From NCBI GenBank assembly GCA_910587065.1, contig CAJUMA010000001.1, forward strand, positions 9,346 through 73,345: a stretch of DNA of 64,000 bases. The letters are read 5' to 3'. How positions within the stretch are numbered: position 1 is the first letter of the stretch; each line of letters starts with the position of its first letter. The notes under the pieces were generated by a model. It was not told the origin of the DNA, did no database searches, and worked only from the letters and a program-made list of their open reading frames with translations. Both the position numbers and the translations under genes were made by a program. Positions 1 through 64,000 of the stretch are shown here, one piece after another. This DNA is from an uncultured Bacilli bacterium. GTDB taxonomy: Bacteria > Bacillota_I > Bacilli_A > RF39 > UBA660.

Positions 1-315
1 TTCAATATCTTTTATTTTATTATAAATTGAAAGTGAATCAACTATTGTATCTTCATAGGTATATACTTTTTTTATATCCAAGCCACTTGGAGGATACACT
101 TTATCAACTTTATATTTTTCTTTTATTTCTGATTGTTCAGTGTCTATTAAATTTAATAGTTCTTCTTTATTGGCTATTAAACCAATCTTTTCTCCATTAA
201 GATATACTTGATATACTTCAATAGGTGTACCAGCTACTCTTGTATCCATACCAACAAAGAATAACAGGCACGAAAATATAACAGTTATAAATCCCCCTAA
301 GATTTTACTCTTCAT
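1..315 (-). CDS. membrane-anchored hypothetical protein, N-terminal 105 codons only (gene runs off the left edge)
   Basis: ATG at 315-313 follows AGGAGGA. The frame is open down to position 1. It translates to MKSKILGGFITVIFSCLLFFVG..., with one N-terminal TM helix. Absent from the ORF track because it is truncated. Confidence 0.5.
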   Translation of the reverse strand, partial: MKSKILGGFITVIFSCLLFFVGMDTRVAGTPIEVYQVYLNGEKIGLIANKEELLNLIDTEQSEIKEKYKVDKVYPPSGLDIKKVYTYEDTIVDSLSIYNKIKDIE

Positions 316-323
316 AAGTCCTC

Positions 324-1691
324 CTATTCATCCTGAACATTCTTAACATAATTTCTAAAATTACTAATGTTCTTTTCAAATAATAATTCTATTGTTCCAG
401 TTGCTCCTGAACGATGTTTTCCAACAATTAGTTCTGATAAAGAAATATTATTTTCTTCAACAGCACCAGCCGGTTTATTATAATAATCATCTCGATAAAG
501 GAAGGCTACTATATCAGCATCTTGCTCGATTGAACCAGACTCTCTTAAATCCGACATAATTGGTCTTTTATTTTCTCTTCCTTCAACATTACGAGAAAGC
601 TGTGCCAGTGCTATAACAGGTACATCAAGTTCCATCGCCATTGTTTTTAAACTACGAGAAATATCTGATACTTCCTGCTGTCTATTATTACCATAACCAG
701 GGCCTCCAGAAATCAACTGTAAGTAGTCGATTACTACAAGTCCAAGTCCTTTTCCAACACCAGCAAGTCTACGACACTTAGCACGTATTTCGCCAATCGT
801 AATACCTGGAGTATCTTCTATATAAAGTGGAGCATCAGCCAGTTCACTCATTGCCTCATTAACTTTCTTCCAATCATCATGATTAAGTTTTCCTGTACGA
901 AGTTTATTACCTTCTACAGCACCAACTGCACTAATCATTCTCATCATTAATTGTTCAGCACCCATTTCAAGGTTGAAAACAGCAACATTTTTACCACTAG
1001 TTACAGCAGCATTAGTTGCAATATTTAAAGCAAATGCTGTTTTACCCATTGCAGGACGCGCTGCAATAATTATTAATTCATGAGGATGAAGTCCACTAGT
1101 TAATTTATCAAAATCATAAAAACCAGTCGCAATTCCTGTTACATCCTGATTATTCTTAGCTAATGCTTCTAGTTGTTCTTTAGTACTCTTAACAACTTGG
1201 GCACTAGTTTTAAATTCTCCAGACCTTCTAGCTTTAGTAACAGTAAATATTTGTTTTTCAGCTGTTTCAATTATTGCATTTGTATCATTTGCTTCATCTC
1301 TTGCAGTAACTTCTATTTTTTCACATACATCTATTAAACTTCTTCTTAATTTCTTTTCTCTTATAATATTAATATATGTATCAACATTAGAAGCAGAGAC
1401 AACTGAATCTATTACCTCACTTAGAAATTCTACACCACCAATAGAATTTATTGGTGTAACTTTTTCTATCTCATTTTTTAAGATAATTGCATCCATTGGT
1501 TCTTTTCTAGTATGAATTTCTTTCATAGCATCAAAAATAGTCGCATTCTTTTTATCAAAAAACATCTCGCTTGATAATTCTTCACAAACTTTTTCTAATG
1601 CATAGCTAGATAAAAAAGCGCAGCCTAAAACATTCATTTCTGCTTCTAAATTTTTAGGTTCATCTCTTTTAATCTCTGGCATGCCCTTCAC
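324..1691 (-). CDS. dnaB: replicative DNA helicase DnaB
   Basis: 455 aa. Walker A ARPAMGKTAF, Walker B VVIDYLQL, DnaB N-terminal domain NLEAEMNVLGCAFL. Lies directly downstream of rplI, as in Bacillus. Confidence 0.95.
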   Translation of the reverse strand: MKGMPEIKRDEPKNLEAEMNVLGCAFLSSYALEKVCEELSSEMFFDKKNATIFDAMKEIHTRKEPMDAIILKNEIEKVTPINSIGGVEFLSEVIDSVVSASNVDTYINIIREKKLRRSLIDVCEKIEVTARDEANDTNAIIETAEKQIFTVTKARRSGEFKTSAQVVKSTKEQLEALAKNNQDVTGIATGFYDFDKLTSGLHPHELIIIAARPAMGKTAFALNIATNAAVTSGKNVAVFNLEMGAEQLMMRMISAVGAVEGNKLRTGKLNHDDWKKVNEAMSELADAPLYIEDTPGITIGEIRAKCRRLAGVGKGLGLVVIDYLQLISGGPGYGNNRQQEVSDISRSLKTMAMELDVPVIALAQLSRNVEGRENKRPIMSDLRESGSIEQDADIVAFLYRDDYYNKPAGAVEENNISLSELIVGKHRSGATGTIELLFEKNISNFRNYVKNVQDE

Positions 1692-1696
1692 TTCCT

Positions 1697-2134
1697 CTAT
1701 TCAACATGTACATTTATATTTGCAATAACTCTTTTATGTAGATTAATATCTACAACATGAACCCCTAAACTATCTATCGTATGATTGCATGTAATCTTCT
1801 TTTTATCAACGTCATATCCTAATTTTTTAAGTTCATCAGATATTTGTTTAGAAGATATACTACCAAACATCTTACCATCTTTTCCTGTTTTTGCTTTAAA
1901 ATTAACTGTAACACTAGCAAGACGTTTTTTCAATTCTTCACATTCAGAAACTAACGCAGCCTCTTCATCACTTCGAGATTTTAAATCTCTTTCTAATTTA
2001 TTTTTATTTTGTGTATTATAAGGAACAGCAAGACCTTTACTTATTAAGAAATTATTAGCATATCCATCAGATACATCAATTACTTGGTCTTTCTTTCCTT
2101 GTTTCTTTACATCAGTAAGTAAAATAACTTTCAT
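1697..2134 (-). CDS. rplI: 50S ribosomal protein L9
   Basis: MKVILLTDVKKQGKKDQVIDVSDGYANNFLI is a typical L9 N-domain. ATG 2134 with an AAGGGA RBS is preferred over the GTG at 2152 used by the ORF track. Confidence 0.93.
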   Translation of the reverse strand: MKVILLTDVKKQGKKDQVIDVSDGYANNFLISKGLAVPYNTQNKNKLERDLKSRSDEEAALVSECEELKKRLASVTVNFKAKTGKDGKMFGSISSKQISDELKKLGYDVDKKKITCNHTIDSLGVHVVDINLHKRVIANINVHVE

Positions 2135-2216
2135 ATTATTCCCTTCTTCCACATGTGAATATTATATCAAATTTATGCAGGCTTTGCACTAAAAACAAGA
2201 TATTTATAAATAAGAG

Positions 2217-2242
2217 AAGGTGGCTTCCTATAAAACCACCTT
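2217..2242 (-). terminator. hairpin between the Fic pseudogene and rplI (weak terminator candidate)
   Basis: AAGGTGG (2217-2223) pairs with CCACCTT (2236-2242) around a 12-nt loop. The flanks are only moderately T-rich. Confidence 0.3.
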
Positions 2243-2322
2243 TAAAACTTTATCTGTATGAAAACTATAATTATTTGCAATTAAATTAATAATTAATCTT
2301 ATATCTTCTGGAGTATAATAAT

Positions 2323-2781
2323 CTAACATTTCATCACCAATTTATTCCCTAAAAAACTTTCCAAGCTAAAATCATCAGTTAAATTATTTTCAATCAATGT
2401 TTTAATTTCTAAAGTATTTATAGGGCTTCTTTCTATAGCTTGTAAATACAACCTTTTATCTATATTTTCCCAATTTACAATTTTATTTAAATTTTTCTTT
2501 AATATTAAATCTAACCAAATTCTAGTACTTCTACCATTGCCTTCTAAAAAGGATGAGCAATATTCATTTCAACATATTTATTTATGATATCATTTAAATT
2601 TTTTCACTCATCAATTCTATTTTTTCTAACATTTTTTTTTAAATAAAGCGAATTACCAAACCTAAAATTCCCTTTAGATATATTATCTTTCCTAATCATG
2701 CCTGCAAAATCATCTAAATCAGCAAACAAATTGAATATAACCTTTTAGCATTTTCCATACTTTTTTATCTATATCATTCAT
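2323..2781 (-). pseudogene. Fic/DOC (Fido) family gene, inactivated by multiple frame breaks
   Basis: The minus strand reads [20 protein letters not shown], then in other frames ..[31 protein letters not shown].. and ..NIAHPF | [41 protein letters not shown]. The HPFxxGNGR motif itself is split by a frameshift at the A5 run 2546-2550. Confidence 0.75.
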
Positions 2782-2940
2782 AACAATTCATAAACTTTCT
2801 ACGTATCATTATAATGGTTCATATATATTTATATTTTACCATAAATACGTCATTTAAACAACATAGACAAACATTTTATAACCATTCTTTATTACCTTTA
2901 ATAGACCCTCTAAAAATTTTGCATCAAATTATTAAATAAA

Positions 2941-2967
2941 TAAAAAAGGCACTTTATTAAGTGTCTT
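2941..2967 (-). terminator. intrinsic terminator after rpsR
   Basis: On the minus strand, stem AGACACT/AGTGCCT (one G-U pair) has a 6-nt loop and is followed by TTTTTT. It starts 2 nt after the rpsR stop. Confidence 0.6.
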
Positions 2968-2968
2968 A

Positions 2969-3193
2969 TTATTTAACAAATGGTATTAAAGCCATAAATC
3001 TAGCTCTTTTAATTTGTTGAGCTATATATCTTTGATGCTTAGCACATGCTCCTGTCATTCTTCTAGGCATTATTTTACCTTTTTCATTTATATATTTAGA
3101 AACAATTGCAACATCTTTATAATCAACGCTTTTTCCAGCGCACATTTGACAAATTTTCTTTTTCTTTCTGAAAAATTCAGCCATTTTATTCAT
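2969..3193 (-). CDS. rpsR: 30S ribosomal protein S18
   Basis: 74 aa with the S18 signature ..VDYKDVAIVSKYINEKGKIMPRRMTGACAKHQRYIAQQIKRARFMALIPF. Sits in rpsF-ssb-rpsR order. Confidence 0.95.
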   Translation of the reverse strand: MNKMAEFFRKKKKICQMCAGKSVDYKDVAIVSKYINEKGKIMPRRMTGACAKHQRYIAQQIKRARFMALIPFVK

Positions 3194-3198
3194 CCTTT

Positions 3199-3654
3199 CT
3201 AAAATGGTAAATCATCATCACTTAGTACAACCTCTGATCCTAAATCTTTATATGGGTCTTCGCTTAAATCAGCTCCATCTGATGGAGCATCCCCACTACT
3301 ATAATCAGGCATACTATCAGCAAAATCAGATCCGCCACTATTTTTGCTACTTAAAAATCTAACATTGTCTGCAACAACATCAGTAGTGTATCTTGTAGTT
3401 CCATCTTGTGCTTGATAACTACCAGTTTGAATTCTACCAGTAACACCAACCATTGAACCTTTCTTGCAGTATTTAGCAACATTCTCTGCTTGATTTCTCC
3501 ATACAACTATATTAATAAAATCTGTATGGGGCTCCCCATTAGCTCCAGGGCGACCATCTACAGCAATACTAAATCTACAATTAGAAAGTCCACTAGCTGT
3601 TGTTCTTAATTCTGGATCCCTAGTTAATCTTCCTACTAAACAAACATTATTCAT
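3199..3654 (-). CDS. ssb: single-stranded DNA-binding protein
   Basis: OB-fold N-terminus MNNVCLVGRLTRDPELR, an acidic disordered tail, and the canonical C-terminal DDDLPF. Confidence 0.95.
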   Translation of the reverse strand: MNNVCLVGRLTRDPELRTTASGLSNCRFSIAVDGRPGANGEPHTDFINIVVWRNQAENVAKYCKKGSMVGVTGRIQTGSYQAQDGTTRYTTDVVADNVRFLSSKNSGGSDFADSMPDYSSGDAPSDGADLSEDPYKDLGSEVVLSDDDLPF

Positions 3655-3658
3655 GTTA

Positions 3659-3949
3659 TTACTCCTCGTCTAAATTAATTATCATATGTCTTATGATATT
3701 TTCATCAATTTTCGCTTTACGATCTAATTCACTAACGATATCATTAGTAGCATTAAAATTAACTACATAATAAAAACCAGTAATTTCTTTATTAATTGCA
3801 TAAGCTAATTTTTTTTGACCTAAATCTTTTTCTTCAGTTATTTCACCCTTCATTGATGTAATAATAGATTTTAGGTTTTCAACTGAAGTTTTAACATTAG
3901 CTTCATCAATTGTAGTTTTTACTATGAACATCATTTCATACTTGTTCAT
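3659..3949 (-). CDS. rpsF: 30S ribosomal protein S6
   Basis: MNKYEMMFIVKTTIDE.. is typical of S6, and it is the first gene of the rpsF-ssb-rpsR operon. Confidence 0.95.
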   Translation of the reverse strand: MNKYEMMFIVKTTIDEANVKTSVENLKSIITSMKGEITEEKDLGQKKLAYAINKEITGFYYVVNFNATNDIVSELDRKAKIDENIIRHMIINLDEE

Positions 3950-4045
3950 ATCTACACCTCCTTGTGGTCTATTCGGCTTTAAACACAGTTAAAGCAAGGA
4001 GCTCTTCGCTCGCAAGTATTATAACAAATAACACTCATTATGTAA
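3950..4045 (-). promoter_or_regulatory. rpsF operon promoter plus structured 5' leader
   Basis: On the minus strand: TTACAT (4045-4040), a 16-nt spacer, then TGTTATAAT (-10 at 4023-4018). A ~65-nt GC-richer leader follows (ACTTGCGAGCGAAGAGCTCCTTGC...) and ends in AAGGAGG before the ATG. An S6:S18-binding rpsF leader is known in Firmicutes, but the fold was not verified here. Confidence 0.4.
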
Positions 4046-4054
4046 ATGATTATT

Positions 4055-4888
4055 TTAAATTAACCTTCTATCTTGACTAAAGTACTGTTCCTTGAAATTA
4101 TCCTTATCAACTTGGTCTTTAAAAATCATGTCGGCTCGTTCATTTGCATTTCCCTCATCAATACTAAATAAATCTTTCTGTAATAATCCTGTTAAATTTT
4201 CAAACTTATAGTCAATTAATTCTTTATCAAAGCACTTAGTTTTAACACAGTTAAGAAAACTCGAAAAGAAAGTAATATAATTAAGCCATAGTCTATAATC
4301 GCTAGTTCCATTTGGCGTCCTAAACTCAATAACTTTTACTGGATCTTTTTTGTATGTGGTTAAAGTCTTTAAAGATATACTAAATGACTTAGCATTAATG
4401 TACCTTAAATAACGGTCACGCTTTTTTGCATTAGAATTATACTTTGCATAAAAGTGACTCCTTATTGGATGAGCATAATCTCCTGCTGATTCTCTAATAT
4501 GATTATCTTCACCAAGTGAAAAGCGATAAACAATATTTTCATAAACAGAAAACATTTTAAGAAAATTTAAAATATCATCTTCACTAAAATCATATGCATC
4601 AAGATTAGTTTGAAAACTAGCACTATCATAAGTTGCACCTAAAAACTTTAAAGTTTTAGATAGCTTCTTAAACATTACAATATTTTCTTTAGTATTTTCT
4701 AAAACTGAACTTCTTATCTCAATTCCACCATAATCAAGTGTATTATCAACACCAATCTTAAAACTTTTTGGCACTTTTTTAGCAATAACTCTTTCTCCTT
4801 CATCATATGAAACATTTTCTAACTCAATTTCCACACCATAAGGTATAAATATTTCTGGAGTTATAATATTTTTAGCAACTAAATTCAT
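4055..4888 (-). CDS. amidoligase-like (Amidoligase_2 / GS-like fold) protein, divergent
   Basis: Motif series YGVEIELE ... VDNTLDYGGIEIRSSVL ... FQTNLD (in place of the usual HVHV) ... VIEFRTPNGTSDYRLWLNYI. The pattern matches putative amidoligases. ATG 4888 with a GAAGGGGAA RBS is preferred over the GTG at 4948 used by the ORF track. Confidence 0.5.
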   Translation of the reverse strand: MNLVAKNIITPEIFIPYGVEIELENVSYDEGERVIAKKVPKSFKIGVDNTLDYGGIEIRSSVLENTKENIVMFKKLSKTLKFLGATYDSASFQTNLDAYDFSEDDILNFLKMFSVYENIVYRFSLGEDNHIRESAGDYAHPIRSHFYAKYNSNAKKRDRYLRYINAKSFSISLKTLTTYKKDPVKVIEFRTPNGTSDYRLWLNYITFFSSFLNCVKTKCFDKELIDYKFENLTGLLQKDLFSIDEGNANERADMIFKDQVDKDNFKEQYFSQDRRLI

Positions 4889-4947
4889 AAGTTCCCCTTC
4901 TTTAAGTCGGTTAGTATAACAAAAAAGCAGACTTTTTGCAAAGTCCA

Positions 4948-5637
4948 CTAATCATCTTTATAAGGATACCTATAGTAATACCTTCTTTCTTCATATTGTG
5001 GCACACTATCAAATAGTCCTATTTCCTCTTCTAATTCAGGAACTTCCGCAGTATAAATTTGATATAAATCAGCAAAATCATACTTATTAGGATTTAAAAG
5101 TAAAAATCTTAATACTTCACAAAACCTTTTCTTAGTTGATAATTCATGATAAACAAACGAATAATCAGAATTTCTTAAAGATTCTACTTCTAACCTCTCA
5201 GCAACGCCATTTAAATTCCCTTCAAAAAAACTATCATATATAATATTCTCTGACCTTTTTTTATCACATTTATAAAAAGCGTCTAAACTTCCTTTTAGCA
5301 TACTAGAAATGACAATACTTTCTAAAGGATAAGACTTATCTCCAACAAATATATTCTTAAATAAGGCTTGTATATCTTTATCATTTTTCTTAACATATAT
5401 TCCCTTACCAGTCAGTTCAATATCAATTGGATTAACACCTATACCTTCAAGATATTTTCTGGAAATGCCCTTTAAAATTTCGGCTTTTATGGCTTCAAAT
5501 AAATGAAATTTATCTTTATATTTTAATGTATAAGAATCAATTTCTGATAAAGTAGCAGTCTTTAATTCATATTCAAATTTCTCAGGGCACCAAGGATATA
5601 TATTTAGACACACAATTAAAGAACATTTAGCCTTCAT
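4948..5637 (-). CDS. hypothetical protein (229 aa), no recognisable domain
   Basis: Has a GGGGGA RBS and starts 16 nt after the ychF stop. Its stop touches or overlaps the next ORF. I recognise no motifs. Confidence 0.6.
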   Translation of the reverse strand: MKAKCSLIVCLNIYPWCPEKFEYELKTATLSEIDSYTLKYKDKFHLFEAIKAEILKGISRKYLEGIGVNPIDIELTGKGIYVKKNDKDIQALFKNIFVGDKSYPLESIVISSMLKGSLDAFYKCDKKRSENIIYDSFFEGNLNGVAERLEVESLRNSDYSFVYHELSTKKRFCEVLRFLLLNPNKYDFADLYQIYTAEVPELEEEIGLFDSVPQYEERRYYYRYPYKDD

Positions 5638-5653
5638 AAAATCCCCCTAACAT

Positions 5654-6760
5654 CTATTTACTTACATTAAATCTAAAATAAACTATATCTCCATCTTGCA
5701 TTTTATATTCTTTTCCTTCAAGTCGAACCTTCCCTGCTTCTTTGACCTTAATCTCTGAACCATAAGTTTTTAAATCATTAAAACTCATAACTTCAGCCTT
5801 TATAAATCCTTTTTCAAAATCTGTATGTATGATACCTGCACATTCTGGAGCCTTCATTCCTTTTTTAAAAGTCCACGCACGGCATTCATCTTCACCACTA
5901 GTAAAGAATGTTTCAAGTCCAAGCAAATCATAAGTCGCAAAGATAAGTTTATCTAGTCCCGAATTAGTAATACCTAAATCAGCCATAAATGCACTTTTTT
6001 CTTCATCTTCAAGAGGAGCAAGTTCTGCTTCAATTTTAGCACACATTACAATCACGCCAGCACCTTCATTGCTTGCATACTCCATAACCTTATCAGTATA
6101 CTCATTGTGTCCAATAGCAATAACTTCTTCACTCACGTTTGCTGCATAGATAATTGGTTTTATTGTAATAAAAGAAAAGTTCTTTAATACGGCCAATTCA
6201 TTGTCATCAAATTCCACTCTTCTTAAAGGAATATTTTTCTCTAAATTTGCCACACATTTTTGCAAAGTATTTATTTCAAGTAGTTCTTGCTTATCTTTAG
6301 TCATAGTTGCTTTTTTACCTATTTTATTCATTCTGTTATTAATAATTTCTAAATCTGAAAGAATTAACTCAACATTAATAATTTCAATATCTCTAATAGG
6401 ATCTACTCCGCCCTCAACATGAGTAATATCTTTATCATCAAAACATCTTACAACTTCTACAATTGCATCAACTTCCCTAATATGACTTAAAAATTTATTA
6501 CCTAATCCTTCTCCTTGATGAGCTCCCTTAACTAAGCCTGCAATATCAATAAATTCATAAGCAGTTGGAACAATACTCTTAGGATTGTACATACCAACCA
6601 AATAATCCAATCTAGTATCAGGGACAGTAACTACGCCGATATTTGGATCAATTGTTGCAAAGGGATAATTTGCTGCCAAAATATTCTTTTTTGTAATTGC
6701 ATTAAACAATGTAGATTTACCAACATTTGGTAATCCAACTATTCCTGCCTTTAAAGCCAT
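5654..6760 (-). CDS. ychF: ribosome-binding ATPase YchF
   Basis: MALKAGIVGLPNVGKSTLFNAIT (G1 motif), a DIAGLV G3 motif, and a C-terminal TGS-like ..DGDIVYFRFNV. Confidence 0.95.
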   Translation of the reverse strand: MALKAGIVGLPNVGKSTLFNAITKKNILAANYPFATIDPNIGVVTVPDTRLDYLVGMYNPKSIVPTAYEFIDIAGLVKGAHQGEGLGNKFLSHIREVDAIVEVVRCFDDKDITHVEGGVDPIRDIEIINVELILSDLEIINNRMNKIGKKATMTKDKQELLEINTLQKCVANLEKNIPLRRVEFDDNELAVLKNFSFITIKPIIYAANVSEEVIAIGHNEYTDKVMEYASNEGAGVIVMCAKIEAELAPLEDEEKSAFMADLGITNSGLDKLIFATYDLLGLETFFTSGEDECRAWTFKKGMKAPECAGIIHTDFEKGFIKAEVMSFNDLKTYGSEIKVKEAGKVRLEGKEYKMQDGDIVYFRFNVSK

Positions 6761-6827
6761 TTTAATTCCTTCCTTCCATGTTAATTATAACACATATAAA
6801 ATTTTATTATTAATCAATAATTATATA

Positions 6828-7808
6828 TCATTTTTCTTTATATTTTAACACTCTTTTAAATTCATTTGTAAAAATTTTTAAAACTTTCCTATAAATACCT
6901 TCAACAGTTTGATACTCATCACCGTTTATTACAGACGGAGCATCAGGTATTATATATTTGCGATTATCATAAATCGAACGCTTCCCTAAATTTATTAAAT
7001 TTCTTCTACCACTAGAAACTTCTAAATTAAATTCTTTATAATAAGGGTTCACTATATTTTTTAGACCATTATAGAATGTTATTCTTGCGATAATTTTGCC
7101 TTCGTAAAGAAATGATGCTGAAACAGTATCATCCGTTTTTTGAAAAACAATGCCATTTATGGTTCTAGAATTTTCCTTTTTCATATAATTTTGAACAAAT
7201 CTTCTTATGATATGTTCTAAATCATTTATTACAGAAATTTTTTCTATAATTGCCTCAGTCTCTAGTATAAAATTCATACGAAAATCCATATATTCTTCTC
7301 TTATTTCTTCAATCGACTTATGATTTTTTAATATTACACAGTCATTTATTTTAAGGTAATCATCCATAATACAATCTAAAGCATTTAGATACGCAGACAT
7401 ACAATCTCCAACAGTATAGATTGGGCTTCTTTTTATATCACAATCTTTTGTATTACTAATTGTAATATATGATTGTGTTCTATCATTTAAAGTAGCTAAA
7501 TCAAATTCAGCAAAATAGATAACATGATTTTCTAAATACAAACCTATTTCCTCTGTAAAATTGGGCAAATGTATACGAGTTTCTCCAGCAGTTATAACCA
7601 TATCATAATCCAATAAACTAGCTATTTCATCACGACTTAATTTTTTTAATTTTCTCTGACATGTAATATTTTGAAGTCCCTTTTCTCTAAAATAAGCATC
7701 AACAAAGGAAAAATATTCCTCATCACCTAAAAACAAGATTTTTAAATTTTCATTATTCTTAGAAACTAAGGGTTCTTCTTTTACTTCATTTTGCCTATAA
7801 CGATGCAA
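6828..7808 (-). CDS. hypothetical protein, probable C-terminal part of a gene split by a homopolymer frameshift
   Basis: The track ORF starts at TTG, but the same frame stays open upstream to 7935 (KKRLIDKIWKDNIPFIEIHDHNF...). It joins the 7918-8145 ORF if the T8 run at 7932-7939 changes by 1 nt. Confidence 0.55.
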   Translation of the reverse strand: MHRYRQNEVKEEPLVSKNNENLKILFLGDEEYFSFVDAYFREKGLQNITCQRKLKKLSRDEIASLLDYDMVITAGETRIHLPNFTEEIGLYLENHVIYFAEFDLATLNDRTQSYITISNTKDCDIKRSPIYTVGDCMSAYLNALDCIMDDYLKINDCVILKNHKSIEEIREEYMDFRMNFILETEAIIEKISVINDLEHIIRRFVQNYMKKENSRTINGIVFQKTDDTVSASFLYEGKIIARITFYNGLKNIVNPYYKEFNLEVSSGRRNLINLGKRSIYDNRKYIIPDAPSVINGDEYQTVEGIYRKVLKIFTNEFKRVLKYKEK

Positions 7809-7917
7809 AATGCAAAAAACATCACTTTCATCTAAATTAGTTCGAGCAATCTTAGGTGTAAATAAAGAAAAATTGTGGTCATGTATCTCAATAAAAGGAA
7901 TATTATCTTTCCATATT

Positions 7918-8145
7918 TTATCTATTAAACGTTTTTTTTAGTCTATCTGCTCTTCTTCCGCTATAAAAGGCATCACTGATTGCCGCAAATCCTATATCAT
8001 TCAAAAAGGATGGATTTTCATTTAAATATTCTAAAGCTCTATCCTCAGATGAAATCCAAATAATATTCCGATACCCATAATTATTAAGCATCTTATAATG
8101 TTTTCTATTTTTACTTAATAAAAAAACTTGCTTTGTTTTTTCCAT
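7918..8145 (-). CDS. hypothetical protein, probable N-terminal part of the same split gene
   Basis: 75 codons ending ..RADRLKKTFNR* immediately after the A8 (coding-strand) run. No domain recognised. Confidence 0.45.
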   Translation of the reverse strand: MEKTKQVFLLSKNRKHYKMLNNYGYRNIIWISSEDRALEYLNENPSFLNDIGFAAISDAFYSGRRADRLKKTFNR

Positions 8146-8206
8146 AGTTATCAGTCCACCCTTGTTGTTTAAATCTTATTATAACAAAAAAAGAATCAGT
8201 TTAAAA

Positions 8207-9370
8207 CTAATTCTTTAAATTTAATTCAGTAGTTTTTTCTTTTCCATCTCTTAAATAAGTAATACGTACTTTATCACCTACTTTAGATTTAAATAAATAA
8301 TATTTTAAATGTTTAAAATCTGTTATTTCATAATTATCATATTTTATAATAACATCTCCAGCTTTTAAGCCTGCACGACTAGCATTTGAATCGTTCATTA
8401 CTTCAACTACTACTGCCCCATTTTTTACCTCATCAGGTAACTCAATATTATTTGCTTTTGCACCAGCAACATCAGTCATTGAAACTCCAAGAGTGGGCTT
8501 TTCACCACCATTATCTTTACCATTTTCAACATTTTCAGCAACCTCTAAAGCATCTTCTATAGGAATCGCAAATCCAATATTCTCAATACTAGTTTGAGAA
8601 TAAGATGAGGATAACTTACTATTGGTTATTCCTACTACTTGTCCATTACAATTAGCTAATGGACCGCCAGAGTTGCCTGAATTTATAGAAGCATCAATTT
8701 GTAAAAGTTTCATATACCATGTATCTGTACTCTTTTGATCACGATTACCGCCAAAGAAACTATAAACATCAGATGATGATGAGCTACTTTTCATCTCTAC
8801 TAGTCTATTTTTACCACTTAGTATTCCTCTCGTAACAGTAAAAGAATAATCTAGACTTACGGGAGTACCAATAGCGAATACCGTATCACCAACTCTTAAC
8901 TTTTCAGAGTCTCCTATTTCAGCTACTGCAAGAACACTTGATGCATCAATCTTAACTACAGCAACATCAGAAAACTCATCACTACCAATTAAAGTTCCAG
9001 GGGTAGAAACTCCATTACTCATTTCAACATCAATTGACTTAGAACCATCAATCACATGATGATTAGTTAGTACATAAGCAGCATTGTTTTCTCGTTTATA
9101 AACAAAGCCACTTCCCCAACCAGAGATACTTTTTCCATCTTTAGATACTTTTACAACAACTGTTGCATCATAAAGTTTTTCAACCGCATCAGCAATCCCT
9201 TCATCAGTCACAGTAACCTCTTTAGAAACTTTTTCTTGAATCTTAGTTTGTGAATTAAAAATCTCATTTAAAGGCACATAATTTAAAACAACTGCAATTC
9301 CAGCAATTACAACAAGCACAATAATTGCAGTAACAACAAGCGCTTGAACTCCACTTTTTTTATTTTCCAT
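8207..9370 (-). CDS. htrA: HtrA/DegP-family serine protease with N-terminal TM anchor and C-terminal PDZ domain
   Basis: Catalytic triad context TNHHVI ... DVAVVKI ... GNSGGPL, with a PDZ-like domain GAVVVEVMNDSNASRAGLKAGDVII. Confidence 0.9.
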   Translation of the reverse strand: MENKKSGVQALVVTAIIVLVVIAGIAVVLNYVPLNEIFNSQTKIQEKVSKEVTVTDEGIADAVEKLYDATVVVKVSKDGKSISGWGSGFVYKRENNAAYVLTNHHVIDGSKSIDVEMSNGVSTPGTLIGSDEFSDVAVVKIDASSVLAVAEIGDSEKLRVGDTVFAIGTPVSLDYSFTVTRGILSGKNRLVEMKSSSSSSDVYSFFGGNRDQKSTDTWYMKLLQIDASINSGNSGGPLANCNGQVVGITNSKLSSSYSQTSIENIGFAIPIEDALEVAENVENGKDNGGEKPTLGVSMTDVAGAKANNIELPDEVKNGAVVVEVMNDSNASRAGLKAGDVIIKYDNYEITDFKHLKYYLFKSKVGDKVRITYLRDGKEKTTELNLKN

Positions 9371-9380
9371 AAATTTCCTC

Positions 9381-10310
9381 CTAATCTTCTAAAAGTGATT
9401 TATAGTTTATTGGAAATCCCATTCTATCATATACTTGATCAATTGAGATAACATTTAATTTACCGGACAGTTTATCAAGTTCATATGAAACTTCATTAAT
9501 AAACATTCTAAAATCATCTTTAGATAACATATATTTAAATATAATAACTACTGAAAATAAATCTCCTTTACCATAGATATATTCATCATTTATGAGTGGT
9601 ATATTAAGTTTTTCGTGATATTTATTATCAGGTATAAATTTTTGAGTGCGATGCTCAAATAAAATATCTTCATGTGCACACAAATTACGATAGTTTGATA
9701 ATATTGGTAAAAAAACTGCCAAGGCTTCATTATCAACATTAAATTCTTTAGCAATCTCCCTTTGATCAGACAATTTCATTATAGTATAAAGCTCACTAGT
9801 TATACCAAAAGACAAAACTTTAACAACAATCCATAATGGTATATATCCATAATTATTTATATAGTGTTTAGTTGCTTCGTGTTGTCCACCATTAACTCTT
9901 ATCTGTCTTTTCATTTTTTTTAAAAGATCATTAACTTGTCGTGCTCTCTCTGGTGCCTGGTTATAATTTGAAGGCCTTAAATAATCACTTTCTTTATAAC
10001 CATACTTTTGTGAAAGGGTATATGAAAATATACTTTTACAATTATTTTCAATTATTAAGATATTTTTAAACATTATATTTCTAAGCTGTCTATCAAAGTA
10101 GAAAAGTGAATATAATTCTTTAAATGTCGTTCCAGTTCTAAACTGTTTTGGATTTTCGGGATTCATAAATAAATGCCTATAACCCATTAAAAAGAAATAA
10201 TTCTCTCTCAAAATTATATCCTTGGTATAAGACACATCATCTATGACCAAACCTTTAGCATCTAAAATTTGGATTTGCTCATCTAAAGTTTTAAATATCT
10301 TAGTCCCCAT
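9381..10310 (-). CDS. Abi_2 family (AbiD/AbiF-like) abortive-infection protein
   Basis: N-terminus FKTLDEQIQILDAKGLVIDD..., then ENYFFLMGYRHLF, YGYIPLWIVVKVLSFG and YRNLCAHEDILFEH. This is the typical Abi_2 motif series. Confidence 0.7.
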   Translation of the reverse strand: MGTKIFKTLDEQIQILDAKGLVIDDVSYTKDIILRENYFFLMGYRHLFMNPENPKQFRTGTTFKELYSLFYFDRQLRNIMFKNILIIENNCKSIFSYTLSQKYGYKESDYLRPSNYNQAPERARQVNDLLKKMKRQIRVNGGQHEATKHYINNYGYIPLWIVVKVLSFGITSELYTIMKLSDQREIAKEFNVDNEALAVFLPILSNYRNLCAHEDILFEHRTQKFIPDNKYHEKLNIPLINDEYIYGKGDLFSVVIIFKYMLSKDDFRMFINEVSYELDKLSGKLNVISIDQVYDRMGFPINYKSLLED

Positions 10311-10395
10311 ATTTTATTCACCTATTATTGATTTTACCACATCTCACACTAAAAATATATAACTTAAATATGAAATAATCATGAAAAAAGAAAGC

Positions 10396-10776
10396 TTATG
10401 CTGCTTTTCCTTCATCATTTACTAATGTTAAATTCTTGTTTTTTGTTAATTCATCACTAATACTAGTCGCTTTATTTTGTATATCTTGTTCTGATGGCAC
10501 AGTATAACTATTATTAATATAATCTGTTAAAGCTTCTTTATATTCCTTAAGTCTAACTACTTGTCCTTTTAATCTAGTCAAAAAATCTACAGCAAGCCTT
10601 GCATTTCCTGAAGCAACAATTTCTTTAATAGACATTTCACAAAACGAATTAAATATTCTATCACAATTGCTACATAGTTTTTCAAAAACTGATGTGTTAG
10701 ACTTAGTAATTAATTTTTCTAAAACTAAATCTACTCCATCCAATTCTTTAAGAAGCAACTCTATTTCATTTTTCAC
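10396..10776 (-). CDS. hypothetical helical protein (126 aa)
   Basis: An ORF with coding-like composition, 85 nt upstream of the Abi_2 gene. No motif recognised. Confidence 0.5.
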   Translation of the reverse strand: MKNEIELLLKELDGVDLVLEKLITKSNTSVFEKLCSNCDRIFNSFCEMSIKEIVASGNARLAVDFLTRLKGQVVRLKEYKEALTDYINNSYTVPSEQDIQNKATSISDELTKNKNLTLVNDEGKAA

Positions 10777-10939
10777 TTTATCACCTTCTATTTATATTAT
10801 TATAGCAATTTCTTAAAGATTAATAAGTATATGCTTAATAATTTGGCATTTGTTTTACAAAAGAAAAAAGTTTATTTTTCTAGCATAATATTTAAATTGT
10901 CAAGTGTATTTTTTGTAATTTTTTACATAAAAAATAGGT

Positions 10940-11398
10940 TTATTTAAAACCTAAATCTTTTACTAATTTATTCATAAGTTTTTCTTGATCTTTTGGCGAT
11001 TCAATAACAATATAAGAGTCTTCAATCCAACCAACAAAGTAATATTTAGTATCATCAGTAACAACTAAATAAGTCCAGTTATCTCCACCATCAGTACTTT
11101 TTTTATAATCACTTGCCGCCCTATTATAAACATTCTTACATTCATCTAAAAATATTCCTTGAATATCATATTTCTTATCACCCTTAACATAATTAGCCTT
11201 TGCTTCACCCTTAATACCATATAATGCTCTACTTGCATAACCAACTTGTTCTGTTGAATCATAAACATCAAACTTAGCTTCTTCTAAAATACTTTGAATC
11301 TCACTTGGATCTTTTGACTCTTTAGTCCCTGCACAACCACACAATAATAAAGGCACTATCAAAACTAATAATAATTTCTTAAATAATTTCATAAACAT
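10940..11398 (-). CDS. putative lipoprotein
   Basis: Signal peptide with a lipobox-like LLLCGC-AG. Confidence 0.6.
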   Translation of the reverse strand: MFMKLFKKLLLVLIVPLLLCGCAGTKESKDPSEIQSILEEAKFDVYDSTEQVGYASRALYGIKGEAKANYVKGDKKYDIQGIFLDECKNVYNRAASDYKKSTDGGDNWTYLVVTDDTKYYFVGWIEDSYIVIESPKDQEKLMNKLVKDLGFK

Positions 11399-11406
11399 CT
11401 TCCTAA

Positions 11407-12240
11407 CTAAAAAGATTTTCTATTGACCACATCATAAGTATCACATATCGCAATAAAAGCATTTTGATCAATTATCTTTATTCCTTCTTTTAATTTAAAA
11501 TAATCCTTAGTATCAATAACGGTCAATAATATTTGATTTTTCTTTTTTGTAAAACCACCCTTAACATCTAGGACAGTTAACTCATATTTTAAATCATGAA
11601 TGATATAATGTCTAACTTCTTTCTCTTTACTTGTAATAATGTAAAACATTTTCGAATCGTTTATACCGAACCTTGTTTTGGTAATCATATATTTTGAAAT
11701 AAATATAATCACAGTCGAATAAAGTGTAATTTGATAACCTAATATAAACAATGAAATAGCAAGTAATATGACATCTAATAACCATGAATATATTTTACTA
11801 TGAAACTTTGTAACTTTTCCAAACATTTCTTCAAGAAGAAAAACGACACTTGCTGATAATCCTTGTTTATAAATAAATGAATAGCCAAAGCCTGTAAGAA
11901 ATCCAACAACTATTATAACTAACAAAGTCTCTGGCAACTCAATAACATAAAAAGAAGTTAAAAACGAGAATAAGTAAACAAATATAGGTATTAGAAGTGA
12001 AGGTAACAAATACTCTTTAATTATTTTTTTATCTAAAAATAAAGAAGATAAAAAAATTCCAAGAAGATTTAAAACGAAAATATTTATACCTACATTTATT
12101 CCATTTATATAGTATAAAAGCGTAGCAAAACCATTAATACCAAACGTAAGTAAATTATTTGGTATTATGATAAAATCTATTGCAAAAGCAATAAGAGCAC
12201 AACCAAATATCACATTTAAATATTTAATTATTTTTTTCAT
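11407..12240 (-). CDS. YitT-family membrane protein (DUF2179 C-terminal domain)
   Basis: Five or six TM helices followed by a soluble C-terminal domain ..LTVLDVKGGFTKKKNQILLTVI..AFIAICDTYDV. Its start overlaps the prfB stop by 17 nt. Confidence 0.7.
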   Translation of the reverse strand: MKKIIKYLNVIFGCALIAFAIDFIIIPNNLLTFGINGFATLLYYINGINVGINIFVLNLLGIFLSSLFLDKKIIKEYLLPSLLIPIFVYLFSFLTSFYVIELPETLLVIIVVGFLTGFGYSFIYKQGLSASVVFLLEEMFGKVTKFHSKIYSWLLDVILLAISLFILGYQITLYSTVIIFISKYMITKTRFGINDSKMFYIITSKEKEVRHYIIHDLKYELTVLDVKGGFTKKKNQILLTVIDTKDYFKLKEGIKIIDQNAFIAICDTYDVVNRKSF

Positions 12241-13337
12241 TTAATCCCTTCATTCTTAAAACTGATTCTATAAACGGATAGATATCTCCATCCAAAACTT
12301 TTTGATAATTACTTGTTTCATAATTACTTCTTAAATCTTTTACTAAACTATAAGGTTCTAAGACATAATTTCTAATTTGACTACCAAAATCAATATTGGC
12401 ATTTCCTTTTAAACTATTTATTTCTTTATTACGAGCTTCTACTTCCATTATTTTAAGTTTATTTCTTAATATACTTAAAGCAATCTCTTTATTCTTAAGT
12501 TGACTTCTCTCATTTTGAACAGTTATAACTATACCAGTTGGTATATGCGTAACTCTAACAGCTGAATCTGTTGTATTAACTCCCTGCCCACCATTTCCAC
12601 TACTTCTGTAAACATCAATTCGAATATCACTGTCATTAATAACGACATCTGTTACACTTTCTAACTCTGGAGTAACATTTACTGCTGCAAAAGATGTCTG
12701 TCTTTTACCCGCTGCATTGAAAGGAGATATTCTAACTAACCTATGAACACCTATCTCATTTTTTAAATATCCATAAGCATAATCACCAGTTACATATACC
12801 AAAACACTTTTAATTCCTGCTTCTTCACCTAAAGACTTTTCAACGACATTATATTTAAAACCAAATTTTTCAAAAAACATAGTATACATTCTTAAAAGCA
12901 TATTTGCCCAATCTTGAGCTTCAGTACCACCTGCTCCTGGATGTATTTCTAAATAACAATTATTACAATCAAACTCCCCATTTAAAAGAGTATTTATTTC
13001 ATAATTCGAAATCTTTTCTTTAATCTTAATTAAATCTTTTTCTAATCCTTCAATTAATTCTAAATCATTTTCCATTTTTATTAGTTCAATTAATTCTAAA
13101 CTATTTTTTATTGAGCCAATTATACTATTATATTCATCAATGATTTTACTTAAATTAGCTAGCTCTTTATTAACATTATTTGCATATCCTTGATTGCTCC
13201 AAAAATCAGGTTCGTTAGTAATACTTTCTAACTCTTTTCTCCTCTTTATTTTCGCATCTAAGTCAAAGTGACCTCCCAATAACTTCAATTGTTTTGTTCA
13301 ATTCGTTATAACCATTTTCTAATTCGTTAATATTCAT
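12224..13337 (-). CDS. prfB: peptide chain release factor 2, requires programmed +1 frameshift
   Basis: SPF motif (RISPFNAAGKRQTSFA) and GGQ motif (SGNGGQGVNTTDSAV). ORF0 is ATG 13337 plus 24 codons (MNINELENGYNELNKTIEVIGRSL) ending at an in-frame TGA. The main body continues in the +1 frame. Confidence 0.95.
13262..13277 (-). promoter_or_regulatory. RF2 autoregulatory +1 frameshift site
   Basis: The minus strand reads GGGAGG TCA CTT TGA C. This is an internal SD-like element, a 3-nt spacer, then the CUU UGA C slippery/stop context, the same geometry as E. coli and B. subtilis prfB. Confidence 0.9.
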
Positions 13338-13638
13338 AAGTATCACCCAACAATATTTTATCATGCCACTAAAAAAAGAGAAAGAAAAAATCACTTAAGT
13401 GGTTATCTTCTTTCTAACATTCTAACTCTTTCTTCAAAATATTTATAATATTTATCTTTTTTTAATTAGTCTTTTTGAAATCTATTGATTCACCAATATT
13501 TAACTGAAGTTTAGAAAAAAGTTTATAAGAACCTTTCATTCCAAATGAAACAAGTAAAAACTTACCTAATAAAGCAATCTTTGGTACTCCCAATTTATAT
13601 GAGTTTGTTCACTTTAGCAAGTACTTCTTTATTCATTT

Positions 13639-14235
13639 TTATTTCCTTTCAAATAGACTTTTATCTACTCCACACTTTGGGCACTTAAAATCATTAGGTA
13701 AAGTATCACCATAATAAACATATCCACATATAGTACAAACCCATGCTGTACGACCATCTTCAGTTGTAGCTTTAACAAGTTCATCTTTATGGTTTTGATA
13801 ATAATTATAACTCATTGCTTCTTCATCACGAAACTTATCTGCTTCAATTAGTTTGCCAATGAATAAAGTATGTGTATCATTTTCTATTCTGTCAACTATT
13901 TCGCAAACCATATATCCTAAGCTATTTTTTATAATTGGAACTCCGGCGTCTTCAAACATATCAATATTTTCATATTTATTAATATCACGCATTGAGTTAA
14001 GTCCAAACGTTTTTATTAAGTTTCCATCTTCTGACATACCTAAAATAGAAAGAGCAAACTTGTCATTTTTATGAAGTAATTCATTAGTATAATTGCTTTT
14101 CATAACTGCAACACTAATTAAAGGATTATCTCCGCCACTTATTTGAGAAACTGCATCAACAATGCAACCGCCGCCGCTAGTTGTAAGTACATACAATCCT
14201 TGAGTAATACTTCTTGTTATTTTTTTATTTTTCAC
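13639..14235 (-). CDS. flavin reductase-like domain fused to a C-terminal rubredoxin
   Basis: Flavin_Reduct-like N-terminus ([21 protein letters not shown]) plus the rubredoxin knuckles [10 protein letters not shown]...FKCPKCG. Confidence 0.75.
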
Positions 14236-14238
14236 AAA

Positions 14239-14706
14239 TCATCTTCCTTTTTTTATATTATTTGTTTCTAACTTTTTATCAAGCATTTGTAAAAATTTTA
14301 AATATAAATCTTCATTTGGACAATTATATTCATCATAACTCATAAAGACTTTAGATTCTAAACTTAATATTGCAACTTTTTCTTGCCTAATAATATCCTC
14401 ATTATCTAAACACCAATCTCTTTGCCAGTCTGTAATAACTTCAGGCATAAATATTGTATTAGTCTCATCAATATTAAATACTAAATACCCTAGATATGAC
14501 AAGTATTTTGCCATTACATATGCTGGCGGATATTTATATCCATCAATTTCTAAACCATGATCTTTCATATATTTTCCTAAGGGACCTGAATGTCTTTCTT
14601 CTTCCCCATACTCATCAAATCCCAAAGTTTTATTTAAAATTTCTTCATCGGTCTTTGGTGGAATAACAATAGCTCTTCTAACAACAGTTATTTCTAATTC
14701 TTCCAT
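14239..14706 (-). CDS. hypothetical protein (155 aa)
   Basis: ORF only. It lies 3 nt upstream of the flavin reductase gene. Confidence 0.5.
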   Translation of the reverse strand: MEELEITVVRRAIVIPPKTDEEILNKTLGFDEYGEEERHSGPLGKYMKDHGLEIDGYKYPPAYVMAKYLSYLGYLVFNIDETNTIFMPEVITDWQRDWCLDNEDIIRQEKVAILSLESKVFMSYDEYNCPNEDLYLKFLQMLDKKLETNNIKKGR

Positions 14707-14736
14707 ACTACCACCTTAAGTTTATTATACTACATA

Positions 14737-15570
14737 TCAAGAATAAAAAGAATCTATTGACAAAGAATTTGTTAAGTTTTCTTTCTGTACTTCTACAACA
14801 CCTTCTTCATCAACATTCATAATCCACCTTACTAATCTAATTGATGCATGCTCTAATTCTAACGCTGTTATACCATTAGGATGTACACAAGATCCATCAT
14901 TAAAATATTTGTGTTCAAAATTCTCTGGTAATATTGGACGATGCGTATGACCAGCAATTATAATCTTCTTATTTTTGCCCGTCCACTTAACTAATTTTTT
15001 TTCAACATTTTTTGATAACTTATAATTTTTAGCTGCACTCGTTGGATCATTAATTCCAAAACCTTCAACATTCTTCCATACATAACGAACTAAAAAACGA
15101 GATAAACGCCAAAACGTACTATTTAATAAATCCACCTGGTGACCATGTATTAAGAATAATTCTTTTCCATCATAGTTTAAAACTACTGATTCGTAAATAT
15201 CCAAGTCTTTTAAAATATCACCATAATAATTATTCTTTCTTAATTTTTCAATATCATGATTTCCCGAAAGCATTATTAATCTTTTTTCTTTATTAAAATT
15301 TTCAAGTAACTTATATGTTGATTTGTGCCCCTCAATTATACTCTTTATATCCTTTACTTCCCAGAGTTCATCTCCATCTCCTAACTCAATATAAGTAAAA
15401 TTATTTTTTAAATAATATTTTAAAGCACCATTATAGATAGTTTCATTTTTTAAGAAATTATCTTCATTATTACCTTCACCCCTATGACAATCACTCATAA
15501 TAACGAGTTTCGTTTTTCTATCTATATTTATTCTTCTAGAGGATAAAAATAATTTATCAATTCTTTTCAT
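14737..15570 (-). CDS. calcineurin-like metallophosphoesterase
   Basis: Motifs VIMSDCHRG, GDGDELWE, SGNHD, IHGHQ and AGHTHRP. Confidence 0.8.
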   Translation of the reverse strand: MKRIDKLFLSSRRINIDRKTKLVIMSDCHRGEGNNEDNFLKNETIYNGALKYYLKNNFTYIELGDGDELWEVKDIKSIIEGHKSTYKLLENFNKEKRLIMLSGNHDIEKLRKNNYYGDILKDLDIYESVVLNYDGKELFLIHGHQVDLLNSTFWRLSRFLVRYVWKNVEGFGINDPTSAAKNYKLSKNVEKKLVKWTGKNKKIIIAGHTHRPILPENFEHKYFNDGSCVHPNGITALELEHASIRLVRWIMNVDEEGVVEVQKENLTNSLSIDSFYS

Positions 15571-16414
15571 TTAAATCACCAAAAATATTTTCTACTAAAT
15601 CAGAAACTAAAATATAATTTCCACTTTTAGAATCATCAATACCATTACGTTCAATATTTTTATCAAAATAGTCTTGATATAGACACACATTAATTTTATT
15701 TCTTTTTTGAACAAAATAGTCACTTAGAAAATTTCTTGTCCAAACTCGTTTTGATTTTGGACTTTGAAAGCAAAAAATAAAGGTATTATCTATTACATTA
15801 TATTCACAACTATAGTGATTTAATTTTTTAAAACTCTCTAAGAAAGCATCCAAGAATTCTTTATCAGGAAATGTTATACATATATCCATCTTTAAATCTT
15901 TTGGATCAGAAAACATTCCTAATTTAAAAGCAGCTAACCACCAATTAGTATCAGATACTTCTATAATCTTTTCACCATTTTTATATAATATAAAACTCAT
16001 ACTTAAAAGATTCTCACTAGCTCCATAGATTGTTTTTTTAGACACTTCTTTATCTTTAGTTCGATAAATTCCTATTTCTGCTCCTGTTGTTATACCATAC
16101 TGACCTTTCCAAAACGATATTAAATAATTATAATCTTTATATTTAAAATAGACTCTTTCTGTATCAATTATTATACTAGCAAATGGAGCAAGCAAATCAT
16201 ACGTATATCCATAACCAAATACCCTTTGCCATGAATTATTTAAAGGAATGAAAGCATCCTTTTTATAGTCATATTTAAATCCAACAAAAGTTAAACCATC
16301 ATAAGAAATACTTCCATACTTTTTAACTAATATATACACAATTAATTTTGTAATAACATAAACAAAATAAATTGTTAATAAACATATAAGTATAAACATA
16401 TTATCACTTCCCAA
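15557..16414 (-). CDS. hypothetical membrane-anchored protein (285 aa)
   Basis: N-terminal TM helix. Overlaps the start of the phosphoesterase gene by 14 nt, so the two are likely co-transcribed. Confidence 0.55.
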   Translation of the reverse strand: MGSDNMFILICLLTIYFVYVITKLIVYILVKKYGSISYDGLTFVGFKYDYKKDAFIPLNNSWQRVFGYGYTYDLLAPFASIIIDTERVYFKYKDYNYLISFWKGQYGITTGAEIGIYRTKDKEVSKKTIYGASENLLSMSFILYKNGEKIIEVSDTNWWLAAFKLGMFSDPKDLKMDICITFPDKEFLDAFLESFKKLNHYSCEYNVIDNTFIFCFQSPKSKRVWTRNFLSDYFVQKRNKINVCLYQDYFDKNIERNGIDDSKSGNYILVSDLVENIFGDLNEKN

Positions 16415-16450
16415 TATATAATATGTTTAAATACTTATCGTGTTTAGGAC

Positions 16451-16475
16451 AAAAAAAGATGATATTAATCATCTT
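16451..16475 (-). terminator. intrinsic terminator after the cls remnant
   Basis: On the minus strand: AAGATGAT, loop TAAT, ATCATCTT, followed by TTTTTTT. Confidence 0.5.
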
Positions 16476-16900
16476 ACATAAGTGGTGTAAATAATCTTAA
16501 AACAACTTGCCAAAGTCCCTTAAATATATTAGGTGTAACTCCTTTCTTTGTTAACTTATGACTATCCTTAAAAGTAGCTAAGAAATCATTCTTAATATCA
16601 TTAATTAAATATACCCCACATTAACTGTCAAAGTATAAACTTGTTTTTATCTAGAATTCCTGAAATAACAATTCGAACATCAACACCTCTTTTTGCAGCG
16701 AAGATTAAAGCATTAGTCATGTCTGAGTCCATTATTAAATATGGTGTCATTATATATAAATGAATATCTTCACCAATAACTTCATCATCCAAAGGTGTTT
16801 ATCCATAAGGAACAGTATACCCATTTTTCTTAATACTTTAAGAAAAATTGTATCTATAATCATTAAAGTTCTTATCAACATTTCTATATGAATTCCACAT
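16474..16900 (-). pseudogene. cardiolipin synthase / PLD-family gene remnant (C-terminal half, several frame breaks and stops)
   Basis: The minus strand reads ..MTPYLIMDSDMTNALIFAAKRGVDVRIVISGILDKNKFILWQL.., then in another frame ..GVYLINDIKNDFLATFKDSHKLTKKGVTPNIFKGLWQVVLRLFTPLM*. This is a typical Cls C-terminus, but no intact ORF remains. Confidence 0.6.
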
Positions 16901-17010
16901 TGTTAAACAGTAAAATTGAAGACTGCATCACCAACTATTTTAATGGCCTAAATGTTCCTAATAATAAGCAAAATATATCACGCACTACAAAGTGTGTTTT
17001 TATTTTCATC

Positions 17011-17036
17011 AAAAAAACGGATAACATAATCCGTTT
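17011..17036 (-). terminator. intrinsic terminator of the Cys-rich small ORF
   Basis: On the minus strand: AAACGGA, loop TTATGTTA, TCCGTTT, followed by TTTT. It begins 3 nt after the stop codon. Confidence 0.7.
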
Positions 17037-17039
17037 AAA

Positions 17040-17204
17040 CTACTCAGTTGGTTCTGTTTCAGAATCACATTCACAATTTTCACAATTGCATTCTTCGCCT
17101 TCTTGGCATTCGCAATGACATTCACCTTCACATGTACACTCCATGCCTTCTTGGCATCCACATTCACATTCTTCAGTGCAATCACATTTCTTTTCTTCGT
17201 TCAT
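17040..17204 (-). CDS. 54-aa cysteine/glutamate-rich, metallothionein-like small protein (not in ORF track)
   Basis: GAAAGGAGGATAAAA-ATG starts the ORF. It translates to MNEEKKCDCTEECECGCQEGMECTCEGECHCECQEGEECNCENCECDSETEPTE*, with 14 Cys and 18 Glu. There is an internal repeat CxCxCQEGxECxCE, and the ORF has its own terminator. Confidence 0.65.
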   Translation of the reverse strand: MNEEKKCDCTEECECGCQEGMECTCEGECHCECQEGEECNCENCECDSETEPTE

Positions 17205-17323
17205 TTTTATCCTCCTTTCTTTTACTCATTTTCATTATAAATGATTAATAACAAAAAAGTAAATATCTGAGTATTTTTTTCGACAAAATATTACAAAAAA
17301 AGAGAGAAGATTAACTTCCCTTT

Positions 17324-19060
17324 TTACATTTCAGTATAAACACTAACGCTAGCAAATGTTCTATTCATTAATTCTTGATATAAAGAATTAGATGCTAATA
17401 CATCTTTGTTTTTACCCTTAGCTAAAACTTTACCTTTATCCATTACTACTACTCGGTCAGCCACCATCATCATCTCTGGTTTATGTGTAACTAAAATAAT
17501 TGTGTGATCACTTTTTAAATCATTTAGTAACGCACTAATCTGAGTTGTAGTATCAGGATCAATACTACTAGTAACCTCATCAAAGAGTAATATTTCCGCT
17601 TTTGTAAGTAAAGCTCTTGCAATAACTAATAATTGCTTTTGACCTTCCGAAAAAAGTGTTGATTCAGGATCAATAACTGTATTATATCCTTTAGGTAAAG
17701 AACTAATAAAATCATGAATGCCTACCCTTTTACAAGCCTCTATTTGATTATTCAGATTAGAATCAACTAAAGATAAATTATCTTTAATACTCATCTCAAA
17801 CATAAACGGTTTTTGAAATACACCAGAAATATTTGAAGAATAAACTTTTTTTGTATAATTATAAATACTTTCGTCATCTATTAAAATACTTCCAGATTTT
17901 ATTCTATCAAGACGATAAAGTAAATTTAAAATAGTTGTTTTTCCTGATCCACTTTTACCAACTATTGCAGTAATTTCATTAGGAAAAACTTTAAATGAAA
18001 CATTATTTAAGATTTTCTTACCCCTGATTTCATAATTAACATGGTCGAAGTTTACTGAACCATTAATATAGTCATTATCAATTTCACCATAGTCTAAAAC
18101 AGTTGATGAAGTATAATTTAAAATATTAGCTATACGATTAATACGAATTCCATAATTACTTAAATTAAGTAAATAGTCAAGCATTGTATCAGTAACTGTA
18201 ATAGTCATTTCAAAATAACTTATAAGCAAAACTAGTTTATCTAGTGCTAAACGACCATTAACAACTAAGAAAGCTAAGAAAATATATAAAGCTATTTTAC
18301 CAAAGTAAACCAGGTAAGGAATCAAACAATATCTCGATGATGTATATTTTCTTTTTAACTTATACTGTTCCTTCCAACTCTTTCTTGTTTTATCTAATTT
18401 ATTATTTAAACTGTCCATAATATTTAAACTTTTAACTTGTTTTAAATTAGAAAGACTCTGATTAAATGTATCAATTATTTTATCTTCATACTTTCTTGTA
18501 CCTTCATAATGTTTCGATATTTTTTTAGAATTGGTATTCATTAATTTTAAATATATAAAATCAACAACAAAAGCAAATAAAGCAACGAATACATTATAAT
18601 AGCAAAATATAAATAAAATAACGACAAGTTTAAGAATTCCCATTAAAGCTTCTGATGCACAGTCAACTATATCTACTAAGTATCTAATATCGTCACTGCA
18701 AGTTTCAATAACTTTACCCTTAGACATCTTACTAAATATCGTGTCATTAGAGATTACATGATCAAATAAGTCTTTTTGAACTTCTAAATGATAATAGTCT
18801 GCTAAAATCGTATACGTATAATAGTTCCAACGTAAACAACCAAAATAAGCAATATAAAACAACAAATACATTAAAACATATATCCATATACCATTAAAAT
18901 TATTTTCGGTAATAGCAGCTATTATTCCAGATGTTGCAAGTGGTGGTAATAAGCCAGCTACGTTATAAAGACAACAGCTAATAAACATTTGCACTACCAT
19001 GCCTTTTTTCTTATCAGCTATTCTCATTATAGTTTTAAAGATATCAAAATATCTTTTCAT
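17324..19060 (-). CDS. ABC exporter, fused permease/ATPase (type I exporter fold)
   Basis: Six-TM N-terminal half, Walker A GKSGSGKTT, signature FSEGQKQ, Walker B ILLFDEVTSSID. No C39 peptidase domain. Confidence 0.85.
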   Translation of the reverse strand: MKRYFDIFKTIMRIADKKKGMVVQMFISCCLYNVAGLLPPLATSGIIAAITENNFNGIWIYVLMYLLFYIAYFGCLRWNYYTYTILADYYHLEVQKDLFDHVISNDTIFSKMSKGKVIETCSDDIRYLVDIVDCASEALMGILKLVVILFIFCYYNVFVALFAFVVDFIYLKLMNTNSKKISKHYEGTRKYEDKIIDTFNQSLSNLKQVKSLNIMDSLNNKLDKTRKSWKEQYKLKRKYTSSRYCLIPYLVYFGKIALYIFLAFLVVNGRLALDKLVLLISYFEMTITVTDTMLDYLLNLSNYGIRINRIANILNYTSSTVLDYGEIDNDYINGSVNFDHVNYEIRGKKILNNVSFKVFPNEITAIVGKSGSGKTTILNLLYRLDRIKSGSILIDDESIYNYTKKVYSSNISGVFQKPFMFEMSIKDNLSLVDSNLNNQIEACKRVGIHDFISSLPKGYNTVIDPESTLFSEGQKQLLVIARALLTKAEILLFDEVTSSIDPDTTTQISALLNDLKSDHTIILVTHKPEMMMVADRVVVMDKGKVLAKGKNKDVLASNSLYQELMNRTFASVSVYTEM

Positions 19061-19062
19061 AA

Positions 19063-20244
19063 TTACTTAATATCTTTCTCATATTCAATATCATTGATTG
19101 AATATTTTTTAGTTTTAGCAATAAAGTTTAGTACCTTGTTAGCCATAAATACAATCAAAGCTAGCAAAATAAAATAGGCAAATCCAAATGTTGTAAATTT
19201 GGGCTCTGTTTTCGTGAGAAGTCCAATAATTGAAACACCTGCACTCATTGAAGTAACAATTGTTAAACTGTTAATTGAATTACTAGTTACATCTTGTTTT
19301 AATCCATTAAATAACTTTTGAGCAGAACTTACATAGTCTTTCGTCATATTCCAAATTTGTTTAATATAATCTAAAGTATCACGTAAAGTTTCATATCTAT
19401 ATCCACTAATTCTTAAGAATTCCTCTAATTCAGAATCAGATTTAGCAATCTTCTCACGTGTAGATATATAAGAACTCATTTGATTAATTCTACCACTTAT
19501 TAAACTTATCGTCTTAGCATAGCCATCTAATTTAGATGTGAATTTAACAATATCAGCACCCTTAACATTAGCATTCTCCTTAACTACATCAATTTTTTCC
19601 CAAATAATTCTATGAATATTTAAATAACGATGCAATTGTCCCTTAAATTCACGAATAAATATTTGCTCTTCAATATATCTTTCAATATTGGATATAGATT
19701 GACTTTTGTTATTAATGAAATAGTACTTATCTCCTCTAACAACATCATACTTTTCATTTTTAAACTCAAAATATTTTTGCTTTTCTGTTCTTGACAAAAG
19801 TTCATTTATTTGATTCTTAGTGGCCTTATCAACTGTAACAAAATATGGATAAATAGTTTCTATGCTAGCAAGTTCTTTAGGAATTGGTGCACCTAAACTA
19901 AAAAGATAAGACAAAGCAGGTGACAATTTGTTTTCATAATAATCAGTTACATGATCAATATCTGCAAATAATGTATCTTCACTGACTTCACTATTTTTAA
20001 GTGTTATTAAACCATCTTCAAAAATCTTAACAGTTATATTAAGAGAAGTTGTAAATTGAATAAATTCTTCACCAGCTACATCATAATCAATTTTACCTAT
20101 TTTTAATTCTTTTTTATACTCTGCAAGTTTTTCAGGATCTAATGCTAATTGAGATGATCCATCTCTTAAGAAATCATATATTTCTGATAATTGAAGCATG
20201 GTTCTTTGAAACCAACCACCAACATAAACATTACTTATCTTCAT
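19063..20244 (-). CDS. hypothetical protein: ~330-aa soluble domain plus two C-terminal TM helices
   Basis: Its stop lies 2 nt before the ABC gene start, suggesting translational coupling. TM helices are INSLTIVTSMSAGVSIIGLL and FGFAYFILLALIVFMANKVL. No named family recognised. Confidence 0.6.
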   Translation of the reverse strand: MKISNVYVGGWFQRTMLQLSEIYDFLRDGSSQLALDPEKLAEYKKELKIGKIDYDVAGEEFIQFTTSLNITVKIFEDGLITLKNSEVSEDTLFADIDHVTDYYENKLSPALSYLFSLGAPIPKELASIETIYPYFVTVDKATKNQINELLSRTEKQKYFEFKNEKYDVVRGDKYYFINNKSQSISNIERYIEEQIFIREFKGQLHRYLNIHRIIWEKIDVVKENANVKGADIVKFTSKLDGYAKTISLISGRINQMSSYISTREKIAKSDSELEEFLRISGYRYETLRDTLDYIKQIWNMTKDYVSSAQKLFNGLKQDVTSNSINSLTIVTSMSAGVSIIGLLTKTEPKFTTFGFAYFILLALIVFMANKVLNFIAKTKKYSINDIEYEKDIK

Positions 20245-20261
20245 AATACTTCACTCCTAAT

Positions 20262-20702
20262 TTATTTTACACCTATAGAGAAGAACTTAGCATCATCAAC
20301 ATGAAAGCCAAAGTTTTTATAACAAGCATGGGCTGCCTCACGGAAATTCATTGACCATAACTCCATTGCAACGCACCCATTATCCTTGCATATTCTATTA
20401 CACTCTTCTAGCATTTGAGTTGCTAAATTATGTCTTCTATAATCTGGTCTTACACAAACATGATTTAATATGGCATATTTATTCATCTTTTCATAAATTG
20501 TTGGAATAATAGTTATCTTAGTATGAGCAATAACCTCACCATCAACAGACCCAATTAAATATATTTGATTTTTATCATCTTTAGTTTCATTAAAAACTTT
20601 TTTTGCATAATCTAAACTGGTCTCTTCTTCAAAGCATTCATTACAAAGTTTTATAATCGCTTCTACATCATTTTCATTTGCTATTCTAAAATCCAATTTC
20701 AT
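20262..20702 (-). CDS. GNAT family N-acetyltransferase
   Basis: 146 aa with an acetyl-CoA binding region HVCVRPDYRRHNLATQMLE. It ends 17 nt upstream of the next gene. Confidence 0.8.
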   Translation of the reverse strand: MKLDFRIANENDVEAIIKLCNECFEEETSLDYAKKVFNETKDDKNQIYLIGSVDGEVIAHTKITIIPTIYEKMNKYAILNHVCVRPDYRRHNLATQMLEECNRICKDNGCVAMELWSMNFREAAHACYKNFGFHVDDAKFFSIGVK

Positions 20703-20860
20703 TCTATATCCTCTTTTCTTCTATTTATATATTTTCTATCAATATAAGAATATCATGTTTTTTGTCAATTCTTACATTTATTTCGTAAAGTTTACTTTTA
20801 ATATACACCATTATTGTAAAGGCACTTCTAACAACCTAAAAAAACTCATAAAAATGAGTT

Positions 20861-21376
20861 TTATTTAAATTTAACTATATTTACGCCTTCTAATTCAAGC
20901 AATTTAAGTTTTCTCTCAATTCCCCCCGCATAACCAGTTATTTTATTATTAGTTCCAATTACTCGATGGCAAGGAATTATTATTGAAATAGGGTTACGTG
21001 ATACGGCCCCACCAATCGCTTGATATGATTTGGTATTAAGTAAATCTGCAATATCTTTATAAGTAATCGTATCTCCATAGGGGATAGTCTTTAACACATT
21101 CCAAACACGCATTTCATACTGAGTTCCTTCTAACTTTATTTTTAACTGTTCAATATTTGGTTTGTTATCACTAAAATAATTATCTAACCAATTTTTAACT
21201 TTTAAAGTTTCTTCATTATCCGAATAAAAATATATATCTGTTTTATATCGCGAAAGGAAATGCTTTTGTCCCGCAAACCAAAGACCACACAGCATGTCAC
21301 CATCTAAAGCGATAACAATTTCTCCCATAGGTGAGTAATACTTAGAAAATATCATTTTACTTAAAAATCCTTTCAT
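20861..21376 (-). CDS. ogt: methylated-DNA--protein-cysteine methyltransferase
   Basis: Active site IIIPCHRVIG plus the preceding HTH region YKDIADLL. Confidence 0.9.
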   Translation of the reverse strand: MKGFLSKMIFSKYYSPMGEIVIALDGDMLCGLWFAGQKHFLSRYKTDIYFYSDNEETLKVKNWLDNYFSDNKPNIEQLKIKLEGTQYEMRVWNVLKTIPYGDTITYKDIADLLNTKSYQAIGGAVSRNPISIIIPCHRVIGTNNKITGYAGGIERKLKLLELEGVNIVKFK

Positions 21377-21443
21377 TAGACATTTTATTTTCGGAATATC
21401 AACATTATATTGCTTAAATTAATTATAACATAGAATTTTTAGT

Positions 21444-22907
21444 TTAAACACATGGATATGGGCAATCAGAGCAATTATGGATATTGTTCTTCTTTAAAAC
21501 TTTAAGTCCATCCTTGCTATTAATAATAACGGATTCTTGAGATTTTATATCTTCATCACTTAACGATTCGCCCCCATTCATTAGTTGCAAATGATTTTTT
21601 ACTATCTCAAAGCCTTTTTCAGTCATTATATAGACAGGTATTTTTACTCCAACTTGTAAAATAGCATTCGGGGCAATTTCTGATTTAACATACTTTGATG
21701 CACATGACCAAACAACATCGGCATAATCTCGTATAGAAATAGCCGTAGCATAATCTATGCCTGTAGAACATAAACCAAATTTATATATTTTTATATTATT
21801 CTCCTTTTCTAATCTTTCAAGTTCTCTATGCAATTTATTATCCTGAGCTGCTACTGAAACTGCAATTTTTTTATACCCTAAACTTATTGCCTTTTTTACT
21901 CCCTCTAATTGATCAATAATGGCCGTATAAGGAAATACTGGTATAATACCTGCTTCTTTAGCCCTTTCAAGAATTGTTTTGTTAGGACTTGTATGAAAAA
22001 GTCCTGTCATTCTCTTAACTGCACCTTGAGTATTAAATTCATTAGTAGTGATTATTGTTCCTAGATTATTAGAAACTATGACAGCGGCATCGATAAGTCC
22101 TGTTTTAAAGGCTGAAGACATTGTCTCACTTGCTCCAAACAAAACATTTGCTTCACAAGAATTTAAAGGTCTATTAGTATCAAAATAACCACTTTCAATA
22201 ACTACTTCATTTATTAGATTACACATTTCTTTAGTTTGTTTTCGTAAATCTGATTTACCTAAACACTCAATTAATTTCTTAGCATTATCCCCACCAACTT
22301 CTTCTAAAAGTTTTTTCATAAGTGGACAATATTTAATAGGTATGGGTGTGGCAGCCACAGCTTTCAATTTATTAGCATTTTTCATTAGTAGAATATAACT
22401 TCCAAACATTCTAGTAATATGAAAACCACTTGCATCTAAAGAATCTCTAATAGCATGAAGAATTTTACTTCCAACATCTCTAATATTATTATCTAAATTC
22501 TTATTCAATAAAACTATGTTAAGCCTACCATCTGAAATGTACACATTATCATCTTTATTTAACATTCCATTTTCTGTAAGTATATTTTTTACAAAAGCAA
22601 TTAGTTGATCATTAAAATTTTTATAATCAATCTTAATTCCCTCAAAATATTTACTTAAATCAAGATTATTTAATCTAAAAGTCATATATATACCTTTAAA
22701 TCTATACTTTTGAACAAAAGTGTGATAATCACTTTCTGAAGTTTCTGAAAAAAATTCCGTATAATAATATTCTAAATCATTTATTTCATTCATATTTTCG
22801 GAAACACATATAGGTGAAGATAACTCGCCATCATAACCTTCAAATAAATAATATCCAACGATATTTTCATATAAGATACCTTCCTTACATATTTGCTCTT
22901 TTAACAT
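21444..22907 (-). CDS. hypothetical protein (488 aa) with C-terminal CxxCPxPC motif
   Basis: ATG 22907 with a GAGGTGAT RBS is preferred over the track start at 22982. The C-terminus is ..NIHNCSDCPYPCV*. Divergent from a LysR gene. No family assigned. Confidence 0.6.
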   Translation of the reverse strand: MLKEQICKEGILYENIVGYYLFEGYDGELSSPICVSENMNEINDLEYYYTEFFSETSESDYHTFVQKYRFKGIYMTFRLNNLDLSKYFEGIKIDYKNFNDQLIAFVKNILTENGMLNKDDNVYISDGRLNIVLLNKNLDNNIRDVGSKILHAIRDSLDASGFHITRMFGSYILLMKNANKLKAVAATPIPIKYCPLMKKLLEEVGGDNAKKLIECLGKSDLRKQTKEMCNLINEVVIESGYFDTNRPLNSCEANVLFGASETMSSAFKTGLIDAAVIVSNNLGTIITTNEFNTQGAVKRMTGLFHTSPNKTILERAKEAGIIPVFPYTAIIDQLEGVKKAISLGYKKIAVSVAAQDNKLHRELERLEKENNIKIYKFGLCSTGIDYATAISIRDYADVVWSCASKYVKSEIAPNAILQVGVKIPVYIMTEKGFEIVKNHLQLMNGGESLSDEDIKSQESVIINSKDGLKVLKKNNIHNCSDCPYPCV

Positions 22908-22997
22908 ATATATCACCTCTTCTGCTTGTATTATAGAAAAAAATATGGTATAAATAAAATATATATTTTTTATTTTAGACATAAAAAGGACTTATAT

Positions 22998-23885
22998 ATG
23001 GATATTAACTATGAACACTATAAAATTTTTTATTATACAGCAATTAATAAAAGTATTTCTAAAACTGCTGAAATTCTTTTAATCTCTCAGCCAGCAGTTT
23101 CTTATCAAATAAAAGCATTAGAAGAAACACTCGGTATAACGCTTTTTGTAAGAACAAAAAAAGGTGTTTCATTGACAGAAGAAGGAGAAATACTTTTTAC
23201 TTATATAAAAAAAGGTGTGGAAGCATTTACAAATGGAGAAAACGCTTTAACTAATTTAAAAAATTTAGATTATGGAAATATTAGGATAGGTTCAAGTGCA
23301 ACAGTAAGTAAACATGTACTAATGCCTTATCTTGAAAAATTTCATAAAAGTTATCCAAATATTGAAATCAACATAACGAATAACTTAACTGAAGAATTAT
23401 TAAAAGATTTAAGAAACGGAAATCTAGATATATTAATACTTAATATGCCAATGGAAGAATATAAAGATTTAAGTGTTAAAAAAGTTATGGATGTTCAAGA
23501 TATATTTGTAACAAATAAAGACTATTACAAAGAACTAAGCGGCAAAATTAATCTTAAAGAACTAAATAAGTATCCTTTACTATTTCAAAAAAAGCCATCC
23601 AACACAAGAGAATACTTAGACAACTATTTAAAAGAAAATAAAACCACCTTAATACCTAAAATGGAAATCGTTAGTTATAATTTAATTATGGATTTTTTAA
23701 AAATAGGATTTGGCATTGGCTATGCAACAAGAGAATTTATTCAATCTGAACTCAATAACAAAGAACTATATGAGCTTGATGTTACCCCTAAAGTCCCTAA
23801 AAGATATATTGGTATAGTTACTCTTAAACAAAGAGTGCCAAATTTTAGTGTCAATAAGCTAATTGACATAATAACAAAAAAATAA
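22998..23885 (+). CDS. LysR family transcriptional regulator
   Basis: wHTH ISKTAEILLISQPAVSYQIKALEETLGITLFVR plus a LysR substrate-binding domain. The ATG at 22998 gives the canonical N-terminus MDINYEHYKIF. Confidence 0.9.
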   Translation: MDINYEHYKIFYYTAINKSISKTAEILLISQPAVSYQIKALEETLGITLFVRTKKGVSLTEEGEILFTYIKKGVEAFTNGENALTNLKNLDYGNIRIGSSATVSKHVLMPYLEKFHKSYPNIEINITNNLTEELLKDLRNGNLDILILNMPMEEYKDLSVKKVMDVQDIFVTNKDYYKELSGKINLKELNKYPLLFQKKPSNTREYLDNYLKENKTTLIPKMEIVSYNLIMDFLKIGFGIGYATREFIQSELNNKELYELDVTPKVPKRYIGIVTLKQRVPNFSVNKLIDIITKK

Positions 23886-23895
23886 TGCGCAAACA

Positions 23896-25386
23896 TTATT
23901 TTTTCTTATACCATTTTTTTGTATAACTTAAAACATTTATATTTCCTAAAACAAAAGCTACAACATATATTGGTGAATAACAGTACAAATATCTAGCTCT
24001 TGCTTCAAATAAGGTTAAAAATAAGGTTATACCAATTAAAGTAAGCATTACTACTAGTTCCTTTTTAGAGTTTGCTTTTTTTACACAAAATGGAATATAA
24101 AATAGTAAAGTTAACCAAAACCATTGAGCAATCAACAAATAAACTTTATAAAAAGATCCATCATGAGTGAAAATATTATTAATAAATTTCTTAATGGGAT
24201 GTGACTGCTTTTTTACATTTAAGAAAAATGCTCCTTCTTTACCCCAAGCAAATGAACCATCATTATAATTAACTAAAGTTTTCTTTGAAAAAAAGTCAAG
24301 ATGTTCTTTTAAAGATCTTTCTGATAATCTCTTTTTTATTTTATCAATATTTTGATTCATACCATATTTAATTGAATCATCTACATCACTGCCATTAAAT
24401 ATACCTTGTGTTTCTTCATTTAATCCCATCGCGATAAAATGTACTAGTTTAAACTCAACAACATTTGGTACCTGATAATATTCAACATAAACTCTTGCAG
24501 CAGCATTTATACTAAATACAACTAAAAATCCTAAAAGTGAAAGTGAGATGTTCTTTAAAACAACTTTCAAATTCCATTTTCTAAAATTAAGAATTCTTCT
24601 TAAATTAGTAAGTAACTCAACAATAATTATAGCAAGTAAAACAATTATAACTGTAGGTTTAATATAATAACCAAATAGCGATAATAAACATATAAAAAAA
24701 TAATCATAACAATCTTTTTTATCTTTCGTATAAATATACAAAACAAGAATTGGAAATATTAATGCAAATGTATCAGAATATACAACAAGTATCCAAGGAC
24801 TTAACACAACAAGCGGAATTAAAAATATATAAGAACTTAAAGCATACCTATTATTATGGGTTAAATTCTTAACTGTTAAAGAAGTAAAAATTGCACTTAT
24901 ATTAACGAACAAAGAATTAAAGAAAAGAAAGATAAAATTAGAGTTTCCAAAAAATGGTATATTTCTAAATAGTATAAGTATAAACGTTAACATTGTATTG
25001 TTAGGATACCTTGTCATATATTCCATGTCATTAATAACTTTATAATTAAGGAAATGTTCAACAGTTCTCAATAAATGTCCAGCATCCCAAGTAGGAGTGA
25101 AATAACCATAAACTTCTACAAACATCTGAACAAAAAATAAGACTAAAGAAAGTATTGCAAGTACTATATAGTATTTTTTATTTGAAAAATCTTTTATATT
25201 TTTAAAAAAGAAAAATATAAAAAAAATTATAATTATAAAAATAATAGAAAAAATATTACTTAACAAATAGTTTCTTTGATTAATGTAATCTATATTCCCA
25301 AAAAAGAACAAGAGTATAAGAATATAACTAAACATAACAATAAATATTACTGGTATCGTTTTTTGTAAAAATTTCATAAATCCCAA
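23896..25386 (-). CDS. polytopic membrane protein, GT-C-like (ArnT/PMT-type) glycosyltransferase candidate
   Basis: More than 10 TM helices, aromatic-rich, with a soluble loop near the C-terminus. The call rests on architecture only. Confidence 0.4.
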   Translation of the reverse strand: MGFMKFLQKTIPVIFIVMFSYILILLFFFGNIDYINQRNYLLSNIFSIIFIIIIFFIFFFFKNIKDFSNKKYYIVLAILSLVLFFVQMFVEVYGYFTPTWDAGHLLRTVEHFLNYKVINDMEYMTRYPNNTMLTFILILFRNIPFFGNSNFIFLFFNSLFVNISAIFTSLTVKNLTHNNRYALSSYIFLIPLVVLSPWILVVYSDTFALIFPILVLYIYTKDKKDCYDYFFICLLSLFGYYIKPTVIIVLLAIIIVELLTNLRRILNFRKWNLKVVLKNISLSLLGFLVVFSINAAARVYVEYYQVPNVVEFKLVHFIAMGLNEETQGIFNGSDVDDSIKYGMNQNIDKIKKRLSERSLKEHLDFFSKKTLVNYNDGSFAWGKEGAFFLNVKKQSHPIKKFINNIFTHDGSFYKVYLLIAQWFWLTLLFYIPFCVKKANSKKELVVMLTLIGITLFLTLFEARARYLYCYSPIYVVAFVLGNINVLSYTKKWYKKK

Positions 25387-25478
25387 TCCTTAATAAACCG
25401 CACTTTAAAGTAATTATACATAATAAAGAAAATATATACAATAGAAAAAGATGCTATTACATATAACATCTTTAGTAA

Positions 25479-25790
25479 CTATTTCTTTAAAGGCAAAGAC
25501 TTACAAGTGTCTAATATAATTTTTTTAAGTAATTCTTTATTATCTAAATCATCTATTAAATACATAGGTTTTGCTCCACTATAAGGTATTTTTCTAGAAA
25601 GATTATATAAATCATTACTAGAAACTATTTTAACAAGTACCCTATTATCATAAATACCACCAAATAATACATCCTTGTAATAAAGCAAGTATTCACCCAT
25701 CATTGATTTACAAGTAATGCCATCCATAATTTCTAATTGATTTAAAACATAATCTTTATAATCTTTTGTCGTAGACATTAATTGCACCAC
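25479..25790 (-). CDS. TfoX N-terminal domain protein
   Basis: 103 aa with CKSMMGEYLLYYKDVLFGGIYDNRVLVK, typical of TfoX_N. Confidence 0.6.
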   Translation of the reverse strand: MVQLMSTTKDYKDYVLNQLEIMDGITCKSMMGEYLLYYKDVLFGGIYDNRVLVKIVSSNDLYNLSRKIPYSGAKPMYLIDDLDNKELLKKIILDTCKSLPLKK

Positions 25791-25839
25791 CCATAGCTAC
25801 ACTTCCATAATTATAGCATATATAAAAGCATATAAAGAT

Positions 25840-26130
25840 TTATTTTTTACTTAAATACAAATGCTTATTTATTTCCTCCACAGAAATTTTTGAACAAGGA
25901 AATAATTTACATGCCATATCTTTCATTCTTTCTTCCAAACCAGTAATAAAATCTTCTATATAATAAAAATCTTCAATACCTTCACACAATTTCTTTGTTT
26001 TTAACATTTTTGGATTTTTAGCAACTTCTTCAGAAAATACAATCCATTCCTGATACGCTTCGCTATTCATCTCTCTTCTTTCGGGACCCAAAACTTTATC
26101 TAACCAAGCATCGCTTAAAGCCGTATGCAA
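25840..26130 (-). CDS. hypothetical protein, probably the C-terminal piece of a frameshifted gene
   Basis: TTG start in the track. The frame is open upstream to 26190 and overlaps the end of ORF 26174-26548 in another frame. Confidence 0.4.
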   Translation of the reverse strand: MHTALSDAWLDKVLGPERREMNSEAYQEWIVFSEEVAKNPKMLKTKKLCEGIEDFYYIEDFITGLEERMKDMACKLFPCSKISVEEINKHLYLSKK

Positions 26131-26173
26131 TTTATTAAACCATAAAAGTAAATCATGATCACTTTTAGATAAC

Positions 26174-26548
26174 CTATAGTTCTCTTTTCCTCAACGTTTT
26201 CATAAGTTCTTTTACTTTTTTATATTGAGAATTATACCAAGATGCCATAAAAGTTCCATCAGCAAAACGATAATCATTACTTTTAGGTAATACATTACCA
26301 TATTCTGCAGCCTTATCATAATAAACGTTTCTTTTATCTACTATACTTAGTACATCTATACCTCTTAAATAGTCATCGAGATAAGCAAGTCTTTCAATAA
26401 CATATATATCATCACGAGAAATCTTATAATCTCTACTATGCTTACATAAATCAAGTTCTTTTTTAGCTATTTTTAGCATTTCTTTATACCAATCTCGTAA
26501 ATATGTCCCATCTTTAAATTTTTCACCTGGATCATCTAAGTAGCCCAC
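26174..26548 (-). CDS. hypothetical protein with helicase-associated-like W/Y repeats, probably the N-terminal piece of the same gene
   Basis: Repeated DGT(Y/F)xxxWYxxxxK units (KFKDGTYLRDWYKEMLK, FADGTFMASWYNSQYKK). GTG start in the track. Confidence 0.4.
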   Translation of the reverse strand: MGYLDDPGEKFKDGTYLRDWYKEMLKIAKKELDLCKHSRDYKISRDDIYVIERLAYLDDYLRGIDVLSIVDKRNVYYDKAAEYGNVLPKSNDYRFADGTFMASWYNSQYKKVKELMKTLRKREL

Positions 26549-26825
26549 ATTTGAAATAATTCTATCACAATAAATATCTGTTTTACATTACCTACTCATA
26601 AATTTCCCACTTTATTTTATTTAGCAATAATTTCTATTGTTACTTCATCTCTTTTCAATAGAAATTACCTCACTTTCTTGAAATTTAAAAGGATGTTCAC
26701 ATATTTTTTATGTTTACATCCTTTATTTTTAGGCATTGAGCCACAATTTTAAATTATTTACAAGCAAATCCCTATTTGTTAACATTTTTTTAATTTACAA
26801 AACTATCGCAAACCCTTTATTTATC

Positions 26826-26885
26826 TCACTTTCCGCAGCAATTTTTGTACTTTTTGCCCGAACCACATGTTCTACCAAATCCAGT
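26826..26885 (-). pseudogene. orphan duplicate of the secA 3' end (SecA zinc-finger tail)
   Basis: The minus strand reads [18 protein letters not shown], compared with the live SecA tail [20 protein letters not shown] at 32783. There is no upstream ORF. Similarity is at the protein level and partly at the nucleotide level. Confidence 0.65.
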
Positions 26886-27021
26886 ATTTATAGTATTTAT
26901 GGTATTACTGGAATTATTGATATTTCAGGGAAAAAGTGGTTCCGAAGTATCGAATATTTATGGTATTTATAGTACTATGATTACTATAAATATTTCATCC
27001 AATGGGAACAAAATGGGAACA
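26883..27021. repeat. clusters of short direct repeats at the island end (candidate recombinase arm sites)
   Basis: 9-mers (A/G)GTATTTAT at 26883, 26892 and 26962, with variants at 26901, 26953 and 26971. ATGGGAACA occurs at 27002 and 27013, and the same 9-mer recurs at 32713 next to the integrase. Confidence 0.5.
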
Positions 27022-27129
27022 TTGTGCTCATTCGTTCACTAAATCCTATTGTATCTAATAGTAAAACTACCAGACACCTAAATTTTACTAAAGATAATGA
27101 AAATAATCAACTTATTATTCAAAAAAGTG

Positions 27130-30100
27130 CTAAATATTTTCTTGTTTAGTTTTTAATAATTCTTTTATAGGAGGATTTTTAATATCTCTTGGGATTATTG
27201 GAATATCATCTTTTAAAATAGCTGCCGCTTCTAAATCTCCTTTTCCAATTTCGTATGCATGCTTTATATTGACTTTTTTCAACACTATTTCATAATCCCA
27301 TAAAGGAATAATTTCTTCATCTGTGGCAATCATTGGTAAAAGTGTAATTTTAGGATTATTTCCTTTTTTAATTATTTCTTCTAAAATCTTTATATTTTTA
27401 TCATCTTTACAATTCATTTGATGAAAACGCGTTGCATTATTAATAAGAATATTCTTAGTAATACCTTTAGGAACTTTAACTTTACCTGTAATCATAACTC
27501 TATAGTCATAAATATCAGATTTGCTAATTCCTTTTATAAAAGATAGTATTATCTTCCCTTCTTTATCTTCTTTAGATGCATAGTCCATCAAATCTTGAAA
27601 AACTCTTTTTGCACCTTCTTCATTTTCGAATACAAATCCTATTTTTATAAATTTATTATTAATTAGGTCTCCTAAATACACAACACCTTTCCATTTAGCC
27701 ACATCCCAATGATTACATTTAATCAATCCTGAAGAATAAATATTACTATGTGATACGTTCTCAAATGGATTGTTTTCTGGAACACCATATTCAATATTCT
27801 TTTTATCATCAAAAGGATCTACAGTTTCCTCTTTAGCATTGGTTATTTCAATATCTGAATACCATTCTTTAGTTCTACTAATACTATTGACAGGAATATC
27901 TTTTTCTTCTTCAATACCAAATATTTTATTAAGATTATATAAACTATTTGTGTGATTTAAACTTCTTTCAAAAGCCTTTTCATCTTCAAATATTTCCTTA
28001 AAAGTTTTTTCATAGTCTTTATAAATAAAATTAACTGCTAATATGTTAGCTAATAATTTAAACAGCATATCTGTAATTATTTGATGATTTTCTATAGAAA
28101 TATAATACATATTAAATGAATCCAAAGTAATGATATATGTATCTATTCCATCAAATGAATAGTTAACATCAAAGGTTCCACTATCTTTTTCTTGCAATTG
28201 AATAATAATATCTCCACGCATATATGTATTATGATTATGGATTGTTGCAAATGTATTCTCTAATAAAGCCATTATAAATTCAGCAAATTTATGCATTAAA
28301 TCTGTAGAAGTATAATATATTTTCAATTTATTTCCACTAAGCATTGAATTTATTGCACTTTCTTTTCCATTACAATAAATAGGGATAGGAAGTCTTTGAT
28401 TTAATGATGCTTTATAAAAATCCTCTATTTGTTTATCAACTTGATTTTTATCTCCATTACATTCTTCCAATAACTCATCATCATACGCTCCTAATACATA
28501 TTTGGCCATAATTTTTGAAACAATTAAACCATTATTAGAACACTCGAATATTATTTCATCCAGCATTTTAAAATCTTCAAATTTTGTTCTTAATATTTGG
28601 GACGAGATAAGAGCATCTCTTTGTAAAAGAAATTCTTCCTCTTCTTCATGTTTAAATATTTCATTTTTATCAATCAAAATACTATAAAATATATTTTTGA
28701 TGTTAATCCATTGGATAGCTTGCTCTATATTACCAAATTGTATTTCTAAATCAATAATTCTATTTAATATTTTTAACGAAAATGTTTCTAAATTACCTTC
28801 TTTAAAATACAAATCTATAAATAATGTAACTGCAGCTATATAATAATTTTTGGCAGCATATAATAAACCAATAGATTCAAAATTTGCACCAATATTTATA
28901 TATGCTTCTACTAATTTGCCATTAGTCTCTTCCTTATACAATAAAGTTAAACATTTTCCTAAAATATTTATTGCTTCATAATTTCTGCCAGATGATGAAA
29001 GCAATTTAGACTTTTTCAAATACATATCAGCACGTTGAATTTCGCCTTTTCTACTTGTCAACTTATCAATTATTAATTCATAAAGTTCATCAAACTTTTT
29101 ATTATCATTATACACAGGTAAAAGGTTTTCAATCATTTTGGCTAATTCAATAAAATCATATTCTTTAAACTTTGTTGCTTCTTCTGCAATAATACTTAAT
29201 TCTTCACATTGCTTATCAATATTTTCTTCTAATATAATTTTAATAATGCAAATTCTTGTTTTAGCTTTTAATTGTGTAACAAAACTTTGAGATTTTTCTT
29301 TTTCACTTAGAAGATTCAATAGTATTTTTGTTTTAACTTTTACTGCTTCTTTATCCCTATTTTTTCTAGTATATTCTATAGTCCATAAATTAGCTAAATT
29401 CATTATTTCGTCTATGCTTTTATCTTTAATGACTTCCGCTTGATATTCTTCATAATACTTTTCAAAATTTGTACCATCATTTAACCACCAATTATAATAC
29501 CAGGCTAGGTCATATAAAATCTCCCGTTGTGCTACAATATTCTTTTTTGTTTTCGCAAATCTTAAAGCGCGTTCAAATTTTCCTACAACAACAACTTCAT
29601 CTTCTTCTAAATCTCTACTTATAATGGCAGACTCAATAGAAAGATCAATAACTTCTTGATTAATCTTTTTTTTTGAAGAATAGTCTTGTAATTTCTTTTC
29701 TATTTCTTCTACACGTCTTTGTTTTTTTAAATCATTTGGACCAATTTCTTTTTCCTTAATTGGTTGAGTAATATTAATTAATTTTAATAGATCCAAATTT
29801 TTTTCATGTAGAGCTTTATTTAATATCCAAGTTTTATCTAAAATAGTTATATCTAATCCTGTTTCCCTACTTTTATTATCTTGATATTCTAATCTTTTAT
29901 CATTTTTAATCGATTGATTGGTTATAAAAAAGATTTTAGTATATCCTCTTTTTGTATCTATAATTTTTTTTATATCTCCATCACATTTTGATTTCCAACT
30001 TTTTCTTAGGCTAATTGCAAACGCCCACCTGTCATTTTTTCCATTTAAGCCATGCCACCAAAATTCTTGAATATCCTTTGCTACTGGATAATTTTCTGTA

Positions 30101-30333
30101 TCAACCTTACCATCTCCTCCACCAGCTGGACCAGTTTCTTCTATTAAATTAGGACAGACTTCTCTTTCCAATAATTTTCTTATGAATTCTTCAAAATCAA
30201 AATGTTTATTTTGTTCTGATAGTCTTGATAAATGAAAATCTAATATTTCTCTAGGGCACTCAACTTTATCCACAATCTTTGAATCCGAAAATTGATTAGG
30301 ATGTAATTTTTTTAATAAATCTCTTGGTTCCAT
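27130..30333 (-). CDS. large orphan protein (1067 aa): PD-(D/E)xK/Mrr-like N-terminus, TPR-like helical middle, unassigned C-terminal half
   Basis: GGAGG RBS. N-terminus FEEFIRKLLE..ETGPAGGGDGKVD..RWAFAISLRK..KIFFITNQ. Helical repeats at roughly residues 430-560 (NYEAINILGKCLTLLYKE, LVEAYINIGANFESIGLLYAAKNYYIAA). No canonical P-loop. Confidence 0.75.
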   Translation of the reverse strand: MEPRDLLKKLHPNQFSDSKIVDKVECPREILDFHLSRLSEQNKHFDFEEFIRKLLEREVCPNLIEETGPAGGGDGKVDTENYPVAKDIQEFWWHGLNGKNDRWAFAISLRKSWKSKCDGDIKKIIDTKRGYTKIFFITNQSIKNDKRLEYQDNKSRETGLDITILDKTWILNKALHEKNLDLLKLINITQPIKEKEIGPNDLKKQRRVEEIEKKLQDYSSKKKINQEVIDLSIESAIISRDLEEDEVVVVGKFERALRFAKTKKNIVAQREILYDLAWYYNWWLNDGTNFEKYYEEYQAEVIKDKSIDEIMNLANLWTIEYTRKNRDKEAVKVKTKILLNLLSEKEKSQSFVTQLKAKTRICIIKIILEENIDKQCEELSIIAEEATKFKEYDFIELAKMIENLLPVYNDNKKFDELYELIIDKLTSRKGEIQRADMYLKKSKLLSSSGRNYEAINILGKCLTLLYKEETNGKLVEAYINIGANFESIGLLYAAKNYYIAAVTLFIDLYFKEGNLETFSLKILNRIIDLEIQFGNIEQAIQWINIKNIFYSILIDKNEIFKHEEEEEFLLQRDALISSQILRTKFEDFKMLDEIIFECSNNGLIVSKIMAKYVLGAYDDELLEECNGDKNQVDKQIEDFYKASLNQRLPIPIYCNGKESAINSMLSGNKLKIYYTSTDLMHKFAEFIMALLENTFATIHNHNTYMRGDIIIQLQEKDSGTFDVNYSFDGIDTYIITLDSFNMYYISIENHQIITDMLFKLLANILAVNFIYKDYEKTFKEIFEDEKAFERSLNHTNSLYNLNKIFGIEEEKDIPVNSISRTKEWYSDIEITNAKEETVDPFDDKKNIEYGVPENNPFENVSHSNIYSSGLIKCNHWDVAKWKGVVYLGDLINNKFIKIGFVFENEEGAKRVFQDLMDYASKEDKEGKIILSFIKGISKSDIYDYRVMITGKVKVPKGITKNILINNATRFHQMNCKDDKNIKILEEIIKKGNNPKITLLPMIATDEEIIPLWDYEIVLKKVNIKHAYEIGKGDLEAAAILKDDIPIIPRDIKNPPIKELLKTKQENI

Positions 30334-30344
30334 AATACCTCCAA

Positions 30345-31271
30345 TTATAACAATTTTAAATATTTCTTTAACATTTCTATTTCCAACTTAGTTATTAATT
30401 TAACAAAATCTGTGTAATCACCAGTTGTATGAGCTTTATCTAATGCTTCATAATATTCTAATCTATCTTCCTTTTTTATTATTACTGGATTAAACCCATG
30501 ATTCATTAAATCTAAATTCATAAGTAATCTTGAAGTTCTACCATTACCATCTACAAATGGATGAATTTTAACTAATTCCCCATGTAATAAAGCTGCCTGA
30601 ATAATTGGATGGAAATTATTCCAGTTTTCATAATTTAAAACTAATTTTTCCATTAGTTCTGGAACTTTCAAATAATCAGGTGGAATATGAGTAGCACCCT
30701 TTATAGTAACATTTTCTCTTCTATATCTCCCTGCATTTTCATCATCAATATCTTTTAAAACTAATTGATGAATACCTTTGATATTCCACTCACTAATTGG
30801 ATTGTTCTCTTTTAGCAAATCATTTAAATATAAAATTGCCTTTTCATGATTAATAGCCTCTAAATGCTCTTTTATTGATTTTCCTCCAACTGTAATTCCC
30901 TCTAATACTACTTGTGTTTCTCTAAGTGTCAATGTATTACCTTCTATACCATTACTGTTATATGTCCATTCAAGATTAATCGATTCTTCTAATGATTTTA
31001 AAGTTTCTTTCGGTATAGGTCTTTTATTATCTAATTCTCTCTTTATTTGGTCGACTTCATTAAAATAATTATCCTCTAAATCAATAATAAATTCTGTAGA
31101 ATCTGGTTTAATAACTCGTTTATCCACAGGTTTTATTGCATCAACTGGAATATTCCAACTGTTTCCGTTTTTAACAGCTCCTTCAATTCTACCATCTTGT
31201 AATAGTTGTCTTATCCTTCTTTCACTAATATTCCATTTTTTTACAGCTTCTTTAGTAGTCATAAATTCCAT
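30345..31271 (-). CDS. Fic (Fido) domain protein with N-terminal excisionase/MerR-like HTH
   Basis: HTH MTTKEAVKKWNISERRIRQLLQDGRIEGA, and an intact Fic motif HPFVDGNGRTSRLLMN. Its stop lies 11 nt before the 1067-aa ORF. Confidence 0.85.
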   Translation of the reverse strand: MEFMTTKEAVKKWNISERRIRQLLQDGRIEGAVKNGNSWNIPVDAIKPVDKRVIKPDSTEFIIDLEDNYFNEVDQIKRELDNKRPIPKETLKSLEESINLEWTYNSNGIEGNTLTLRETQVVLEGITVGGKSIKEHLEAINHEKAILYLNDLLKENNPISEWNIKGIHQLVLKDIDDENAGRYRRENVTIKGATHIPPDYLKVPELMEKLVLNYENWNNFHPIIQAALLHGELVKIHPFVDGNGRTSRLLMNLDLMNHGFNPVIIKKEDRLEYYEALDKAHTTGDYTDFVKLITKLEIEMLKKYLKLL

Positions 31272-31332
31272 AACTCTTCACCTCTATATATCATTATACC
31301 GTTGTCGGTAGTTTAAGTCAATTATATAAACT

Positions 31333-32595
31333 CTAGTTTTTAAATTTTATAATTTCATTTATAGTTTCTGATTTTACTGTTTCTTCAAACTTTTCACTTG
31401 CTCCTTTAAGTGTTACTTCTGTTGAGGAAATATAATAATTCTCCGTTGCTTCTATTTTGCTATGACCCAAAATATCCGCAACATCTCTAATTTCTACACC
31501 ATTTCTTAAACTTTTTGTTGCGTAACTTCCCCTTAAATCATAAAATCTGCAATTTTTTATTCCTAGGTCTGTATGAATTACTTTGTATGGATATTTTACA
31601 ATGTCAGTTCCGCTAAAAACTCCATTATCTTTTCTAAATACAAAATCTAACGTCTCTAATGATTTAGATCTTCTAGTAGTTTCAACTACCCTATATTCTA
31701 CTATTTTTCCATACTTATTTTTAACATCTTCTAAATGATAGTATTTATAATTTTTACCATAATCCTTCTTATAATTATCTTGTTTACTTTTATAATTTTT
31801 TAATGCGGTTAATAAAGTATCACAAATATATACTTTTCTTACTCCATTTATTGTTTTTGTCGTACCCAAAAACCATTTGCCTTTTTCATCTTTTTCCTTA
31901 CTATATACATTATGTTCAATACTGATAATTCTTTTTTCAAGATCAACTTTATCCCACAGGGCACAAACTTCTCCTGTTCTCATACCAGTGAAACACGCAG
32001 TTAAAAACGCACAAGTAAAGGCATAATTATTTTTAAATCTATTTAAAATGATATCAATTTCATCTTGAGTATAAATATGCCTTATGGTCTTTTTTTTTAA
32101 TTGTGCAAGATGGGGCAAACTTACAGTTATTGCTGGATTATAATTAATAAATCCAAAGATATCAGTTGCTACTCTAAATGAACATTTTATTACTTTTACA
32201 AAATTTCTTAAATATCCATAAGAGTAATCATATCTTCTACATACATCTATTAAATATTTGTTTAACTGATAACTTGTAATTGCATTAAGTCTATAATGAC
32301 CTAAATAAATCTTTAAATACTTATTAACAATAACAGAATACTCTTCTATTGTTCTGTATTTTAAATTTACTTTACAGTAATTATCTAGCCAATAATCTAA
32401 ATAATCTCCATAAGACATAAAGGCTTCTATCCTATATCCACCATTTTGATATTCTTCATAAGCCTTTTGCCCTGCAATAAATGCAGCATTTTTTGTTTTA
32501 AACCCAGATTTTGAAATATACTTTCTCTTGCCATTTACTCTTGCTGTTTCAAATCGATACTGATACACCTTTCCCCTTTTTTGAATACTAATCAT
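31333..32595 (-). CDS. tyrosine site-specific recombinase (phage integrase family)
   Basis: Has an N-terminal SAM-like/AP2-like region and a catalytic domain. Catalytic motifs are FTGMRTGEVCAL, HDLRGSYATK and ILGHSKIEATENYY. ATG 32595, 9 nt after AGGGAG, is preferred over the track start at 32655. Confidence 0.9.
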   Translation of the reverse strand: MISIQKRGKVYQYRFETARVNGKRKYISKSGFKTKNAAFIAGQKAYEEYQNGGYRIEAFMSYGDYLDYWLDNYCKVNLKYRTIEEYSVIVNKYLKIYLGHYRLNAITSYQLNKYLIDVCRRYDYSYGYLRNFVKVIKCSFRVATDIFGFINYNPAITVSLPHLAQLKKKTIRHIYTQDEIDIILNRFKNNYAFTCAFLTACFTGMRTGEVCALWDKVDLEKRIISIEHNVYSKEKDEKGKWFLGTTKTINGVRKVYICDTLLTALKNYKSKQDNYKKDYGKNYKYYHLEDVKNKYGKIVEYRVVETTRRSKSLETLDFVFRKDNGVFSGTDIVKYPYKVIHTDLGIKNCRFYDLRGSYATKSLRNGVEIRDVADILGHSKIEATENYYISSTEVTLKGASEKFEETVKSETINEIIKFKN

Positions 32596-32631
32596 TCTTA
32601 TCATCTCCCTTTCATTTTCGATTAGTTTTAC

Positions 32632-32677
32632 TAAAACAAAAAGGAATGTTATCATTTTCTCTATGTTAACATTCCTT
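32632..32677 (-). terminator. secA terminator-like hairpin (or att-associated inverted repeat)
   Basis: Perfect 10-bp inverted repeat AAGGAATGTT/AACATTCCTT (32641-32650 and 32668-32677) with a 17-nt loop. On the minus strand it is followed by TTTGTTTT. Confidence 0.5.
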
Positions 32678-32782
32678 TATTTATCAATGTTTTAGTTATT
32701 TATTTTTAATTTATGGGAACAAATGTAAATTTCGCTACCACTTTCAATTTTATCAAATTCCTCGGAAAACCTTATTTTACGG

Positions 32783-35281
32783 TCATTTCCCGCAACATTG
32801 CTTATACTTTTTCCCGCTACCACAAGGACATTTGTCATTACGACCAACCTTACTCTCGTTCTTAACAGTTGTCTTAACTTTTTCCTTACCATCACCTGCG
32901 TTGCCTTCTAATTGTCTTGCAGCAAAGTTTTGTTTTATCTCCATTTTAAGTAAAAACGTTGCAATTGAAGCATCAATATTATCTTGCATTGCTTCAAACA
33001 TTTCATATCCCTCTAAAGCATATGCTTGTAAAGGGTTATTTTGTCCATAACCACGAAGCCCTATACCTTCTCTTAATTGATCCATATCAGCTATATGTTT
33101 AACCCATGCTTCATCAATTACACGAAGCGATATATGTTTTTCAAAATCAGTTACAATTTCTTTTGGAACAATCTCAATTTTTTCCTCATAATCTTTTATA
33201 ACTCTTTCACTTAAGATTGCAAAAACTTCATCTTCTTTTTTACCATATAAATCTTCAGGTCTAATTTTTTCTTTCTTAAGTAAATTATGATTAACAGCAT
33301 CACATATTCCATCCATATCAGAATTAGTTAAATAACCCTCAGGAGCAATATGTGCTTCAATCAACTCATCTATATAATCATTTAAAATATCAATTATAAT
33401 TTGATGAATATCCTCTGAATCTAAAATTTCATTTCTTCTTTCATAAATAATCTTTCTTTGTTCAGATACAATATTGTCATAATCAAGTAAGTTCTTACGC
33501 ATATCATAGTTATTGCCTTCAACCTTCTTTTGAGCAGATTCAACAGACTTAGTAAACATTTTACTTCTAACTTGTTCCATATCATCTAATCCTAAAGATT
33601 GAACCATATTCTTAACTCTATCAGCTCCGAATCTATGCATTAACTCATCTTCAAAAGAAATAAAGAATTGAGAATAACCAGGGTCGCCTTGACGACCTGC
33701 ACGACCACGTAACTGATTATCGATACGGCGAGATTCATGTCTTTCAGTACCAATTACACAAAGACCACCTAATTCAGAAACTCCATCGCCAAGTTTAATA
33801 TCAGTTCCACGCCCCGCCATATTTGTAGCTATTGTAACGGCTCCTTTTTCACCAGCCTTAGCAATAATTTCTGCTTCTCTTGCATGATTCTTGGCATTTA
33901 AAACTTCATGTTTAATTCCTACTTTATCTAACATTTTAGATAATCTCTCATTATTTTCAACTGAAATTGTACCCACTAATATTGGTTGTCCTGTTTCATG
34001 AACTTGTTTAATAAAGTCAACAATGTTTTTAAACTTAGCTCCTTCAGTGGCATACATTATATCCGACATATCTTTTCTAATGCATGGCTTATTTGTAGGA
34101 ATTTGAATGACATACATATTATAAATATCTCTAAATTCTTCTTCTTCTGTTTTAGCAGTACCTGTCATACCAGAAATTTTCGCATACATTCTAAACAAAT
34201 TTTGAAAAGTAATTGTTGCCATTGTACGAGTTTCTTCATTTATTTGAACTCCCTCTTTAGCTTCAATTGCTTGATGTAAGCCATCGCTAAATTGTCTTCC
34301 TTGCATCAAACGTCCTGTAAAAGGGTCAACAATAATTATCTTTTGTTCCCCATCAACAACATAATCAACATCTAATTTCATTCCGTAATTAGCTTTTAAT
34401 GCTTGGTTTATATGATGCACTAAAACGGTATTATCTTCATCATATAAATTTTTTAATTTAAAGAATTTTTCAACCTTTTTAGAACCATCTTCTGTTAACA
34501 TAACAGATTTAGTCTTAGGATCAACCGTATAATCATCTTCTTCAACTAATGATTTAACAGCTTTATCAGCTTCACGATAAAGATTAGTTGTATTAACTTT
34601 ACCACCAGAGATTATCAGTGGAGTACGAGCTTCATCAATTAAGATTGAATCGACTTCATCTAGAATTACATAATTTAATTTTCTTAGTACTCTATCTTCT
34701 TTTCTGACAACCATGTTATCTCTTAAATAATCAAAACCAACTTCATTATTAGTCGAATAAGTTATATCACAATTATAAACTTCTCTTTTCTCTTCAGGAC
34801 TCATCTCATGTAAATTAACCCCTACACTTAAGCCTAAGAATTCATAAATTGGTCTCATCCAATCAGCATTACGTTGAGTTAAATACTCATTTACTGTAAC
34901 AACGTGAACGCCTTTACCTGTTAAAGCATTTAAATAAGCTGGCAAAATAGTAGTTAAGGTTTTTCCTTCACCAGTCTTTAATTCAGCAATATTACCAAAA
35001 TGCAATGCTAAACCACCAAGTAATTGAACATAGTAAGGTTTTTCACCAATTTGTCTATAAGCAACTTCTCTAGCAGCAGCAAAAGCTGTAACAATAATAT
35101 CTTCATCATTAACTGTTTTTCCATTTTCCAATTGAGCCTTTAATTTGTCTGTTGTCGATGCTAAGTCCTCATCACTCATATTCGTATACTTATCATCTAA
35201 TGCGACAATTTTATCAGCAATCTTTTTAAATTTTTTTAATTCTTTATATTCAGTATCTACTAAACTTTTTAATAATCCCAT
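32783..35281 (-). CDS. secA: preprotein translocase ATPase SecA
   Basis: 832 aa. Walker A MKTGEGKTL-type (ELKTGEGKTLT), DEAD-like box DEVDSILIDEARTPLIISG, and the C-terminal Zn finger CPCGSGKKYKQCCGK. Confidence 0.97.
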   Translation of the reverse strand: MGLLKSLVDTEYKELKKFKKIADKIVALDDKYTNMSDEDLASTTDKLKAQLENGKTVNDEDIIVTAFAAAREVAYRQIGEKPYYVQLLGGLALHFGNIAELKTGEGKTLTTILPAYLNALTGKGVHVVTVNEYLTQRNADWMRPIYEFLGLSVGVNLHEMSPEEKREVYNCDITYSTNNEVGFDYLRDNMVVRKEDRVLRKLNYVILDEVDSILIDEARTPLIISGGKVNTTNLYREADKAVKSLVEEDDYTVDPKTKSVMLTEDGSKKVEKFFKLKNLYDEDNTVLVHHINQALKANYGMKLDVDYVVDGEQKIIIVDPFTGRLMQGRQFSDGLHQAIEAKEGVQINEETRTMATITFQNLFRMYAKISGMTGTAKTEEEEFRDIYNMYVIQIPTNKPCIRKDMSDIMYATEGAKFKNIVDFIKQVHETGQPILVGTISVENNERLSKMLDKVGIKHEVLNAKNHAREAEIIAKAGEKGAVTIATNMAGRGTDIKLGDGVSELGGLCVIGTERHESRRIDNQLRGRAGRQGDPGYSQFFISFEDELMHRFGADRVKNMVQSLGLDDMEQVRSKMFTKSVESAQKKVEGNNYDMRKNLLDYDNIVSEQRKIIYERRNEILDSEDIHQIIIDILNDYIDELIEAHIAPEGYLTNSDMDGICDAVNHNLLKKEKIRPEDLYGKKEDEVFAILSERVIKDYEEKIEIVPKEIVTDFEKHISLRVIDEAWVKHIADMDQLREGIGLRGYGQNNPLQAYALEGYEMFEAMQDNIDASIATFLLKMEIKQNFAARQLEGNAGDGKEKVKTTVKNESKVGRNDKCPCGSGKKYKQCCGK

Positions 35282-35361
35282 AGTAATTACCCTCCGTATA
35301 TAACATTATAACATAAAATCGTGGAAAAAAGCCACTATTTTACAAATTATAGTCAAATTGA

Positions 35362-36513
35362 TTATCTATCTTTTACCACCTTTTTAGATTTATCTTTTTT
35401 TAACAACTTTTTTTCATAACTCGTGAGAATCTTCTCTCTATCAGCTTCTGCTACATTGCTATCTATTGCATCTTTTAAATTATTTATTCTCATCTTTTCT
35501 GCTGCCATAAAAGCTTCTTTTATCTTTATCGACTCATAAAACAAATTTTCTACATCTCTTTTCCTTGGGTTTAAAGATAATGTTCCATCATTATTATCTA
35601 AATCATTAATTTCTAGATTATATGAGAAATAAAAACAACCGACAAGTACCCAATAAATTATAGAAATCAAAGTAAGAATTACTCTACGAGGTAACCTTGT
35701 TTTAGAAAATATTACCTTTGCTGATTTTATATCATTATATCTAACAATACGTATAATGATTTCTCTTTTCTCATCCCGTGTTAAATTATCTAATATACTC
35801 TTATCATCACTTTCCAAATATCTAGAATTTTTTAACATTTCAACAATTCTATCAAACAAATTATCATATTCTTTCTCTTCATATTCATGGAAATCTAAAT
35901 TTTCATTTTCGTTTAAATCAAAATAGTCGCTCACTACATTTGCACTACTAATAGACATTTCCCCATTTTCAGCTAAACTAACTTGAATATCTACACACTC
36001 TTCACCATTATGAATTTTCGCATCAATTGAATTATCTAAAGTTGCATTTGAATCTAATACTTCATCAGCATCCGAATCAACTATGACATGACTACACATG
36101 GTTGCAATATCACCCAATCTATATAACTTCATAGGTTCTTTTTCACATAATCCATCCTTTGAACTATAAATCGTTTCTTCCATTATACATTCAGTAACTT
36201 TTCCTTCTTCTTCGACTCTTTTAGGAGTAAAAAACGTCGAAATAGCAAGAGCTGTTAGAAATGCTGGCACACTAATCATAACAAATCTTGTCCTTCTAAC
36301 AAAAAAGTAATTTTTAAAACATACCTTTAAATTATTAACACGAACTTCCTCTTCTAAATATTTAATTATTTTCGAAGAACCCTCATTCTTTACTGGAACA
36401 TTCGTATCTCTATCTAACTCTTTTTCTAAAGAAATTCTATCAATATTTTTTAAATACTTTATTTGATTTATGTTATTTATTACAGCTCTTGTAAAATCTA
36501 ACATAATAATCAC
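35362..36513 (-). CDS. hypothetical two-TM membrane protein, paralog A
   Basis: Shares its N-terminus (TRAVINNINQIKYLKNI), EVRVNNLKV, two TM helices and the C-terminal KEAFMAAEK..L helix with ORF 36583-37692. Confidence 0.6.
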   Translation of the reverse strand: MIIMLDFTRAVINNINQIKYLKNIDRISLEKELDRDTNVPVKNEGSSKIIKYLEEEVRVNNLKVCFKNYFFVRRTRFVMISVPAFLTALAISTFFTPKRVEEEGKVTECIMEETIYSSKDGLCEKEPMKLYRLGDIATMCSHVIVDSDADEVLDSNATLDNSIDAKIHNGEECVDIQVSLAENGEMSISSANVVSDYFDLNENENLDFHEYEEKEYDNLFDRIVEMLKNSRYLESDDKSILDNLTRDEKREIIIRIVRYNDIKSAKVIFSKTRLPRRVILTLISIIYWVLVGCFYFSYNLEINDLDNNDGTLSLNPRKRDVENLFYESIKIKEAFMAAEKMRINNLKDAIDSNVAEADREKILTSYEKKLLKKDKSKKVVKDR

Positions 36514-36582
36514 CTCTTAAATAGTTATTCTAACTAAAATATAGGAAATAAGCAAGAAAAAAGGCTTAAAAAAGCCTCAAAA

Positions 36583-37692
36583 TTAGTTATTTCTCTTCTT
36601 TTCCTTTGCAAGCAAATGAGACTCATACCTTGTAAGTAACTTTTGTCTATCATTACAACTTACATTTTTGTTTATTTCTTGTTCAAGGAGCTTAATTCTT
36701 TCTCTTTCTGCTGCTAAAAATGCTTCTTTATATCTAATGCCTTCATAAATAATATTTGTATTTCTTTTTAAACATTCTACTAAATACCCATCATCATTAA
36801 AACTTAGCTCAATAAATTTTGTTATATGATCTCGATCATCCCAAATAGTAAAACCACTTATAACTAAATTAATAATTAATGCAATAATTAAAGCTATCTT
36901 TAACCCCATCTTTGATTTATAAACATCTAAAGACGTCTCTCTTAAATTAACATATTTACTAACATTTATAACAACTGTTTTTTTCTCATCAGCACTAAGA
37001 GTCTCTAAAACTCTTTTTTGACCATACGTAAGTTTAATATACTCATTAATCATACTGACAATTTTATCATATAACAAATCAAAGTTTACTGCTTCATCAT
37101 CTGAATACTCCTCAGGATTATATTCCGTAAAATCAAAATAGTTACCAATTTTAACTTCCGAAAGAGTTAACTTATCCTCATTTGTTATATTCAGTTTCGC
37201 TACTAAACAATCATCATTGTTAGAGATTCGAAAGACAATATTATCATGAACAAATGATTCCTTTATTCCATTACTTTCATGAGCTAAAGTATAATTCTTA
37301 AGTCCTTCATCCGTAACATACACTGGCTCACTTACCTTTTTTACACCATAATTAGAATTATATTCCATCTCCTCATGATCATAAGTGGGTAGATTCTCTT
37401 TTGTTGACACTTTAGAAGACGATACAAATGTAAATATCGAAGAAGCCGTTAACAAAGCTGGCAAAGAGACAAACCAAAATCTTTTTAAAGCTAAGTACGC
37501 ATAATTCTTAGAAAATACTTTTAAATTATTTACTCTAACTTCATTCTCTAATTTCTCTATCTCATCTAGAGATACATTAGATTTGCTAAAGTTAAAATTT
37601 GTTTCTTTTGGCTTTAATTGAACACGATTAATATTTTTTAAATATTTAAATCTATTTATACTATTTATAATAGCTCTTGTTGTGCTTAACAT
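36583..37692 (-). CDS. hypothetical two-TM membrane protein, paralog B
   Basis: TRAIINSINRFKYLKNI, EVRVNNLKV and KEAFLAAERERI. Same architecture as paralog A. Confidence 0.6.
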   Translation of the reverse strand: MLSTTRAIINSINRFKYLKNINRVQLKPKETNFNFSKSNVSLDEIEKLENEVRVNNLKVFSKNYAYLALKRFWFVSLPALLTASSIFTFVSSSKVSTKENLPTYDHEEMEYNSNYGVKKVSEPVYVTDEGLKNYTLAHESNGIKESFVHDNIVFRISNNDDCLVAKLNITNEDKLTLSEVKIGNYFDFTEYNPEEYSDDEAVNFDLLYDKIVSMINEYIKLTYGQKRVLETLSADEKKTVVINVSKYVNLRETSLDVYKSKMGLKIALIIALIINLVISGFTIWDDRDHITKFIELSFNDDGYLVECLKRNTNIIYEGIRYKEAFLAAERERIKLLEQEINKNVSCNDRQKLLTRYESHLLAKEKKRNN

Positions 37693-37770
37693 ATTAAGCC
37701 CCCCTATCTAAAAAGATATTTTAAAGTATTATTGAAAAAAAGGCAAGAAAAAAGAGCTTATGCTCTTAAT

Positions 37771-38295
37771 TTATCTACTATTAATAATACCGTAATTTCC
37801 GTCTTTTCTTTTATAGATTAAAGAAATACATTCTTCATCAGCATTTTTAAATAAGTAAAAGTCGTGTCCTAATAAATCCATTTGTAAAATTGCTTCTTCT
37901 TCACTCATTGGTTTAGAAGTTATATCTTTTCTTTTAACTATAACCTCACTTGATTCTTCATCATCACTTTCGATTGCAGCAAATCCAAATGGTTCCTCAC
38001 TTCTCTTTTTATTTAACTTAGTTTTATTCTTTCTAATCTGTCTTTCTAAAACATCAACTACTAAATCAATAGCAGCATATAAATCTTCATTCTTTTCTTC
38101 AGCCCTTAAAGTAAATTTTCCAGTAGGAATAGTAACTTCAATTATTTCATTACCATTTCTTACACGAATTAAAACATGAGCATCTATCGTATTTGGTTCA
38201 TCAAAATATTTTTCTAAACGAACTAATTTCTCCTTAACATAATTTTTGATTGAGTCTGTAACATCTATTCTGTCTCCACGAATATTAATATTCAC
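37771..38295 (-). CDS. hpf: ribosome hibernation promoting factor (long HPF)
   Basis: NINIRGDRIDVTDSIKNYVKEKLVRLEKYF (S30AE domain) plus a C-terminal dimerisation domain ..DFYLFKNADEECISLIYKRKDGNYGII. GTG 38295, 9 nt after AGGAAG, is preferred over GTG 38304. Confidence 0.9.
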   Translation of the reverse strand: MNINIRGDRIDVTDSIKNYVKEKLVRLEKYFDEPNTIDAHVLIRVRNGNEIIEVTIPTGKFTLRAEEKNEDLYAAIDLVVDVLERQIRKNKTKLNKKRSEEPFGFAAIESDDEESSEVIVKRKDITSKPMSEEEAILQMDLLGHDFYLFKNADEECISLIYKRKDGNYGIINSR

Positions 38296-38352
38296 GAATA
38301 TCACCTTCCTACCGATATTATATCAAGGATTAATGAACTAATTCAAGAAAAA

Positions 38353-38568
38353 TTACATTGAGTACTCAGCAACTTTAGAAACAACTTCTATTGCTTGTAG
38401 ACCCTTAATCGTTTCAATTAATTTAAAAGATACTTCATCACCTTGATTTAAAGTCTTAAATCCATCCATGCTAATAGCTGAATAATGAACAAAAATATCA
38501 TCTAAATCTGGACATTCAATGAAACCATAACCTTTTTCATTGTTAAACCATTTAACTTTTCCAGTCAC
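38353..38568 (-). CDS. cold-shock protein (CspA family)
   Basis: MTGKVKWFNNEKGYGFIE (RNP1) and DIFVHYS (RNP2). Confidence 0.93.
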   Translation of the reverse strand: MTGKVKWFNNEKGYGFIECPDLDDIFVHYSAISMDGFKTLNQGDEVSFKLIETIKGLQAIEVVSKVAEYSM

Positions 38569-38700
38569 ATCTACACCTCTTTTCCTTCAAAATACATTCC
38601 CATTATATAGCAAACATTGAAAATATTTTGTCGAATTATGTCGCCGAACAAAAAAATTTTATTTATATAATTAAGTACATAAAAAAAAGAAAAAAGATGC

Positions 38701-39132
38701 TTAATAAACATCTCTATTTGAGCGAGAAAGATCCCTTTCTTTAATAGCTTCTCTTTTATCATATAGTTTTTTACCCTTGCATAAACCTAGAAGTATTTTT
38801 ACCTTATCTCCCTTAAAATATAATTTTAAAGGAACTAGCGAATAACCATTTAATTTAATTTCTTCAGCAAGCTTTCTTATTTCTTTTTTATGCAAAAGTA
38901 ATTTCCTACTTCTTCTTTCATCGTGATTAAACCTATTGCCTTCCTCATATTTAGCAATATACATATTAGTTAGAAACACTTCACCATTTTTTATTCTTGC
39001 AAATGTGTCTTTTAAATTAGCGCTGCCTTTTCTTATTGATTTAATTTCTGTACCAGTAAGAACAATACCAACTTCAATCTCTCTTATGACAAAATAATCA
39101 AAGTATGCTTTCTTATTATTTATCTCTATCAT
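38701..39132 (-). CDS. smpB: SsrA-binding protein SmpB
   Basis: ..[25 protein letters not shown].., and lies downstream of rnr as in Bacillus. Confidence 0.93.
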
Positions 39133-39133
39133 T

Positions 39134-41311
39134 TTAATCCTCTTGTTGCTTATTATCTTTGTTATCTTTTTCTTCTACTAATTCAAAATCAACAGTTGAT
39201 GCAGCTTTAGAAGCCCCAATACATCTTACTTTTAAGAAGTCACCTAATTTATACATCATCTTTGATTTAGGATCAATTAACGCTCCTTTTTCTTCAACAT
39301 AAAGAAAATTATGACCTTTAAGTAAATCAACAGAAACCAATCCTTCAACTAGATTTTCTAATTGGACAAAAATACCATAACCAGTTACACCTGATATAAT
39401 TGCTTCATATTCTTCTCCAATATGACTTTCCATATATTCGGCCATCTTCATTTTATCTACCGCTCTTTCGGCTTCAATTGCTGCAAGCTCTCGTTTACTT
39501 GATTGCTCACATAAACCTGGAAGTGATGAGGCAAAATAATTTTTAGTTTCCGAATCAGTTTTCTTGTTTATCAAATAAGTCCAAATTAAACGATGGGTCA
39601 AAAGGTCAGGATATCGTCTAATTGGCGATGTAAAATGCGTATACGAAGTATGTGGCGGAACAACAGCAAGACCAAAGTGACCAATATTCTCAGTGCCATA
39701 AAAAGCTTTTGGCATACTTCTTAAAGCAAGGGATTTAATAATATTATTTTGTCTTTCAGCAACATTGATTTGATTAAGTAAACTTTGAAACATTTTAGGA
39801 TTAGTAACATCTTTAAATTTTCCTTTTATTTTAATCCCAAAATTGCGACAGAAATCAATGAATGTTTGAACTTTGTCCGCTACTGGAGTACCATGGACAC
39901 GGTATACAGCAGGTAAATCCATATTAAATAAGGTAGTTGCAACTGTTTCATTCGCTTTTACCATAAAGTCCTCAATTAGTTTTTCTCCTTCTCCACGATA
40001 TACAACATCAACATCAATTGCTTTTCCTGTATCGTCACACTTTATCTTAATTTCATCCATATCAAAGTCTGATGCGCCTCTTGCTACTCTTTCAGCACGT
40101 ATTATATGAGCAAGCTCTTGCATAAGTTTTAAATCATCACTGAATTCTTCATAACCAGAATCTATAATATCATTTTCTAACAGATGATTGACTGAAGTAT
40201 AATTCATCTTCTTTTTCGACTCAATTAATGATGGATATATATCGGAATCAATAACATTACCTTTTTTATTAATAATCATCTCACAAGTTAAAGCACATCT
40301 TGGAGTATTTGGATTTAAAGAACAAATACCATTAGATAGCTTGTGTGGTAACATTGGTAAAACAGAATAGGCAAGATATGATGAAGTTCCTCTTCTTAAA
40401 GCTTCTAAATCAAGTGGTGTCCCTTCTTTTACATAAAAGGAAACATCAGCAATAGAAACACGAAGGCGATAATTTTCTCCATCTCGAGCAACAGAAATAG
40501 CATCATCTATATCTTTTGTATCAACACCATCTATAGTAAAAATTCTATCAGCTCTTAAATCACGACGATAAGAAAGTTCCGTATTTATTGTATCATCATC
40601 AAGTTCATCAGGCAATTCTTCCGCTTGTGCTAAAGCATCCGAAGGAAATTCACTATAGATTTCATAATTAGCAGCGATAGTTAAAATATCTCCTGCTGGA
40701 TCATCTTTATGACAAATATGTCTGCTAACCTCACCAATATATCTATTCTTTCCCAAATCTTCAACTAAAGAAACAACAACGATTTCTCCCTCAACGCAAC
40801 TTTTTAAACTATTAGCTTCCACTGTTAAAGTAATTTTAAGCTTCTTATCATCAGGTTCAAAGAAAAGAGATGTGCCATCTGATTTAATTTGACCAACTAT
40901 GTTATTAATATCTCTTTTTAAGACCTTAATAACCATTCCTTCTCTCTTTTTCCCCTTGTCCTCTGTAATCTTAACAAGAACAATATCACCATCCAAAGCA
41001 AAACCAACATTATCGCGATCAATAAAAATATCTTCCTCATCATCTAAAACTAAAAAGCCATTTCCACTTTTATTTATTTGCATCCTCCCTTTTTTAAAAT
41101 CAGGACATTTACTATATAAAATATATTTATTCTTATTAGTCAAATAAACAATTTGATCTTTAACAAGTAAATTAAGTTCATATTCTAATGTTGTTAAATC
41201 ATCCACGCTTGAAAGTCCAAGCTTATCATTAATTGTCATTAAATCAAGTGCACTAAATTCTTTATCTAAAAGTTCAAGTATATTTTCTCTCATTTTATTC
41301 ACCATATCCAT
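39134..41311 (-). CDS. rnr: ribonuclease R
   Basis: RNB domain ([36 protein letters not shown]), cold-shock-like N-terminal domains, a C-terminal S1 domain and a basic tail. Confidence 0.93.
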
Positions 41312-41379
41312 TATAACATTTATTTTAAGCCAAAAATAAAAAAGTACACAAAAATGTACTTCCTATACTTAATTTAACA

Positions 41380-41598
41380 TTATTTTAAATATAAAATTAA
41401 AGATATTACAAAAAAGGCAATTCCTAACACCAATGTAACTCTACTTATTAATAATTCTGCTCCTCTTTCTTTTTGATTTTGAAAAAGCTCAGCATTACCA
41501 CCAGAAATTATTTGCCCACCAGCCTGTGCTTTATTACTTTGTAGCAGTACTAGTACAATTATAAGTACAGATATAACAACTAAAATAGTTTCTAACAT
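41380..41598 (-). CDS. secG: preprotein translocase subunit SecG
   Basis: 72 aa with two TM helices and the central loop LLQSNKAQAGG. Confidence 0.8.
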   Translation of the reverse strand: MLETILVVISVLIIVLVLLQSNKAQAGGQIISGGNAELFQNQKERGAELLISRVTLVLGIAFFVISLILYLK

Positions 41599-41788
41599 AC
41601 GAATTCACCTGATTTCTAGTCCATAATTTAACATACTTTTCACAAATATTCAAGTTATTTACATAAAAGAACTTGAAAATCAACATACTTATAAGTATAA
41701 AACAATTGTAAAAAATAAACAAGTACTAATAAATATAGATAAAAAAGAATAATTTTATGCTATAATTTTTATGAATAGGAGGGGAAAC

Positions 41789-43027
41789 ATGAAAATAGTT
41801 GAACTAAGTAACACTACATTCGATGAATATGCTAGAATGCACCCACTTAGTAGTTATTGTCAAGCAAGCAAATATGCTTTAGTAATGACTGATTATGGTT
41901 ATTCATATGATTATATTGGAATGGTAGATGATGAAAACAAAATTCATGCCGCCACTCTTGTACTAACAAAAAGAATTAAAGGCAATATTAAATATGGTTA
42001 CTCTCCAAAGGGTTTTTTAATAAACTTTTATGACAATGATATTCTTAAAACATTTTTAAAACTTCTTACTGATTATTATAAAAAACAAGATTTCATCTTT
42101 ATAAAGTTTAATCCTGAAATAATAATTGGTGAAACAACTCTAAAGAATAATTTAGTAATGAATTATAATGGTAATGTTCGCATAATCGATGATTTAAAGG
42201 CATACAATGTCAAAAGGAGATTGGAATTAAAAGAATTTAACTTGATGATGCCAAAATTTAATGCCTACATTGATTTAAAAAACTTTAGTATCATGCAAAT
42301 AGATAGGAATTTTCGTAAAAAAATCAAAAGAGGAATTGAAAGAGGAATGTATCTTACTGTCGGAAATGCTAAAGAAGTTGATGTTTTATACAACTTTACT
42401 AAAAATAAATCGAAAAGGCCAATTGCCTATTTTCGCAATATGTTTAATGTTTTCTCAAGAGATAACTCAATTGATTTAGTATTTGTAAAAATTGATTTTC
42501 AAAAATATCTTAATAATATTAGAAAACTTTATGATGATGAACAAATTATTAATGACAACTGGACACGTTTACTTCAACAAAATCCAGGCGAAAGAAGATA
42601 CGTTAACAAAAAGATGAACTCAGACCGTAAGGCAGAAAGTTTAAAAGCTAAAATAATATACGCAACTAACGAGCTAAAAAAACATGCCGAAGTTACTGTT
42701 GCTGCAGCACTTGTTGTAAAACACAGAAATCGTGTATCTATTATCGCTAGCGGTTACGATCAAAATTATAAAAAAGAAAATCCTAATCATATGTTACACT
42801 ATCTAATAATAGAAAGATATAAACAATTCTTCTCTTTCTGTGATATAGGTGGAGTTACAGGAACATTTGATGAAACCTCTAAATATCAAGGATTAAATAA
42901 TTTTAAAACTAAATTTAATGGAAAAATATATGAATATATTGGGGAATTCGATTTAATCTGTAGCGAAAGAGTTTTTAAGAAACTAATCAAAACAAGTTTT
43001 GTCGAAGATGAATTTAATAAAGAATAA
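41789..43027 (+). CDS. FemAB-family peptidoglycan cross-bridge aminoacyltransferase
   Basis: AGGAGGGG RBS before ATG 41789. FemAB-like duplicated GNAT halves with an inserted coiled coil (residues ~245-305). Confidence 0.75.
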   Translation: MKIVELSNTTFDEYARMHPLSSYCQASKYALVMTDYGYSYDYIGMVDDENKIHAATLVLTKRIKGNIKYGYSPKGFLINFYDNDILKTFLKLLTDYYKKQDFIFIKFNPEIIIGETTLKNNLVMNYNGNVRIIDDLKAYNVKRRLELKEFNLMMPKFNAYIDLKNFSIMQIDRNFRKKIKRGIERGMYLTVGNAKEVDVLYNFTKNKSKRPIAYFRNMFNVFSRDNSIDLVFVKIDFQKYLNNIRKLYDDEQIINDNWTRLLQQNPGERRYVNKKMNSDRKAESLKAKIIYATNELKKHAEVTVAAALVVKHRNRVSIIASGYDQNYKKENPNHMLHYLIIERYKQFFSFCDIGGVTGTFDETSKYQGLNNFKTKFNGKIYEYIGEFDLICSERVFKKLIKTSFVEDEFNKE

Positions 43028-43066
43028 AAGGAGTTATTTTTTAACTCCTTTTTTATATACTTTAAT

Positions 43067-43396
43067 ATGAAATACGATTCGTTCCTTTATAATCCTAAAA
43101 CATATACTTTAGCCGCTTTAATAATTGGATATATATTAATTGAAGAACTAACAGTTGATGACCAAAATGCTGTTGGAAACTGGTTAATGACTATTGGGCA
43201 AGTACTTGATGGAAATGCAGCTATAGCTCAAGCAATTCAAAACAAAATTGATGCATCACAAAATAATAACAATAATGGCAATAACGTTAATAACGAGTCT
43301 ATAATAAATTGCATAAAAGAAGATAAAAAAACCATTAATGAACTTAGAGAAATGATTAAAAAAATTGAGAAAAGACTAGATGAGCTCTCGCGATAA
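43067..43396 (+). CDS. hypothetical protein (109 aa) with an Asn-rich linker
   Basis: ORF only, with an N-terminal hydrophobic helix, a poly-N tract and a C-terminal coiled coil. Confidence 0.45.
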   Translation: MKYDSFLYNPKTYTLAALIIGYILIEELTVDDQNAVGNWLMTIGQVLDGNAAIAQAIQNKIDASQNNNNNGNNVNNESIINCIKEDKKTINELREMIKKIEKRLDELSR

Positions 43397-43671
43397 TCTA
43401 AGTTTCTTGACCTCTTCTATCTCTAATACATCAGATTCTTCAAGCAAAAAAACCTCATCTTTTTGAGCAAAGAAAATATATTCCTGATTCTCTGTCTTAA
43501 TAATTACATACGTTCCATCATTATAAATCTTTCAAATAAAAGAGCCTTATTAACCAAAGTGCAAGTTAAATGAGCTCCCTTATTAAAAAATATATCTTTA
43601 TTAAACGTTGAATGAAAATCTACTTTCCTCATATAATACCTCTTATAGCAACTATAACATAAATTCATTCA

Positions 43672-44271
43672 TCATAAAATTATTTTGTTCTTTTTTTCTA
43701 AATATCCAACACGACTTAAATAATTCTTTATTTCTTCTTGATATTCTACATTACGAGAAGTATAAGCTACATACCAAACAATTGGCAATATCGCTTCTAA
43801 ATCACGTAAAAAGTTAGGATCTCCTGATATATCATCAACATTTTTCTTATGACAATATTTTATAAATTCAGTACCTGCTAATTCTTCACTTGTGATAGTA
43901 AAAACATCTTTAACTCCATATAAAGAGTAATATACATCTTTATCATACTCATATAAACTAGTAGGATCATAACAAGTTTCTCCTTTTTCTACCCAATAAT
44001 GAATTCCAATATCGCTTAGTTTACCACATACAACATTAGAATCTTTAATAGCAGCACTAATAATATATGCACGGTCCATACAATTACCTGGAGGAGTTAA
44101 AGGTCTTTCAAATTTTATATAAATAATCGCCGGTAAAGTAACATAGATCATCTGCCTAAGGCTATCATAAATATCTTCACTGAAAGCCTTAATCTTCCCC
44201 CGAGATATAGCTTTATTATATATAATTCGTGAACGAAGTTTTTTTAAATGCATCAAATTAGAGTTAGACAT
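43672..44271 (-). CDS. hypothetical protein with transglutaminase/papain-like Cys-His-Asp pattern
   Basis: GNCMDRAYIISAA ... GIHYWVEKGETCYDPTS follows the GxCxxxA / HxWxE / DPT spacing of the transglutaminase-like cysteine peptidase core. Confidence 0.45.
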   Translation of the reverse strand: MSNSNLMHLKKLRSRIIYNKAISRGKIKAFSEDIYDSLRQMIYVTLPAIIYIKFERPLTPPGNCMDRAYIISAAIKDSNVVCGKLSDIGIHYWVEKGETCYDPTSLYEYDKDVYYSLYGVKDVFTITSEELAGTEFIKYCHKKNVDDISGDPNFLRDLEAILPIVWYVAYTSRNVEYQEEIKNYLSRVGYLEKKNKIIL

Positions 44272-44278
44272 AACATAC

Positions 44279-44746
44279 CTACCTTCTTCTATATTTATTA
44301 TCTTCTAAAACCTTATCTATCTTGTCCGAATTATAAAATATTGCCGTTATTACTTTATTAAACTCTTCAATCGATACAAGTTCTTTAACTATCTTATCTT
44401 GATTATCTAGCATACTTTTAAAAATTCTTGCTAATCTAACATTCTTCGGTAATAAATCACTAAGAATGGCCTCAAGATATTCAAAATCACTGACTAAATA
44501 AGAGTAATGTGCTTTATCTTCTCTTATAAGTGGACATATTTTCAAAAGCTCACTAACACAAGGGTTAAAATTTTTAGATGTTGAACCAAGTTAAGCTTTC
44601 AAAGCGAGATCACTATTAAATACTTTGAAGTTTTCCTCTAAATAAACAGTCACATTATCAATCAATTCTTTTGCATAAGATTCATCAACTATACTATCAA
44701 ATTCTCTATGGCAACGATATACAATAGTAAGTATATATTCTACCAT
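44279..44746 (-). pseudogene. hypothetical gene interrupted by one in-frame TAA
   Basis: ATG 44746 plus 51 codons (MVEYILTIVYRCHREFDS...LALKA), then TAA at 44593-44591. The same frame continues LGSTSKNFNPCVSELLKICPLIRED... into the track ORF 44279-44545, which the track starts at TTG. Confidence 0.5.
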
Positions 44747-44808
44747 AAATAGAAAAAATAGCAAATAAACAAAAAAACTTACTTCCTAAGAAATAAGTTT
44801 TATATCAA

Positions 44809-46617
44809 TTATTTTCTATTAATTCTAAATCTTTCATTAGGATCAAGAATTGCTTTTCTAAGTCTAATATCATCAGGGGTAATTTCTACATATTCATCAT
44901 CTTCAATAAACTCTAAAGCTTCTTCTAAAGAGAATGTTCTAGGTTTAATTAATGCTATAGTGTCATCAGATCCACTTGCACGCGTATTAGTAAGTTGTTT
45001 TCCCTTACAAGGATTAACATTTAGATCATTATCACGATTGTGAATACCAACAATCATACCAACATAAACATCAGTGGCTGGTCCAACAATCAATTGACCT
45101 CTATCTTGTAAATTAAATAGTGAAAATCCTAGAGTCTTACCTGATTCCATAGACACTAAAACACCATTTTTACGTGTTGTTAATTCTCCAGCATAAGGTT
45201 TATATTCATCAAATGATCGAACCATAATACCTTCGCCTTTAGTATTTGTAATAAATGAGGAACGATAACCAATTAATCCTCTAGTTGGAGCACTAAATTC
45301 AAGATGAGTATAATTATCTTCTCCATTACTCATACTCATTAGTAAACCTTTTCTTTCTTGTAAATCAGAAATGATAGTTGAAGCATAATCACTTGGAGTA
45401 TTGATAATTACAGTTTCAAATGGTTCACATTTCTTACCATCAATTTCTTGCATTAAAACAGTCGGTTTAGAAACACATAATTCATAACCTTCACGTCTCA
45501 TATTTTCAAGTAAAATTGATAAATGAAGTTCACCTCTACCCGATACTTTAAAACCGTCACTTCCAGGCATTTCTTCAACTTCAAGCCCAACATTAGTTTC
45601 AAGTTCTTTCTCAAGTCTTTCTTTAATATGACGAGTAGTTAAGAATTTACCACTTTTACCAGCAAATGGTCCATTATTTACAAGGAAGTTCATAGATAAA
45701 GTTGGATGCTCTATTTCAATTGGAGGAAGTGGATTAGGTTTTCCATGTGTACAAATCGTGTCACCTATTGAAATATGATTACAACCAGCAACAGTAACAA
45801 TATCGCCATAGAATGCTTCACTCTTTTCAATCTTGTTTAAGCCCTCATTAACAAATAATTTACTTATTTTAAAAGTTGTTTCTTCACCATTATTCTTAAT
45901 TAAAGTAACCATTTCATTATTTTTAATTTTACCTGAAGTAACTCTACCAATACCTAAACGACCAATATACTCATCATAAGCAAGATTAGATATTTGTAAT
46001 TGTAAATCATCTGATTCATTTCCTTCATAAGGTTTAACTTGGGCAAGTATAGTTTCAAGAAGTGGTGTAATATTTTTGTCACCTAAGTCATTTGGATCAA
46101 GTGTCGCAATTCCTTGTTTAGCAATACCATAAACAATTGGGAAATCCAATTGTTCATCTGTTGCATTAAGTTCAACAAAGCAATCAAATGTCATATTAAC
46201 AACATCTTCAATACGTGCATCTTTCTTATCTAATTTATTAATAAATAAAATTGGTCTTAAATTTTGTTCTAAAGCTTTTTTTAGTACAAATCTAGTTTGA
46301 GGCATTACCCCCTCAACAGAATCAACAAGCAAAACAACTGTATCAACAGTCTTTATTACACGTTCAACTTCCGACGAAAAATCAGCATGTCCTGGAGTAT
46401 CAACTATATTAATTTTATAGTCTTTATAACGTATGGCACAATTCTTTGAATAAATTGTTATACCTCTTTCTCTTTCAATATCATTAGAGTCCATTACTTG
46501 TTCTACTAACTCTTCATGGTCTCCAAAAACTCCATTTTGTTGAAGTAGTGCATCTACTAATGTACTTTTACCAGCATCAACGTGTGCAACTACTGCTATG
46601 TTTATAATTTTATCCAT
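44809..46617 (-). CDS. typA: translational GTPase TypA/BipA
   Basis: NIAVVAHVDAGKSTLVDALL (G1), DTPGHADF (G3), NKLD (G4). ATG 46617 gives the canonical N-terminus. Confidence 0.95.
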   Translation of the reverse strand: MDKIINIAVVAHVDAGKSTLVDALLQQNGVFGDHEELVEQVMDSNDIERERGITIYSKNCAIRYKDYKINIVDTPGHADFSSEVERVIKTVDTVVLLVDSVEGVMPQTRFVLKKALEQNLRPILFINKLDKKDARIEDVVNMTFDCFVELNATDEQLDFPIVYGIAKQGIATLDPNDLGDKNITPLLETILAQVKPYEGNESDDLQLQISNLAYDEYIGRLGIGRVTSGKIKNNEMVTLIKNNGEETTFKISKLFVNEGLNKIEKSEAFYGDIVTVAGCNHISIGDTICTHGKPNPLPPIEIEHPTLSMNFLVNNGPFAGKSGKFLTTRHIKERLEKELETNVGLEVEEMPGSDGFKVSGRGELHLSILLENMRREGYELCVSKPTVLMQEIDGKKCEPFETVIINTPSDYASTIISDLQERKGLLMSMSNGEDNYTHLEFSAPTRGLIGYRSSFITNTKGEGIMVRSFDEYKPYAGELTTRKNGVLVSMESGKTLGFSLFNLQDRGQLIVGPATDVYVGMIVGIHNRDNDLNVNPCKGKQLTNTRASGSDDTIALIKPRTFSLEEALEFIEDDEYVEITPDDIRLRKAILDPNERFRINRK

Positions 46618-46719
46618 AATTTCACTTCCCTTTTCAACAACTACTAAATAATACACCAATTTGCCTTATTTTGCAAGAAAAAAGGAGCTATCAAAGCTCT
46701 TTTAAATAAAAATCAGTAA

Positions 46720-47856
46720 TTAATTGGCAGTTTTTTCTAAAGTCTTCCCTTTAGTTTCTAATTGCTTACTAATCTCTTTTATCCTATTATCACTAATATA
46801 ATATCCAACGTTTAAATTCTTATCACGAGCAAAAGCAGCCAGATCAATTAAAGGGCTTATTGATTTTCCCGGAATCATCAAATCACACAAACTAGTATCA
46901 GTCTTAGGATCATGATAATAAAGCTCCTCTTTTTCATCTATCGTAACAATTGCCGAAGGATTACAAACATCAGCATAAATATTCTTCCCTTCAATAAATA
47001 GATATGGGCACTCATACTTAAGGAAATAGTAATCTTGGATTGTATTTTCTTTGTAAGTCATTGGTGAATTTGCATCCACTACTCTTACATCACTTACCTT
47101 AGAAACATCAGTTGAACAACCATAAAAACTTAATCTTTTTGATACATCAAAGGTTAATCCTTCAAATAATTCAAAATAAGTATAACTATTCTTACTCTTT
47201 AAACCATTGTATGTTAAGAAATCTTTTAAAGGAATCATATTTTTCTTTTTACTACTTAAATCTTTATAAACATATCCTGTGCTAAAGGATAAAACCCTGC
47301 CATCTTTATCCGTTATAATGTAAGTTGGTTCGGACCCATGTACTTCAAAAAGAGAATATCCGCCAAAATCACTTAATTTTGTTAGTAAACATAATTGCCT
47401 TGGCAAATCGAAATATCTCCTATTTAAATTATTAACAATATAAATATCCTCTATATTATATTCTTCATATAAATACGGAGAATATTCACTTTTCTGATAA
47501 GCATAATCATATTTTATTTTTTTTTGTTCATTAGCAAATGAAGATATCCCTTGACTAATAAAGTATTCACATGTATTTTTATCTCTATCAGAAAGTGCAA
47601 TATCAATAGAACTTAACGCATTCTTATTTAATGTCTTATTTGCTATTTCCTTTAATATATTATTCGTTACATCAGAAAAATTAGGATTATAAAACTCCGT
47701 TTCATTTATCATAGTATCATCTTGAAAATCAGTAGCATAAACAGAATATGTACCTATATTCGATGATGCAAATAAGAATGATGCTAAAATAAGTGCTAAA
47801 CTTTTTTTAGTTTTTTTCTTTGAATTATTAATTTTTAACATATTATTTTCCTCCAA
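46720..47856 (-). CDS. secreted hypothetical protein (378 aa)
   Basis: Signal peptide KKSLALILASFLFASSNIGTYSVYA. No domain recognised. Confidence 0.55.
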   Translation of the reverse strand: MEENNMLKINNSKKKTKKSLALILASFLFASSNIGTYSVYATDFQDDTMINETEFYNPNFSDVTNNILKEIANKTLNKNALSSIDIALSDRDKNTCEYFISQGISSFANEQKKIKYDYAYQKSEYSPYLYEEYNIEDIYIVNNLNRRYFDLPRQLCLLTKLSDFGGYSLFEVHGSEPTYIITDKDGRVLSFSTGYVYKDLSSKKKNMIPLKDFLTYNGLKSKNSYTYFELFEGLTFDVSKRLSFYGCSTDVSKVSDVRVVDANSPMTYKENTIQDYYFLKYECPYLFIEGKNIYADVCNPSAIVTIDEKEELYYHDPKTDTSLCDLMIPGKSISPLIDLAAFARDKNLNVGYYISDNRIKEISKQLETKGKTLEKTAN

Positions 47857-47947
47857 TTCGTATATTTTAGCATAAAAACTAAAAAAAGAAAGAAAAATTA
47901 GAAGATTTTCAACTCTTTTTTATGTATAATATAGACAAGGTGTTGTT

Positions 47948-50536
47948 ATGAAGAAAAAATTAATTAATAAAATAAAAAGTAATAAACTTTATGTATGTTC
48001 ATTTTTTATTGCATTAGTAGTAATAAGTATATTATACAAATTAAATAATGTTACTCCTTTTGGTAACAGATCACTTCTGTGTGTTGATTTTTATCACCAA
48101 TATGGCCCAATGTTAGGTGAATTATTTGATAGAATTCATCATAATGATAATTTTATATATTCTTTCAACATGGCAATGGGACTACCCTTCTTTAGAAACT
48201 TTTTAAATTATCTTTCAAGTCCCTTTAATATTATAATGTTACTATTCACTAAAAAAGGGCTTTTAACATCCTATTCTTTTATCATAGGTTTAAAAGCCGT
48301 AGTGTCTTGTTGTACCATGGTTTATTATTTAAGCAAAAAATTTAAAACAAAAGAGCTTTTCTTAATTCCCCTTGGTATTATATATGCCTTTCAAGCATAT
48401 TTTTCAGCTTATTACTGGAATATTATGTGGCTTGACGGAATGGTCTTCTTGCCACTTATAACTTTAGGTATTGAAAATATTGTTAACAAACAAAAGTGGC
48501 GAAGTTACACAGTCTTTCTAGCAATTATGCTTATAGCGAATTACTTTATTGGCTACATGATTTGTATATTTGCTGTTGTATATTTCCTAATATATAATAC
48601 TTATAAAATAAAATTAAAAAAAGATACAATAAAAAAAGAAATAAAAAAATGGTTAAAAAATACTTTTATCTTTGGCGCATCTTCTCTTTTAGGAGGAATG
48701 CTTACATTCTTTTTACTTATTCCAATGTTTACATCAATGTCTTCAATTTCGGCAACTGGAGGATCAATTCCAACATCTCAATATTATGATTTTCAAATAA
48801 TTGATTTTCTTAAAGGGCATTTAACTGGAGTTCATACAACAGTTTTTGCAAGTGATGATATAACGAACCCTAATGTGTCATGTGGAATTTTAAGTGTTGC
48901 ACTTCTACTTGCCTACTTAATTAACCTTGAAATACCTATTAAGAATAAACTTGCTTATATTTTGCTACTTGGATTCTTTATTGCCGCATTCTTTGTTCCG
49001 CAGCTTGACTATATACTGCATGCTTTCCATGTACCAAATGACTTACCTTATAGATATTCATTTTTATATAGCTTTGTCCTTGTTTTAATTGCTGCTTATA
49101 GTCTTATAAATATTAAGAAAATTGATTTTCCAATACTCTCGCTTGCCTATGTATTCTTGATGATCCTTTTACTTTCAATATCTCAAGATGACTGGGCTGA
49201 CATATCCACAAATATGATTTACATAAATATGATATTATTAACACTTTATTTCATCTTTTATTCTGGAATATACTTCTTAAAAAATATGAAAACAATCTTT
49301 TATCTAGCATTAACAGCTGTTGCTTGTATTGATGTTATTGTATCCATTAACTATAACTGGGATATAACACAAGACATGAAATTATTTTACTCAAATTATG
49401 ATAGCAAAATGGAACTACTAGATTTTGTAAAAAAACAAGATGACGAATTGTTCTATCGAATTGAATCAACAAACACGATGACACTAAATGATTCAAGTTG
49501 GTATAATTATTATGGTATGACATCATTTTCTTCTATGGCATATGAATCAATGGCAATACTTCAACATAATTTAGGAATGCCAGGAAATGAAATAAATAGT
49601 TATTCTTATGTCCAAACTACACCAATTTATGATCTAATGTTTGATATAAAATACTTTATTGGTGATTCAAATGATTTAAACAGATACATTGGCGTAAATA
49701 CAATTAAAGAAACTGCTAATGAATTTACATATAATGTTGGACTTGGTTTTGGCGTTTCTAAAGACATTGAAAATTGGAATTATTCTCACTCTAACCCCTT
49801 TGTTGTTCAAAATGATTTTATGGAACGTGCTACTGGAGTTTCTAATATTTTAAAAGAAGCAGAATTAAATAATGTTCAAGATATTTATAAAGACGATAAA
49901 ACAACAATTCTTAAATATAAATATAAAAATCCTGGCGACAATTTATATTTATACACAAGAGATTATTCAATCAAATATATGATCATTGGCGATTGCTTAT
50001 ATTATAAAGATGATGAAGATATAGATTTTTCTAATTATCCCAGTGAAGTAAATTATTCATATATGGACTCATATTCTGAACAAAAAATAATTAATATTAA
50101 TTCTACAGAGGAAGAAATAACTTTATATATCGTATACGACAATTATTATGCAAAGAACTTCTATCTTTACTATATAGACAATGAAGAATTTACTAAGGCA
50201 ACAAATATTTTAAAAAGCAATAAACTAGATATTATATCTTTTAAAGAACACACAATTGAAGGTAATATATATCTTAATGATAATGAAGATCTATACACAT
50301 CTATTCCTTATGATGAAGGCTGGCAAGTATTTGTTGATGGGAAAAAAGCAGAAACTTATGCTTTAGGAGATGCACTGCTTACTGTTAAATGTTCTAAAGG
50401 AAATCATAAAATAAAGTTTGTTTATAAAATCCCTCACTTTAAATTAGGTATAATTTTATCTTCTATAGCTTTAATAATCCTTCTAGTTTCAACTATTTTA
50501 AAACATTTAAAAAAAGAACAAAATACTGGAGATTAA
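47948..50536 (+). CDS. YfhO-family polytopic membrane protein (GT-C type glycosyltransferase)
   Basis: 862 aa. N-terminal region ..GNRSLLCVDFYHQYGPMLGEL.. is typical of YfhO. About 13 TM helices, a large extracytoplasmic C-terminal domain and a terminal TM helix. Confidence 0.8.
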   Translation: MKKKLINKIKSNKLYVCSFFIALVVISILYKLNNVTPFGNRSLLCVDFYHQYGPMLGELFDRIHHNDNFIYSFNMAMGLPFFRNFLNYLSSPFNIIMLLFTKKGLLTSYSFIIGLKAVVSCCTMVYYLSKKFKTKELFLIPLGIIYAFQAYFSAYYWNIMWLDGMVFLPLITLGIENIVNKQKWRSYTVFLAIMLIANYFIGYMICIFAVVYFLIYNTYKIKLKKDTIKKEIKKWLKNTFIFGASSLLGGMLTFFLLIPMFTSMSSISATGGSIPTSQYYDFQIIDFLKGHLTGVHTTVFASDDITNPNVSCGILSVALLLAYLINLEIPIKNKLAYILLLGFFIAAFFVPQLDYILHAFHVPNDLPYRYSFLYSFVLVLIAAYSLINIKKIDFPILSLAYVFLMILLLSISQDDWADISTNMIYINMILLTLYFIFYSGIYFLKNMKTIFYLALTAVACIDVIVSINYNWDITQDMKLFYSNYDSKMELLDFVKKQDDELFYRIESTNTMTLNDSSWYNYYGMTSFSSMAYESMAILQHNLGMPGNEINSYSYVQTTPIYDLMFDIKYFIGDSNDLNRYIGVNTIKETANEFTYNVGLGFGVSKDIENWNYSHSNPFVVQNDFMERATGVSNILKEAELNNVQDIYKDDKTTILKYKYKNPGDNLYLYTRDYSIKYMIIGDCLYYKDDEDIDFSNYPSEVNYSYMDSYSEQKIININSTEEEITLYIVYDNYYAKNFYLYYIDNEEFTKATNILKSNKLDIISFKEHTIEGNIYLNDNEDLYTSIPYDEGWQVFVDGKKAETYALGDALLTVKCSKGNHKIKFVYKIPHFKLGIILSSIALIILLVSTILKHLKKEQNTGD

Positions 50537-51465
50537 TCTCCAGTATTTTTATGTACAAACAATTTATTTATATTTATTTTAGGAAGTAATATTTTAATAT
50601 TTTTTTCATTACTAATATCAAAATTCTTTGTTCTAATTTCCAATTTTTCACCATCTACACACCAAGCATTTTTAGGCAACTTTGCAAAACTAATTTTTAA
50701 GTGATTTGTTCTAAAAGATTCAAAACCATCAACATGCTCGGCATCAGTCGCGATTAACATCGCCATCGCTCTTAAAATATCTATCTTCCTCGTATATGTA
50801 CAAAATAAAACTTCAAATGTATCATCATCTAATTTAACATCCTTATAAAAGTTATTAAGTCCTGCTATACGCGTTGCAGAAGACACTAACATAAAAGAAT
50901 ATATTCCTTTTATTTTATCGCCATTTATCTCATATTCAACATTATAATTCTTTGTGCGAGAAAAAAAATCTTTAAGGCCACTTGCTAAATAAGCTAAATG
51001 CCCATACTTCTTTTTTAGATCTCTTGGAGTTTCATATGGGATGTTCATAAATTTACCAAATCCCGCCACATAAACAAAAGGTCTACCGTTAATTAAAGGA
51101 ATATCCATACCTCTAATTTCCCCATTTAAACATAAATGAATATTCTTTTCAATATCTTTTCCATAGCCGAACATTACACCGACATCATTTGTTGTACCAA
51201 CTGGTATATGGGCTAAAACTAGTCTTTTTTTTCGGCTTAAATTTCCATGAACTATTTCATTAAAAGTACCATCCCCACCCATGGAAATAACCAAATCAAC
51301 ATAGCCAATATGACTAACAATTTCTTTTGCGTGTCCTTTATATTCTGTACCAATAAACGTGGCAGAATAACCGTGACTCTCAACAATACTTTTATATTTT
51401 TTTATGTTTCGTTTTTTTATTGTATGTCCACTATTGGGATTATATATTACAACACACGTTTTCAT
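50533..51465 (-). CDS. diacylglycerol kinase-family lipid kinase (YegS/BmrU type)
   Basis: MKTCVVIYNPNSG and SMGGDGTFNEIV (GGDGT motif). Confidence 0.85.
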   Translation of the reverse strand: MKTCVVIYNPNSGHTIKKRNIKKYKSIVESHGYSATFIGTEYKGHAKEIVSHIGYVDLVISMGGDGTFNEIVHGNLSRKKRLVLAHIPVGTTNDVGVMFGYGKDIEKNIHLCLNGEIRGMDIPLINGRPFVYVAGFGKFMNIPYETPRDLKKKYGHLAYLASGLKDFFSRTKNYNVEYEINGDKIKGIYSFMLVSSATRIAGLNNFYKDVKLDDDTFEVLFCTYTRKIDILRAMAMLIATDAEHVDGFESFRTNHLKISFAKLPKNAWCVDGEKLEIRTKNFDISNEKNIKILLPKININKLFVHKNTGD

Positions 51466-51502
51466 AGTACTTGACTCCTTTCCATGAGATTATAATGCAA
51501 GG

Positions 51503-52405
51503 TTATTTTTTTGTCAATTTTGAAGAATCTTTTAACATCGAAATAAGCTTATTAGTCGCAAATGATGGAATAACATCTTTCTTTGTAATTAATCCAATAT
51601 ATCTACTAGGAATTTTAGGATTTATTTTTAATTCAATTAATTCTCCTGATTTAAGTTTGTCCTGAACAAACTCCTTAACAACATAACCTACACCAAAACC
51701 AATAGTTGTCATATCTTGAACTAATCCATAACTGGCAAGACACATTTCAGGTTCTAAATAAATATCATACTTACCCAAAATGGAATCAAGAAAATCTCTC
51801 GTATTAGTTCCTTTTGGCTGAAGTATAAGAGGATACTTATTTAAATCACTTAAATTAATAACATTTGTTCCCATATTAAATTTCTTAGAAACCACAAAAA
51901 TATCTTGTATCTCTTTTAAATTATATATATCTATATCATTATATTTTTTTATTGGTAAATTAGCTATTATTAAATCTATTAAACCATCTCTTAATTTAGG
52001 AATTAATTCAGATGCCTTATTCGTTACAATCTCTATCTTAATATTTGGATATAATTTATGAAAATCCTCCAAGTAAGGAAGAGGATATTCTTTTACTAAA
52101 GTTCTTGATATACCAATACGGATTAACCCTGTATTTAAACTTACCATATCAGTAAATTTATTCTCTGCGTTTCTAATATGCTCAATAGCAAGTTTTATAT
52201 AAGAGTGCAATTCTTTTCCTTCCTCAGTTAAATTAACTCCTCTTTTAGTACGAACAAATAATGAACCACCTAGCTGATTCTCAAGTGATTTAATGGATTT
52301 AGACACAGCCGGCTGAGAAATATGAAGTTTATCAGCTGCAGCTGTTATATTACCCGCATTCGCAACTTCATTAAAGACACGATATAATTCAAAATCTATA
52401 TTCAT
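51503..52405 (-). CDS. LysR family transcriptional regulator
   Basis: wHTH ITAAADKLHISQPAVSKSIKSLENQLGGSLFVR. ATG 52405 follows a GAGGA RBS. Paralogous to the LysR at 22998. Confidence 0.9.
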   Translation of the reverse strand: MNIDFELYRVFNEVANAGNITAAADKLHISQPAVSKSIKSLENQLGGSLFVRTKRGVNLTEEGKELHSYIKLAIEHIRNAENKFTDMVSLNTGLIRIGISRTLVKEYPLPYLEDFHKLYPNIKIEIVTNKASELIPKLRDGLIDLIIANLPIKKYNDIDIYNLKEIQDIFVVSKKFNMGTNVINLSDLNKYPLILQPKGTNTRDFLDSILGKYDIYLEPEMCLASYGLVQDMTTIGFGVGYVVKEFVQDKLKSGELIELKINPKIPSRYIGLITKKDVIPSFATNKLISMLKDSSKLTKK

Positions 52406-52527
52406 AAACGTCCTCAATTTCTATAATAACTAGTGATTATATTAAATATTACTAATATATATTTTTATTATACCATATTATTTGCTATTATGTAGTTGTA
52501 AGAGATATAATAGTTGAAGGTGGTAGT

Positions 52528-53853
52528 ATGGTAATTAATATGGGAAAAATAATATCTTATGACAAGGAGGTAAAAAAAGCACGATTAATATCCATAAAAG
52601 ATAATAAGATATTAGTATGTAATTACAACGGTTATTTAATGCTACCAGGAGGTAAACTTGATGATACCGAATCATTTAATGAAGGATTAAAAAGAGAAAT
52701 AAAAGAAGAAATTGGTGTCGAGATTGAAAACGAACAAGAATTTGTAACAGTAAATAATTATGTCAAGAATTATATTAGTCGAGATGGTAATGTAACTAAC
52801 AGAAAGATAAAAACTATTTATTATACTACTGATGAAGATATTGATATAACAAAGAAGAGACTGCTTTCTAAAAAAGAAAAAGATGGCAAATTTATATTAG
52901 GATACATTGATATAGAAGAATTGATTAATATCATTAACACTAGTAACTTACCTTATAAAAAACGCATATTTGCCGAGGAAATATTAAGAGTCATAAATTA
53001 TTATTTAAAACGAGATAAATTAATTGATTTACATACGCATACTAATAAATCAGATGGTCAGTTTAGTCCAACAGAAGTTATTAATCAAGCAATAAATATG
53101 GGAATTAGTACAATCGCGATAACTGATCACGATACAGTGGCTGGACTAGAAGAACTAGATTATAATAATCCCTTAATTCAAATAATTCCTGGGATCGAAA
53201 TATCTGTAAAAAGAGAAAAAGGACGCATGCATATTTTAGGTTTGGGAATAGATTATAGAAATAAAGATTTAAGAGATTATTTAAAAGAGATGCAAGAATT
53301 TAACCGCTATAACCTAAGAAATATTGTTAATTATTTAACTAGTACAGGCATAAAACTTGATATGGATGACGTTGAGGGAATCATGCGTTTAAATAAAAAT
53401 GTTGGAAGACCAGATATAGCAAAATTACTCATTAAAGAAGGTTATGTAGCTGGTGTTCAAGAAGCATTTGACAAATATTTAATTGATGCTTTTAATAAAT
53501 CAAGGCATCTAAATAAAGGACATAAATATAAAGATGCTTTAGAAGTTATAACTAATGCTAATGGTTTACCAATACTAGCTCACCCAAATTCATTAGAATT
53601 AGATCATGAATCTTTTGAAAAGTTAATTGAAGATATGACTAAAAACAAACTAAGAGGTTTAGAAGTATTTCACCCACATATGAGTGAAGAAGAAAGAGAG
53701 TACTATGCGGGCGTTGCCGAATATTATAACTTATTAATATCTGGCGGAACAGATTATCATGGAATTAATGTAAAACCAAATACTAAACTAGGTATCGGAA
53801 ATAATAATATATACATCACTAATTTACCAATTTTAAAAGAATTAAAAAAATAA
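52528..53853 (+). CDS. Nudix hydrolase - PHP (polymerase/histidinol phosphatase) domain fusion protein
   Basis: Nudix box GGKLDDTESFNEGLKREIKEEIGV at residues ~41-64. PHP motifs DLHTHTNKSDG, AITDHD, LAHP and SGGTDYHG occupy the C-terminal 270 aa. Confidence 0.8.
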   Translation: MVINMGKIISYDKEVKKARLISIKDNKILVCNYNGYLMLPGGKLDDTESFNEGLKREIKEEIGVEIENEQEFVTVNNYVKNYISRDGNVTNRKIKTIYYTTDEDIDITKKRLLSKKEKDGKFILGYIDIEELINIINTSNLPYKKRIFAEEILRVINYYLKRDKLIDLHTHTNKSDGQFSPTEVINQAINMGISTIAITDHDTVAGLEELDYNNPLIQIIPGIEISVKREKGRMHILGLGIDYRNKDLRDYLKEMQEFNRYNLRNIVNYLTSTGIKLDMDDVEGIMRLNKNVGRPDIAKLLIKEGYVAGVQEAFDKYLIDAFNKSRHLNKGHKYKDALEVITNANGLPILAHPNSLELDHESFEKLIEDMTKNKLRGLEVFHPHMSEEEREYYAGVAEYYNLLISGGTDYHGINVKPNTKLGIGNNNIYITNLPILKELKK

Positions 53854-53863
53854 ATAAACATAG

Positions 53864-55036
53864 TTATTTATTTTTTTTTGGTAATTCGAAAGGTAAATTC
53901 AATTTTTTTTCATACTCTCTGCGAGCTAACTGAGACTTATTAAATCCATTGAAAAACTTTAGCATATTTTCATTTTCTTCATCCGTAATCTTCTGATACT
54001 CCGCAAATACTTGAGGATAAGTTATATACCAATGATAAAGAATATCTCGCATATCATCTAATTTAAGTAATTCTCTTAAATCTTGTTTTGTTCTTATATC
54101 CGTGTTATCTAGTATATCCCATGCAATGCGATAAATAAAACTTTGGAAATGAGAAAGATTTCCTTCATATCCCGAAAAACATTCAAGAATATTTTTACGA
54201 AGATTATCTTTTAATGATGGCTCTAACCAATAAGAAAATAATACATTAGAATATTTTTTTTCAATAGCTAGACATTGTAAATATAGAGGAAGCATATCTA
54301 AAGTATCACGCCAAATATCGACATTAACTTGATCAAATTGATTTAAATCATTATTTTTTAGATATTCTATTGCATCAGATCTAACAATTTTTATCTTATC
54401 CCTATTTTTAAATTGAGGCAAAATAACACTTTCAAATATATCAATAACACTTTGGTTTAATTCAACAATTGTAATACTTTCAACTTCTTCTTTTAAAGAA
54501 ATCATATATGCAACATAACCAAGCCCACAACCACAAAGACATACATTTCCTTCAGCTTCATCAATAAATTTTTGGAAACTTTGGATCTCCGAAGGTTCAA
54601 CAGTCATCCAACTAACAGTCTCCCCCTTTTCCGTTATACCTGGAAATCTTAAAGGACGATCACAAATAAAGAAACTATTTATTGGTTCAAATGTCTCAAG
54701 ATCACGCGTTCTTTCACCATAAGCTGTAAGAGTATTTGCTGCTATATCGCGTTTTCTTCCTAATTCGATATTTCCTATTGCTGTCTTAGGAATTTTAATA
54801 TCACTTAAGTATGCATTACTCATTATTTCCTCTTTGCTTAATCTACGAATCATGTCATTTAATTGAGGATAATTAGCTATTTTTATAAATTCTTCTATTT
54901 TATTCTCCCCAACTATAAGACCCCCATCAGCAAAGCCAGAGAGCATATCACTTAAAAGATTTTCTTTTTCAAGTAATTCTAAAACATGATTTTTAAAATC
55001 GTTCATCTTTCGATTATCTGCAATCAAAATCAACAC
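53864..55036 (-). CDS. class I SAM-dependent methyltransferase / spermidine-synthase-like fold protein
   Basis: Gly-rich motif I variant NVCLCGCGLGYVA, followed by an acidic beta-2 end ITIVELN. Confidence 0.45.
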   Translation of the reverse strand: MLILIADNRKMNDFKNHVLELLEKENLLSDMLSGFADGGLIVGENKIEEFIKIANYPQLNDMIRRLSKEEIMSNAYLSDIKIPKTAIGNIELGRKRDIAANTLTAYGERTRDLETFEPINSFFICDRPLRFPGITEKGETVSWMTVEPSEIQSFQKFIDEAEGNVCLCGCGLGYVAYMISLKEEVESITIVELNQSVIDIFESVILPQFKNRDKIKIVRSDAIEYLKNNDLNQFDQVNVDIWRDTLDMLPLYLQCLAIEKKYSNVLFSYWLEPSLKDNLRKNILECFSGYEGNLSHFQSFIYRIAWDILDNTDIRTKQDLRELLKLDDMRDILYHWYITYPQVFAEYQKITDEENENMLKFFNGFNKSQLARREYEKKLNLPFELPKKNK

Positions 55037-55140
55037 CTCTTTCAGATAAATAACTATTCTAACACATAGTTGATTTTTTTCAACAAAAAGATACTAAGTT
55101 TTAATAATATAGTATAATATTCAAGGAAAGGAGTAACTCT

Positions 55141-55377
55141 ATGGATAACAAAAAATTTGGTAAGTTTATTCTTCAATTAAGAAAAGAAAAAGGATGGACT
55201 CAACAAGAGTTTGCCGATAAAATTTTCGTAACAGACAAAGCAGTTAGTAAATGGGAACGTGGATTATATTTTCCTGATATCAGTTTAACGATTCCAATTG
55301 CAGAATTATTTTCCATTTCAGTCTCAGAATTACTTAAAGGTGAAAAAAATGAAAATGAATCAATAAATGAAAAATAA
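55141..55377 (+). CDS. XRE-family helix-turn-helix transcriptional regulator
   Basis: FGKFILQLRKEKGWTQQEFADKIFVTDKAVSKWERG is a classic HTH_3. Confidence 0.85.
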   Translation: MDNKKFGKFILQLRKEKGWTQQEFADKIFVTDKAVSKWERGLYFPDISLTIPIAELFSISVSELLKGEKNENESINEK

Positions 55378-55535
55378 AAACAATTAACAAAACGCTAAAA
55401 GGTTTCTTAAAGATGTTGCACAACAATTCTATCATTAGCTAATTAGTTTTACTTACAATTTTTTTCGTATTATTAAAAAACAGTTCTTTTTATACTATTT
55501 TCTAATATACTATATTAGAAATAATTAATTACACA

Positions 55536-55564
55536 TTGACAATATAAAGTTATTAATGTACAAT
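55536..55564 (+). promoter_or_regulatory. sigma-A type promoter for tRNA-Cys
   Basis: TTGACA (55536-55541), a 17-nt spacer, then TACAAT (55559-55564), about 40 nt upstream of the tRNA. Confidence 0.5.
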
Positions 55565-55605
55565 TAAAAAGTGTAAAAAAGAAATTCAGTATTAAGTTTA
55601 TTGAT

Positions 55606-55679
55606 GGGTCTATAGCCAAGTGGTAAGGCATGGGACTGCAACTCCCTGATCGTTGGTTCAAATCCGACTAGGCCCTCCA
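55606..55679 (+). tRNA. tRNA-Cys (anticodon GCA), CCA-encoded
   Basis: Cloverleaf read by eye. Acceptor GGGTCTA/TAGGCCC, anticodon loop CTGCAAC (GCA at 55638-55640), T-loop TTCAAAT. The discriminator U73 is typical of tRNA-Cys, and the 3' CCA is encoded. Confidence 0.9.
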
Positions 55680-55690
55680 TAAAAAAATAT

Positions 55691-55716
55691 CCGAACTAAA
55701 ATTAGTTCGGTTTTTA
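55691..55716 (+). terminator. intrinsic terminator after tRNA-Cys
   Basis: CCGAACTA, loop AAAT, TAGTTCGG, followed by TTTTT. Confidence 0.8.
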
Positions 55717-55776
55717 TTTTATATTAAGGCAATTGTAAAATTATTCCATATCTTCCAATTTACTATAAATGTCATA

Positions 55777-56357
55777 CTAACTATAACATCTTAGAATGTT
55801 GTTACCAATTATTTCAGTGTTATATCTAGCATTATAACAAATAACAGGAATTAATTTGCTTATCTCTTGTATATTTCTTGGGTTATCTTCAATCATAACG
55901 TCTATTTTATTAGTAATAATAAAGTCTGTCTTATCTCCGTTAGCAAATATTAATTCATCATAATATATTGAATTATCTTTTAACCATTTTATTACAATCT
56001 CTTTCATTCTTTCAGGAGTTATATCACAATAAGATAAATTACTACTTCTATTAGTAATTATACATATTATATTGCCTTTTTTTTTAATTTTTTAATAATT
56101 TCACCAGCAAAATTTCTTGGAGGAATCTCTATATAATCATATATTGCTTTAGACCACACTTCTTTACCAATATTTTCGTCTATATTTAAATCTTCCTTTT
56201 TAAAATCTATATTGTTAATAACCTTATTAAACATTCCGCTTTCATAAAGATATTTGCTACCATAATCTATCTCAAACTCTTCGACATTTGTTAATACTCC
56301 ATCTATATCTATACCTATTCTCATACTCTCATCTAAAATAATTTTACTACAAAACAT
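55777..56357 (-). pseudogene. HAD-superfamily 5'(3')-deoxyribonucleotidase-like gene split at a homopolymer
   Basis: N-terminal part MRIGIDIDGVLTNVEEF (HAD motif I). The reading frame changes at the T9 run 56077-56085. The continuation is ..NIICIITNRSSNLSYCDITPERMKEIVIKWLKDNSIYYDELIF..MIEDNPRN. Confidence 0.6.
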
Positions 56358-56366
56358 ACCATTTTC

Positions 56367-56978
56367 TTAACTTATATCAAAATGATTAACAACTTCCATT
56401 ATAATTTCATCTATATTTGTTTTACCATCATTTATAATCACTTTAAAATTTTCATTCTTGCACTCTCTTTCTATTTCTTTAGAAAATAGAAAATCTCTTT
56501 CCATCCAATTTCCAAATGCCTCTTTTTTATTCAAACACCCCTCAAGCATACTAGAAACATATGGTCTTTTTTGATAGTGTAAAATTTGAAAATCCTTTGT
56601 TGGAATTATAGCTAAATAACTAGTATTTTGAACTCTTAATTTTTTTATCAATGTTGGTAGGTAAGCACACCCCTCTGTTAAAATGTCCTTATTACAACTT
56701 ATGTTTTCTAAATCATGTATTACATATTCAAATATTTCTTTGTATATGCCAAATTCTTCATCTTTTTGAGTTACAGGATCTCTCATCCATATTTCTTCAA
56801 ATGTCATAGATAGATTTTTTTTACACAATGGTTTATCATTTAAAGCAGCTTTTTTCATGTATTTATCTAAAAAGTCATCAACCTTAAAATAATATAAATC
56901 ATATTTTTTAGAAATATCTTCACAAACAGTACTTTTGCCAGCGCAAGGAGAACCTCCTACAAAATATATCTTTCTCAA
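56367..56978 (-). CDS. P-loop NTPase / nucleoside(nucleotide) kinase-like protein
   Basis: Walker A YFVGGSPCAGKSTV at the N-terminus of a 203-aa protein. Confidence 0.55.
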   Translation of the reverse strand: MRKIYFVGGSPCAGKSTVCEDISKKYDLYYFKVDDFLDKYMKKAALNDKPLCKKNLSMTFEEIWMRDPVTQKDEEFGIYKEIFEYVIHDLENISCNKDILTEGCAYLPTLIKKLRVQNTSYLAIIPTKDFQILHYQKRPYVSSMLEGCLNKKEAFGNWMERDFLFSKEIERECKNENFKVIINDGKTNIDEIIMEVVNHFDIS

Positions 56979-57060
56979 ATTTTATCTCCTCCATAAATTA
57001 GTATAGTCTCTACACTAACTCTAACCAAAAGTTTACTGTTTATTCAATAAAAAGTAAATA

Positions 57061-58062
57061 TTAATTTAATAAATCATTTACATTCAATGACATTATAAAT
57101 TCTATTCTCTCTTTACAGTTCCAATACTTAGATGCATTAGATTCAAATAATAAATACAATAATGAATCATTAACACTTATTTGTTCCATTAACGGTGGAG
57201 TTTTAATTTTCTTTAATTCTGCACCAACATAATTTTTTCTCTTTTCTTCATATTCGTATACGTATAAAAATGATGAAAAACTTCGTCCATATGATTGGCT
57301 TATTAATAAATATTTTTTATGATTATATTCAACAAAATCTAAACTTTGAGTTTTTTTAGGCACAATAAATTTATCTATATATTTTAAATCTATTTTTTTA
57401 TCATTGCTTGTAATCTTATATTTTTTTACAGTACACTCAGAATTAATAAAAAAGTTCCCAATGTATAAATAATCACCATCTACACATAAATAGGCAATTA
57501 ACTTCTTTGAAGAATTTTGAAAGTCAATCAATTCTTCACTAATATAGTTAAACTTATATTTAGCTTTAACATTTTGTTTAGTGAAAAAATCAAAAACTAT
57601 ATAAGCATTTAACACACCATCATTATCAGGAATCCATAATAATTGCCTTTTTTCATCATAAGAGATAGAGCCAACATGAGAGTCTGTATCTAACTCAACT
57701 ATATTAACTATATCACCAAGTGCATCTATTACATAACATTTAGACTTTTTATGAGAATCATAATAACCAGTGATTAAATAATGTCCCCTTACCAAAGTTA
57801 TTCCTTGAGGTATAAATTTATTTTCAACGGGAATTTGGATATTAGCTTCTTTTATCATTGTTTTTAAACTACTATAATTATTTAAAGTAGACATAACATT
57901 TTCATTAATTAAATCATCTTTTTTAATAATGTTTATTGCAGGTATAACATTATCTTCAACAGAATTCTTATAATTTATTTCATCAGTATTGTTAATAATA
58001 TAAGTTGATTGTGTTACAGACATTAACAAAATAAATACTATAACAATTATTCTTAATTTCAT
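57061..58062 (-). CDS. secreted hypothetical protein (333 aa)
   Basis: Signal peptide MKLRIIVIVFILLMSVTQS. It is the last gene of the ECF sigma operon. Confidence 0.55.
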   Translation of the reverse strand: MKLRIIVIVFILLMSVTQSTYIINNTDEINYKNSVEDNVIPAINIIKKDDLINENVMSTLNNYSSLKTMIKEANIQIPVENKFIPQGITLVRGHYLITGYYDSHKKSKCYVIDALGDIVNIVELDTDSHVGSISYDEKRQLLWIPDNDGVLNAYIVFDFFTKQNVKAKYKFNYISEELIDFQNSSKKLIAYLCVDGDYLYIGNFFINSECTVKKYKITSNDKKIDLKYIDKFIVPKKTQSLDFVEYNHKKYLLISQSYGRSFSSFLYVYEYEEKRKNYVGAELKKIKTPPLMEQISVNDSLLYLLFESNASKYWNCKERIEFIMSLNVNDLLN

Positions 58063-58067
58063 ACAAA

Positions 58068-58883
58068 TTAATAATGCAATGATTCTAGTATATTTTTTAC
58101 CTCTTCATTGGAGTCCAATTTTTGATTTGAAGAATAGATATCTAAAGCGTATAATACAGAATCATATTCAAACCAAATTTTTTTAACCCATCCATAATCG
58201 ACACCATATACTGGAACTTTTAAATTATTAATGTAATATATAGATTTCATTTCTTCTATATTATACTCTTCTTCATTTAACGGAATTTCAGTATCTACCA
58301 AATATTTAGTATTTATGTATATTCTTAGCTTTAAGTTTATATTACCATCTAATTTCTTATTATTAATTGGTTTTATTAACTCCAGATTCAAGCTAGCAAT
58401 TTTTCCATCAACTCGTTTTAAATTTTTTATTAAAAAGTGTTTTTTTTCAAATAAATTACTTTTTAATAGTTTAATACTCAACTTGTCTTCCAATTCCTCA
58501 TAAGAATAATAAAAACATTTATCATTTTTTGGAACTCTATCCGCATCACTAATTTCACAATTAAATTCTTTTAAATTAGCATCATAATTTAAGATTTTTT
58601 TTGATTTTGAAAATGCATAAAATCTAACGGGATTGTTGCTATTTTTATCACTATACTTTCTCGATACTAAATTATTTATCATTTCTTTTATTTCATTTGC
58701 ATATACAACACCTGTACTTATCAACATAATATTCAAAAGAAGTATTACAGATAGGACTATTCTTTTTTCTCTTTTTCTTTTTTTATAGCCTTTTAATATT
58801 TTTATATTTAAATCATTTAATTTCTCCTTTGATAAGGAAACATTATCAAAAGTATTATTAAAACTATCATTTAATTTTTTCAT
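58068..58883 (-). CDS. putative anti-sigma factor (single-pass membrane protein)
   Basis: Overlaps the sigma gene stop by 4 nt. Has a short cytoplasmic N-terminus, a TM helix VLSVILLLNIMLISTGVVYA and an extracytoplasmic domain. Confidence 0.55.
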   Translation of the reverse strand: MKKLNDSFNNTFDNVSLSKEKLNDLNIKILKGYKKRKREKRIVLSVILLLNIMLISTGVVYANEIKEMINNLVSRKYSDKNSNNPVRFYAFSKSKKILNYDANLKEFNCEISDADRVPKNDKCFYYSYEELEDKLSIKLLKSNLFEKKHFLIKNLKRVDGKIASLNLELIKPINNKKLDGNINLKLRIYINTKYLVDTEIPLNEEEYNIEEMKSIYYINNLKVPVYGVDYGWVKKIWFEYDSVLYALDIYSSNQKLDSNEEVKNILESLHY

Positions 58884-59371
58884 TTAACACCCTCCATTTC
58901 TTTTTTTAAAGCCAGTTTTCCTCTAGACAAACGCATCTTTATGGCCGATTCACTTTTACCCATTTGTAAAGCAATTTCTTTTATACTATATCCTTCATAA
59001 TAAAATAGATATAAAGGTATTCTATAATCAGAATTAATATTATTTAATGATTCAATTAAAATATCTTTTTTATCTGTTTTATCTTTTACATCATCTTTTA
59101 TTATTGCCTTTAATTTTCTCCAAGGTGATTTTAAAATATCTTTTGCTTCATTTATACATACTCTAAATAACCATCTTTTAGCATCCTCATGTGTTAAAGA
59201 TAATATTTTTTTGTTATTATATAATTTAATAAAGACTTTCTGAACTACATCTTCAGAATCTTCTTTATTTAATAAATAACTAAACGCCAATCTATAGATA
59301 TCATTACTATACATTTGATATAATTCATTAAATCTATTTTCCATATTATCTAATTCCTTTGCTCCTTTCAT
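58880..59371 (-). CDS. ECF-type RNA polymerase sigma-70 family factor
   Basis: Region 2 (YRLAFSYLLNKEDSEDVVQKVFIKL) and region 4 HTH (YYEGYSIKEIALQMGKSESAIKMRLSRGK). The true start may be ATG 59344, because the first codons lie inside the duplicated promoter element. Confidence 0.85.
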   Translation of the reverse strand: MKGAKELDNMENRFNELYQMYSNDIYRLAFSYLLNKEDSEDVVQKVFIKLYNNKKILSLTHEDAKRWLFRVCINEAKDILKSPWRKLKAIIKDDVKDKTDKKDILIESLNNINSDYRIPLYLFYYEGYSIKEIALQMGKSESAIKMRLSRGKLALKKEMEGVK

Positions 59372-59404
59372 TATACCAACGATTTAAAGCAATAAAAAGT
59401 CACA
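59364..59404 (-). promoter_or_regulatory. 41-bp promoter element, copy 1 (upstream of the ECF sigma gene)
   Basis: The minus strand reads TGTGACTTTTTATTGCTTTAAATCGTTGGTATAATGAAAGG. It contains TGTGAC-N17-CGTT (ECF-like geometry) and an overlapping TGGTATAAT. It is identical to 60660-60700. Confidence 0.55.
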
Positions 59405-59423
59405 TCTAATTTTATTTCTTCAA

Positions 59424-59449
59424 ATAAAAAAAGAGGTATATAGCCTCTT
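59424..59449 (-). terminator. intrinsic terminator after the 313-aa secreted protein gene
   Basis: On the minus strand: AAGAGG, loop CTATATA, CCTCTT, followed by TTTTTATTT. Confidence 0.6.
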
Positions 59450-59453
59450 TCTA

Positions 59454-60395
59454 TTAATTAGTAACTTGAACCCCTTGCATAGCATCATAATAGTTGCGTA
59501 CTGTAGCATTGCTAAAGTATACAACATTACCAAGACCACCTGTTTGAATGGAATAAGATTTAGCTTGAGCTAAAGTAATATTGCTATTACGTGCATGTTG
59601 ATATGTTCCATAAGCTGTATTTCCAATGCTATTAGCAAATTCAAGGACAAAATTTAATTCCAATCCCGAACTAGCATTGTCAAAAATATTCATAATTTGT
59701 CCAAATCCATTAGTAGTAATTTTTTGATTACCACTGCCTAATTGATAATTAGCAACTAAACCTTTACCATTTTTATCAACACAAGATTGTTCTCCGATAA
59801 AACTTACAACATTAGAGGTTGGCATAGACTTATTCCAACGAACAGCCAAAATATCATATTTTTTTATCATAGGAACTTTAAACCACTCTACATTCATTAT
59901 AATTGTTGGTATTACATCAGAAAAATCTGAGCCATAGACAAATTCTTTAAATGTAAATGATAGTTTTTTACTAGATGTTTCATAAACCACATCGTATGAA
60001 TCATATAATGGCATTGGTATTTCAGAAATATCATGTAATTTCATATCAGATAATATATGAAGATTGTCATTTTTAGCAACTTTCTTTGCTTCAGATTCTG
60101 TAGCAAAAATAGTAATAGAGTCAACAATTTCTCCATTTACAATTTTATCAGTAGTAATAGTATAATCTGTCGTTGTTTGAATTTTATCGTTTGGATTTAA
60201 AAGGCCATCTATTTGTTTTTGATTTAATAAATCAATAGTCCTTTTGCTAAAATTAGCAGATAAATTTTTATATTGTTCAGATGCTATTTTTACACCCTTT
60301 GTGTTTGTATATGTTCCATCTTCATTTAGTGTTAATGCATTAGCTGAAGTTATGCCTATAAAAAGACATCCAATTAATAATAATACTTTTTTCAT
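59454..60395 (-). CDS. secreted hypothetical protein (313 aa)
   Basis: Signal peptide MKKVLLLIGCLFIGITSANA. Preceded by a ~265-nt leader and copy 2 of the 41-bp element. Confidence 0.6.
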   Translation of the reverse strand: MKKVLLLIGCLFIGITSANALTLNEDGTYTNTKGVKIASEQYKNLSANFSKRTIDLLNQKQIDGLLNPNDKIQTTTDYTITTDKIVNGEIVDSITIFATESEAKKVAKNDNLHILSDMKLHDISEIPMPLYDSYDVVYETSSKKLSFTFKEFVYGSDFSDVIPTIIMNVEWFKVPMIKKYDILAVRWNKSMPTSNVVSFIGEQSCVDKNGKGLVANYQLGSGNQKITTNGFGQIMNIFDNASSGLELNFVLEFANSIGNTAYGTYQHARNSNITLAQAKSYSIQTGGLGNVVYFSNATVRNYYDAMQGVQVTN

Positions 60396-60659
60396 AAATC
60401 TTCTATCCTCCTATTCTTATCAAAAAAGTTTTTATTAATTATATTTTTTACATCACCTACCATTCTACAATTTAACATCCATGGATTTTGTTAAATCAAT
60501 TTATATCAAATTTTAAAATTTAATATACAAAACTGTACATCATTTACTATACAAGATTAAGATAACATAAAATCAAGAAAAAGAAGAGGGCTTATCAAGA
60601 CCGTAAAAAAATGGGTTTAATATAAAAAAATGGGCTTATCAAGACCTTGATAGTTTACA

Positions 60660-60700
60660 CCTTTCATTATACCAACGATTTAAAGCAATAAAAAGTCACA
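60660..60700 (-). promoter_or_regulatory. 41-bp promoter element, copy 2
   Basis: An exact 41/41 copy of 59364-59404. Here the ATGAAAGG is followed by only a 16-codon ORF, so the shared part behaves as promoter/5'UTR rather than coding sequence. Confidence 0.55.
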
Positions 60701-60734
60701 ACCCAAAAAAAATCTAGCTTAAGCTAGATAAATA

Positions 60735-61208
60735 CTATAACTTATTTATATTAGTATTTTCTGAAGTATTTTTAATAAATTCTTGAAATCTTTCAAAACT
60801 TGCGATATCTTCTTCATTAAAATTAGTTAGAAAGTCTCTGTTATCTGAAAAAATAGCATCATGATAAAAATATGCGAAATTTTCTTTTCTAGAAGAAAGA
60901 GAATACTCTAAACGCATAAAAGCATCACTTGTGACATTATCCATTTCTGGAATAAGTGCATAAATATCTTGTGGTTCTTTAGCTAAAATCGCTTTAACTG
61001 ATAAAATAGAATGCCATTTTATCCGTTCATTTAATTCTTCCAAATCTAACTCATCACCAAAAACGTTTTTTCCAATCTTAATAAAACTTTGTAAAGCTTT
61101 TTGATATTCCTGTTTTTGTGGACTAGCAATATTATTATCTCTTTCGTTTAAAGGAATCTTACTATATAATTCCTTTACTTGTTTACTAAGCAAATATAAT
61201 TCATCCAT
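60735..61208 (-). CDS. hypothetical protein (157 aa)
   Basis: ORF with an RBS, predicted helical. No motif recognised. Confidence 0.5.
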   Translation of the reverse strand: MDELYLLSKQVKELYSKIPLNERDNNIASPQKQEYQKALQSFIKIGKNVFGDELDLEELNERIKWHSILSVKAILAKEPQDIYALIPEMDNVTSDAFMRLEYSLSSRKENFAYFYHDAIFSDNRDFLTNFNEEDIASFERFQEFIKNTSENTNINKL

Positions 61209-61267
61209 ATTTCATATCTCCTATTACAAATATATTATCATAACTAAAAAATAGTATAAATAATTCT

Positions 61268-62878
61268 TTAGGAAAGTCTTTTATCCAATAATGGCACTTC
61301 AAATTTATTATCTCTAAATTCAAACAACAATGATATTGCATTGGCATTAACTAATTTTCGATCCATTACAATAAATATTTTTCCCTCTACATCACTGTTA
61401 GCAACAACATTTGCTTTAATAGTATAATCTTTATTAAATACGGTATACTTTATTGTGCAATAATTCTCAAATACTTTATTATATGTATTAAACGTTTTAG
61501 TGAAAAGGGCTTCTTCATACATTGTTCCTTTATAATCTATTACTAACATTGTTTCTGTATTTAATCTAAGCGGTCTAATAACATTAGATAATGGATTACA
61601 TGCTGTAACATCTTTACAAACTACATATCTATTATCAAAAGAATCTATAATGCTGTAACCCGTTACAGTTAAGTTAAAAGGATTAACATTAGCAACATTT
61701 GTATTTATTGTTTCATTTATGTTGGTTTTAAATACATTACTTGTTTGATCAACACTCGTTGCACTTACATTAAATTTTTTAGCTTTACTTAATATCTTAT
61801 TACCTGAGATATCTATTCCATATTGAACTTGTAAGGTGAAATTTCTTGTAGTTGTACTTTTAGGAATCTCATAAGTTAAAGTAACATCTTTAGTAACTGA
61901 TGGAATTAGTGGATCACCCTCATTATAAGGTATCCCAAAATCATAAAATTTCTGATTCCTTGTTAATGTTGGATAATAAGTTAATTGCCCATCTGCTAAA
62001 GTTATATTATCAAGATTTAAAGTTTTTTCGACATCAGTATTATTAAAAAGAGTTAAGTTAACAACAACATATTTATATATATCACTTAATTGAACACCAT
62101 TAAAGTCTCTTTCTGTAATATAAGAATCTCTAACAGTATAAGCTATACCATCTACTATATTGGTCTCTTCTTTATTAACCTTCTTTAAATAAGTATTATA
62201 ATAATATACACCATATCCAGAAAAGAATAAAGCAAGTATACCAATAAAAACAGAAATACCAAACTTATTTTCTAAAATATAATATTTAAGTTCTCTTACT
62301 GTCCTTCTAACAAATCTTAAATATTTATAGTTATTTTGTCCAATTAAAACCTCAAATTCCGCTGAGTCCACATCAGCAATCTCTAATTCCTCTACGTCTT
62401 TACTAAAGTTAAATTGTTTTAAATTAAATCCTATTCCTCTAATAAAACAGATTATCATCAATACATAATTAGGAAGCAAACAAATTGTTGAAATATCTCT
62501 ACCTAAAATTAGCTGATCCGATTCAACAACATTTTCTTGAAGAATACTTAAGAGATTAAATTCATAGTAAAATAAAGCTATTTCAATAACACCATAAATA
62601 AGTAAAAATAAATATAACTTAGTTGGTTTTTTCTTTTCTCTTAATAACCAAAACACTACTCCTGATAAAAACAAAAAAATAAATAAAATATAATAAACAC
62701 TTTTATTTATGTAAGCATCAGCACCTGCATAAATAAATGTACTACTAGATTGTAAAGATGCAAATAGATTATTTATATCTCGGGCAACCATAAGTAAGTA
62801 CCCAAGGCAAGCAAGCATCATTAAATGTATTAATCGGAAATGCTTTATTATAAAAGCATATGGTTTCTTTAAAATCAT
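61268..62878 (-). CDS. hypothetical membrane protein (536 aa): 5-6 N-terminal TM helices plus a large extracytoplasmic domain
   Basis: Hydrophobic N-terminal 220 aa. The remainder appears beta-rich. Confidence 0.55.
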   Translation of the reverse strand: MILKKPYAFIIKHFRLIHLMMLACLGYLLMVARDINNLFASLQSSSTFIYAGADAYINKSVYYILFIFLFLSGVVFWLLREKKKPTKLYLFLLIYGVIEIALFYYEFNLLSILQENVVESDQLILGRDISTICLLPNYVLMIICFIRGIGFNLKQFNFSKDVEELEIADVDSAEFEVLIGQNNYKYLRFVRRTVRELKYYILENKFGISVFIGILALFFSGYGVYYYNTYLKKVNKEETNIVDGIAYTVRDSYITERDFNGVQLSDIYKYVVVNLTLFNNTDVEKTLNLDNITLADGQLTYYPTLTRNQKFYDFGIPYNEGDPLIPSVTKDVTLTYEIPKSTTTRNFTLQVQYGIDISGNKILSKAKKFNVSATSVDQTSNVFKTNINETINTNVANVNPFNLTVTGYSIIDSFDNRYVVCKDVTACNPLSNVIRPLRLNTETMLVIDYKGTMYEEALFTKTFNTYNKVFENYCTIKYTVFNKDYTIKANVVANSDVEGKIFIVMDRKLVNANAISLLFEFRDNKFEVPLLDKRLS

Positions 62879-62940
62879 TAATAACGCCTCCTTATTCTCC
62901 TAAATTATAACATAAAAAAAAGAAAAAATATATTGCTACA

Positions 62941-63264
62941 TTAATTCTTTTTATTGACTAACATTTGCCCTTCTAGTAAATAGATGGTTTTATTATCTTC
63001 CAATAATTTATTATTTGATATATTAAATGTCTTGCTTACCATATCAAGTGTATCGCCTTGTTTTGTAATATAATAACTATAATTAGAATTAGGAATTAAA
63101 AGTGTTTGCCCTGGATAAATATAATCATTCATATCAAGACCATTTAAACTAGCAAGTAAATTTGGATTTATGTTATATTTCTTACTTATTTTATAAAGAT
63201 TATCTCCTTTATCTATTGTATAATAATCAAAGTAAGTCTCTTTATTTAAATCTCTAAAATACAT
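62941..63264 (-). CDS. LysM-repeat protein (two LysM domains)
   Basis: YTIDKGDNLYKISKKYNINPNLLASLNGL and YYITKQGDTLDMVSKTFNISNNKLLEDN. Confidence 0.8.
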   Translation of the reverse strand: MYFRDLNKETYFDYYTIDKGDNLYKISKKYNINPNLLASLNGLDMNDYIYPGQTLLIPNSNYSYYITKQGDTLDMVSKTFNISNNKLLEDNKTIYLLEGQMLVNKKN

Positions 63265-63310
63265 ACAATCACTCCTATTATAAGGTATGTATTTTAAAAA
63301 TTTTTGTTAA

Positions 63311-64000
63311 TCAAAAAATGAATATTTTATTACTTGATGAGAAATTCCATTCAAAATAACTTAATAGTTTAGTTATTCCTGTTTTTATGTTATATCTTAA
63401 TAGCGTATCTTTCTTTAAGTAAAAAACATCATTCTCATGAATATCTACGAAAGCATCTATCTCAACTTCATCAAACAAGATATGTTTATCACTTAATTGA
63501 TAATTATAATATACTTTATTATCTTTTATAGAATAATTTATTAAACGAGTACCTTCAAAATAAATATTGTTATAAACTAACTTATTTAAGCCTATTGTAT
63601 CCCATAAGTTATTGTAATACAAAGCTCCTTCATTATCACTAGTAATCGTGATGGAAGCTTTTTCTACATTTAGTTTATACTGAACTTTATTCTTCTTATC
63701 GAATAAGTATATAAAACCATCTACATCACCCATAAAATATGAATTAAAGGATATTTTATAATCAAAAGCCCATTCACTTATCTTTTTCTCCTTTTGATTA
63801 AATACATAAAATTTACTAAATTCTCTTGTAGAATCATAATCAGCAATAAGTAAATAAGAGCCTAATTGATAAGATAAATTGTTGTCATAAGATTCATTTT
63901 TCAAAAAATTATATTCCTTATTATCCAAAATACTAGAAATTCCATGACCATTCCAAATATAATAATCATAATCTTCATTATAAACTGCTATTTTTGATAT
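63311..64000 (-). CDS. hypothetical protein, C-terminal part (N-terminus beyond the right edge)
   Basis: The track start at 63928 is a TTG. The same frame is open to position 64000 (ISKIAVYNEDYDYYIWNGHGISSI-LDNKEY..), so the gene is truncated by the window. Confidence 0.5.
   Translation of the reverse strand: MSKIAVYNEDYDYYIWNGHGISSILDNKEYNFLKNESYDNNLSYQLGSYLLIADYDSTREFSKFYVFNQKEKKISEWAFDYKISFNSYFMGDVDGFIYLFDKKNKVQYKLNVEKASITITSDNEGALYYNNLWDTIGLNKLVYNNIYFEGTRLINYSIKDNKVYYNYQLSDKHILFDEVEIDAFVDIHENDVFYLKKDTLLRYNIKTGITKLLSYFEWNFSSSNKIFIF

Follow-up and report, generated by a model that had tools for sequence, protein, structure and literature searches.

A Cys-rich gene with its own expression signals

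The window, by which we mean the whole 64-kb stretch of DNA analyzed here, carries on its minus strand a short, unannotated, Cys-rich open reading frame (ORF) downstream of an ABC exporter gene (17324-19060). The features around this ORF are listed below, with positions counted from the first nucleotide of the window; the sister species used for comparison is represented by loci L112 to L114.

17008..17036, minus strand: intrinsic terminator with an 8-bp stem (AAACGGAT/ATCCGTTT), a 6-nt loop and a T7 run, conserved in L112/L114
17040..17204, minus strand: Cys-rich metallothionein-like ORF of 54 codons with 14 Cys, in which two 16-residue modules are followed by the acidic tail ETEPTE
17079..17171, minus strand: 45-nt sequence duplicated in tandem within the ORF at a spacing of 48 nt, the length of the 16-codon module
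17211..17218, minus strand: Shine-Dalgarno sequence, 6 nt 5' of the ATG and identical in L112/L114
17219..17233, minus strand: deletion scar, where the window lacks about 290 nt that contain a 95-codon csoR in the sister species
17234..17263, minus strand: sigma-70-type promoter, with -35 TTTACT, an 18-nt spacer and -10 TATAAT
17264..17276, minus strand: position of a decayed CsoR box abutting the -35 element, AAATACTCAGATA in the window versus AAATACCCCCTTA in the sister species
17303..17321, minus strand: terminator of the upstream ABC exporter gene, separating the ABC transcript from the Cys ORF unit

Read from its ATG, the ORF encodes MNEEKKCDCTEECECGCQEGMECTCEGECHCECQEGEECNCENCECDSETEPTE followed by a stop codon. 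The product is a 6.09-kDa protein of 54 aa with 14 Cys (25.9%), 18 Glu, and one His, without aromatic residues and without aliphatic residues other than Met. The position, translation, and Cys, Glu, and His counts given in the initial annotation of this locus were all reproduced, and every one of the 14 Cys was confirmed to lie in a CxC, CxCxC, or CxxC arrangement. Six-frame translation of the window yields 375 stop-to-stop ORFs of 40 aa or more; among these, Cys content was 23% for the present ORF, compared with 12% for the runner-up and a median of 1.6%; such a clear outlier points to more than chance. The internal duplication that had been noted in the protein also shows up at the nucleotide level, where a direct repeat of 45 nt recurs at a spacing of 48 nt (16 codons), with 76% identity. 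Length variants of the protein differ by whole 16-residue modules, and one natural variant (P0002, 38 aa) has exactly one module fewer. Taking low mass, roughly 15 to 30% Cys, few or no aromatic residues, and CxC/CxxC motifs as an operational description of metallothionein composition, we found all of these properties in the 54-aa protein. It has no hydrophobic stretch at all. An AlphaFold2 model of the protein (pLDDT 62.5) showed no regular fold and no helices, and a Foldseek comparison of this model against the PDB returned no fold match; a model of such low confidence is consistent with a peptide that would fold only around metal.

The signals flanking the ORF are those of a bacterial gene. 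The promoter-like sequence TTTACT-18-TATAAT matches 10 of 12 consensus positions, and in the alignment the same promoter heads csoR together with the Cys ORF in L112/L114. Two signals claimed in the initial annotation were recovered: a strong ribosome-binding site, AAAGGAGG at 17218-17211, 6 nt before the ATG, and a stem-loop with a T-run, found as a hairpin at 17036-17015 that begins 3 nt past the stop codon (-8.7 kcal/mol, z = -1.8). Four terminator-like sites were observed in the 1.2-kb region, against 0.3 expected. Because a separate terminator at 17321-17303 serves the upstream ABC gene, the Cys ORF looks like an independent transcription unit.

Comparison with the sister species argues strongly that the ORF is translated in this frame. 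The Cys ORF and its L112 ortholog differ at 23 nt, 16 of which are third codon positions, and all 14 Cys are kept, with a dN/dS of 0.08. For the other frames over the ORF the ratios range from 0.9 to 3.1, except for one antisense frame that contains an internal stop. Since the coding signal is confined to a single frame, the two overlapping plus-strand ORFs (16888-17118 and 17048-17248) are antisense shadows, as had been proposed. For reference, the ABC genes of L112 to L114 and the window are about 91% identical in nucleotide sequence and 96.5% identical in protein sequence. The initial annotation had suggested a test for purifying selection and had named frame-breaking indels in relatives as evidence against a gene; the former gave the low dN/dS reported above, and the indels seen among variants and orthologs are all in frame. 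Public data include 209 contigs that encode exactly this 54-aa protein, most of them from mouse-gut assemblies, compared with 18 contigs for the csoR-bearing sister lineage. These comparisons indicate that 17040-17204 (minus strand) is a real gene under purifying selection. That the ORF might instead be spurious, or a noncoding or antisense element, was worth considering for a reading frame so short and without annotation in every source. The frame-specific, third-position variation, the in-frame indels, and the conserved ribosome-binding site, promoter, and terminator all speak against this, and the dN/dS value together with a Cys pattern kept across about 200 homologs effectively refutes it.

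An unnamed family of Cys-module proteins

A single-sequence word-index search retrieved only the 54-aa protein itself and one fragment. The profile and tblastn searches that had been recommended for this ORF were far more productive. HMMER against 1.84 billion representatives returned eight relatives, and a profile built from these eight gave 205 matches, among which the window protein scores at E = 6e-12. A metagenome scan added 163 stretches confirmed by tblastn (80 loci retained), most of which have a GC content of 0.22 to 0.33 and come from rumen or gut assemblies; the GC content of the window is 27.5%. In total we distinguish 195 family proteins, of which 167 are free-standing, with medians of 49 aa, 12 Cys, and 27% Cys and an F+Y+W content of 0.8%.

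Family members share a 16-residue module, C-x-C-x3-C-x-C-G-C-Q-E-G-K-E-C-T-C, which in its looser form reads C-x-C-x3-C-x-C-G-C-Q-E-G-x-E-C-x-C. The family consensus is M-x-E-E-K-K-C-N-C-x-P-D-C-T-C-G-C-Q-E-G-K-E-C-T-C, followed by at least one further module. An alignment of 40 sequences has seven invariant columns (C13, C15, G16, C17, G20, C23, and C25), and these columns, together with the N-terminal lead-in M-x-E-E-K-K-C-x-C, were used to define the family. The window protein has every one of them.

No family protein carries a name in any source that we looked up. Searches of Pfam, NCBIfam, and PDB sequences with the module and the protein gave no significant match, in agreement with the earlier suspicion that none of the known bacterial metallothionein families covers this ORF, and an Rfam search over the window found nothing but a distant tRNA. 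The family is not described in the literature we consulted on Firmicutes metallothioneins, CsoR-linked Cys-rich proteins, Cys-rich GrpE extensions, and small proteins of the gut, nor did we find a metallothionein described for low-GC gut anaerobes. By these sequence comparisons, the window gene is a member of an unnamed family of about 200 small Cys-module proteins from low-GC gut and rumen bacteria. We have high confidence that the family is real, conserved, and of metallothionein type; by composition it would be a new sequence family within the metallothionein kind, and the trait that defines this kind, binding of several metal ions in metal-thiolate clusters, is predicted for it.

The module also occurs in larger proteins. 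In at least seven lineages it forms the N-terminus of full-length GrpE (PF01025, E values of 1e-34 to 1e-48), encoded between hrcA and dnaK in hrcA-grpE-dnaK operons. Fusion to GrpE implies that the module works in the cytoplasm, and this fusion, combined with the lack of any hydrophobic stretch, leads us to predict that the 54-aa protein is cytoplasmic as well. The GrpE fusions further suggest that the DnaK cycle may be tied to copper or thiol status. Under anaerobic conditions copper is more toxic, acting through protein aggregation that chaperones counteract (PMC9040851).

A second type of fusion is found on high-GC contigs (L061, L074, and L087), where four to five tandem modules of the form CDCGADCxCGCQ[DE]GKPCTC lie N-terminal to an HMA/CopZ domain (HMA in Pfam, 8e-14; CopZ in NCBIfam, 6e-14). 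The fusion gene is located between a RicR-like csoR and the gene for a CPC-motif P-type ATPase, in a csoR-copZ-copA operon that is preceded by a perfect CsoR operator, ATACCCCCAAGGGGTAT. A further form, with a signal peptide (L079, L089, and L091), has csoR downstream and TACCCCCTCGGGGTGTA upstream.

csoR beside the Cys gene, and its loss in the window lineage

In the sister species (L112 to L114), the ABC gene and the Cys ORF are separated by a 95-codon gene of the PF02583 family, which ends 16 nt before the ATG of the Cys ORF. The best PDB matches of the L112 product are the CsoR structures 4M1P, 4ADZ, and 2HH7 (E values of 4e-14 to 1e-12), its best solved relatives being the CsoR proteins of Geobacillus, Streptomyces, and M. 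tuberculosis. Its Cu(I)-ligand motif, Y-C...H-x3-C, aligns with that of CsoR 4M1P (x-C-H-C signature), and the nearest NCBIfam model is that of the copper sensor RicR. The CsoR family also includes sensors that do not respond to copper, and the L112 product is assigned as a putative copper sensor by its ligand signature only.

The window and L112 are collinear throughout this region: the ABC terminator, the -35 and -10 hexamers, the ribosome-binding site, the ORF, and its terminator all align. What differs is the regulator. The ortholog in L112 to L114 is part of a csoR operon, whereas in the window csoR is deleted and the gene stands alone. The scar contains ATGAGTAAA (17229-17221), which resembles the csoR start of L029 and L023. 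The sequence abutting the -35 element is AAAATACCCCCTTATTTAC in L112 and AAAATACTCAGATATTTAC in the window, a change from CCCCTT to TCAGAT. At the promoter of the window we found no CsoR operator, the sequence reading TACTCAGAT versus TACCCCCTT in L112. The sequence ATACCCCC does not occur anywhere in the window, and csoR, copA, copZ, and grpE were not found in its 64 kb. Our reading of this comparison is that an operon of csoR and the metallothionein-like gene is ancestral and that the window lineage would have lost both repressor and operator. Because csoR is deleted and the box mutated, with promoter, ribosome-binding site, ORF, and terminator intact, the gene is probably expressed constitutively in this lineage. 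In the related species L075/L115 the ortholog is likewise without an adjacent csoR, so the linkage is not universal even in this subgroup.

Across the family, csoR is the neighboring gene in 8 of the 48 locus clusters that were informative, representing about six independent lineages by our count. We judge this frequency to be well above chance, since csoR-family genes are rare in a genome. The box TATACCCCCTTATTTAC precedes csoR in the csoR and Cys-gene operons of the distant members L023, L029/L030, and L069, and a C-tract box is present in L023, L029, L030, L069, and L112. Full palindromic CsoR operators are seen in L061 (ATACCCCCAAGGGGTAT) and L079 (TACCCCCTCGGGGTGTA), whereas in the low-GC csoR operons the C-tract is only half-site-like and not a full palindrome. 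Neither csoR nor a C-tract box is present within 700 nt in the remaining 40 of the 48 informative clusters or in any of the GrpE fusions. As CsoR boxes occur upstream of family members only where csoR adjoins, we do not claim that CsoR controls other members in trans.

A candidate copper buffer compared with known metallothioneins

Based on these observations, we hypothesize that the protein is a copper buffer that was ancestrally under CsoR control and has become constitutive in the window lineage, a reading that we consider moderately probable. The cytoplasmic, metallothionein-like protein would wrap its 14 Cys thiolates around Cu(I) clusters and in this way buffer copper. In the ancestral arrangement, a two-gene operon with csoR first and the metallothionein-like gene second, the CsoR repressor would bind the C-tract box overlapping the -35 element and let go upon binding Cu(I), which would restrict production of the thiol-rich buffer to copper stress. 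In the window lineage, with csoR deleted, the box decayed, and the remaining signals intact, the result would be constitutive production. That the thiolates bind metal, that the physiological metal is Cu(I), that CsoR acts as the repressor, and that expression is constitutive in the window lineage are all steps that we infer from sequence and gene context. The initial annotation had called the ORF metallothionein-like from its composition, and this view gains support from the composition of the whole family, the csoR operon of the ortholog, and the fusion to CopZ/HMA.

The choice of metal is the subject of a competing account, in which the protein is of metallothionein type and its metal is Zn(II) (or Cd or Co), or in which it is a nonselective buffer of soft metals. 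Classical Zn/Cd metallothioneins form M(II)-thiolate clusters, and 14 Cys in CxC and CxCxC motifs could form M(II)4-5 clusters of this kind. CsoR linkage is missing for most members, and in three lineages a CDF efflux gene of the Zn/Cd/Co type (Cation_efflux plus ZT_dimer) is found within 2.5 kb of family genes, for which reason the physiological metal may differ between members or may be zinc. However, the only immediately adjacent regulator that recurs is CsoR with the Cu(I) C-H-C signature, the only fusion to a metal domain is that to CopZ/HMA beside a CPC-motif ATPase, and no regulator of the ArsR/SmtB, Zur, or CzrA type was seen beside any member. We regard zinc or a general soft-metal role as unlikely, while giving it more weight than any other alternative. 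Less probable still is a role in redox or thiol buffering, in sensing, or as an Fe-S module, for instance as a switch triggered by oxidation or metal and not a storage metallothionein; the free-standing peptide would then be a sacrificial thiol pool in an anaerobe. The GrpE fusions in hrcA-grpE-dnaK operons of at least seven lineages suggest that the module serves proteostasis as a sensor or regulator. DUF362 and flavin/rubredoxin genes are also found in the vicinity, and in an archaeal CopZ a Cys-rich Fe-S domain at the N-terminus acts as a cupric reductase (PMC7558416). Set against this, both control by CsoR and the csoR-copZ-copA operon indicate copper handling, Fe-S proteins do not typically combine 25 to 27% Cys with a near absence of hydrophobic core residues, and the GrpE fusion is equally explained by the copper-induced aggregation that chaperones counter in anaerobes (PMC9040851).

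The position of the ORF directly downstream of an ABC exporter gene had also raised the possibility of an exported peptide or RiPP precursor, and this part of the initial annotation did not hold up. We considered it as a ranthipeptide/SCIFF-like or thioether peptide that would be handled by that exporter. The exporter gene belongs to a GNAT-393aa-ABC cassette (17324-20702) whose genes stay together in 13 loci from related MAGs, none of which has the Cys ORF after it. The Cys ORF is absent beside the closest homologs of the exporter (65 to 79% identity; L005 to L018). Conversely, the syntenic but more distant L075/L115 share with the window the order DUF2099, Ogt, Cys ORF, PLD-like, metallophosphoesterase, 155-aa gene, and flavin reductase, and there an SDR gene replaces the ABC cassette upstream of the ortholog. 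The ABC gene has its own terminator, and its product contains ABC_membrane and ABC_tran domains only, with no peptidase domain. No radical-SAM, lanthipeptide, or YcaO maturase is encoded among the neighbors, the protein has no leader region (Cys occur from residue 7 onward), the NCBIfam models for SCIFF and other precursors did not match even at E <= 10, and the module is fused to the cytoplasmic proteins GrpE and CopZ. The csoR and Cys gene of L029 are likewise preceded by an ABC exporter gene; this exporter is only 41% identical to that of the window and lacks the 393-aa partner, and we treat its presence as coincidence. Given that the cassette is independent of the Cys ORF and that no maturase, leader, or precursor match was found, we reject the export reading as highly improbable. 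The nearest named relatives of the neighboring genes are from MAGs of Erysipelotrichales, Bacilli, or "Tenericutes".

Returning to the copper-buffer hypothesis, we also considered a broader version of it, which is tentative and which we would not yet expect to hold in full. The module might represent a metal-cluster domain that is new and mobile, and it might define a bacterial metallothionein lineage, the third or a later one, specific to small-genome, low-GC gut and rumen Bacilli. It would be deployed in three forms: as a free-standing, CsoR-controlled copper buffer, as an N-terminal add-on to CopZ, and as an N-terminal add-on to GrpE. The loss of csoR would then amount to the buffer being hard-wired on in the dominant mouse-gut lineage, and the GrpE add-on, if this is true, would couple copper or thiol status directly to the DnaK chaperone cycle in anaerobes. 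To the very small number of bacterial metallothionein families known so far, the family would add some 200 or more sequences that are named in no database, along with a regulatory hypothesis that joins csoR and a C-tract box to the metallothionein-like gene. Since the forms with and without the repressor gene are sister lineages, they constitute a natural experiment. The two fusions, module-GrpE and module-CopZ, have not been reported before and would link copper handling to the chaperones of anaerobes (PMC9040851). Finally, the peptide is small enough to be synthesized or expressed even though its hosts are uncultured, so the central claim is directly testable.

By analogy, the closest functional counterpart of the predicted buffer would be MymT, which is controlled by RicR, a paralog of CsoR, as part of the RicR regulon. 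Both are small (about 5 to 6 kDa), Cys-rich, and cytoplasmic (predicted, in the case of the window protein), both come from ORFs that were initially unannotated, and RicR is the best-scoring model for the regulator that shares a csoR operon with the ortholog of the Cys ORF. A review of copper homeostasis names SmtA/BmtA and MymT as bacterial metallothionein families and describes MymT of Mycobacterium tuberculosis as a small Cu(I) metallothionein that is upregulated for, and required in, copper resistance (PMC7558416). The two proteins nevertheless have no detectable homology, and MymT-type proteins were absent from the HMMER and profile search results. The Cys ORF differs further in its repeated CxCx3CxCGC modules and higher Cys content, in its lineage of low-GC Bacilli MAGs, and in the deletion of the regulator gene in the window.

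We rejected membership of the protein in the MymT, SmtA/BmtA, Csp, and eukaryotic metallothionein families, for which the profile or fold tests failed. SmtA/BmtA proteins (PF02069; Zn4Cys9His2, zinc-finger fold) are similarly small, Cys-rich metal buffers encoded beside a metal-sensing repressor. The PF02069 model (Metallothio_Pro), however, did not match the 54-aa protein even at E <= 10, and the latter lacks a zinc-finger fold, aromatic residues, and His ligands (it has one His); SmtA is paired with the zinc-responsive, ArsR-family SmtB, whereas the Cys gene is paired with CsoR. Eukaryotic metallothioneins such as dipteran Mtn (Metallothio_5) and yeast Cup1 resemble the family in having 25 to 30% Cys, no aromatic residues, many CxC motifs, modular repeats, and disorder in the absence of metal. 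Against PF02067 (family 5), the window protein scored 7.7 bits (E = 5.3) and the best family member 14.8 bits, both below the Pfam gathering threshold of 25 bits, with Metallothio_5 E values ranging from 0.03 to 5.8; this similarity appears to be compositional and is not evidence of homology. Csp1 and Csp3 would share with the Cys protein the role of a cytosolic, thiolate-based bacterial Cu(I) store (PMC7558416). Csps, however, are tetrameric, each chain of about 120 aa being a prefolded four-helix bundle with a core lined by Cys, in contrast to a 54-aa protein with no predicted helices, and the Pfam and PDB searches gave no Csp match. Archaeal CopZ, with its Fe-S/Zn domain, differs from the window protein, which has no HMA domain, and its N-terminal extension is of another sequence and binds an Fe-S cluster (PMC7558416). 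It is nonetheless similar to the family in the Cys-rich nature of that extension, as L061 and L087 carry four to five modules ahead of HMA within a csoR-copZ-copA operon.

The Cys module in csoR-linked loci

The Cys module, the 16-residue repeat of the Cys ORF, is associated with copper genes in two operons of high GC content, which are listed here with other csoR-linked genes.

L061:5302-8984 and L087:5230-8305, csoR-copZ-copA operon, GC 0.69
L079:493-792, L089:1787-2125 and L091:5908-6246, family members that begin with a signal peptide or lipobox-like sequence (MYKLFTSLFLLGALCFSANTVLAC...)
L023:~4705-4989, L029:~3705-3990 and L069:193-483, low-GC CsoR proteins starting MS(N/K)CCKK or MKQCCKK

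In both operons, CopZ carries 4-5 tandem Cys modules ahead of its HMA domain, and a perfect predicted CsoR operator, ATACCCCCAAGGGGTAT, lies upstream of the operon. The family members with signal peptides or lipobox-like sequences are followed by csoR, and their predicted N-termini suggest an extracytoplasmic version of the module. The starts of the low-GC CsoR proteins contain an additional N-terminal Cys pair that is missing in aligned CsoR structures.

A second ABC exporter, only 41% identical to that of the window, lies directly upstream of a csoR-plus-Cys-gene pair of a distant family member (L029:1893-4183, also in L030); its position there is probably a coincidence. Genes for CDF-type cation efflux proteins (Cation_efflux plus ZT_dimer; for example, L056:4130-5227) occur within 2.5 kb of a family gene in three lineages (L038, L041, and L056). 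A DUF362 protein is also a recurrent neighbor of family genes, in six lineages.

Fusions of the Cys module to GrpE and a possible fusion to DeoC

The module also occurs as part of larger proteins.

L032:5986-6627, module-GrpE fusion, example
L048:528-1373, DeoC aldolase open reading frame with the Cys module read as a C-terminal extension

In at least seven low-GC lineages, the module forms the N-terminus of a full-length GrpE (PF01025, E 1e-34 to 1e-48) whose gene sits between hrcA and dnaK (L032, L033, L036, L040, L044, L045, L067, L072, L085, L090, L101, L103, and L106). None of the literature searched describes such a fusion. The DeoC reading may represent a genuine fusion, or it may reflect a lost stop codon or an assembly artifact.

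Surroundings of the Cys ORF in the window

The following features flank the Cys ORF, all on the minus strand.

16477-16947 (-), PLD-like gene remnant (PF13091), frameshifted and N-terminally truncated, matching residues ~276-499 of a 499-aa protein
17281-17292 (-), conserved element ATATTTTGTCGA, ~20 nt 5' of the -35 hexamer in the Cys ORF promoter
17324-20702 (-), cassette of GNAT (146 aa), 393-aa two-TM protein and ABC exporter (578 aa)
21444-22982 (-), 512-aa DUF2099 protein, methanogenesis marker 8-like (TIGR03275, E 4e-53, under its cut-off)

In two related loci, L075 and L115, the Cys ORF is directly followed by an intact gene for the 499-aa PLD-like protein; the remnant of this gene in the window accounts for the “empty” 625 nt that come after the Cys ORF there. 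Element ATATTTTGTCGA, common to the upstream regions of the window, its sister species, and the more distant syntenic species (L112, L075, and L092), might be bound by a regulator or act as an UP element. The cassette, whose 393-aa protein has no Pfam match, is missing from syntenic relatives L075 and L115 and is kept in 13 related MAG loci (L005-L018), which lack the Cys ORF. The DUF2099 gene, here in a bacterial gut MAG, is kept in syntenic relatives.

Follow-up and report, generated by a model that had tools for sequence, protein, structure and literature searches.

Organization of the island downstream of secA

The 3' end of secA in the 64-kb stretch of DNA analysed here (the window) is followed on the same strand by only three ORFs, encoding a tyrosine integrase, an HTH-Fic protein and a protein of 1067 amino acids, and then by a second copy of the sequence for the SecA zinc-binding tail (Table 1). 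An earlier note on this DNA had listed secA, the three ORFs (with the integrase starting at 32595) and the second tail, at 26882-26826 of the minus strand with no ORF in front of it, and all of them were found at those positions.

Table 1. Features of the secA locus, in window coordinates
Feature	Position	Strand	Remarks
secA	32783-35281	minus	ORF and translation; Pfam SecA domains on identical contig L087
Island	32824-26868	minus	5957 bp; site-specific integrative island at secA 3' end (very probable)
attL crossover region TGTGG	32820-32824	minus	Cys-Gly codons of CPCGSG
P' arm	32596-32819	minus	Replacement secA tail and stop, arm-type site, hairpin terminator, integrase RBS
P' arm-type site GTTCCCA	32720-32714	minus	One copy
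P' hairpin terminator	about 32677-32641	minus	Folds at -15 kcal/mol, z = -4.5
Tyrosine integrase, 420 aa	31333-32595	minus	Putative arm-binding N-terminus, SAM-like core-binding domain, catalytic domain
Promoter-like TTGACT-17-TATAAT	31321-31293	minus	Ahead of HTH-Fic
HTH-Fic, 308 aa	30345-31271	minus	Pfam Fic, 85.6 bits
1067-aa cargo protein	27130-30333	minus	N-terminal PD-(D/E)xK-like domain, TPR-like solenoid, two C-terminal alpha/beta domains
P arm	26868-27045	minus	Conserved GTGAACGAATG box, arm-type sites, ATAAATAC repeats
P arm-type sites GTTCCCA	27020-27014, 27009-27003	minus	Tandem pair
ATAAATAC repeats	26970-26963, 26900-26893, 26891-26884	minus	In P arm
attR crossover region TGTGG	26863-26867	minus	Same junction reasoning as attL
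Displaced tail (tail-X)	26826-26862	minus	Final 11 codons and TGA ending secA before this insertion
Remnant P' arm of element X	26582-26825	minus	Degenerate arm site and hairpin terminator, no integrase after
Element X hairpin terminator	about 26724-26688	minus	Folds at -14.6 kcal/mol, z = -5.3

The integrase matches Pfam Phage_integrase (PF00589; 53.1 bits, cut-off 27.1), Phage_int_SAM_3 (35 bits) and a PHROG integrase (1.3e-54). Its N-terminus scored 21.4 bits against Arm-DNA-bind_4, just under the cut-off of 22.3, and this domain is annotated on 60%-identical relatives. Public assemblies call the 420-aa form; starting from an ATG further upstream, at 32655, the protein would have 440 aa. 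The closest solved structures by sequence are XerA and the Tn1549/Tn916-family integrases, and the catalytic domain can be aligned to them with E values of 2e-8 to 1e-5. The catalytic R (GMRTGE), R (YDLR), H (LGHS) and Y (NYY) could be placed against XerA and Tn1549 Int, and the order of a putative arm-binding N-terminus followed by a SAM-like core-binding domain is that of the Tn1549/Tn916 family. However, pairwise similarity to Tn1549 Int and XerA is low, the His of HxxR is Tyr in the window integrase, and a tract of A8 or A9 splits the gene. In addition, target choice is relaxed in Tn916-family integrases, in contrast to the strict site specificity of the secA clade. The tract is A9 in the window (32098-32090), where it lies between the DNA-binding and catalytic halves and leaves the integrase in frame. 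Most strains have A8 instead, which interrupts the integrase ORF.

The HTH-Fic protein is predicted to be a Fic/Doc family member of class II, the auto-inhibited type, as both the inhibitory motif (SNGIEGN at aa 106) and the Fic motif (HPFVDGNGRTSR at aa 237) are present. These correspond to the (S/T)xxxE(G/N) and HPFxDGNGRxxR motifs of class II Fic AMP-transferases such as SoFic and FICD. FICD is the closest solved structure (E 4e-41), and PADLOC returned SoFic (1.2e-35) and PDC-S04 (8.9e-37). Unlike SoFic, the island protein falls below the NCBIfam SoFic equivalog cut-off (34.9 against 550 bits) and has an excisionase-like HTH at its N-terminus (aa 3-46; HTH_17, 24 bits, cut-off 27), which may have a role in excision.

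The cargo is minimal, as the earlier note had it, but the 1067-aa protein is not the orphan that was supposed: full-length homologues number more than 230, come from different phyla and lack any Pfam domain. The AF2 model (pLDDT 86.6) has a PD-(D/E)xK-like domain at aa 1-196 and a TPR-like solenoid at aa 200-645, the latter with TPR fold matches. The best fold matches of the N-domain were Avs4, EcoT38I, Cap4, FokI, Can2 and McrC, all of them weak (E 9e-3 to 0.1). A domain resembling the Avs4 nuclease domain and restriction endonucleases, followed by TPR-like repeats, recalls Avs4-type effectors; unlike these, the 1067-aa protein has no STAND NTPase and matched no PADLOC model. In relatives L096, L098 and L100 different cargo stands in place of this gene, and the cargo of relatives includes CBASS and other defence genes. 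The third gene is thus exchangeable cargo and its product a probable defence protein; islands of the secA family would deliver probable anti-phage genes.

No relaxase or conjugation gene was detected in the island by Pfam, NCBIfam and PHROG scans, which returned integrase, Fic and, for the third gene, no match. Structural, packaging, replication and repressor genes were likewise absent (Pfam, PHROG), as was a separate excisionase. The island carries no transfer genes of its own, and presumably moves between cells by another route.

The two tails and the crossover region

The second tail copy is more than a chance resemblance. Its 25-aa translation matches Pfam SEC-C (PF02810) with 26.1 bits against a cut-off of 20.4, so that the profile check suggested in the earlier note bore out its reading as SecA. 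The match covers profile positions 7-19 of 19, and the copy is thus cut short at the first Cys pair. A DNA profile built from 86 tail copies (nhmmer) matched the window at two sites and no others (E 2.6e-10 and 3.6e-10), the second of which is this copy. From TGTGG to the stop (42 nt), ungapped identity of the two tails is 31/42 (z = 7.7), and none of 500 dinucleotide shuffles was as good. The earlier note had seen a few alignable bases past the stop codon; the homology in fact runs for about 200 nt past it (z = 4.9, again 0 of 500 shuffles) and takes in a matching terminator hairpin. Upstream of TGTGG the two regions have no similarity (z = 0.1).

The att core, which could not be placed from the window alone, was located at TGTGG by comparison with about 100 related loci. 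An 8-bp match between the tails (TACTTTTT, AAAAAGTA), the longest exact one seen in the earlier note, is real but is not the core. TGTGG sits at the second Cys codon of CPC. In the window, L086, L095 and the L050 array with its three copies, host and element sequence meet within this 5-nt stretch at both junctions. To the right of TGTGG, attL is element-specific (TAGCGGGAAAAAGTATAA...), being common to the window and L095, and attR is host-specific; the left flanks show the opposite pattern, that of attL being host-specific (window, L086 and L095). In the rearranged contig L088 the junction lies within CCTTGTGG. Before the attR crossover point, the P arm does not resemble secA. The homology of attP and attB spans about 65 nt but is diverged, with strict identity over only 5 bp (6 in this window), which is short for an overlap region and counts against the integration model.

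secA is therefore host-derived down to the core at 32820, and 32819-32783, with its last 12 codons and stop, is supplied by the element. The insertion point lies in the last 13 codons of this essential secretion gene. The supplied tail preserves the SecA ORF and the SEC-C motif; both tail copies are on the same strand, making attL and attR direct repeats of the target.

The flanking arms are conserved among relatives: the P' arm in L086 and L095, and the P arm with 76-95% identity to the left flanks of attR copies in L071, L033, L100 and L095. TGTTCCCAT occurs four times in the window (0.4 expected), and three of these copies lie in the arms, all in one orientation. The arm motif differs between lineages (GTTCCCA, GTTTGCA, GTCCACA or GTTCACA) and is matched between P and P' within any one element, each being present in two copies in P and once in P' wherever P' was read (window/L086/L095, L033 and L050). 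With repeated arm-type sites in P and P' that are distinct from the core, the att site can be classed by its sequence as lambda-type.

The reconstructed attP is ...GGTAGAACA-TGTGG-TAGCGGGAAAAAG... and attB is ...AAATGTCCT-TGTGG-TTCGGGCAAAAAG.... On this reconstruction, a lambda-like attP would have two arm-type sites some 140-155 bp upstream of the core and, downstream of it, the element's copy of the last 12 secA codons, stop and terminator, a third arm-type site at about 100 bp and then the integrase gene. Strand exchange within TGTGG, presumably performed by this particular integrase, would fuse host secA to the element tail with one residue altered (N to Q), so that SecA stays intact, and would shift the old tail 6 kb downstream to become attR.

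That old tail was not the native one of the host but the tail of an earlier element, X, and this tail is identical in three species. Tail-X is the same as the secA tail of L033 and the attR tail of L100, hosts diverged from that of the window (SecA protein 68% in L033, secA DNA 71% in L100). The remnant arm next to it is 84% identical over 288 nt to L033 12443-12728 and 88% to L100. Both have a KilA-N gene after the X arm, and the two species' copies of it are 98% identical. The secA site has thus been used more than once, and the earlier insertion would have left only about 240 bp of the P' arm of X.

Occupation of the secA site in relatives

In at least 12 relatives, secA is followed directly by an integrase homologue on the same strand. 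Second or third tail copies are present in 12 loci and all begin at TGTGG. An element or extra tail was found at 16 of the 47 loci with at least 1 kb downstream of secA, some in tandem, and tandem or serial insertions are seen in L010, L028 and L050. Of 80 contigs, 23 break less than 300 nt from the secA stop. Among relatives that lack the integrase, the closest (L001, L016 and L002) have only one tail; a second tail kept without the integrase, which the earlier note had regarded as evidence against insertion, was not found in them. L001 is the nearest such comparator, with SecA 93% identical (aa) and synteny from 25378 downward.

The same int-Fic(-1067) element is also present at secA in other species. 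Adjacency of the integrase and Fic genes was seen in L095-L101, and HTH-Fic is a conserved partner of the integrase in this clade, the two forming its backbone. The compact layout of attL, int, Fic, one or two cargo genes, P arm and attR, about 3-6 kb in all, recurs in at least four species with P and P' intact. secA itself is 69-72% identical (nt) to that of L095, L098 and L100, whereas the integrase, Fic and 1067-aa genes are 84-92% identical across species, showing horizontal transfer. The identity of the short P arm is 85% in L095 and 95.5% in L100.

It was proposed in the earlier note that an element integrated into the 3' end of secA, brought a replacement tail and left the displaced one at its far end. 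Comparison supports this, through the integrases and duplicated tails at the same site in relatives, the sharp homology boundary, the discordant identities of element and host across species, and arm sites that co-vary between lineages. Points against it are that neither a conspecific empty site nor an excised circle was found (see below), that a separate excisionase, a relaxase and replication or packaging genes are missing, that the Arm-DNA-bind_4 score is below its cut-off, that HxxR has Tyr for His, and that the integrase is interrupted in most strains. The tyrosine-integrase element is very probably a site-specific island whose attB is the conserved DNA encoding the SecA zinc-binding tail. 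It belongs to an abundant, previously undescribed family of gut-bacterial elements that reuse the secA site; a literature search found no report of the secA zinc-finger tail as an integration target.

Tyrosine-integrase islands, including those of the SGI1/MGI type, sit in the 3' ends of housekeeping genes (trmE, guaA, yicC). The secA island resembles them in having its integrase next to attL, in hitting the last codons of a conserved gene and supplying the gene end so that the product is kept intact, and in its direct repeat at attR and adaptive cargo. It differs in its target, a zinc-finger tail, in its size of only 6 kb, in lacking a relaxase, mobilisation genes, a separate Xis and any evident oriT, and in its long, diverged attP-attB homology with strict identity of 5-6 bp. 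Tandem accretion is known at the 3' end of fda in Streptococcus thermophilus (ICESt1/ICESt3 and CIMEs). Serial insertions at one gene end, tandem arrays and integrase-less, att-bounded remnants are common to both systems, as in L010, L028, L050 and the X remnant. Unlike ICESt1/ICESt3, no array member within the fetched loci has a conjugation module, and the integrase lineage and target are others.

Alternative origins, present mobility and integrase expression

The second tail might be what is left of another SEC-C gene, or the 3' end of secA might have been duplicated locally, the three genes having come otherwise. SEC-C motifs do occur in non-SecA proteins, and a related att copy in L091 lies inside a 219-aa SEC-C ORF. 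However, the DNA homology continues past the stop codon into the terminator, dozens of copies have the homology boundary at one and the same nucleotide, the copy invariably has the orientation of secA and a conserved P arm with arm sites ahead of it, and identical tail-X is present in three species with divergent secA. Nor would local duplication yield 74% identity beside a 100%-conserved foreign arm. A tail unrelated to integration is already largely refuted and is highly improbable. It is also unlikely, if somewhat less so, that the three genes are the stump of a larger prophage, ICE or IME left after deletion. Such an origin would fit the 60%-identical Clostridial relatives, which exceed 8 kb, carry Xis, Rep-like, sigma-factor and restriction-modification genes and share the same P arm and tail at attR, and also the short integrase-less intervals between tails in L013, L018, L028, L067 and L071. 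Naturally small elements are favoured by the recurrence of the compact layout with intact arms, by the low identity of known phage and viral-contig integrases (closest 30-32%, at most 32%) and by the lack of structural, relaxase or replication genes in any close relative.

A further possibility, which concerns the present state of the island and not its origin, is that it arrived by integration and is now a fixed, immobile and domesticated remnant with a decaying integrase and relic att sites. The island appears fixed in this species: no conspecific empty site was found, and all 20 contigs read with the exact downstream membrane protein have the island. When metagenomes were scanned for secA joined to tail-X, the L033 genome was the sole match, and the attP junction pattern of an excised circle was absent from viral contigs. 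In addition, at least 17 of the species' contigs read have the integrase split by A8, and the right side of attR is already a decayed older element without an integrase. Against immobility, the A9 reading frame of the window strain and the arm sites are intact, and the halves of the split genes are free of further lesions, with low dN/dS (values below). Furthermore, the 1067-aa gene and P arm differ by 8-14% between conspecific strains that share at least 99.7% identity in secA, int and Fic, pointing to recent exchange with other element copies. Immobility is a real possibility, but less likely than not.

Programmed -1 frameshifting or transcriptional slippage on A-rich heptamers is known in IS3/IS1 transposases and dnaX. 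As in IS3/IS1, a slippery A AAA AAA A separates a DNA-binding N-terminal ORF from a catalytic ORF in the -1 frame, the arrangement is conserved in diverged members and both halves are under purifying selection. It differs in that a tyrosine recombinase takes the place of the DDE transposase, and in that the window copy is in frame (A9). L086, L088, L095, L050a, L050b, L075 and L033 all have A8 at one and the same codon, and in A8 alleles the 0 frame stops after three codons. Both halves have no further lesions (dN/dS 0.10-0.17 over dS 0.2-0.8), and dN/dS is 0.11-0.13 for the catalytic half. In every close relative the integrase is split at A8, yet its catalytic half is under purifying selection, which suggests that expression may depend on frameshifting or slippage; the interruption could also mean decay and not regulation.

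It can tentatively be proposed, at somewhat less than an even chance, that the secA-tail integrases are a clade of recoded tyrosine recombinases whose normal allele is out of frame, defining with HTH-Fic a new class of minimal defence island. Only ribosomal -1 frameshifting or slippage of transcription on the conserved A8 would then yield full-length integrase, and the default product would be the DNA-binding N-terminal half, a possible regulator as in IS3/IS1 transposases. If so, abundant minimal islands that carry defence genes would land, over a broad host range, in the near-universal sequence coding for SEC-C, and would rewrite the end of an essential gene again and again. The database clusters at least 69% identical to the integrase (25 or so) are all of catalytic-half-only proteins.

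The secA 3' end as an integration site

According to the analysis, integration in uncultured gut Bacilli and Clostridia recurs at the DNA that encodes the zinc-binding (SEC-C) tail of SecA. In the window, secA is followed by genes for an integrase, an HTH-Fic protein and a 1067-aa protein, and then by a second SecA tail without an ORF, all recovered at the places assigned to them in an earlier note made from the sequence alone. That note's observation is real and its interpretation, an integrase island in the secA 3' end with replacement of the gene end, is right in essentials. A contig 100% identical to the window (CAPXWM010000002.1) is present in the mouse-gut MAG GCA_948736825.1; the host is a low-GC uncultured member of Bacilli, whose relatives are labelled Erysipelotrichales, Bacilli, 'Tenericutes' or 'Mycoplasma sp. 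CAG'.

Features of the island, its surroundings and comparison loci (L-numbers, loci fetched for comparison)
Locus	Feature	Position	Strand
Window	383-aa gene upstream of secA	35362-36513	minus
Window	secA ORF	32783-35281	minus
Window	Assigned crossover TGTGG, attL	32824-32820	minus
Window	GTTCCCA, P' arm, orientation as P-arm copies	32720-32714	minus
Window	Integrase, 420 aa	start 32595	minus
Window	A9 tract in integrase gene	32098-32090	minus
Window	HTH-Fic gene	30345-31271	minus
Window	1067-aa ORF	27130-30333	minus
Window	GTTCCCA, P arm, two in tandem	27020-27014, 27009-27003	minus
Window	Second SecA tail, 18 residues without ORF	26882-26826	minus
Window	Assigned crossover TGTGG, attR	26867-26863	minus
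Window	Disrupted gene	26548-25840	minus
L081	1067-aa family member	215-4449	
L084	1067-aa family member	6001-9225	
L086	A8 tract	3292	
L095	A8 tract	8887	
L050	A8 tracts	14003, 18357	
L075	A8 tract	14163	
L033	A8 tract	14113	
L089	Clostridial SecA-tail-like copy	9561-9613	
L091	Clostridial SecA-tail-like copy	5133-5165	
L092	Clostridial SecA-tail-like copies	5307, 12356	

Failure of the second tail in a SecA profile search had been named as evidence against this interpretation. Its translation scored 26.1 bits with Pfam SEC-C (gathering threshold 20.4), the match covering only the distal 13 of 19 profile positions, and a nhmmer DNA profile built on 86 tail copies found exactly two sites in 64 kb (E ~3e-10 each). 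From TGTGG to the stop codon the two tails are identical at 31 of 42 nt (z = 7.7). Similarity extends about 200 nt past the stop (z = 4.9) and includes homologous hairpin terminators (z = -4.5 and -5.3); upstream of TGTGG there is none (z = 0.1). Judged by these alignments, the second tail is no chance match. Both hairpins went undetected in a terminator scan, as their loops are longer than it allows. In GC content the island (24-29%) does not stand out from its flanks (26-32%), and a consensus scan showed no enrichment of promoter-like sites. The gene upstream of secA has no family hits; in the closest relatives (L001, L002 and L016) two or three diverged tandem paralogues of it (28-49% identity) lie upstream of secA.

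Among 80 secA loci fetched from relatives, at least 12 have an integrase homologue directly downstream of secA on the same strand, and 12 carry one or two extra downstream copies of CGSGKKYK[QN]CCGK and its stop. Homology begins, in every extra copy, at the second Cys codon of CPC. An element or remnant occupies the site in 16 of the 47 loci whose downstream sequence is 1 kb or longer, about a third. Contigs stop less than 300 nt from the secA stop in 23 of the 80, the effect that a repeated and polymorphic site has on short-read assemblies, and this explains the frequent assembly breaks just after secA.

The earlier note would have been contradicted by relatives that lack the integrase yet keep the second tail. 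The three closest (L016, L001 and L002, with SecA 94, 93 and 89% identical) each have a single tail without an integrase. Of these, L001 shares synteny with the window from 25378 downward and is therefore the closest 'empty' comparator available. No empty site was found within the species: every place retrieved by an exact-protein look-up of the downstream membrane protein carried the island. Elements of this kind, integrase islands in the 3' end of a housekeeping gene with replacement of the gene end, are well known; the target, the family and the compact Int-Fic backbone appear undescribed. Nothing relevant on secA as an attachment site was found in the literature searched, weak negative evidence given its incomplete coverage.

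The recombination point emerged from L095 and L097, loci of another species with the same int-Fic-1067 element at secA. Their attL reads host ...GCTTGTCCA-TGTGG-TAGCGGGAAAAAGTATAA..., and their attR reads P arm ...CTGTGGAACT-TGTGG-AAGTGGTAAGAAATATAA..., followed by a native hairpin terminator. The window has ...AAATGTCCT-TGTGG-TAGCGGGAAAAAGTATAA... at attL and ...GGTAGAACA-TGTGG-TTCGGGCAAAAAGTACAA... at attR. Therefore, the attL sequence to the right of TGTGG is element-borne and common to hosts; that of attR is host-specific, and the left flanks show the reverse pattern. A three-copy array in L050 has the same crossover position. These comparisons place the crossover within TGTGG. The earlier note, unable to place the att core, had offered an 8-bp match, AAAAAGTA; it is ruled out as the core, since element- and host-specific sequence already diverge between TGTGG and this 8-mer. 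Excision would be predicted to yield the attP junction ...GGATTTGGTAGAACA-TGTGG-TAGCGGGAAAAAGTATAAGC... and the attB junction ...AATGACAAATGTCCT-TGTGG-TTCGGGCAAAAAGTACAAAAATTGC... No excised circle was found, the attP junction pattern being absent from viral contigs, and present mobility in the host species is putative.

An independent hint at the core position comes from L088, a 97.3%-identical strain in which homology to the window begins at 32827. There (1339-2610) an unrelated Flg_new surface-protein gene, absent from the window, abuts the island and its downstream backbone at the att core. The Flg_new::tail fusion is in frame, and the junction common to both is CCTTGTGG. The fusion could be an Int-mediated inversion at CCTTGTGG as a pseudo-att site, or an assembly chimera.

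The P arm (element DNA left of attR, 180 nt) is 76-95% identical to the matching flank of other elements. It carries two GTTCCCA motifs and the P' arm, right of the attL core, one; the 9-mer TGTTCCCAT occurs four times in the window (0.4 expected), three of them arm sites. Other lineages have GTTTGCA, GTCCACA or GTTCACA, likewise in two copies in P, and where the P' arm was read (L033 and L050) it has one copy of the P motif of the same element. Such covariation is as expected of arm-type sites read by the integrase N-terminal arm-binding domain, which scores just below the Pfam cut-off. A terminator hairpin closes the P' arm immediately before the integrase ribosome-binding site; the element therefore equips secA with 12 codons, a stop codon and a terminator. 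Mobile-element DNA routinely takes the place of the final 12-13 codons of an essential gene. The supplied tail stops with TGA, then CCG TAA (32783-32785). Related tails in other hosts stop with TAA, TAG or TGA, and some are extended or altered (ending CCLKVK in L095 and CCGKNS in L089); therefore SecA C-termini in these bacteria are mobile-element alleles.

Transfer between hosts and an older element

Identity of each locus to the window (L095, L098 and L100, other species; L086, conspecific strain)
Locus	secA (nt)	Integrase	Fic	1067-aa gene	P arm
L095	72.5%	90.0%	88.7%	91.8%	85%
L098	68.9%	83.7%	92.5%	not found	not found
L100	71.2%	85.5%	92.4%	not found	95.5%
L086	99.96%	99.7%	100%	92.3%	86%

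At the sequence level, the jump in identity from host gene to element is a signature of movement between species. L086 is a mosaic: secA, integrase and Fic are at least 99.7% identical to the window, the 1067-aa gene 92% and the P arm 86% (window 27130-30333 and 26868-27129 against L086 5059-8524). With the left half near-identical and the right half diverged, the right half was therefore apparently swapped by recombination with another element copy, which points to a recent exchange.

The site had been occupied before. The right side of the window attR, TTCGGGCAAAAAGTACAAAAATTGCTGCGGAAAGTGAGATAAATAAA..., is identical to the L100 attR and to the secA tail of L033, another comparison locus, in hosts whose secA is about 70% identical to that of the window (L033 SecA protein 68%; L100 secA DNA 71%). 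Therefore, an older element, X, had already replaced the secA tail when the island entered. The next 240 nt after the tail are 84-88% identical to L033 and L100, where this arm is followed by a KilA-N gene (98% identical between the two) and, in L033, by a decayed integrase. In the window the P' arm alone of X survives (26825 to ~26582); next come a disrupted gene and a TfoX-N gene, with backbone from 25378 on. A third att copy bounding the remnant is absent from the window (nhmmer profile, two copies only), and a metagenome scan for an empty site of the host species, with secA joined to the tail of X, gave only the L033 genome. The gene after the arm looks disrupted, as its 124-aa and 96-aa ORFs match one 177-aa ORF in L086; family searches gave no hit for it, and none of the 80 secA loci has a homologue.

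Integrase reading frame and relatives

The A9 tract of the window integrase gene lies between the DNA-binding and catalytic halves and keeps them in frame. In the conspecific L086 and L088 and in 16 similar places the tract is A8; frame 0 stops three codons later and the catalytic half is in the -1 frame. A8 occurs at the same codon in L095-L097, both copies of L050, L075 and L033, and A7 in L072 and L098. Among the window and close relatives, only the window copy is in frame. All ~25 database clusters with 69% or more identity to the catalytic half are 216- to 250-aa proteins of that half only, and no full-length protein exceeds 67% identity.

Repeated recent decay at a mutable tract is a possible explanation of these splits. 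Between A8 alleles, dN/dS of the catalytic half is 0.11-0.13 over dS of 0.3-0.8, similar to the N-terminal half. Selection on both halves and a conserved A AAA AAA A speak more for expression that depends on frameshifting or slippage, the situation in IS3 and IS1 transposases. If this is true, the control by frameshifting known from IS transposases would, with A8 as a recoding signal, apply to tyrosine recombinases too. No report of frameshifted tyrosine integrases was found in the literature searched, whose incomplete coverage makes this weak negative evidence.

Related integrases occur in hundreds of contigs. Clostridia have full-length integrases ~60% identical (423 aa) in great abundance, with 247 contigs for one cluster alone; they lie at the opposite end of larger elements, with a 78-aa Xis before each. 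Some 290 nt beyond each integrase follow a P arm of the same type, TG[CT]GG and SecA-tail-like sequence (L089-L094; attR side only read). Judging from these att-like copies, a large integrase superfamily seems to share the targeting of SEC-C coding DNA. In L093 the copy is followed by prfB-ftsE-ftsX, the secA context in Bacillus. That of L091 lies within a 219-aa SEC-C ORF, hinting at SEC-C motifs of non-secA genes as possible targets. A phage origin is ruled out, integrases of phage records and viral contigs being ≤ 32% identical.

Cargo of the secA-tail elements

Fic follows the integrase in every close relative and the next gene is variable: the 1067-aa protein, a metallophosphatase with a DNA methylase, or small ORFs with an IS or KilA-N. 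In the Fic protein, an HTH resembling that of excisionases (below cut-offs) is joined by SNGIEGN as inhibitory motif and HPFVDGNGRTSR as catalytic motif; among solved structures FICD is the closest relative. The protein agrees with the SoFic and PDC-S04 models of PADLOC, not with the NCBIfam SoFic equivalog, and its HTH has no detectable similarity to the separate Xis of the Clostridial relatives.

Related elements at secA carry a CBASS cyclase, PDC-M59A, PDC-M11A, a PrrC/PDC-S06-like ATPase and FtsX-type ABC transporters, and from this gene content secA-tail elements may reasonably be regarded as putative defence islands. The secA tail offers a simple anchor for mining defence cargo; Fic, CBASS, several PADLOC candidate systems and a putative nuclease-TPR family with uncharacterised members have turned up so far. 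The attP, attB and integrase now defined might be tried as a tool for integration in low-GC gut bacteria that are hard to engineer.

The 1067-aa protein is not the orphan that it had been called: > 230 homologues of full length, all without annotation, range from Clostridia to Bacteroidota and Acidobacteriota. Beyond weak TPR hits, nothing came from Pfam, NCBIfam, PHROG, PADLOC or a PDB sequence profile, and fold searches with the whole model recovered TPR proteins only. Its AF2 model, a confident one (pLDDT 86.6), places a TPR-like solenoid between one alpha/beta domain at the N-terminus and two at the C-terminus. The best fold matches of the N-domain, all weak (E 9e-3 to 0.1), are the Avs4 nuclease domain, EcoT38I, Cap4, FokI, Can2 and McrC. 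Residues invariant in the family (E48, GGGDGKVD, S108 and K116) are compatible with a PD-(D/E)xK-like site, in a loop that is the least confident part of the model. The family is large, with members of ~1070 aa in several phyla. In Clostridia a homologue is preceded by a RhuM-family gene in place of Fic, and in Sphingobacterium one shares its island with genes for a serine recombinase and an AAA_15/AAA_21 ATPase.

Follow-up and report, generated by a model that had tools for sequence, protein, structure and literature searches.

A candidate STAND-less sensor-nuclease family with an Avs4-like effector, carried on a three-gene island in a gut Bacillota genome

Avs proteins carry a STAND NTPase that has both Walker motifs, A and B, and live on genomic islands and mobile elements; in Avs4 (EcAvs4, PDB 8dgf), a single chain begins with a Mrr-like PD-(D/E)xK effector and continues into a large sensor of the TPR type. 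Sensor-effector proteins without a STAND module have also been described. Upx senses phage terminase and responds with nuclease-dependent toxicity (Gao 2020; Evans et al. 2026, PMC13601566), and Dsr1, a STAND-less sensor-effector, uses an Avs7 sensor (Lee et al. 2026, PMC13581612). Here we describe a 1,067-residue protein encoded in the window, the whole 64,000-nucleotide stretch of DNA that we analysed. Its family shares the Avs4 order of effector, then putative sensor, and the island and mobile-element lifestyle of Avs, but has neither a conserved P-loop nor an α/β NTPase module, and it differs further from Avs4 in having two extra C-terminal α/β domains. On balance, we favour the reading that the protein is a stand-alone innate-immune sensor-nuclease with an Avs-like layout minus the STAND module, and we hold this reading with moderate confidence.

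The gene occupies positions 27130 to 30333 of the minus strand, a strand assignment missing from the original prediction, and its open reading frame and translation are complete (1,067 aa plus stop, ATG start). It is the largest open reading frame in the window, as had been claimed, the runners-up encoding 862 and 832 aa. Between the stop codon of the upstream Fic gene (TAA, 30345–30347) and the ATG (30331–30333) there are 11 nt (ttGGAGGtatt), and the GGAGG ribosome-binding site (30338–30342, minus strand) is located within this gap, 4 nt before the start codon; reading the sequence thus confirmed both the proposed ribosome-binding site and the 11-nt spacing. The motifs quoted earlier are likewise present in the translation: FEEFIRKLLE (residues 46–55), ETGPAGGGDGKVD (66–78), RWAFAISLRK (102–111) and KIFFITNQ (133–140). 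Searches of Pfam, NCBIfam, PADLOC 2.0 and PDB sequences assigned the protein to no family, and none of the models in PADLOC 2.0, Pfam or NCBIfam matches its family. The description of the protein as an orphan therefore stands in that no named family fits, but not in the sense of a singleton, since hundreds of full-length homologues exist. These span 25–92% identity, and those from species representatives, plasmids and Escherichia coli are all annotated as "hypothetical". A confident AlphaFold2 (AF2) model (pLDDT 88, pTM 0.78) divides the protein into four parts: an α/β domain (residues 1–196), a TPR-like solenoid (197–645) and two further α/β domains (646–805 and 871–1067).

The N-terminal domain (residues 1–196; 29746–30333, minus strand) is predicted from the AF2 model, Foldseek and hhalign to be a PD-(D/E)xK nuclease domain resembling Mrr and the Avs4 effector. 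The modelled secondary structure (H44–58, E63–65, E79–81, E103–108, H113–126 and E133–138) is predicted to contain the α-β-β-β-α-β core of restriction endonucleases, with moderate support from the fold matches (E ~1e-3 to 5e-5). The best PDB match in Foldseek is the Avs4 effector 8dgf (E 3e-3, probability 1.0, TMq 0.46), and further matches include EcoT38I, Mus81, FokI, McrC, Cap4, XPF and EndoMS; a viral structure library returned a phage restriction endonuclease, RPB5 and Vsr. In hhalign, the profile of this domain aligned with the N-terminal domain of an Avs4-like NACHT protein over 131 columns (E 5.5e-5, probability 66%). By eye, the two domains have the motifs FEE, ETYP, [QS]AK and IFT[NH]Q in common, of which the hhalign alignment clearly pairs only FE and ETYP. 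Pfam Mrr_cat (PF04471) gave no significant match, with one of 36 N-terminal domains matching weakly (E 0.025). The Foldseek and hhalign results support the assignment of the N terminus to the Mrr/PD-(D/E)xK fold in the original prediction.

This domain is the most conserved part of the protein, with 50% identity among distant members, as compared with 26–36% in the other structured domains and 23% in the linker (residues 806–870), the lowest value of all segments. Seven of its residues, E48, D74, K76, D78, S108, K116 and D120, are invariant across 86 family sequences. The most conserved stretch in the family is the GGGDGKVD loop (residues 71–78; 30100–30123, minus strand), in which G72, G73, D74, K76 and D78 are invariant in the 86 sequences and D74 and D78 are putative metal-binding and catalytic acids that would act with K76; column entropy is lowest at residues 61–80, and E80 is kept in 80 of the 86. 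The AF2 model is uncertain over this putative catalytic loop (residues 67–89, pLDDT <50). Of the 86 sequences, 71 have K or R at position 110, where the canonical (D/E)xK lysine would stand; on strand 3 this position comes after the invariant S108, and by visual comparison S108-x-K/R110 may be taken to correspond to the Q-A-K of Avs4-type domains. Because the lysine at position 110 is not strictly kept, catalysis would need K76 or K116. Of the SLRK residues proposed earlier as catalytic, S108 is indeed invariant, but R110 and K111 vary, and conservation falls instead on E48, D74, K76, D78, K116 and D120. A family-specific RPxxFSDS motif occupies residues 11–18.

The proposed absence of an NTPase was borne out by Pfam, the AF2 model and a P-loop scan of the homologues. 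The [AG]x4GK[ST] pattern is absent from the window protein and occurs in only 6 of 86 homologues, at non-homologous positions; Pfam detected no NACHT, NB-ARC or AAA match in the protein; and residues 199–644 are all-helical in the model, with no β-sheet NTPase module. Moreover, the PADLOC Avs models gave zero matches among 33 family members at E ≤ 1. As there is no STAND NTPase, NTP-driven tetramerisation cannot be the activation switch.

The solenoid (residues 197–645; 28399–29745, minus strand) is all-helical and is a putative scaffold for sensing a ligand or protein. On the AF2 and Foldseek evidence, its predicted fold is TPR-like, with degenerate repeats: Foldseek returned only TPR proteins (TSK, SPY, LGN and OGT; E 5e-4 to 1e-2, low TM scores), the Pfam TPR_8 match at residues 435–464 is sub-threshold (E 1e-3, 19.5 bits against a cutoff of 25.7), and the family profile matches HOP TPR2A weakly (E 0.009). 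The TPR character earlier ascribed to residues ~430–560 was therefore correct, but its extent was underestimated, since the helical repeat covers residues ~199–644. The solenoid shows no specific similarity to the Avs3 and Avs4 sensors, which are missing from its top 50 Foldseek matches. The first C-terminal α/β domain (residues 646–805; 27919–28398, minus strand) is modelled at a pLDDT of ~90, has conserved residues G667, E692, T697 and R790, and shows no similarity to the other domains of the protein. A mostly unstructured linker (27724–27918, minus strand), with no regular structure and lower pLDDT in the AF2 model, connects it to the second (residues 871–1067; 27133–27723, minus strand), defined by the model and alignments, in which W876, W881, F912 and Y944 are invariant and R969 nearly so, and which ends in a conserved DDxPIIP...APxLExL tail. 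The last ~420 residues have no Pfam or PDB sequence match, in agreement with the earlier remark that the last ~450 contain no recognisable motif, and Pfam and PDB sequence profiles detected no SRA, EVE, YTH, winged-helix or other DNA-reader domain in residues 646–1067. The C-terminal domains may have a DNA-binding or enzymatic role.

Like Upx, the protein is a single large polypeptide that combines an unannotated putative sensor with a divergent PD-(D/E)xK domain, lacks a STAND NTPase and has a broad, patchy distribution. However, the order of the parts is reversed in Upx, with the sensor N-terminal and the ExK nuclease C-terminal (PMC13601566), and the Upx sensor is β-rich (β-augmentation), whereas the putative sensor of the present family is a TPR-like solenoid. 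In Dsr1 and other STAND-less Avs7-sensor proteins, an N-terminal effector is fused straight to a large helical sensor, as is predicted here, but the Dsr1-type effector is SIR2 or HEPN rather than a PD-(D/E)xK nuclease. The Dsr1 precedent indicates that an NTPase-free effector-sensor architecture can work as a phage-protein receptor, and by analogy the sensor-nuclease logic of the present protein would be that of Upx or Dsr1. Neither matched in PADLOC searches, the library presumably containing an Upx model. Type IV enzymes of the Mrr/MspJI type share with the family the PD-(D/E)xK core, a DGx[IV]D-type loop and, as read by eye, a [QS]xK-like strand, but they lack its ~870-residue TPR and α/β extension, and the family in turn has no modification reader detected by Pfam or PDB sequence profiles.

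The gene resides on an island of ~5.9 kb that consists of an integrase, Fic and the nuclease-TPR gene and is inserted into the 3′ end of secA. The present secA 3′ end, with its SEC-C motif (32783–32846, minus strand), adjoins the integrase and forms the near boundary (attL side), and a leftover piece of the earlier secA 3′ terminus (26826–26869, minus strand), whose translation ends in CGSGKKYKNCCGK and a stop, marks the far boundary (attR side). Compared with the live secA end, this remnant agrees in 31 of 42 nt, and positions 26582–26869 of the window align with the secA end and downstream sequence of a relative (locus L025) at 87.6% identity over 290 nt. These boundaries bear out the claim that the gene is island-borne. 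The tyrosine integrase (440 aa; 31333–32655, minus strand) matches Pfam Phage_integrase, Phage_int_SAM_3 and Arm-DNA-bind_4. The Fic protein (308 aa; 30345–31271, minus strand) combines HTH_17 with Fic (Pfam Fic E 4e-24) and is intact, its translation containing HPFVDGNGRTSR, which matches the catalytic motif HxFx(D/E)GNGRxxR of Fic, and the inhibitory-helix motif SNGIEG; it is a class-II Fic. In PADLOC, it resembles SoFic (E 1e-35) and PDC-S04 (E 9e-37), but it scores 34.9 bits against a cutoff of 550 in the NCBIfam SoFic equivalog model, and it therefore belongs to the Fic family without being a SoFic orthologue. A shared transcript of Fic and the nuclease-TPR gene is probable. Just upstream of Fic lies the best sigma-70-like match of the region, TTGACT-17-TATAAT (31293–31321, minus strand; 11 of 12 consensus positions). 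It may be the promoter of an operon of Fic and the nuclease-TPR gene; in this AT-rich DNA, such sites are overall no more frequent than chance would give.

Relatives of the nuclease-TPR protein occur in 497 of 185,579 GTDB species representatives (~0.27%), scattered over more than ten phyla, and the family comprises roughly 500–1000 clusters at 50% identity. Thirteen plasmids carry a homologue, ten of them conjugative or mobilizable. In E. coli, 24 of 5426 genomes (0.44%) have one, which in the one locus inspected sits at the tail-fibre end of a prophage; the E. coli homologue has the accession WP_135805009.1. Such a spread is typical of defence genes. Clustering of neighbours across ~85 loci revealed no shared partner gene. 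Single homologues were found beside Wadjet JetABCD, near NACHT, DAC and Tn7 genes, adjoining RM and TacAT, near an AAA_15/21 ATPase and a serine recombinase, and two genes from an Avs4-like gene. LmuC of Lamassu, MkoC of Mokosh, type IIG RM, PDC-S28, DpdF, DUF1156/DUF499, Eco57I with SNF2-PLD, and AAA_15-UvrD are also among the neighbours, and AbiEii with NACHT, an ATPase with an S8 peptidase, IetAS-like genes and prophage ends lie near homologues. Recombinases stand beside the homologue in 18 of the ~85 loci, and the surroundings of one locus (L008) look housekeeping. The PADLOC neighbour census lacks a clean control, as genes ~8 kb away also match defence models. With their defence systems, recombinases and prophage ends, these neighbourhoods fit the original idea of a defence candidate, and its occurrence on mobile elements and in defence islands makes the family a good candidate for a single-gene anti-phage system.

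The domain layout, the nuclease fold, the pattern of conservation, the lack of an NTPase, the distribution and the gene surroundings are results of the analysis, whereas nuclease activity, trigger, mode of activation and defence phenotype are inferred, as follows. The solenoid and the two C-terminal α/β domains (residues ~197–1067) would sense an invader ligand, most likely a phage protein. Ligand binding would relieve autoinhibition of the N-terminal PD-(D/E)xK domain or drive its self-association, and the activated domain would cut DNA and stop the infection, probably at a cost to the cell. More specifically, and tentatively, the family, with the present protein as its founding member, may represent a STAND-independent type of pattern-recognition nuclease in which an Avs4-type effector is wired directly, with no NTP hydrolysis, to a TPR and double α/β sensor of a fold new to immunity, and which in Clostridia has a second arm of protein-modifying toxins, Fic or RhuM, that can stand in for each other.

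The ligand might instead be modified or unusual phage DNA read by the C-terminal domains, the protein then being a type IV-like or structure-specific restriction enzyme. A nuclease domain of the Mrr type is characteristic of restriction enzymes that depend on modification, EcoT38I, FokI and McrC are among the Foldseek matches, many homologues adjoin restriction-modification genes, and W876, W881, F912 and Y944 could form a base-binding pocket with R969. We nevertheless consider this unlikely: Pfam and PDB sequence profiles identified no reader, the structures that match the 450-residue TPR solenoid use it as a scaffold for binding proteins, and the nuclease finds its best match, by structure and by profile, in the effector of an Avs that senses protein. 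That Fic or RhuM forms an obligate module with the large protein, in which one partner controls or neutralises its neighbour or the large protein senses and Fic acts as a second effector, appears quite unlikely, despite the 11-nt gap with its GGAGG, the promoter-like site found only upstream of Fic, and an island whose cargo is just these two genes. The Fic junction is preserved in a 92% relative (L019), and in five other Clostridia loci, representing at least two chromosomal contexts, RhuM takes the upstream place at gaps of 5–32 nt; published work (PMC3710099) describes Fic/Doc and RhuM as toxin-like riders of defence operons that can replace one another, which also counts in favour of a module. 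Against this, Fic lies directly upstream only in the window and that relative, and either gene as upstream neighbour is confined to a Clostridia/Bacilli clade, within which the close loci L001/L023 and L025 have neither. Of the ~75 loci outside the clade, only 2 have Fic within ±4 genes and none has it adjacent, none has RhuM, and the upstream genes are unrelated (HerA, PLD, transposase, resolvase, FGE-sulfatase and phosphoesterase), so the "Fic plus giant" pair suggested originally does not hold as a general two-gene system. Fic and RhuM have no detectable homology to each other, and Fic by itself matches the single-gene models SoFic and PDC-S04. Fic, or RhuM in sister lineages, is exchangeable co-cargo and not an obligate partner.

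The three-gene integrase island, the conjugative and mobilizable plasmids, the prophage-end homologue and the adjacent recombinases would also suit a protein that serves the mobile element itself, as an addiction or exclusion factor or a nuclease for competition between elements, with no role against lytic phages. Such features are equally typical of defence cargo, however, and in many chromosomal loci the gene has classical defence systems around it and no mobility genes close by; with no small antitoxin-like partner conserved either, we regard this explanation as improbable. A housekeeping or inactive scaffold with a catalytically dead nuclease-like domain is the least credible reading and very improbable. 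The variable lysine of the classical (D/E)xK motif and the ordinary genes around L008 could be taken that way, but the rarity and patchiness of the family among species representatives and E. coli genomes and its carriage on mobile elements oppose it, and the invariant N-terminal residues, six of the seven charged, argue for an active site.

The stand-alone sensor-nuclease reading, if confirmed, would enlarge the bacterial repertoire of single-protein immune receptors by a sizeable branch that has so far lacked annotation and provide a natural "minus-NTPase" counterpart of Avs4, with which it could be tested how a sensor switches a PD-(D/E)xK effector without the STAND oligomerisation motor. 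The E. coli prophage copy in its native host and the minimal island of integrase, Fic and nuclease-TPR gene in a gut Bacillota genome offer material for such study, and the two C-terminal domains may constitute a new ligand-recognition module.

The gene under study occupies window positions 27130–30333 on the minus strand, a strand that the original prediction left unstated, and is a genuine open reading frame, the largest in the window, which starts with ATG and encodes a 1067-residue protein containing all of the motifs quoted in that prediction. It is the fourth gene in minus-strand order, after secA (32783–35281, −), a tyrosine integrase gene (31333–32655, −) and, directly upstream, an HTH-Fic gene (30345–31271, −). 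The 11-nt gap described between the Fic gene and the 1067-aa gene is present, reading Fic TAA (30345–30347), ttGGAGGtatt and ATG (30331–30333).

The label "orphan" is not borne out, since the 1067-aa protein belongs to a large family of homologues, although one without a name. Among 5.8 billion proteins searched, 230 matched, and every named one is annotated as "hypothetical protein". Dozens are full-length (about 1050–1120 aa, 25–31% identity) and come from Bacteroidota, Acidobacteriota, Thermodesulfobacteriota and others, and a closer clade at 57–92% identity comprises gut Clostridia/Bacilli. With each GTDB species represented by one genome, a scan detected relatives in 497 species, in Bacillota, Bacteroidota, Chloroflexota, Planctomycetota, Verrucomicrobiota, Acidobacteriota, Cyanobacteria, Pseudomonadota, Gemmatimonadota, Chlamydiota and CPR lineages. 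A profile of the N-terminal domain, searched against 1.84 billion representatives, matched 489 cluster representatives at E ≤ 1e-30, 991 at E ≤ 1e-10 and 1455 at E ≤ 1e-3, and the best 150 matches all share one architecture, with the domain at the N terminus of ~1050–1140-aa proteins or fragments. Searches of Pfam, NCBIfam, PADLOC 2.0 and PDB sequences with the whole protein and its separate domains assigned no family, the sole Pfam signal being a sub-threshold match to TPR_8, and 33 family members likewise received no assignment. In our literature searches, no paper found names the architecture or its Escherichia coli representative, WP_135805009.1.

The AlphaFold2 model, based on an 86-sequence alignment, is confident (mean pLDDT 87.8, pTM 0.78) and comprises an α/β N-domain (residues 1–196), an uninterrupted helical solenoid (residues ~199–644), an α/β domain termed C1 (residues 658–805), a poorly conserved linker (residues ~806–870) and a further α/β domain, C2 (residues 873–1067). 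The TPR-like middle region was correctly recognized from the sequence, as Foldseek matched the full model to TPR proteins only (TSK, SPINDLY, LGN, OGT and a STAND-TPR protein); these proteins dominated the full-length searches of the PDB and BFVD, which are uninformative on C1 and C2. No relatives of C1 or C2 were detected by sequence, and internal duplication was rejected, as hhalign found N and C1, N and C2, and C1 and C2 all unrelated. Among distant members, identity is 50% in the N-domain, 33% in the TPR region, 26% in C1 and 36% in C2, and this highest conservation of the N-domain is the pattern expected if an effector that stays constant is fused to a sensor that evolves faster. Consistent with the reported lack of a P-loop, a Walker A motif is absent from the window protein; 6 of the 86 homologues have one, at unrelated positions.

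The N-domain modelled alone (pLDDT 76) has PD-(D/E)xK enzymes as its Foldseek matches, in agreement with the nuclease-like N terminus originally described. These matches include the nuclease effector at the N terminus of Avs4 (8dgf; E 3e-3, prob 1.0, TMq 0.46), EcoT38I, Mus81/XPF, FokI, McrC, Cap4 and EndoMS, together with RPB5, which has a PD-(D/E)xK-like fold, and a viral library added Vsr and a phage restriction endonuclease. A NACHT protein encoded beside one homologue (locus L094) matches positions 1–231 of the PADLOC Avs4 model with its residues 1–225 (E 5e-34). The N-domain profile aligned with a 14-sequence profile of this Avs4-like domain in hhalign (E 5.5e-5, probability 66%, 131 columns); the single-sequence comparison with the L094 protein was not significant (E 0.06). 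Side-by-side reading by eye suggested four common motifs, FEE (helix 1), ETYP (strand 2), [Q/S]-A-K (strand 3) and I-F-T-[N/H]-Q (strand 4), of which hhalign clearly pairs only the first two. Residues E48, G72, G73, D74, K76, D78, S108, W113, K116, D120, Y131 and D166 are invariant, and E80 is present in 80 of the 86 sequences. Position 110, that of the classical strand-3 lysine, is K or R in just 71 of the 86, so that the putative active site departs from the classical form, with the invariant K76 or K116 as candidate catalytic lysines. The GGGDGKVD loop (residues 67–89) is uncertain in the AlphaFold2 model. Preceding the nuclease core is a family-specific RPxxFSDS motif (residues 11–18; 30280–30303, −), in which D17 is invariant and P12, F15, S16 and S18 are nearly so. 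This motif is absent from Avs4-type N-domains, in contrast to the 1067-aa family, and could be a catalytic, regulatory or docking element.

The 1067-aa protein lacks the STAND NTPase that defines the Avs immune receptors, and matches none of the profiles of Upx, Dsr1 and Mrr_cat; it should therefore not be assigned to any of these families. Upx combines a sensor with a PD-(D/E)xK nuclease without a STAND module and is triggered by terminase (PMC13601566), and Dsr1 carries the sensor of Avs7 but no STAND module (PMC13581612). Both are precedents for NTPase-free activation, and the family poses no conceptual surprise because such recent STAND-less examples exist. The protein would work in the manner of Avs-, Upx- and Dsr1-type receptors.

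The gene is island-borne, as predicted, lying within an integrase island bounded by duplicated secA 3′ ends. One bound is the live secA 3′ end (32783–32846, −), which adjoins the integrase gene. The other is a remnant (26826–26869, −), lying ~260 nt past the end of the 1067-aa gene, which encodes ...CGSGKKYKNCCGK* and is identical to the live end at 31 of 42 nt. Furthermore, positions 26582–26869 align over 290 nt, at 87.6% identity, with the end of secA and the spacer that follows it in the related locus L025; this comparison revealed the att duplication, which a repeat search had missed. Given the remnant and this match, the three genes constitute an integrative island of ~5.9 kb, which integrated into the SEC-C-coding 3′ end of secA and re-supplied that end. 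The same secA-proximal hotspot is used in the related genomes L010 and L025. Clustered ATAAATAC[C/T]ATAAATA-type direct repeats between the gene stop and the remnant (26885–26978) may be arm-type integrase-binding sites of the island. Just outside it (23896–25790, −) are a 496-aa protein resembling an XrtG-associated glycosyltransferase (TIGR03766, E 9e-41, but well short of the cutoff) and a 103-aa ORF that weakly matches TfoX_N. In the distant homologue P0116 (1217 aa), the C-terminal ~110 residues form an extension that bears a zinc motif of the SEC-C type, CYCGSGKKLRQCH, and matches PADLOC E2 models. This extension is curious because the part of secA that encodes SEC-C is also where the window island sits, and it could have arisen by read-through or fusion at an integration site of similar kind.

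The Fic protein is intact, with a HPFVDGNGRTSR motif, a class II-like SNGIEG inhibitory-helix motif and an N-terminal HTH_17/excisionase-like domain. Its PADLOC matches are SoFic and PDC-S04, both single-gene candidates, so it may act by itself in defence or as a toxin. Of the promoter-like sites in the region, the best lies just upstream of Fic, so co-transcription with the 1067-aa gene is plausible. Within the close Clostridia/Bacilli clade, Fic precedes the homologue only in the window and its 92% relative (L019); RhuM does so, with gaps of 5–32 nt, at five loci that represent two or more chromosomal settings, in one case also beside secA, and L001/L023 and L025 have neither. BLASTP finds no similarity between Fic and RhuM, and the idea that they are homologous partners was dropped; a common 3′ end of their genes was rejected as AT-rich noise. 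Fic and RhuM are described as position-equivalent, toxin-like riders in defence operons (PMC3710099). In RhuM-linked secA-hotspot loci, the homologue is followed by a gene (L010 11275–12870) for a 531-aa protein in which an RNase_T-type exonuclease is joined to a Cro/C1 HTH at the C terminus, possibly further defence cargo.

None of the neighbour families is conserved over the ~85 non-redundant loci, which speaks against the proposed Fic two-gene module, and tightly linked genes on either side are heterogeneous. Serine recombinases and tyrosine integrases recur at nine loci each, and known defence genes are very often neighbours. Individual loci carry Wadjet JetABCD; NACHT and DAC-family genes beside Tn7 genes; Eco57I/AccI restriction-modification with TacAT; or an AAA_15/21 ATPase. 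Other neighbours match LmuC, MkoC (E 1e-294), type IIG restriction-modification, PDC-S28, DpdF, an Avs4-like protein, MADS and AriA-, DrmMI- and PglX-like proteins, or are DUF1156/DUF499, SNF2-PLD and AAA_15-UvrD fusion proteins. At L038 and L061, neighbours of ~1100 aa proved to be not tandem paralogues but unrelated defence proteins (DUF1156/DUF499; Eco57I; SNF2-PLD). In Eubacterium/Longicatena (L001 11476–13870 and L023), an HTH + DprA-like gene and a phosphoribosyltransferase-domain gene lie directly 3′ of the homologue and resemble a described DprA–PRTase defence pair. The census shows mobile carriage and defence neighbours, but the enrichment is qualitative only, because one locus looks ordinary and the control by distance did not work: defence models were matched even by genes at ~8 kb, as large islands would lead one to expect, although this is no proof of them. 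Homologues also reside on 13 plasmids, 10 of them conjugative or mobilizable, including a Nostoc copy adjoining AbiEii and NACHT genes and a Burkholderia copy adjoining an ATPase–S8 peptidase pair.

Collectively, these results are best explained by a single-chain immune receptor, a reading that we judge somewhat more likely than not and each functional step of which we infer. An obligate pair of Fic or RhuM with the 1067-aa protein is improbable, as the linkage, close as it is in the window, is absent outside one clade. An enzyme of type IV-like, DNA-sensing kind, for which the unclassified C1 and C2 leave room, is a slightly stronger but still unlikely contender, a function serving the mobile element itself is more doubtful than either, and a housekeeping or inactive protein is very improbable. 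In the single-chain receptor, the TPR region and C-terminal sensor would control the N-terminal Avs4-type PD-(D/E)xK nuclease; as there is no NTPase, activation would proceed through a ligand that either relieves autoinhibition or templates self-association. The family is readily testable. Among 5426 complete E. coli genomes, 24 encode a homologue, and that of strain GZ04-0086 (WP_135805009.1, 1083 aa, "hypothetical protein"; L101 11971–15222, NZ_CP042336.1 4171481–4174732), located in a lambdoid prophage, at its tail-fibre end and adjoining an integrase pseudogene, offers a convenient test case in a native host.
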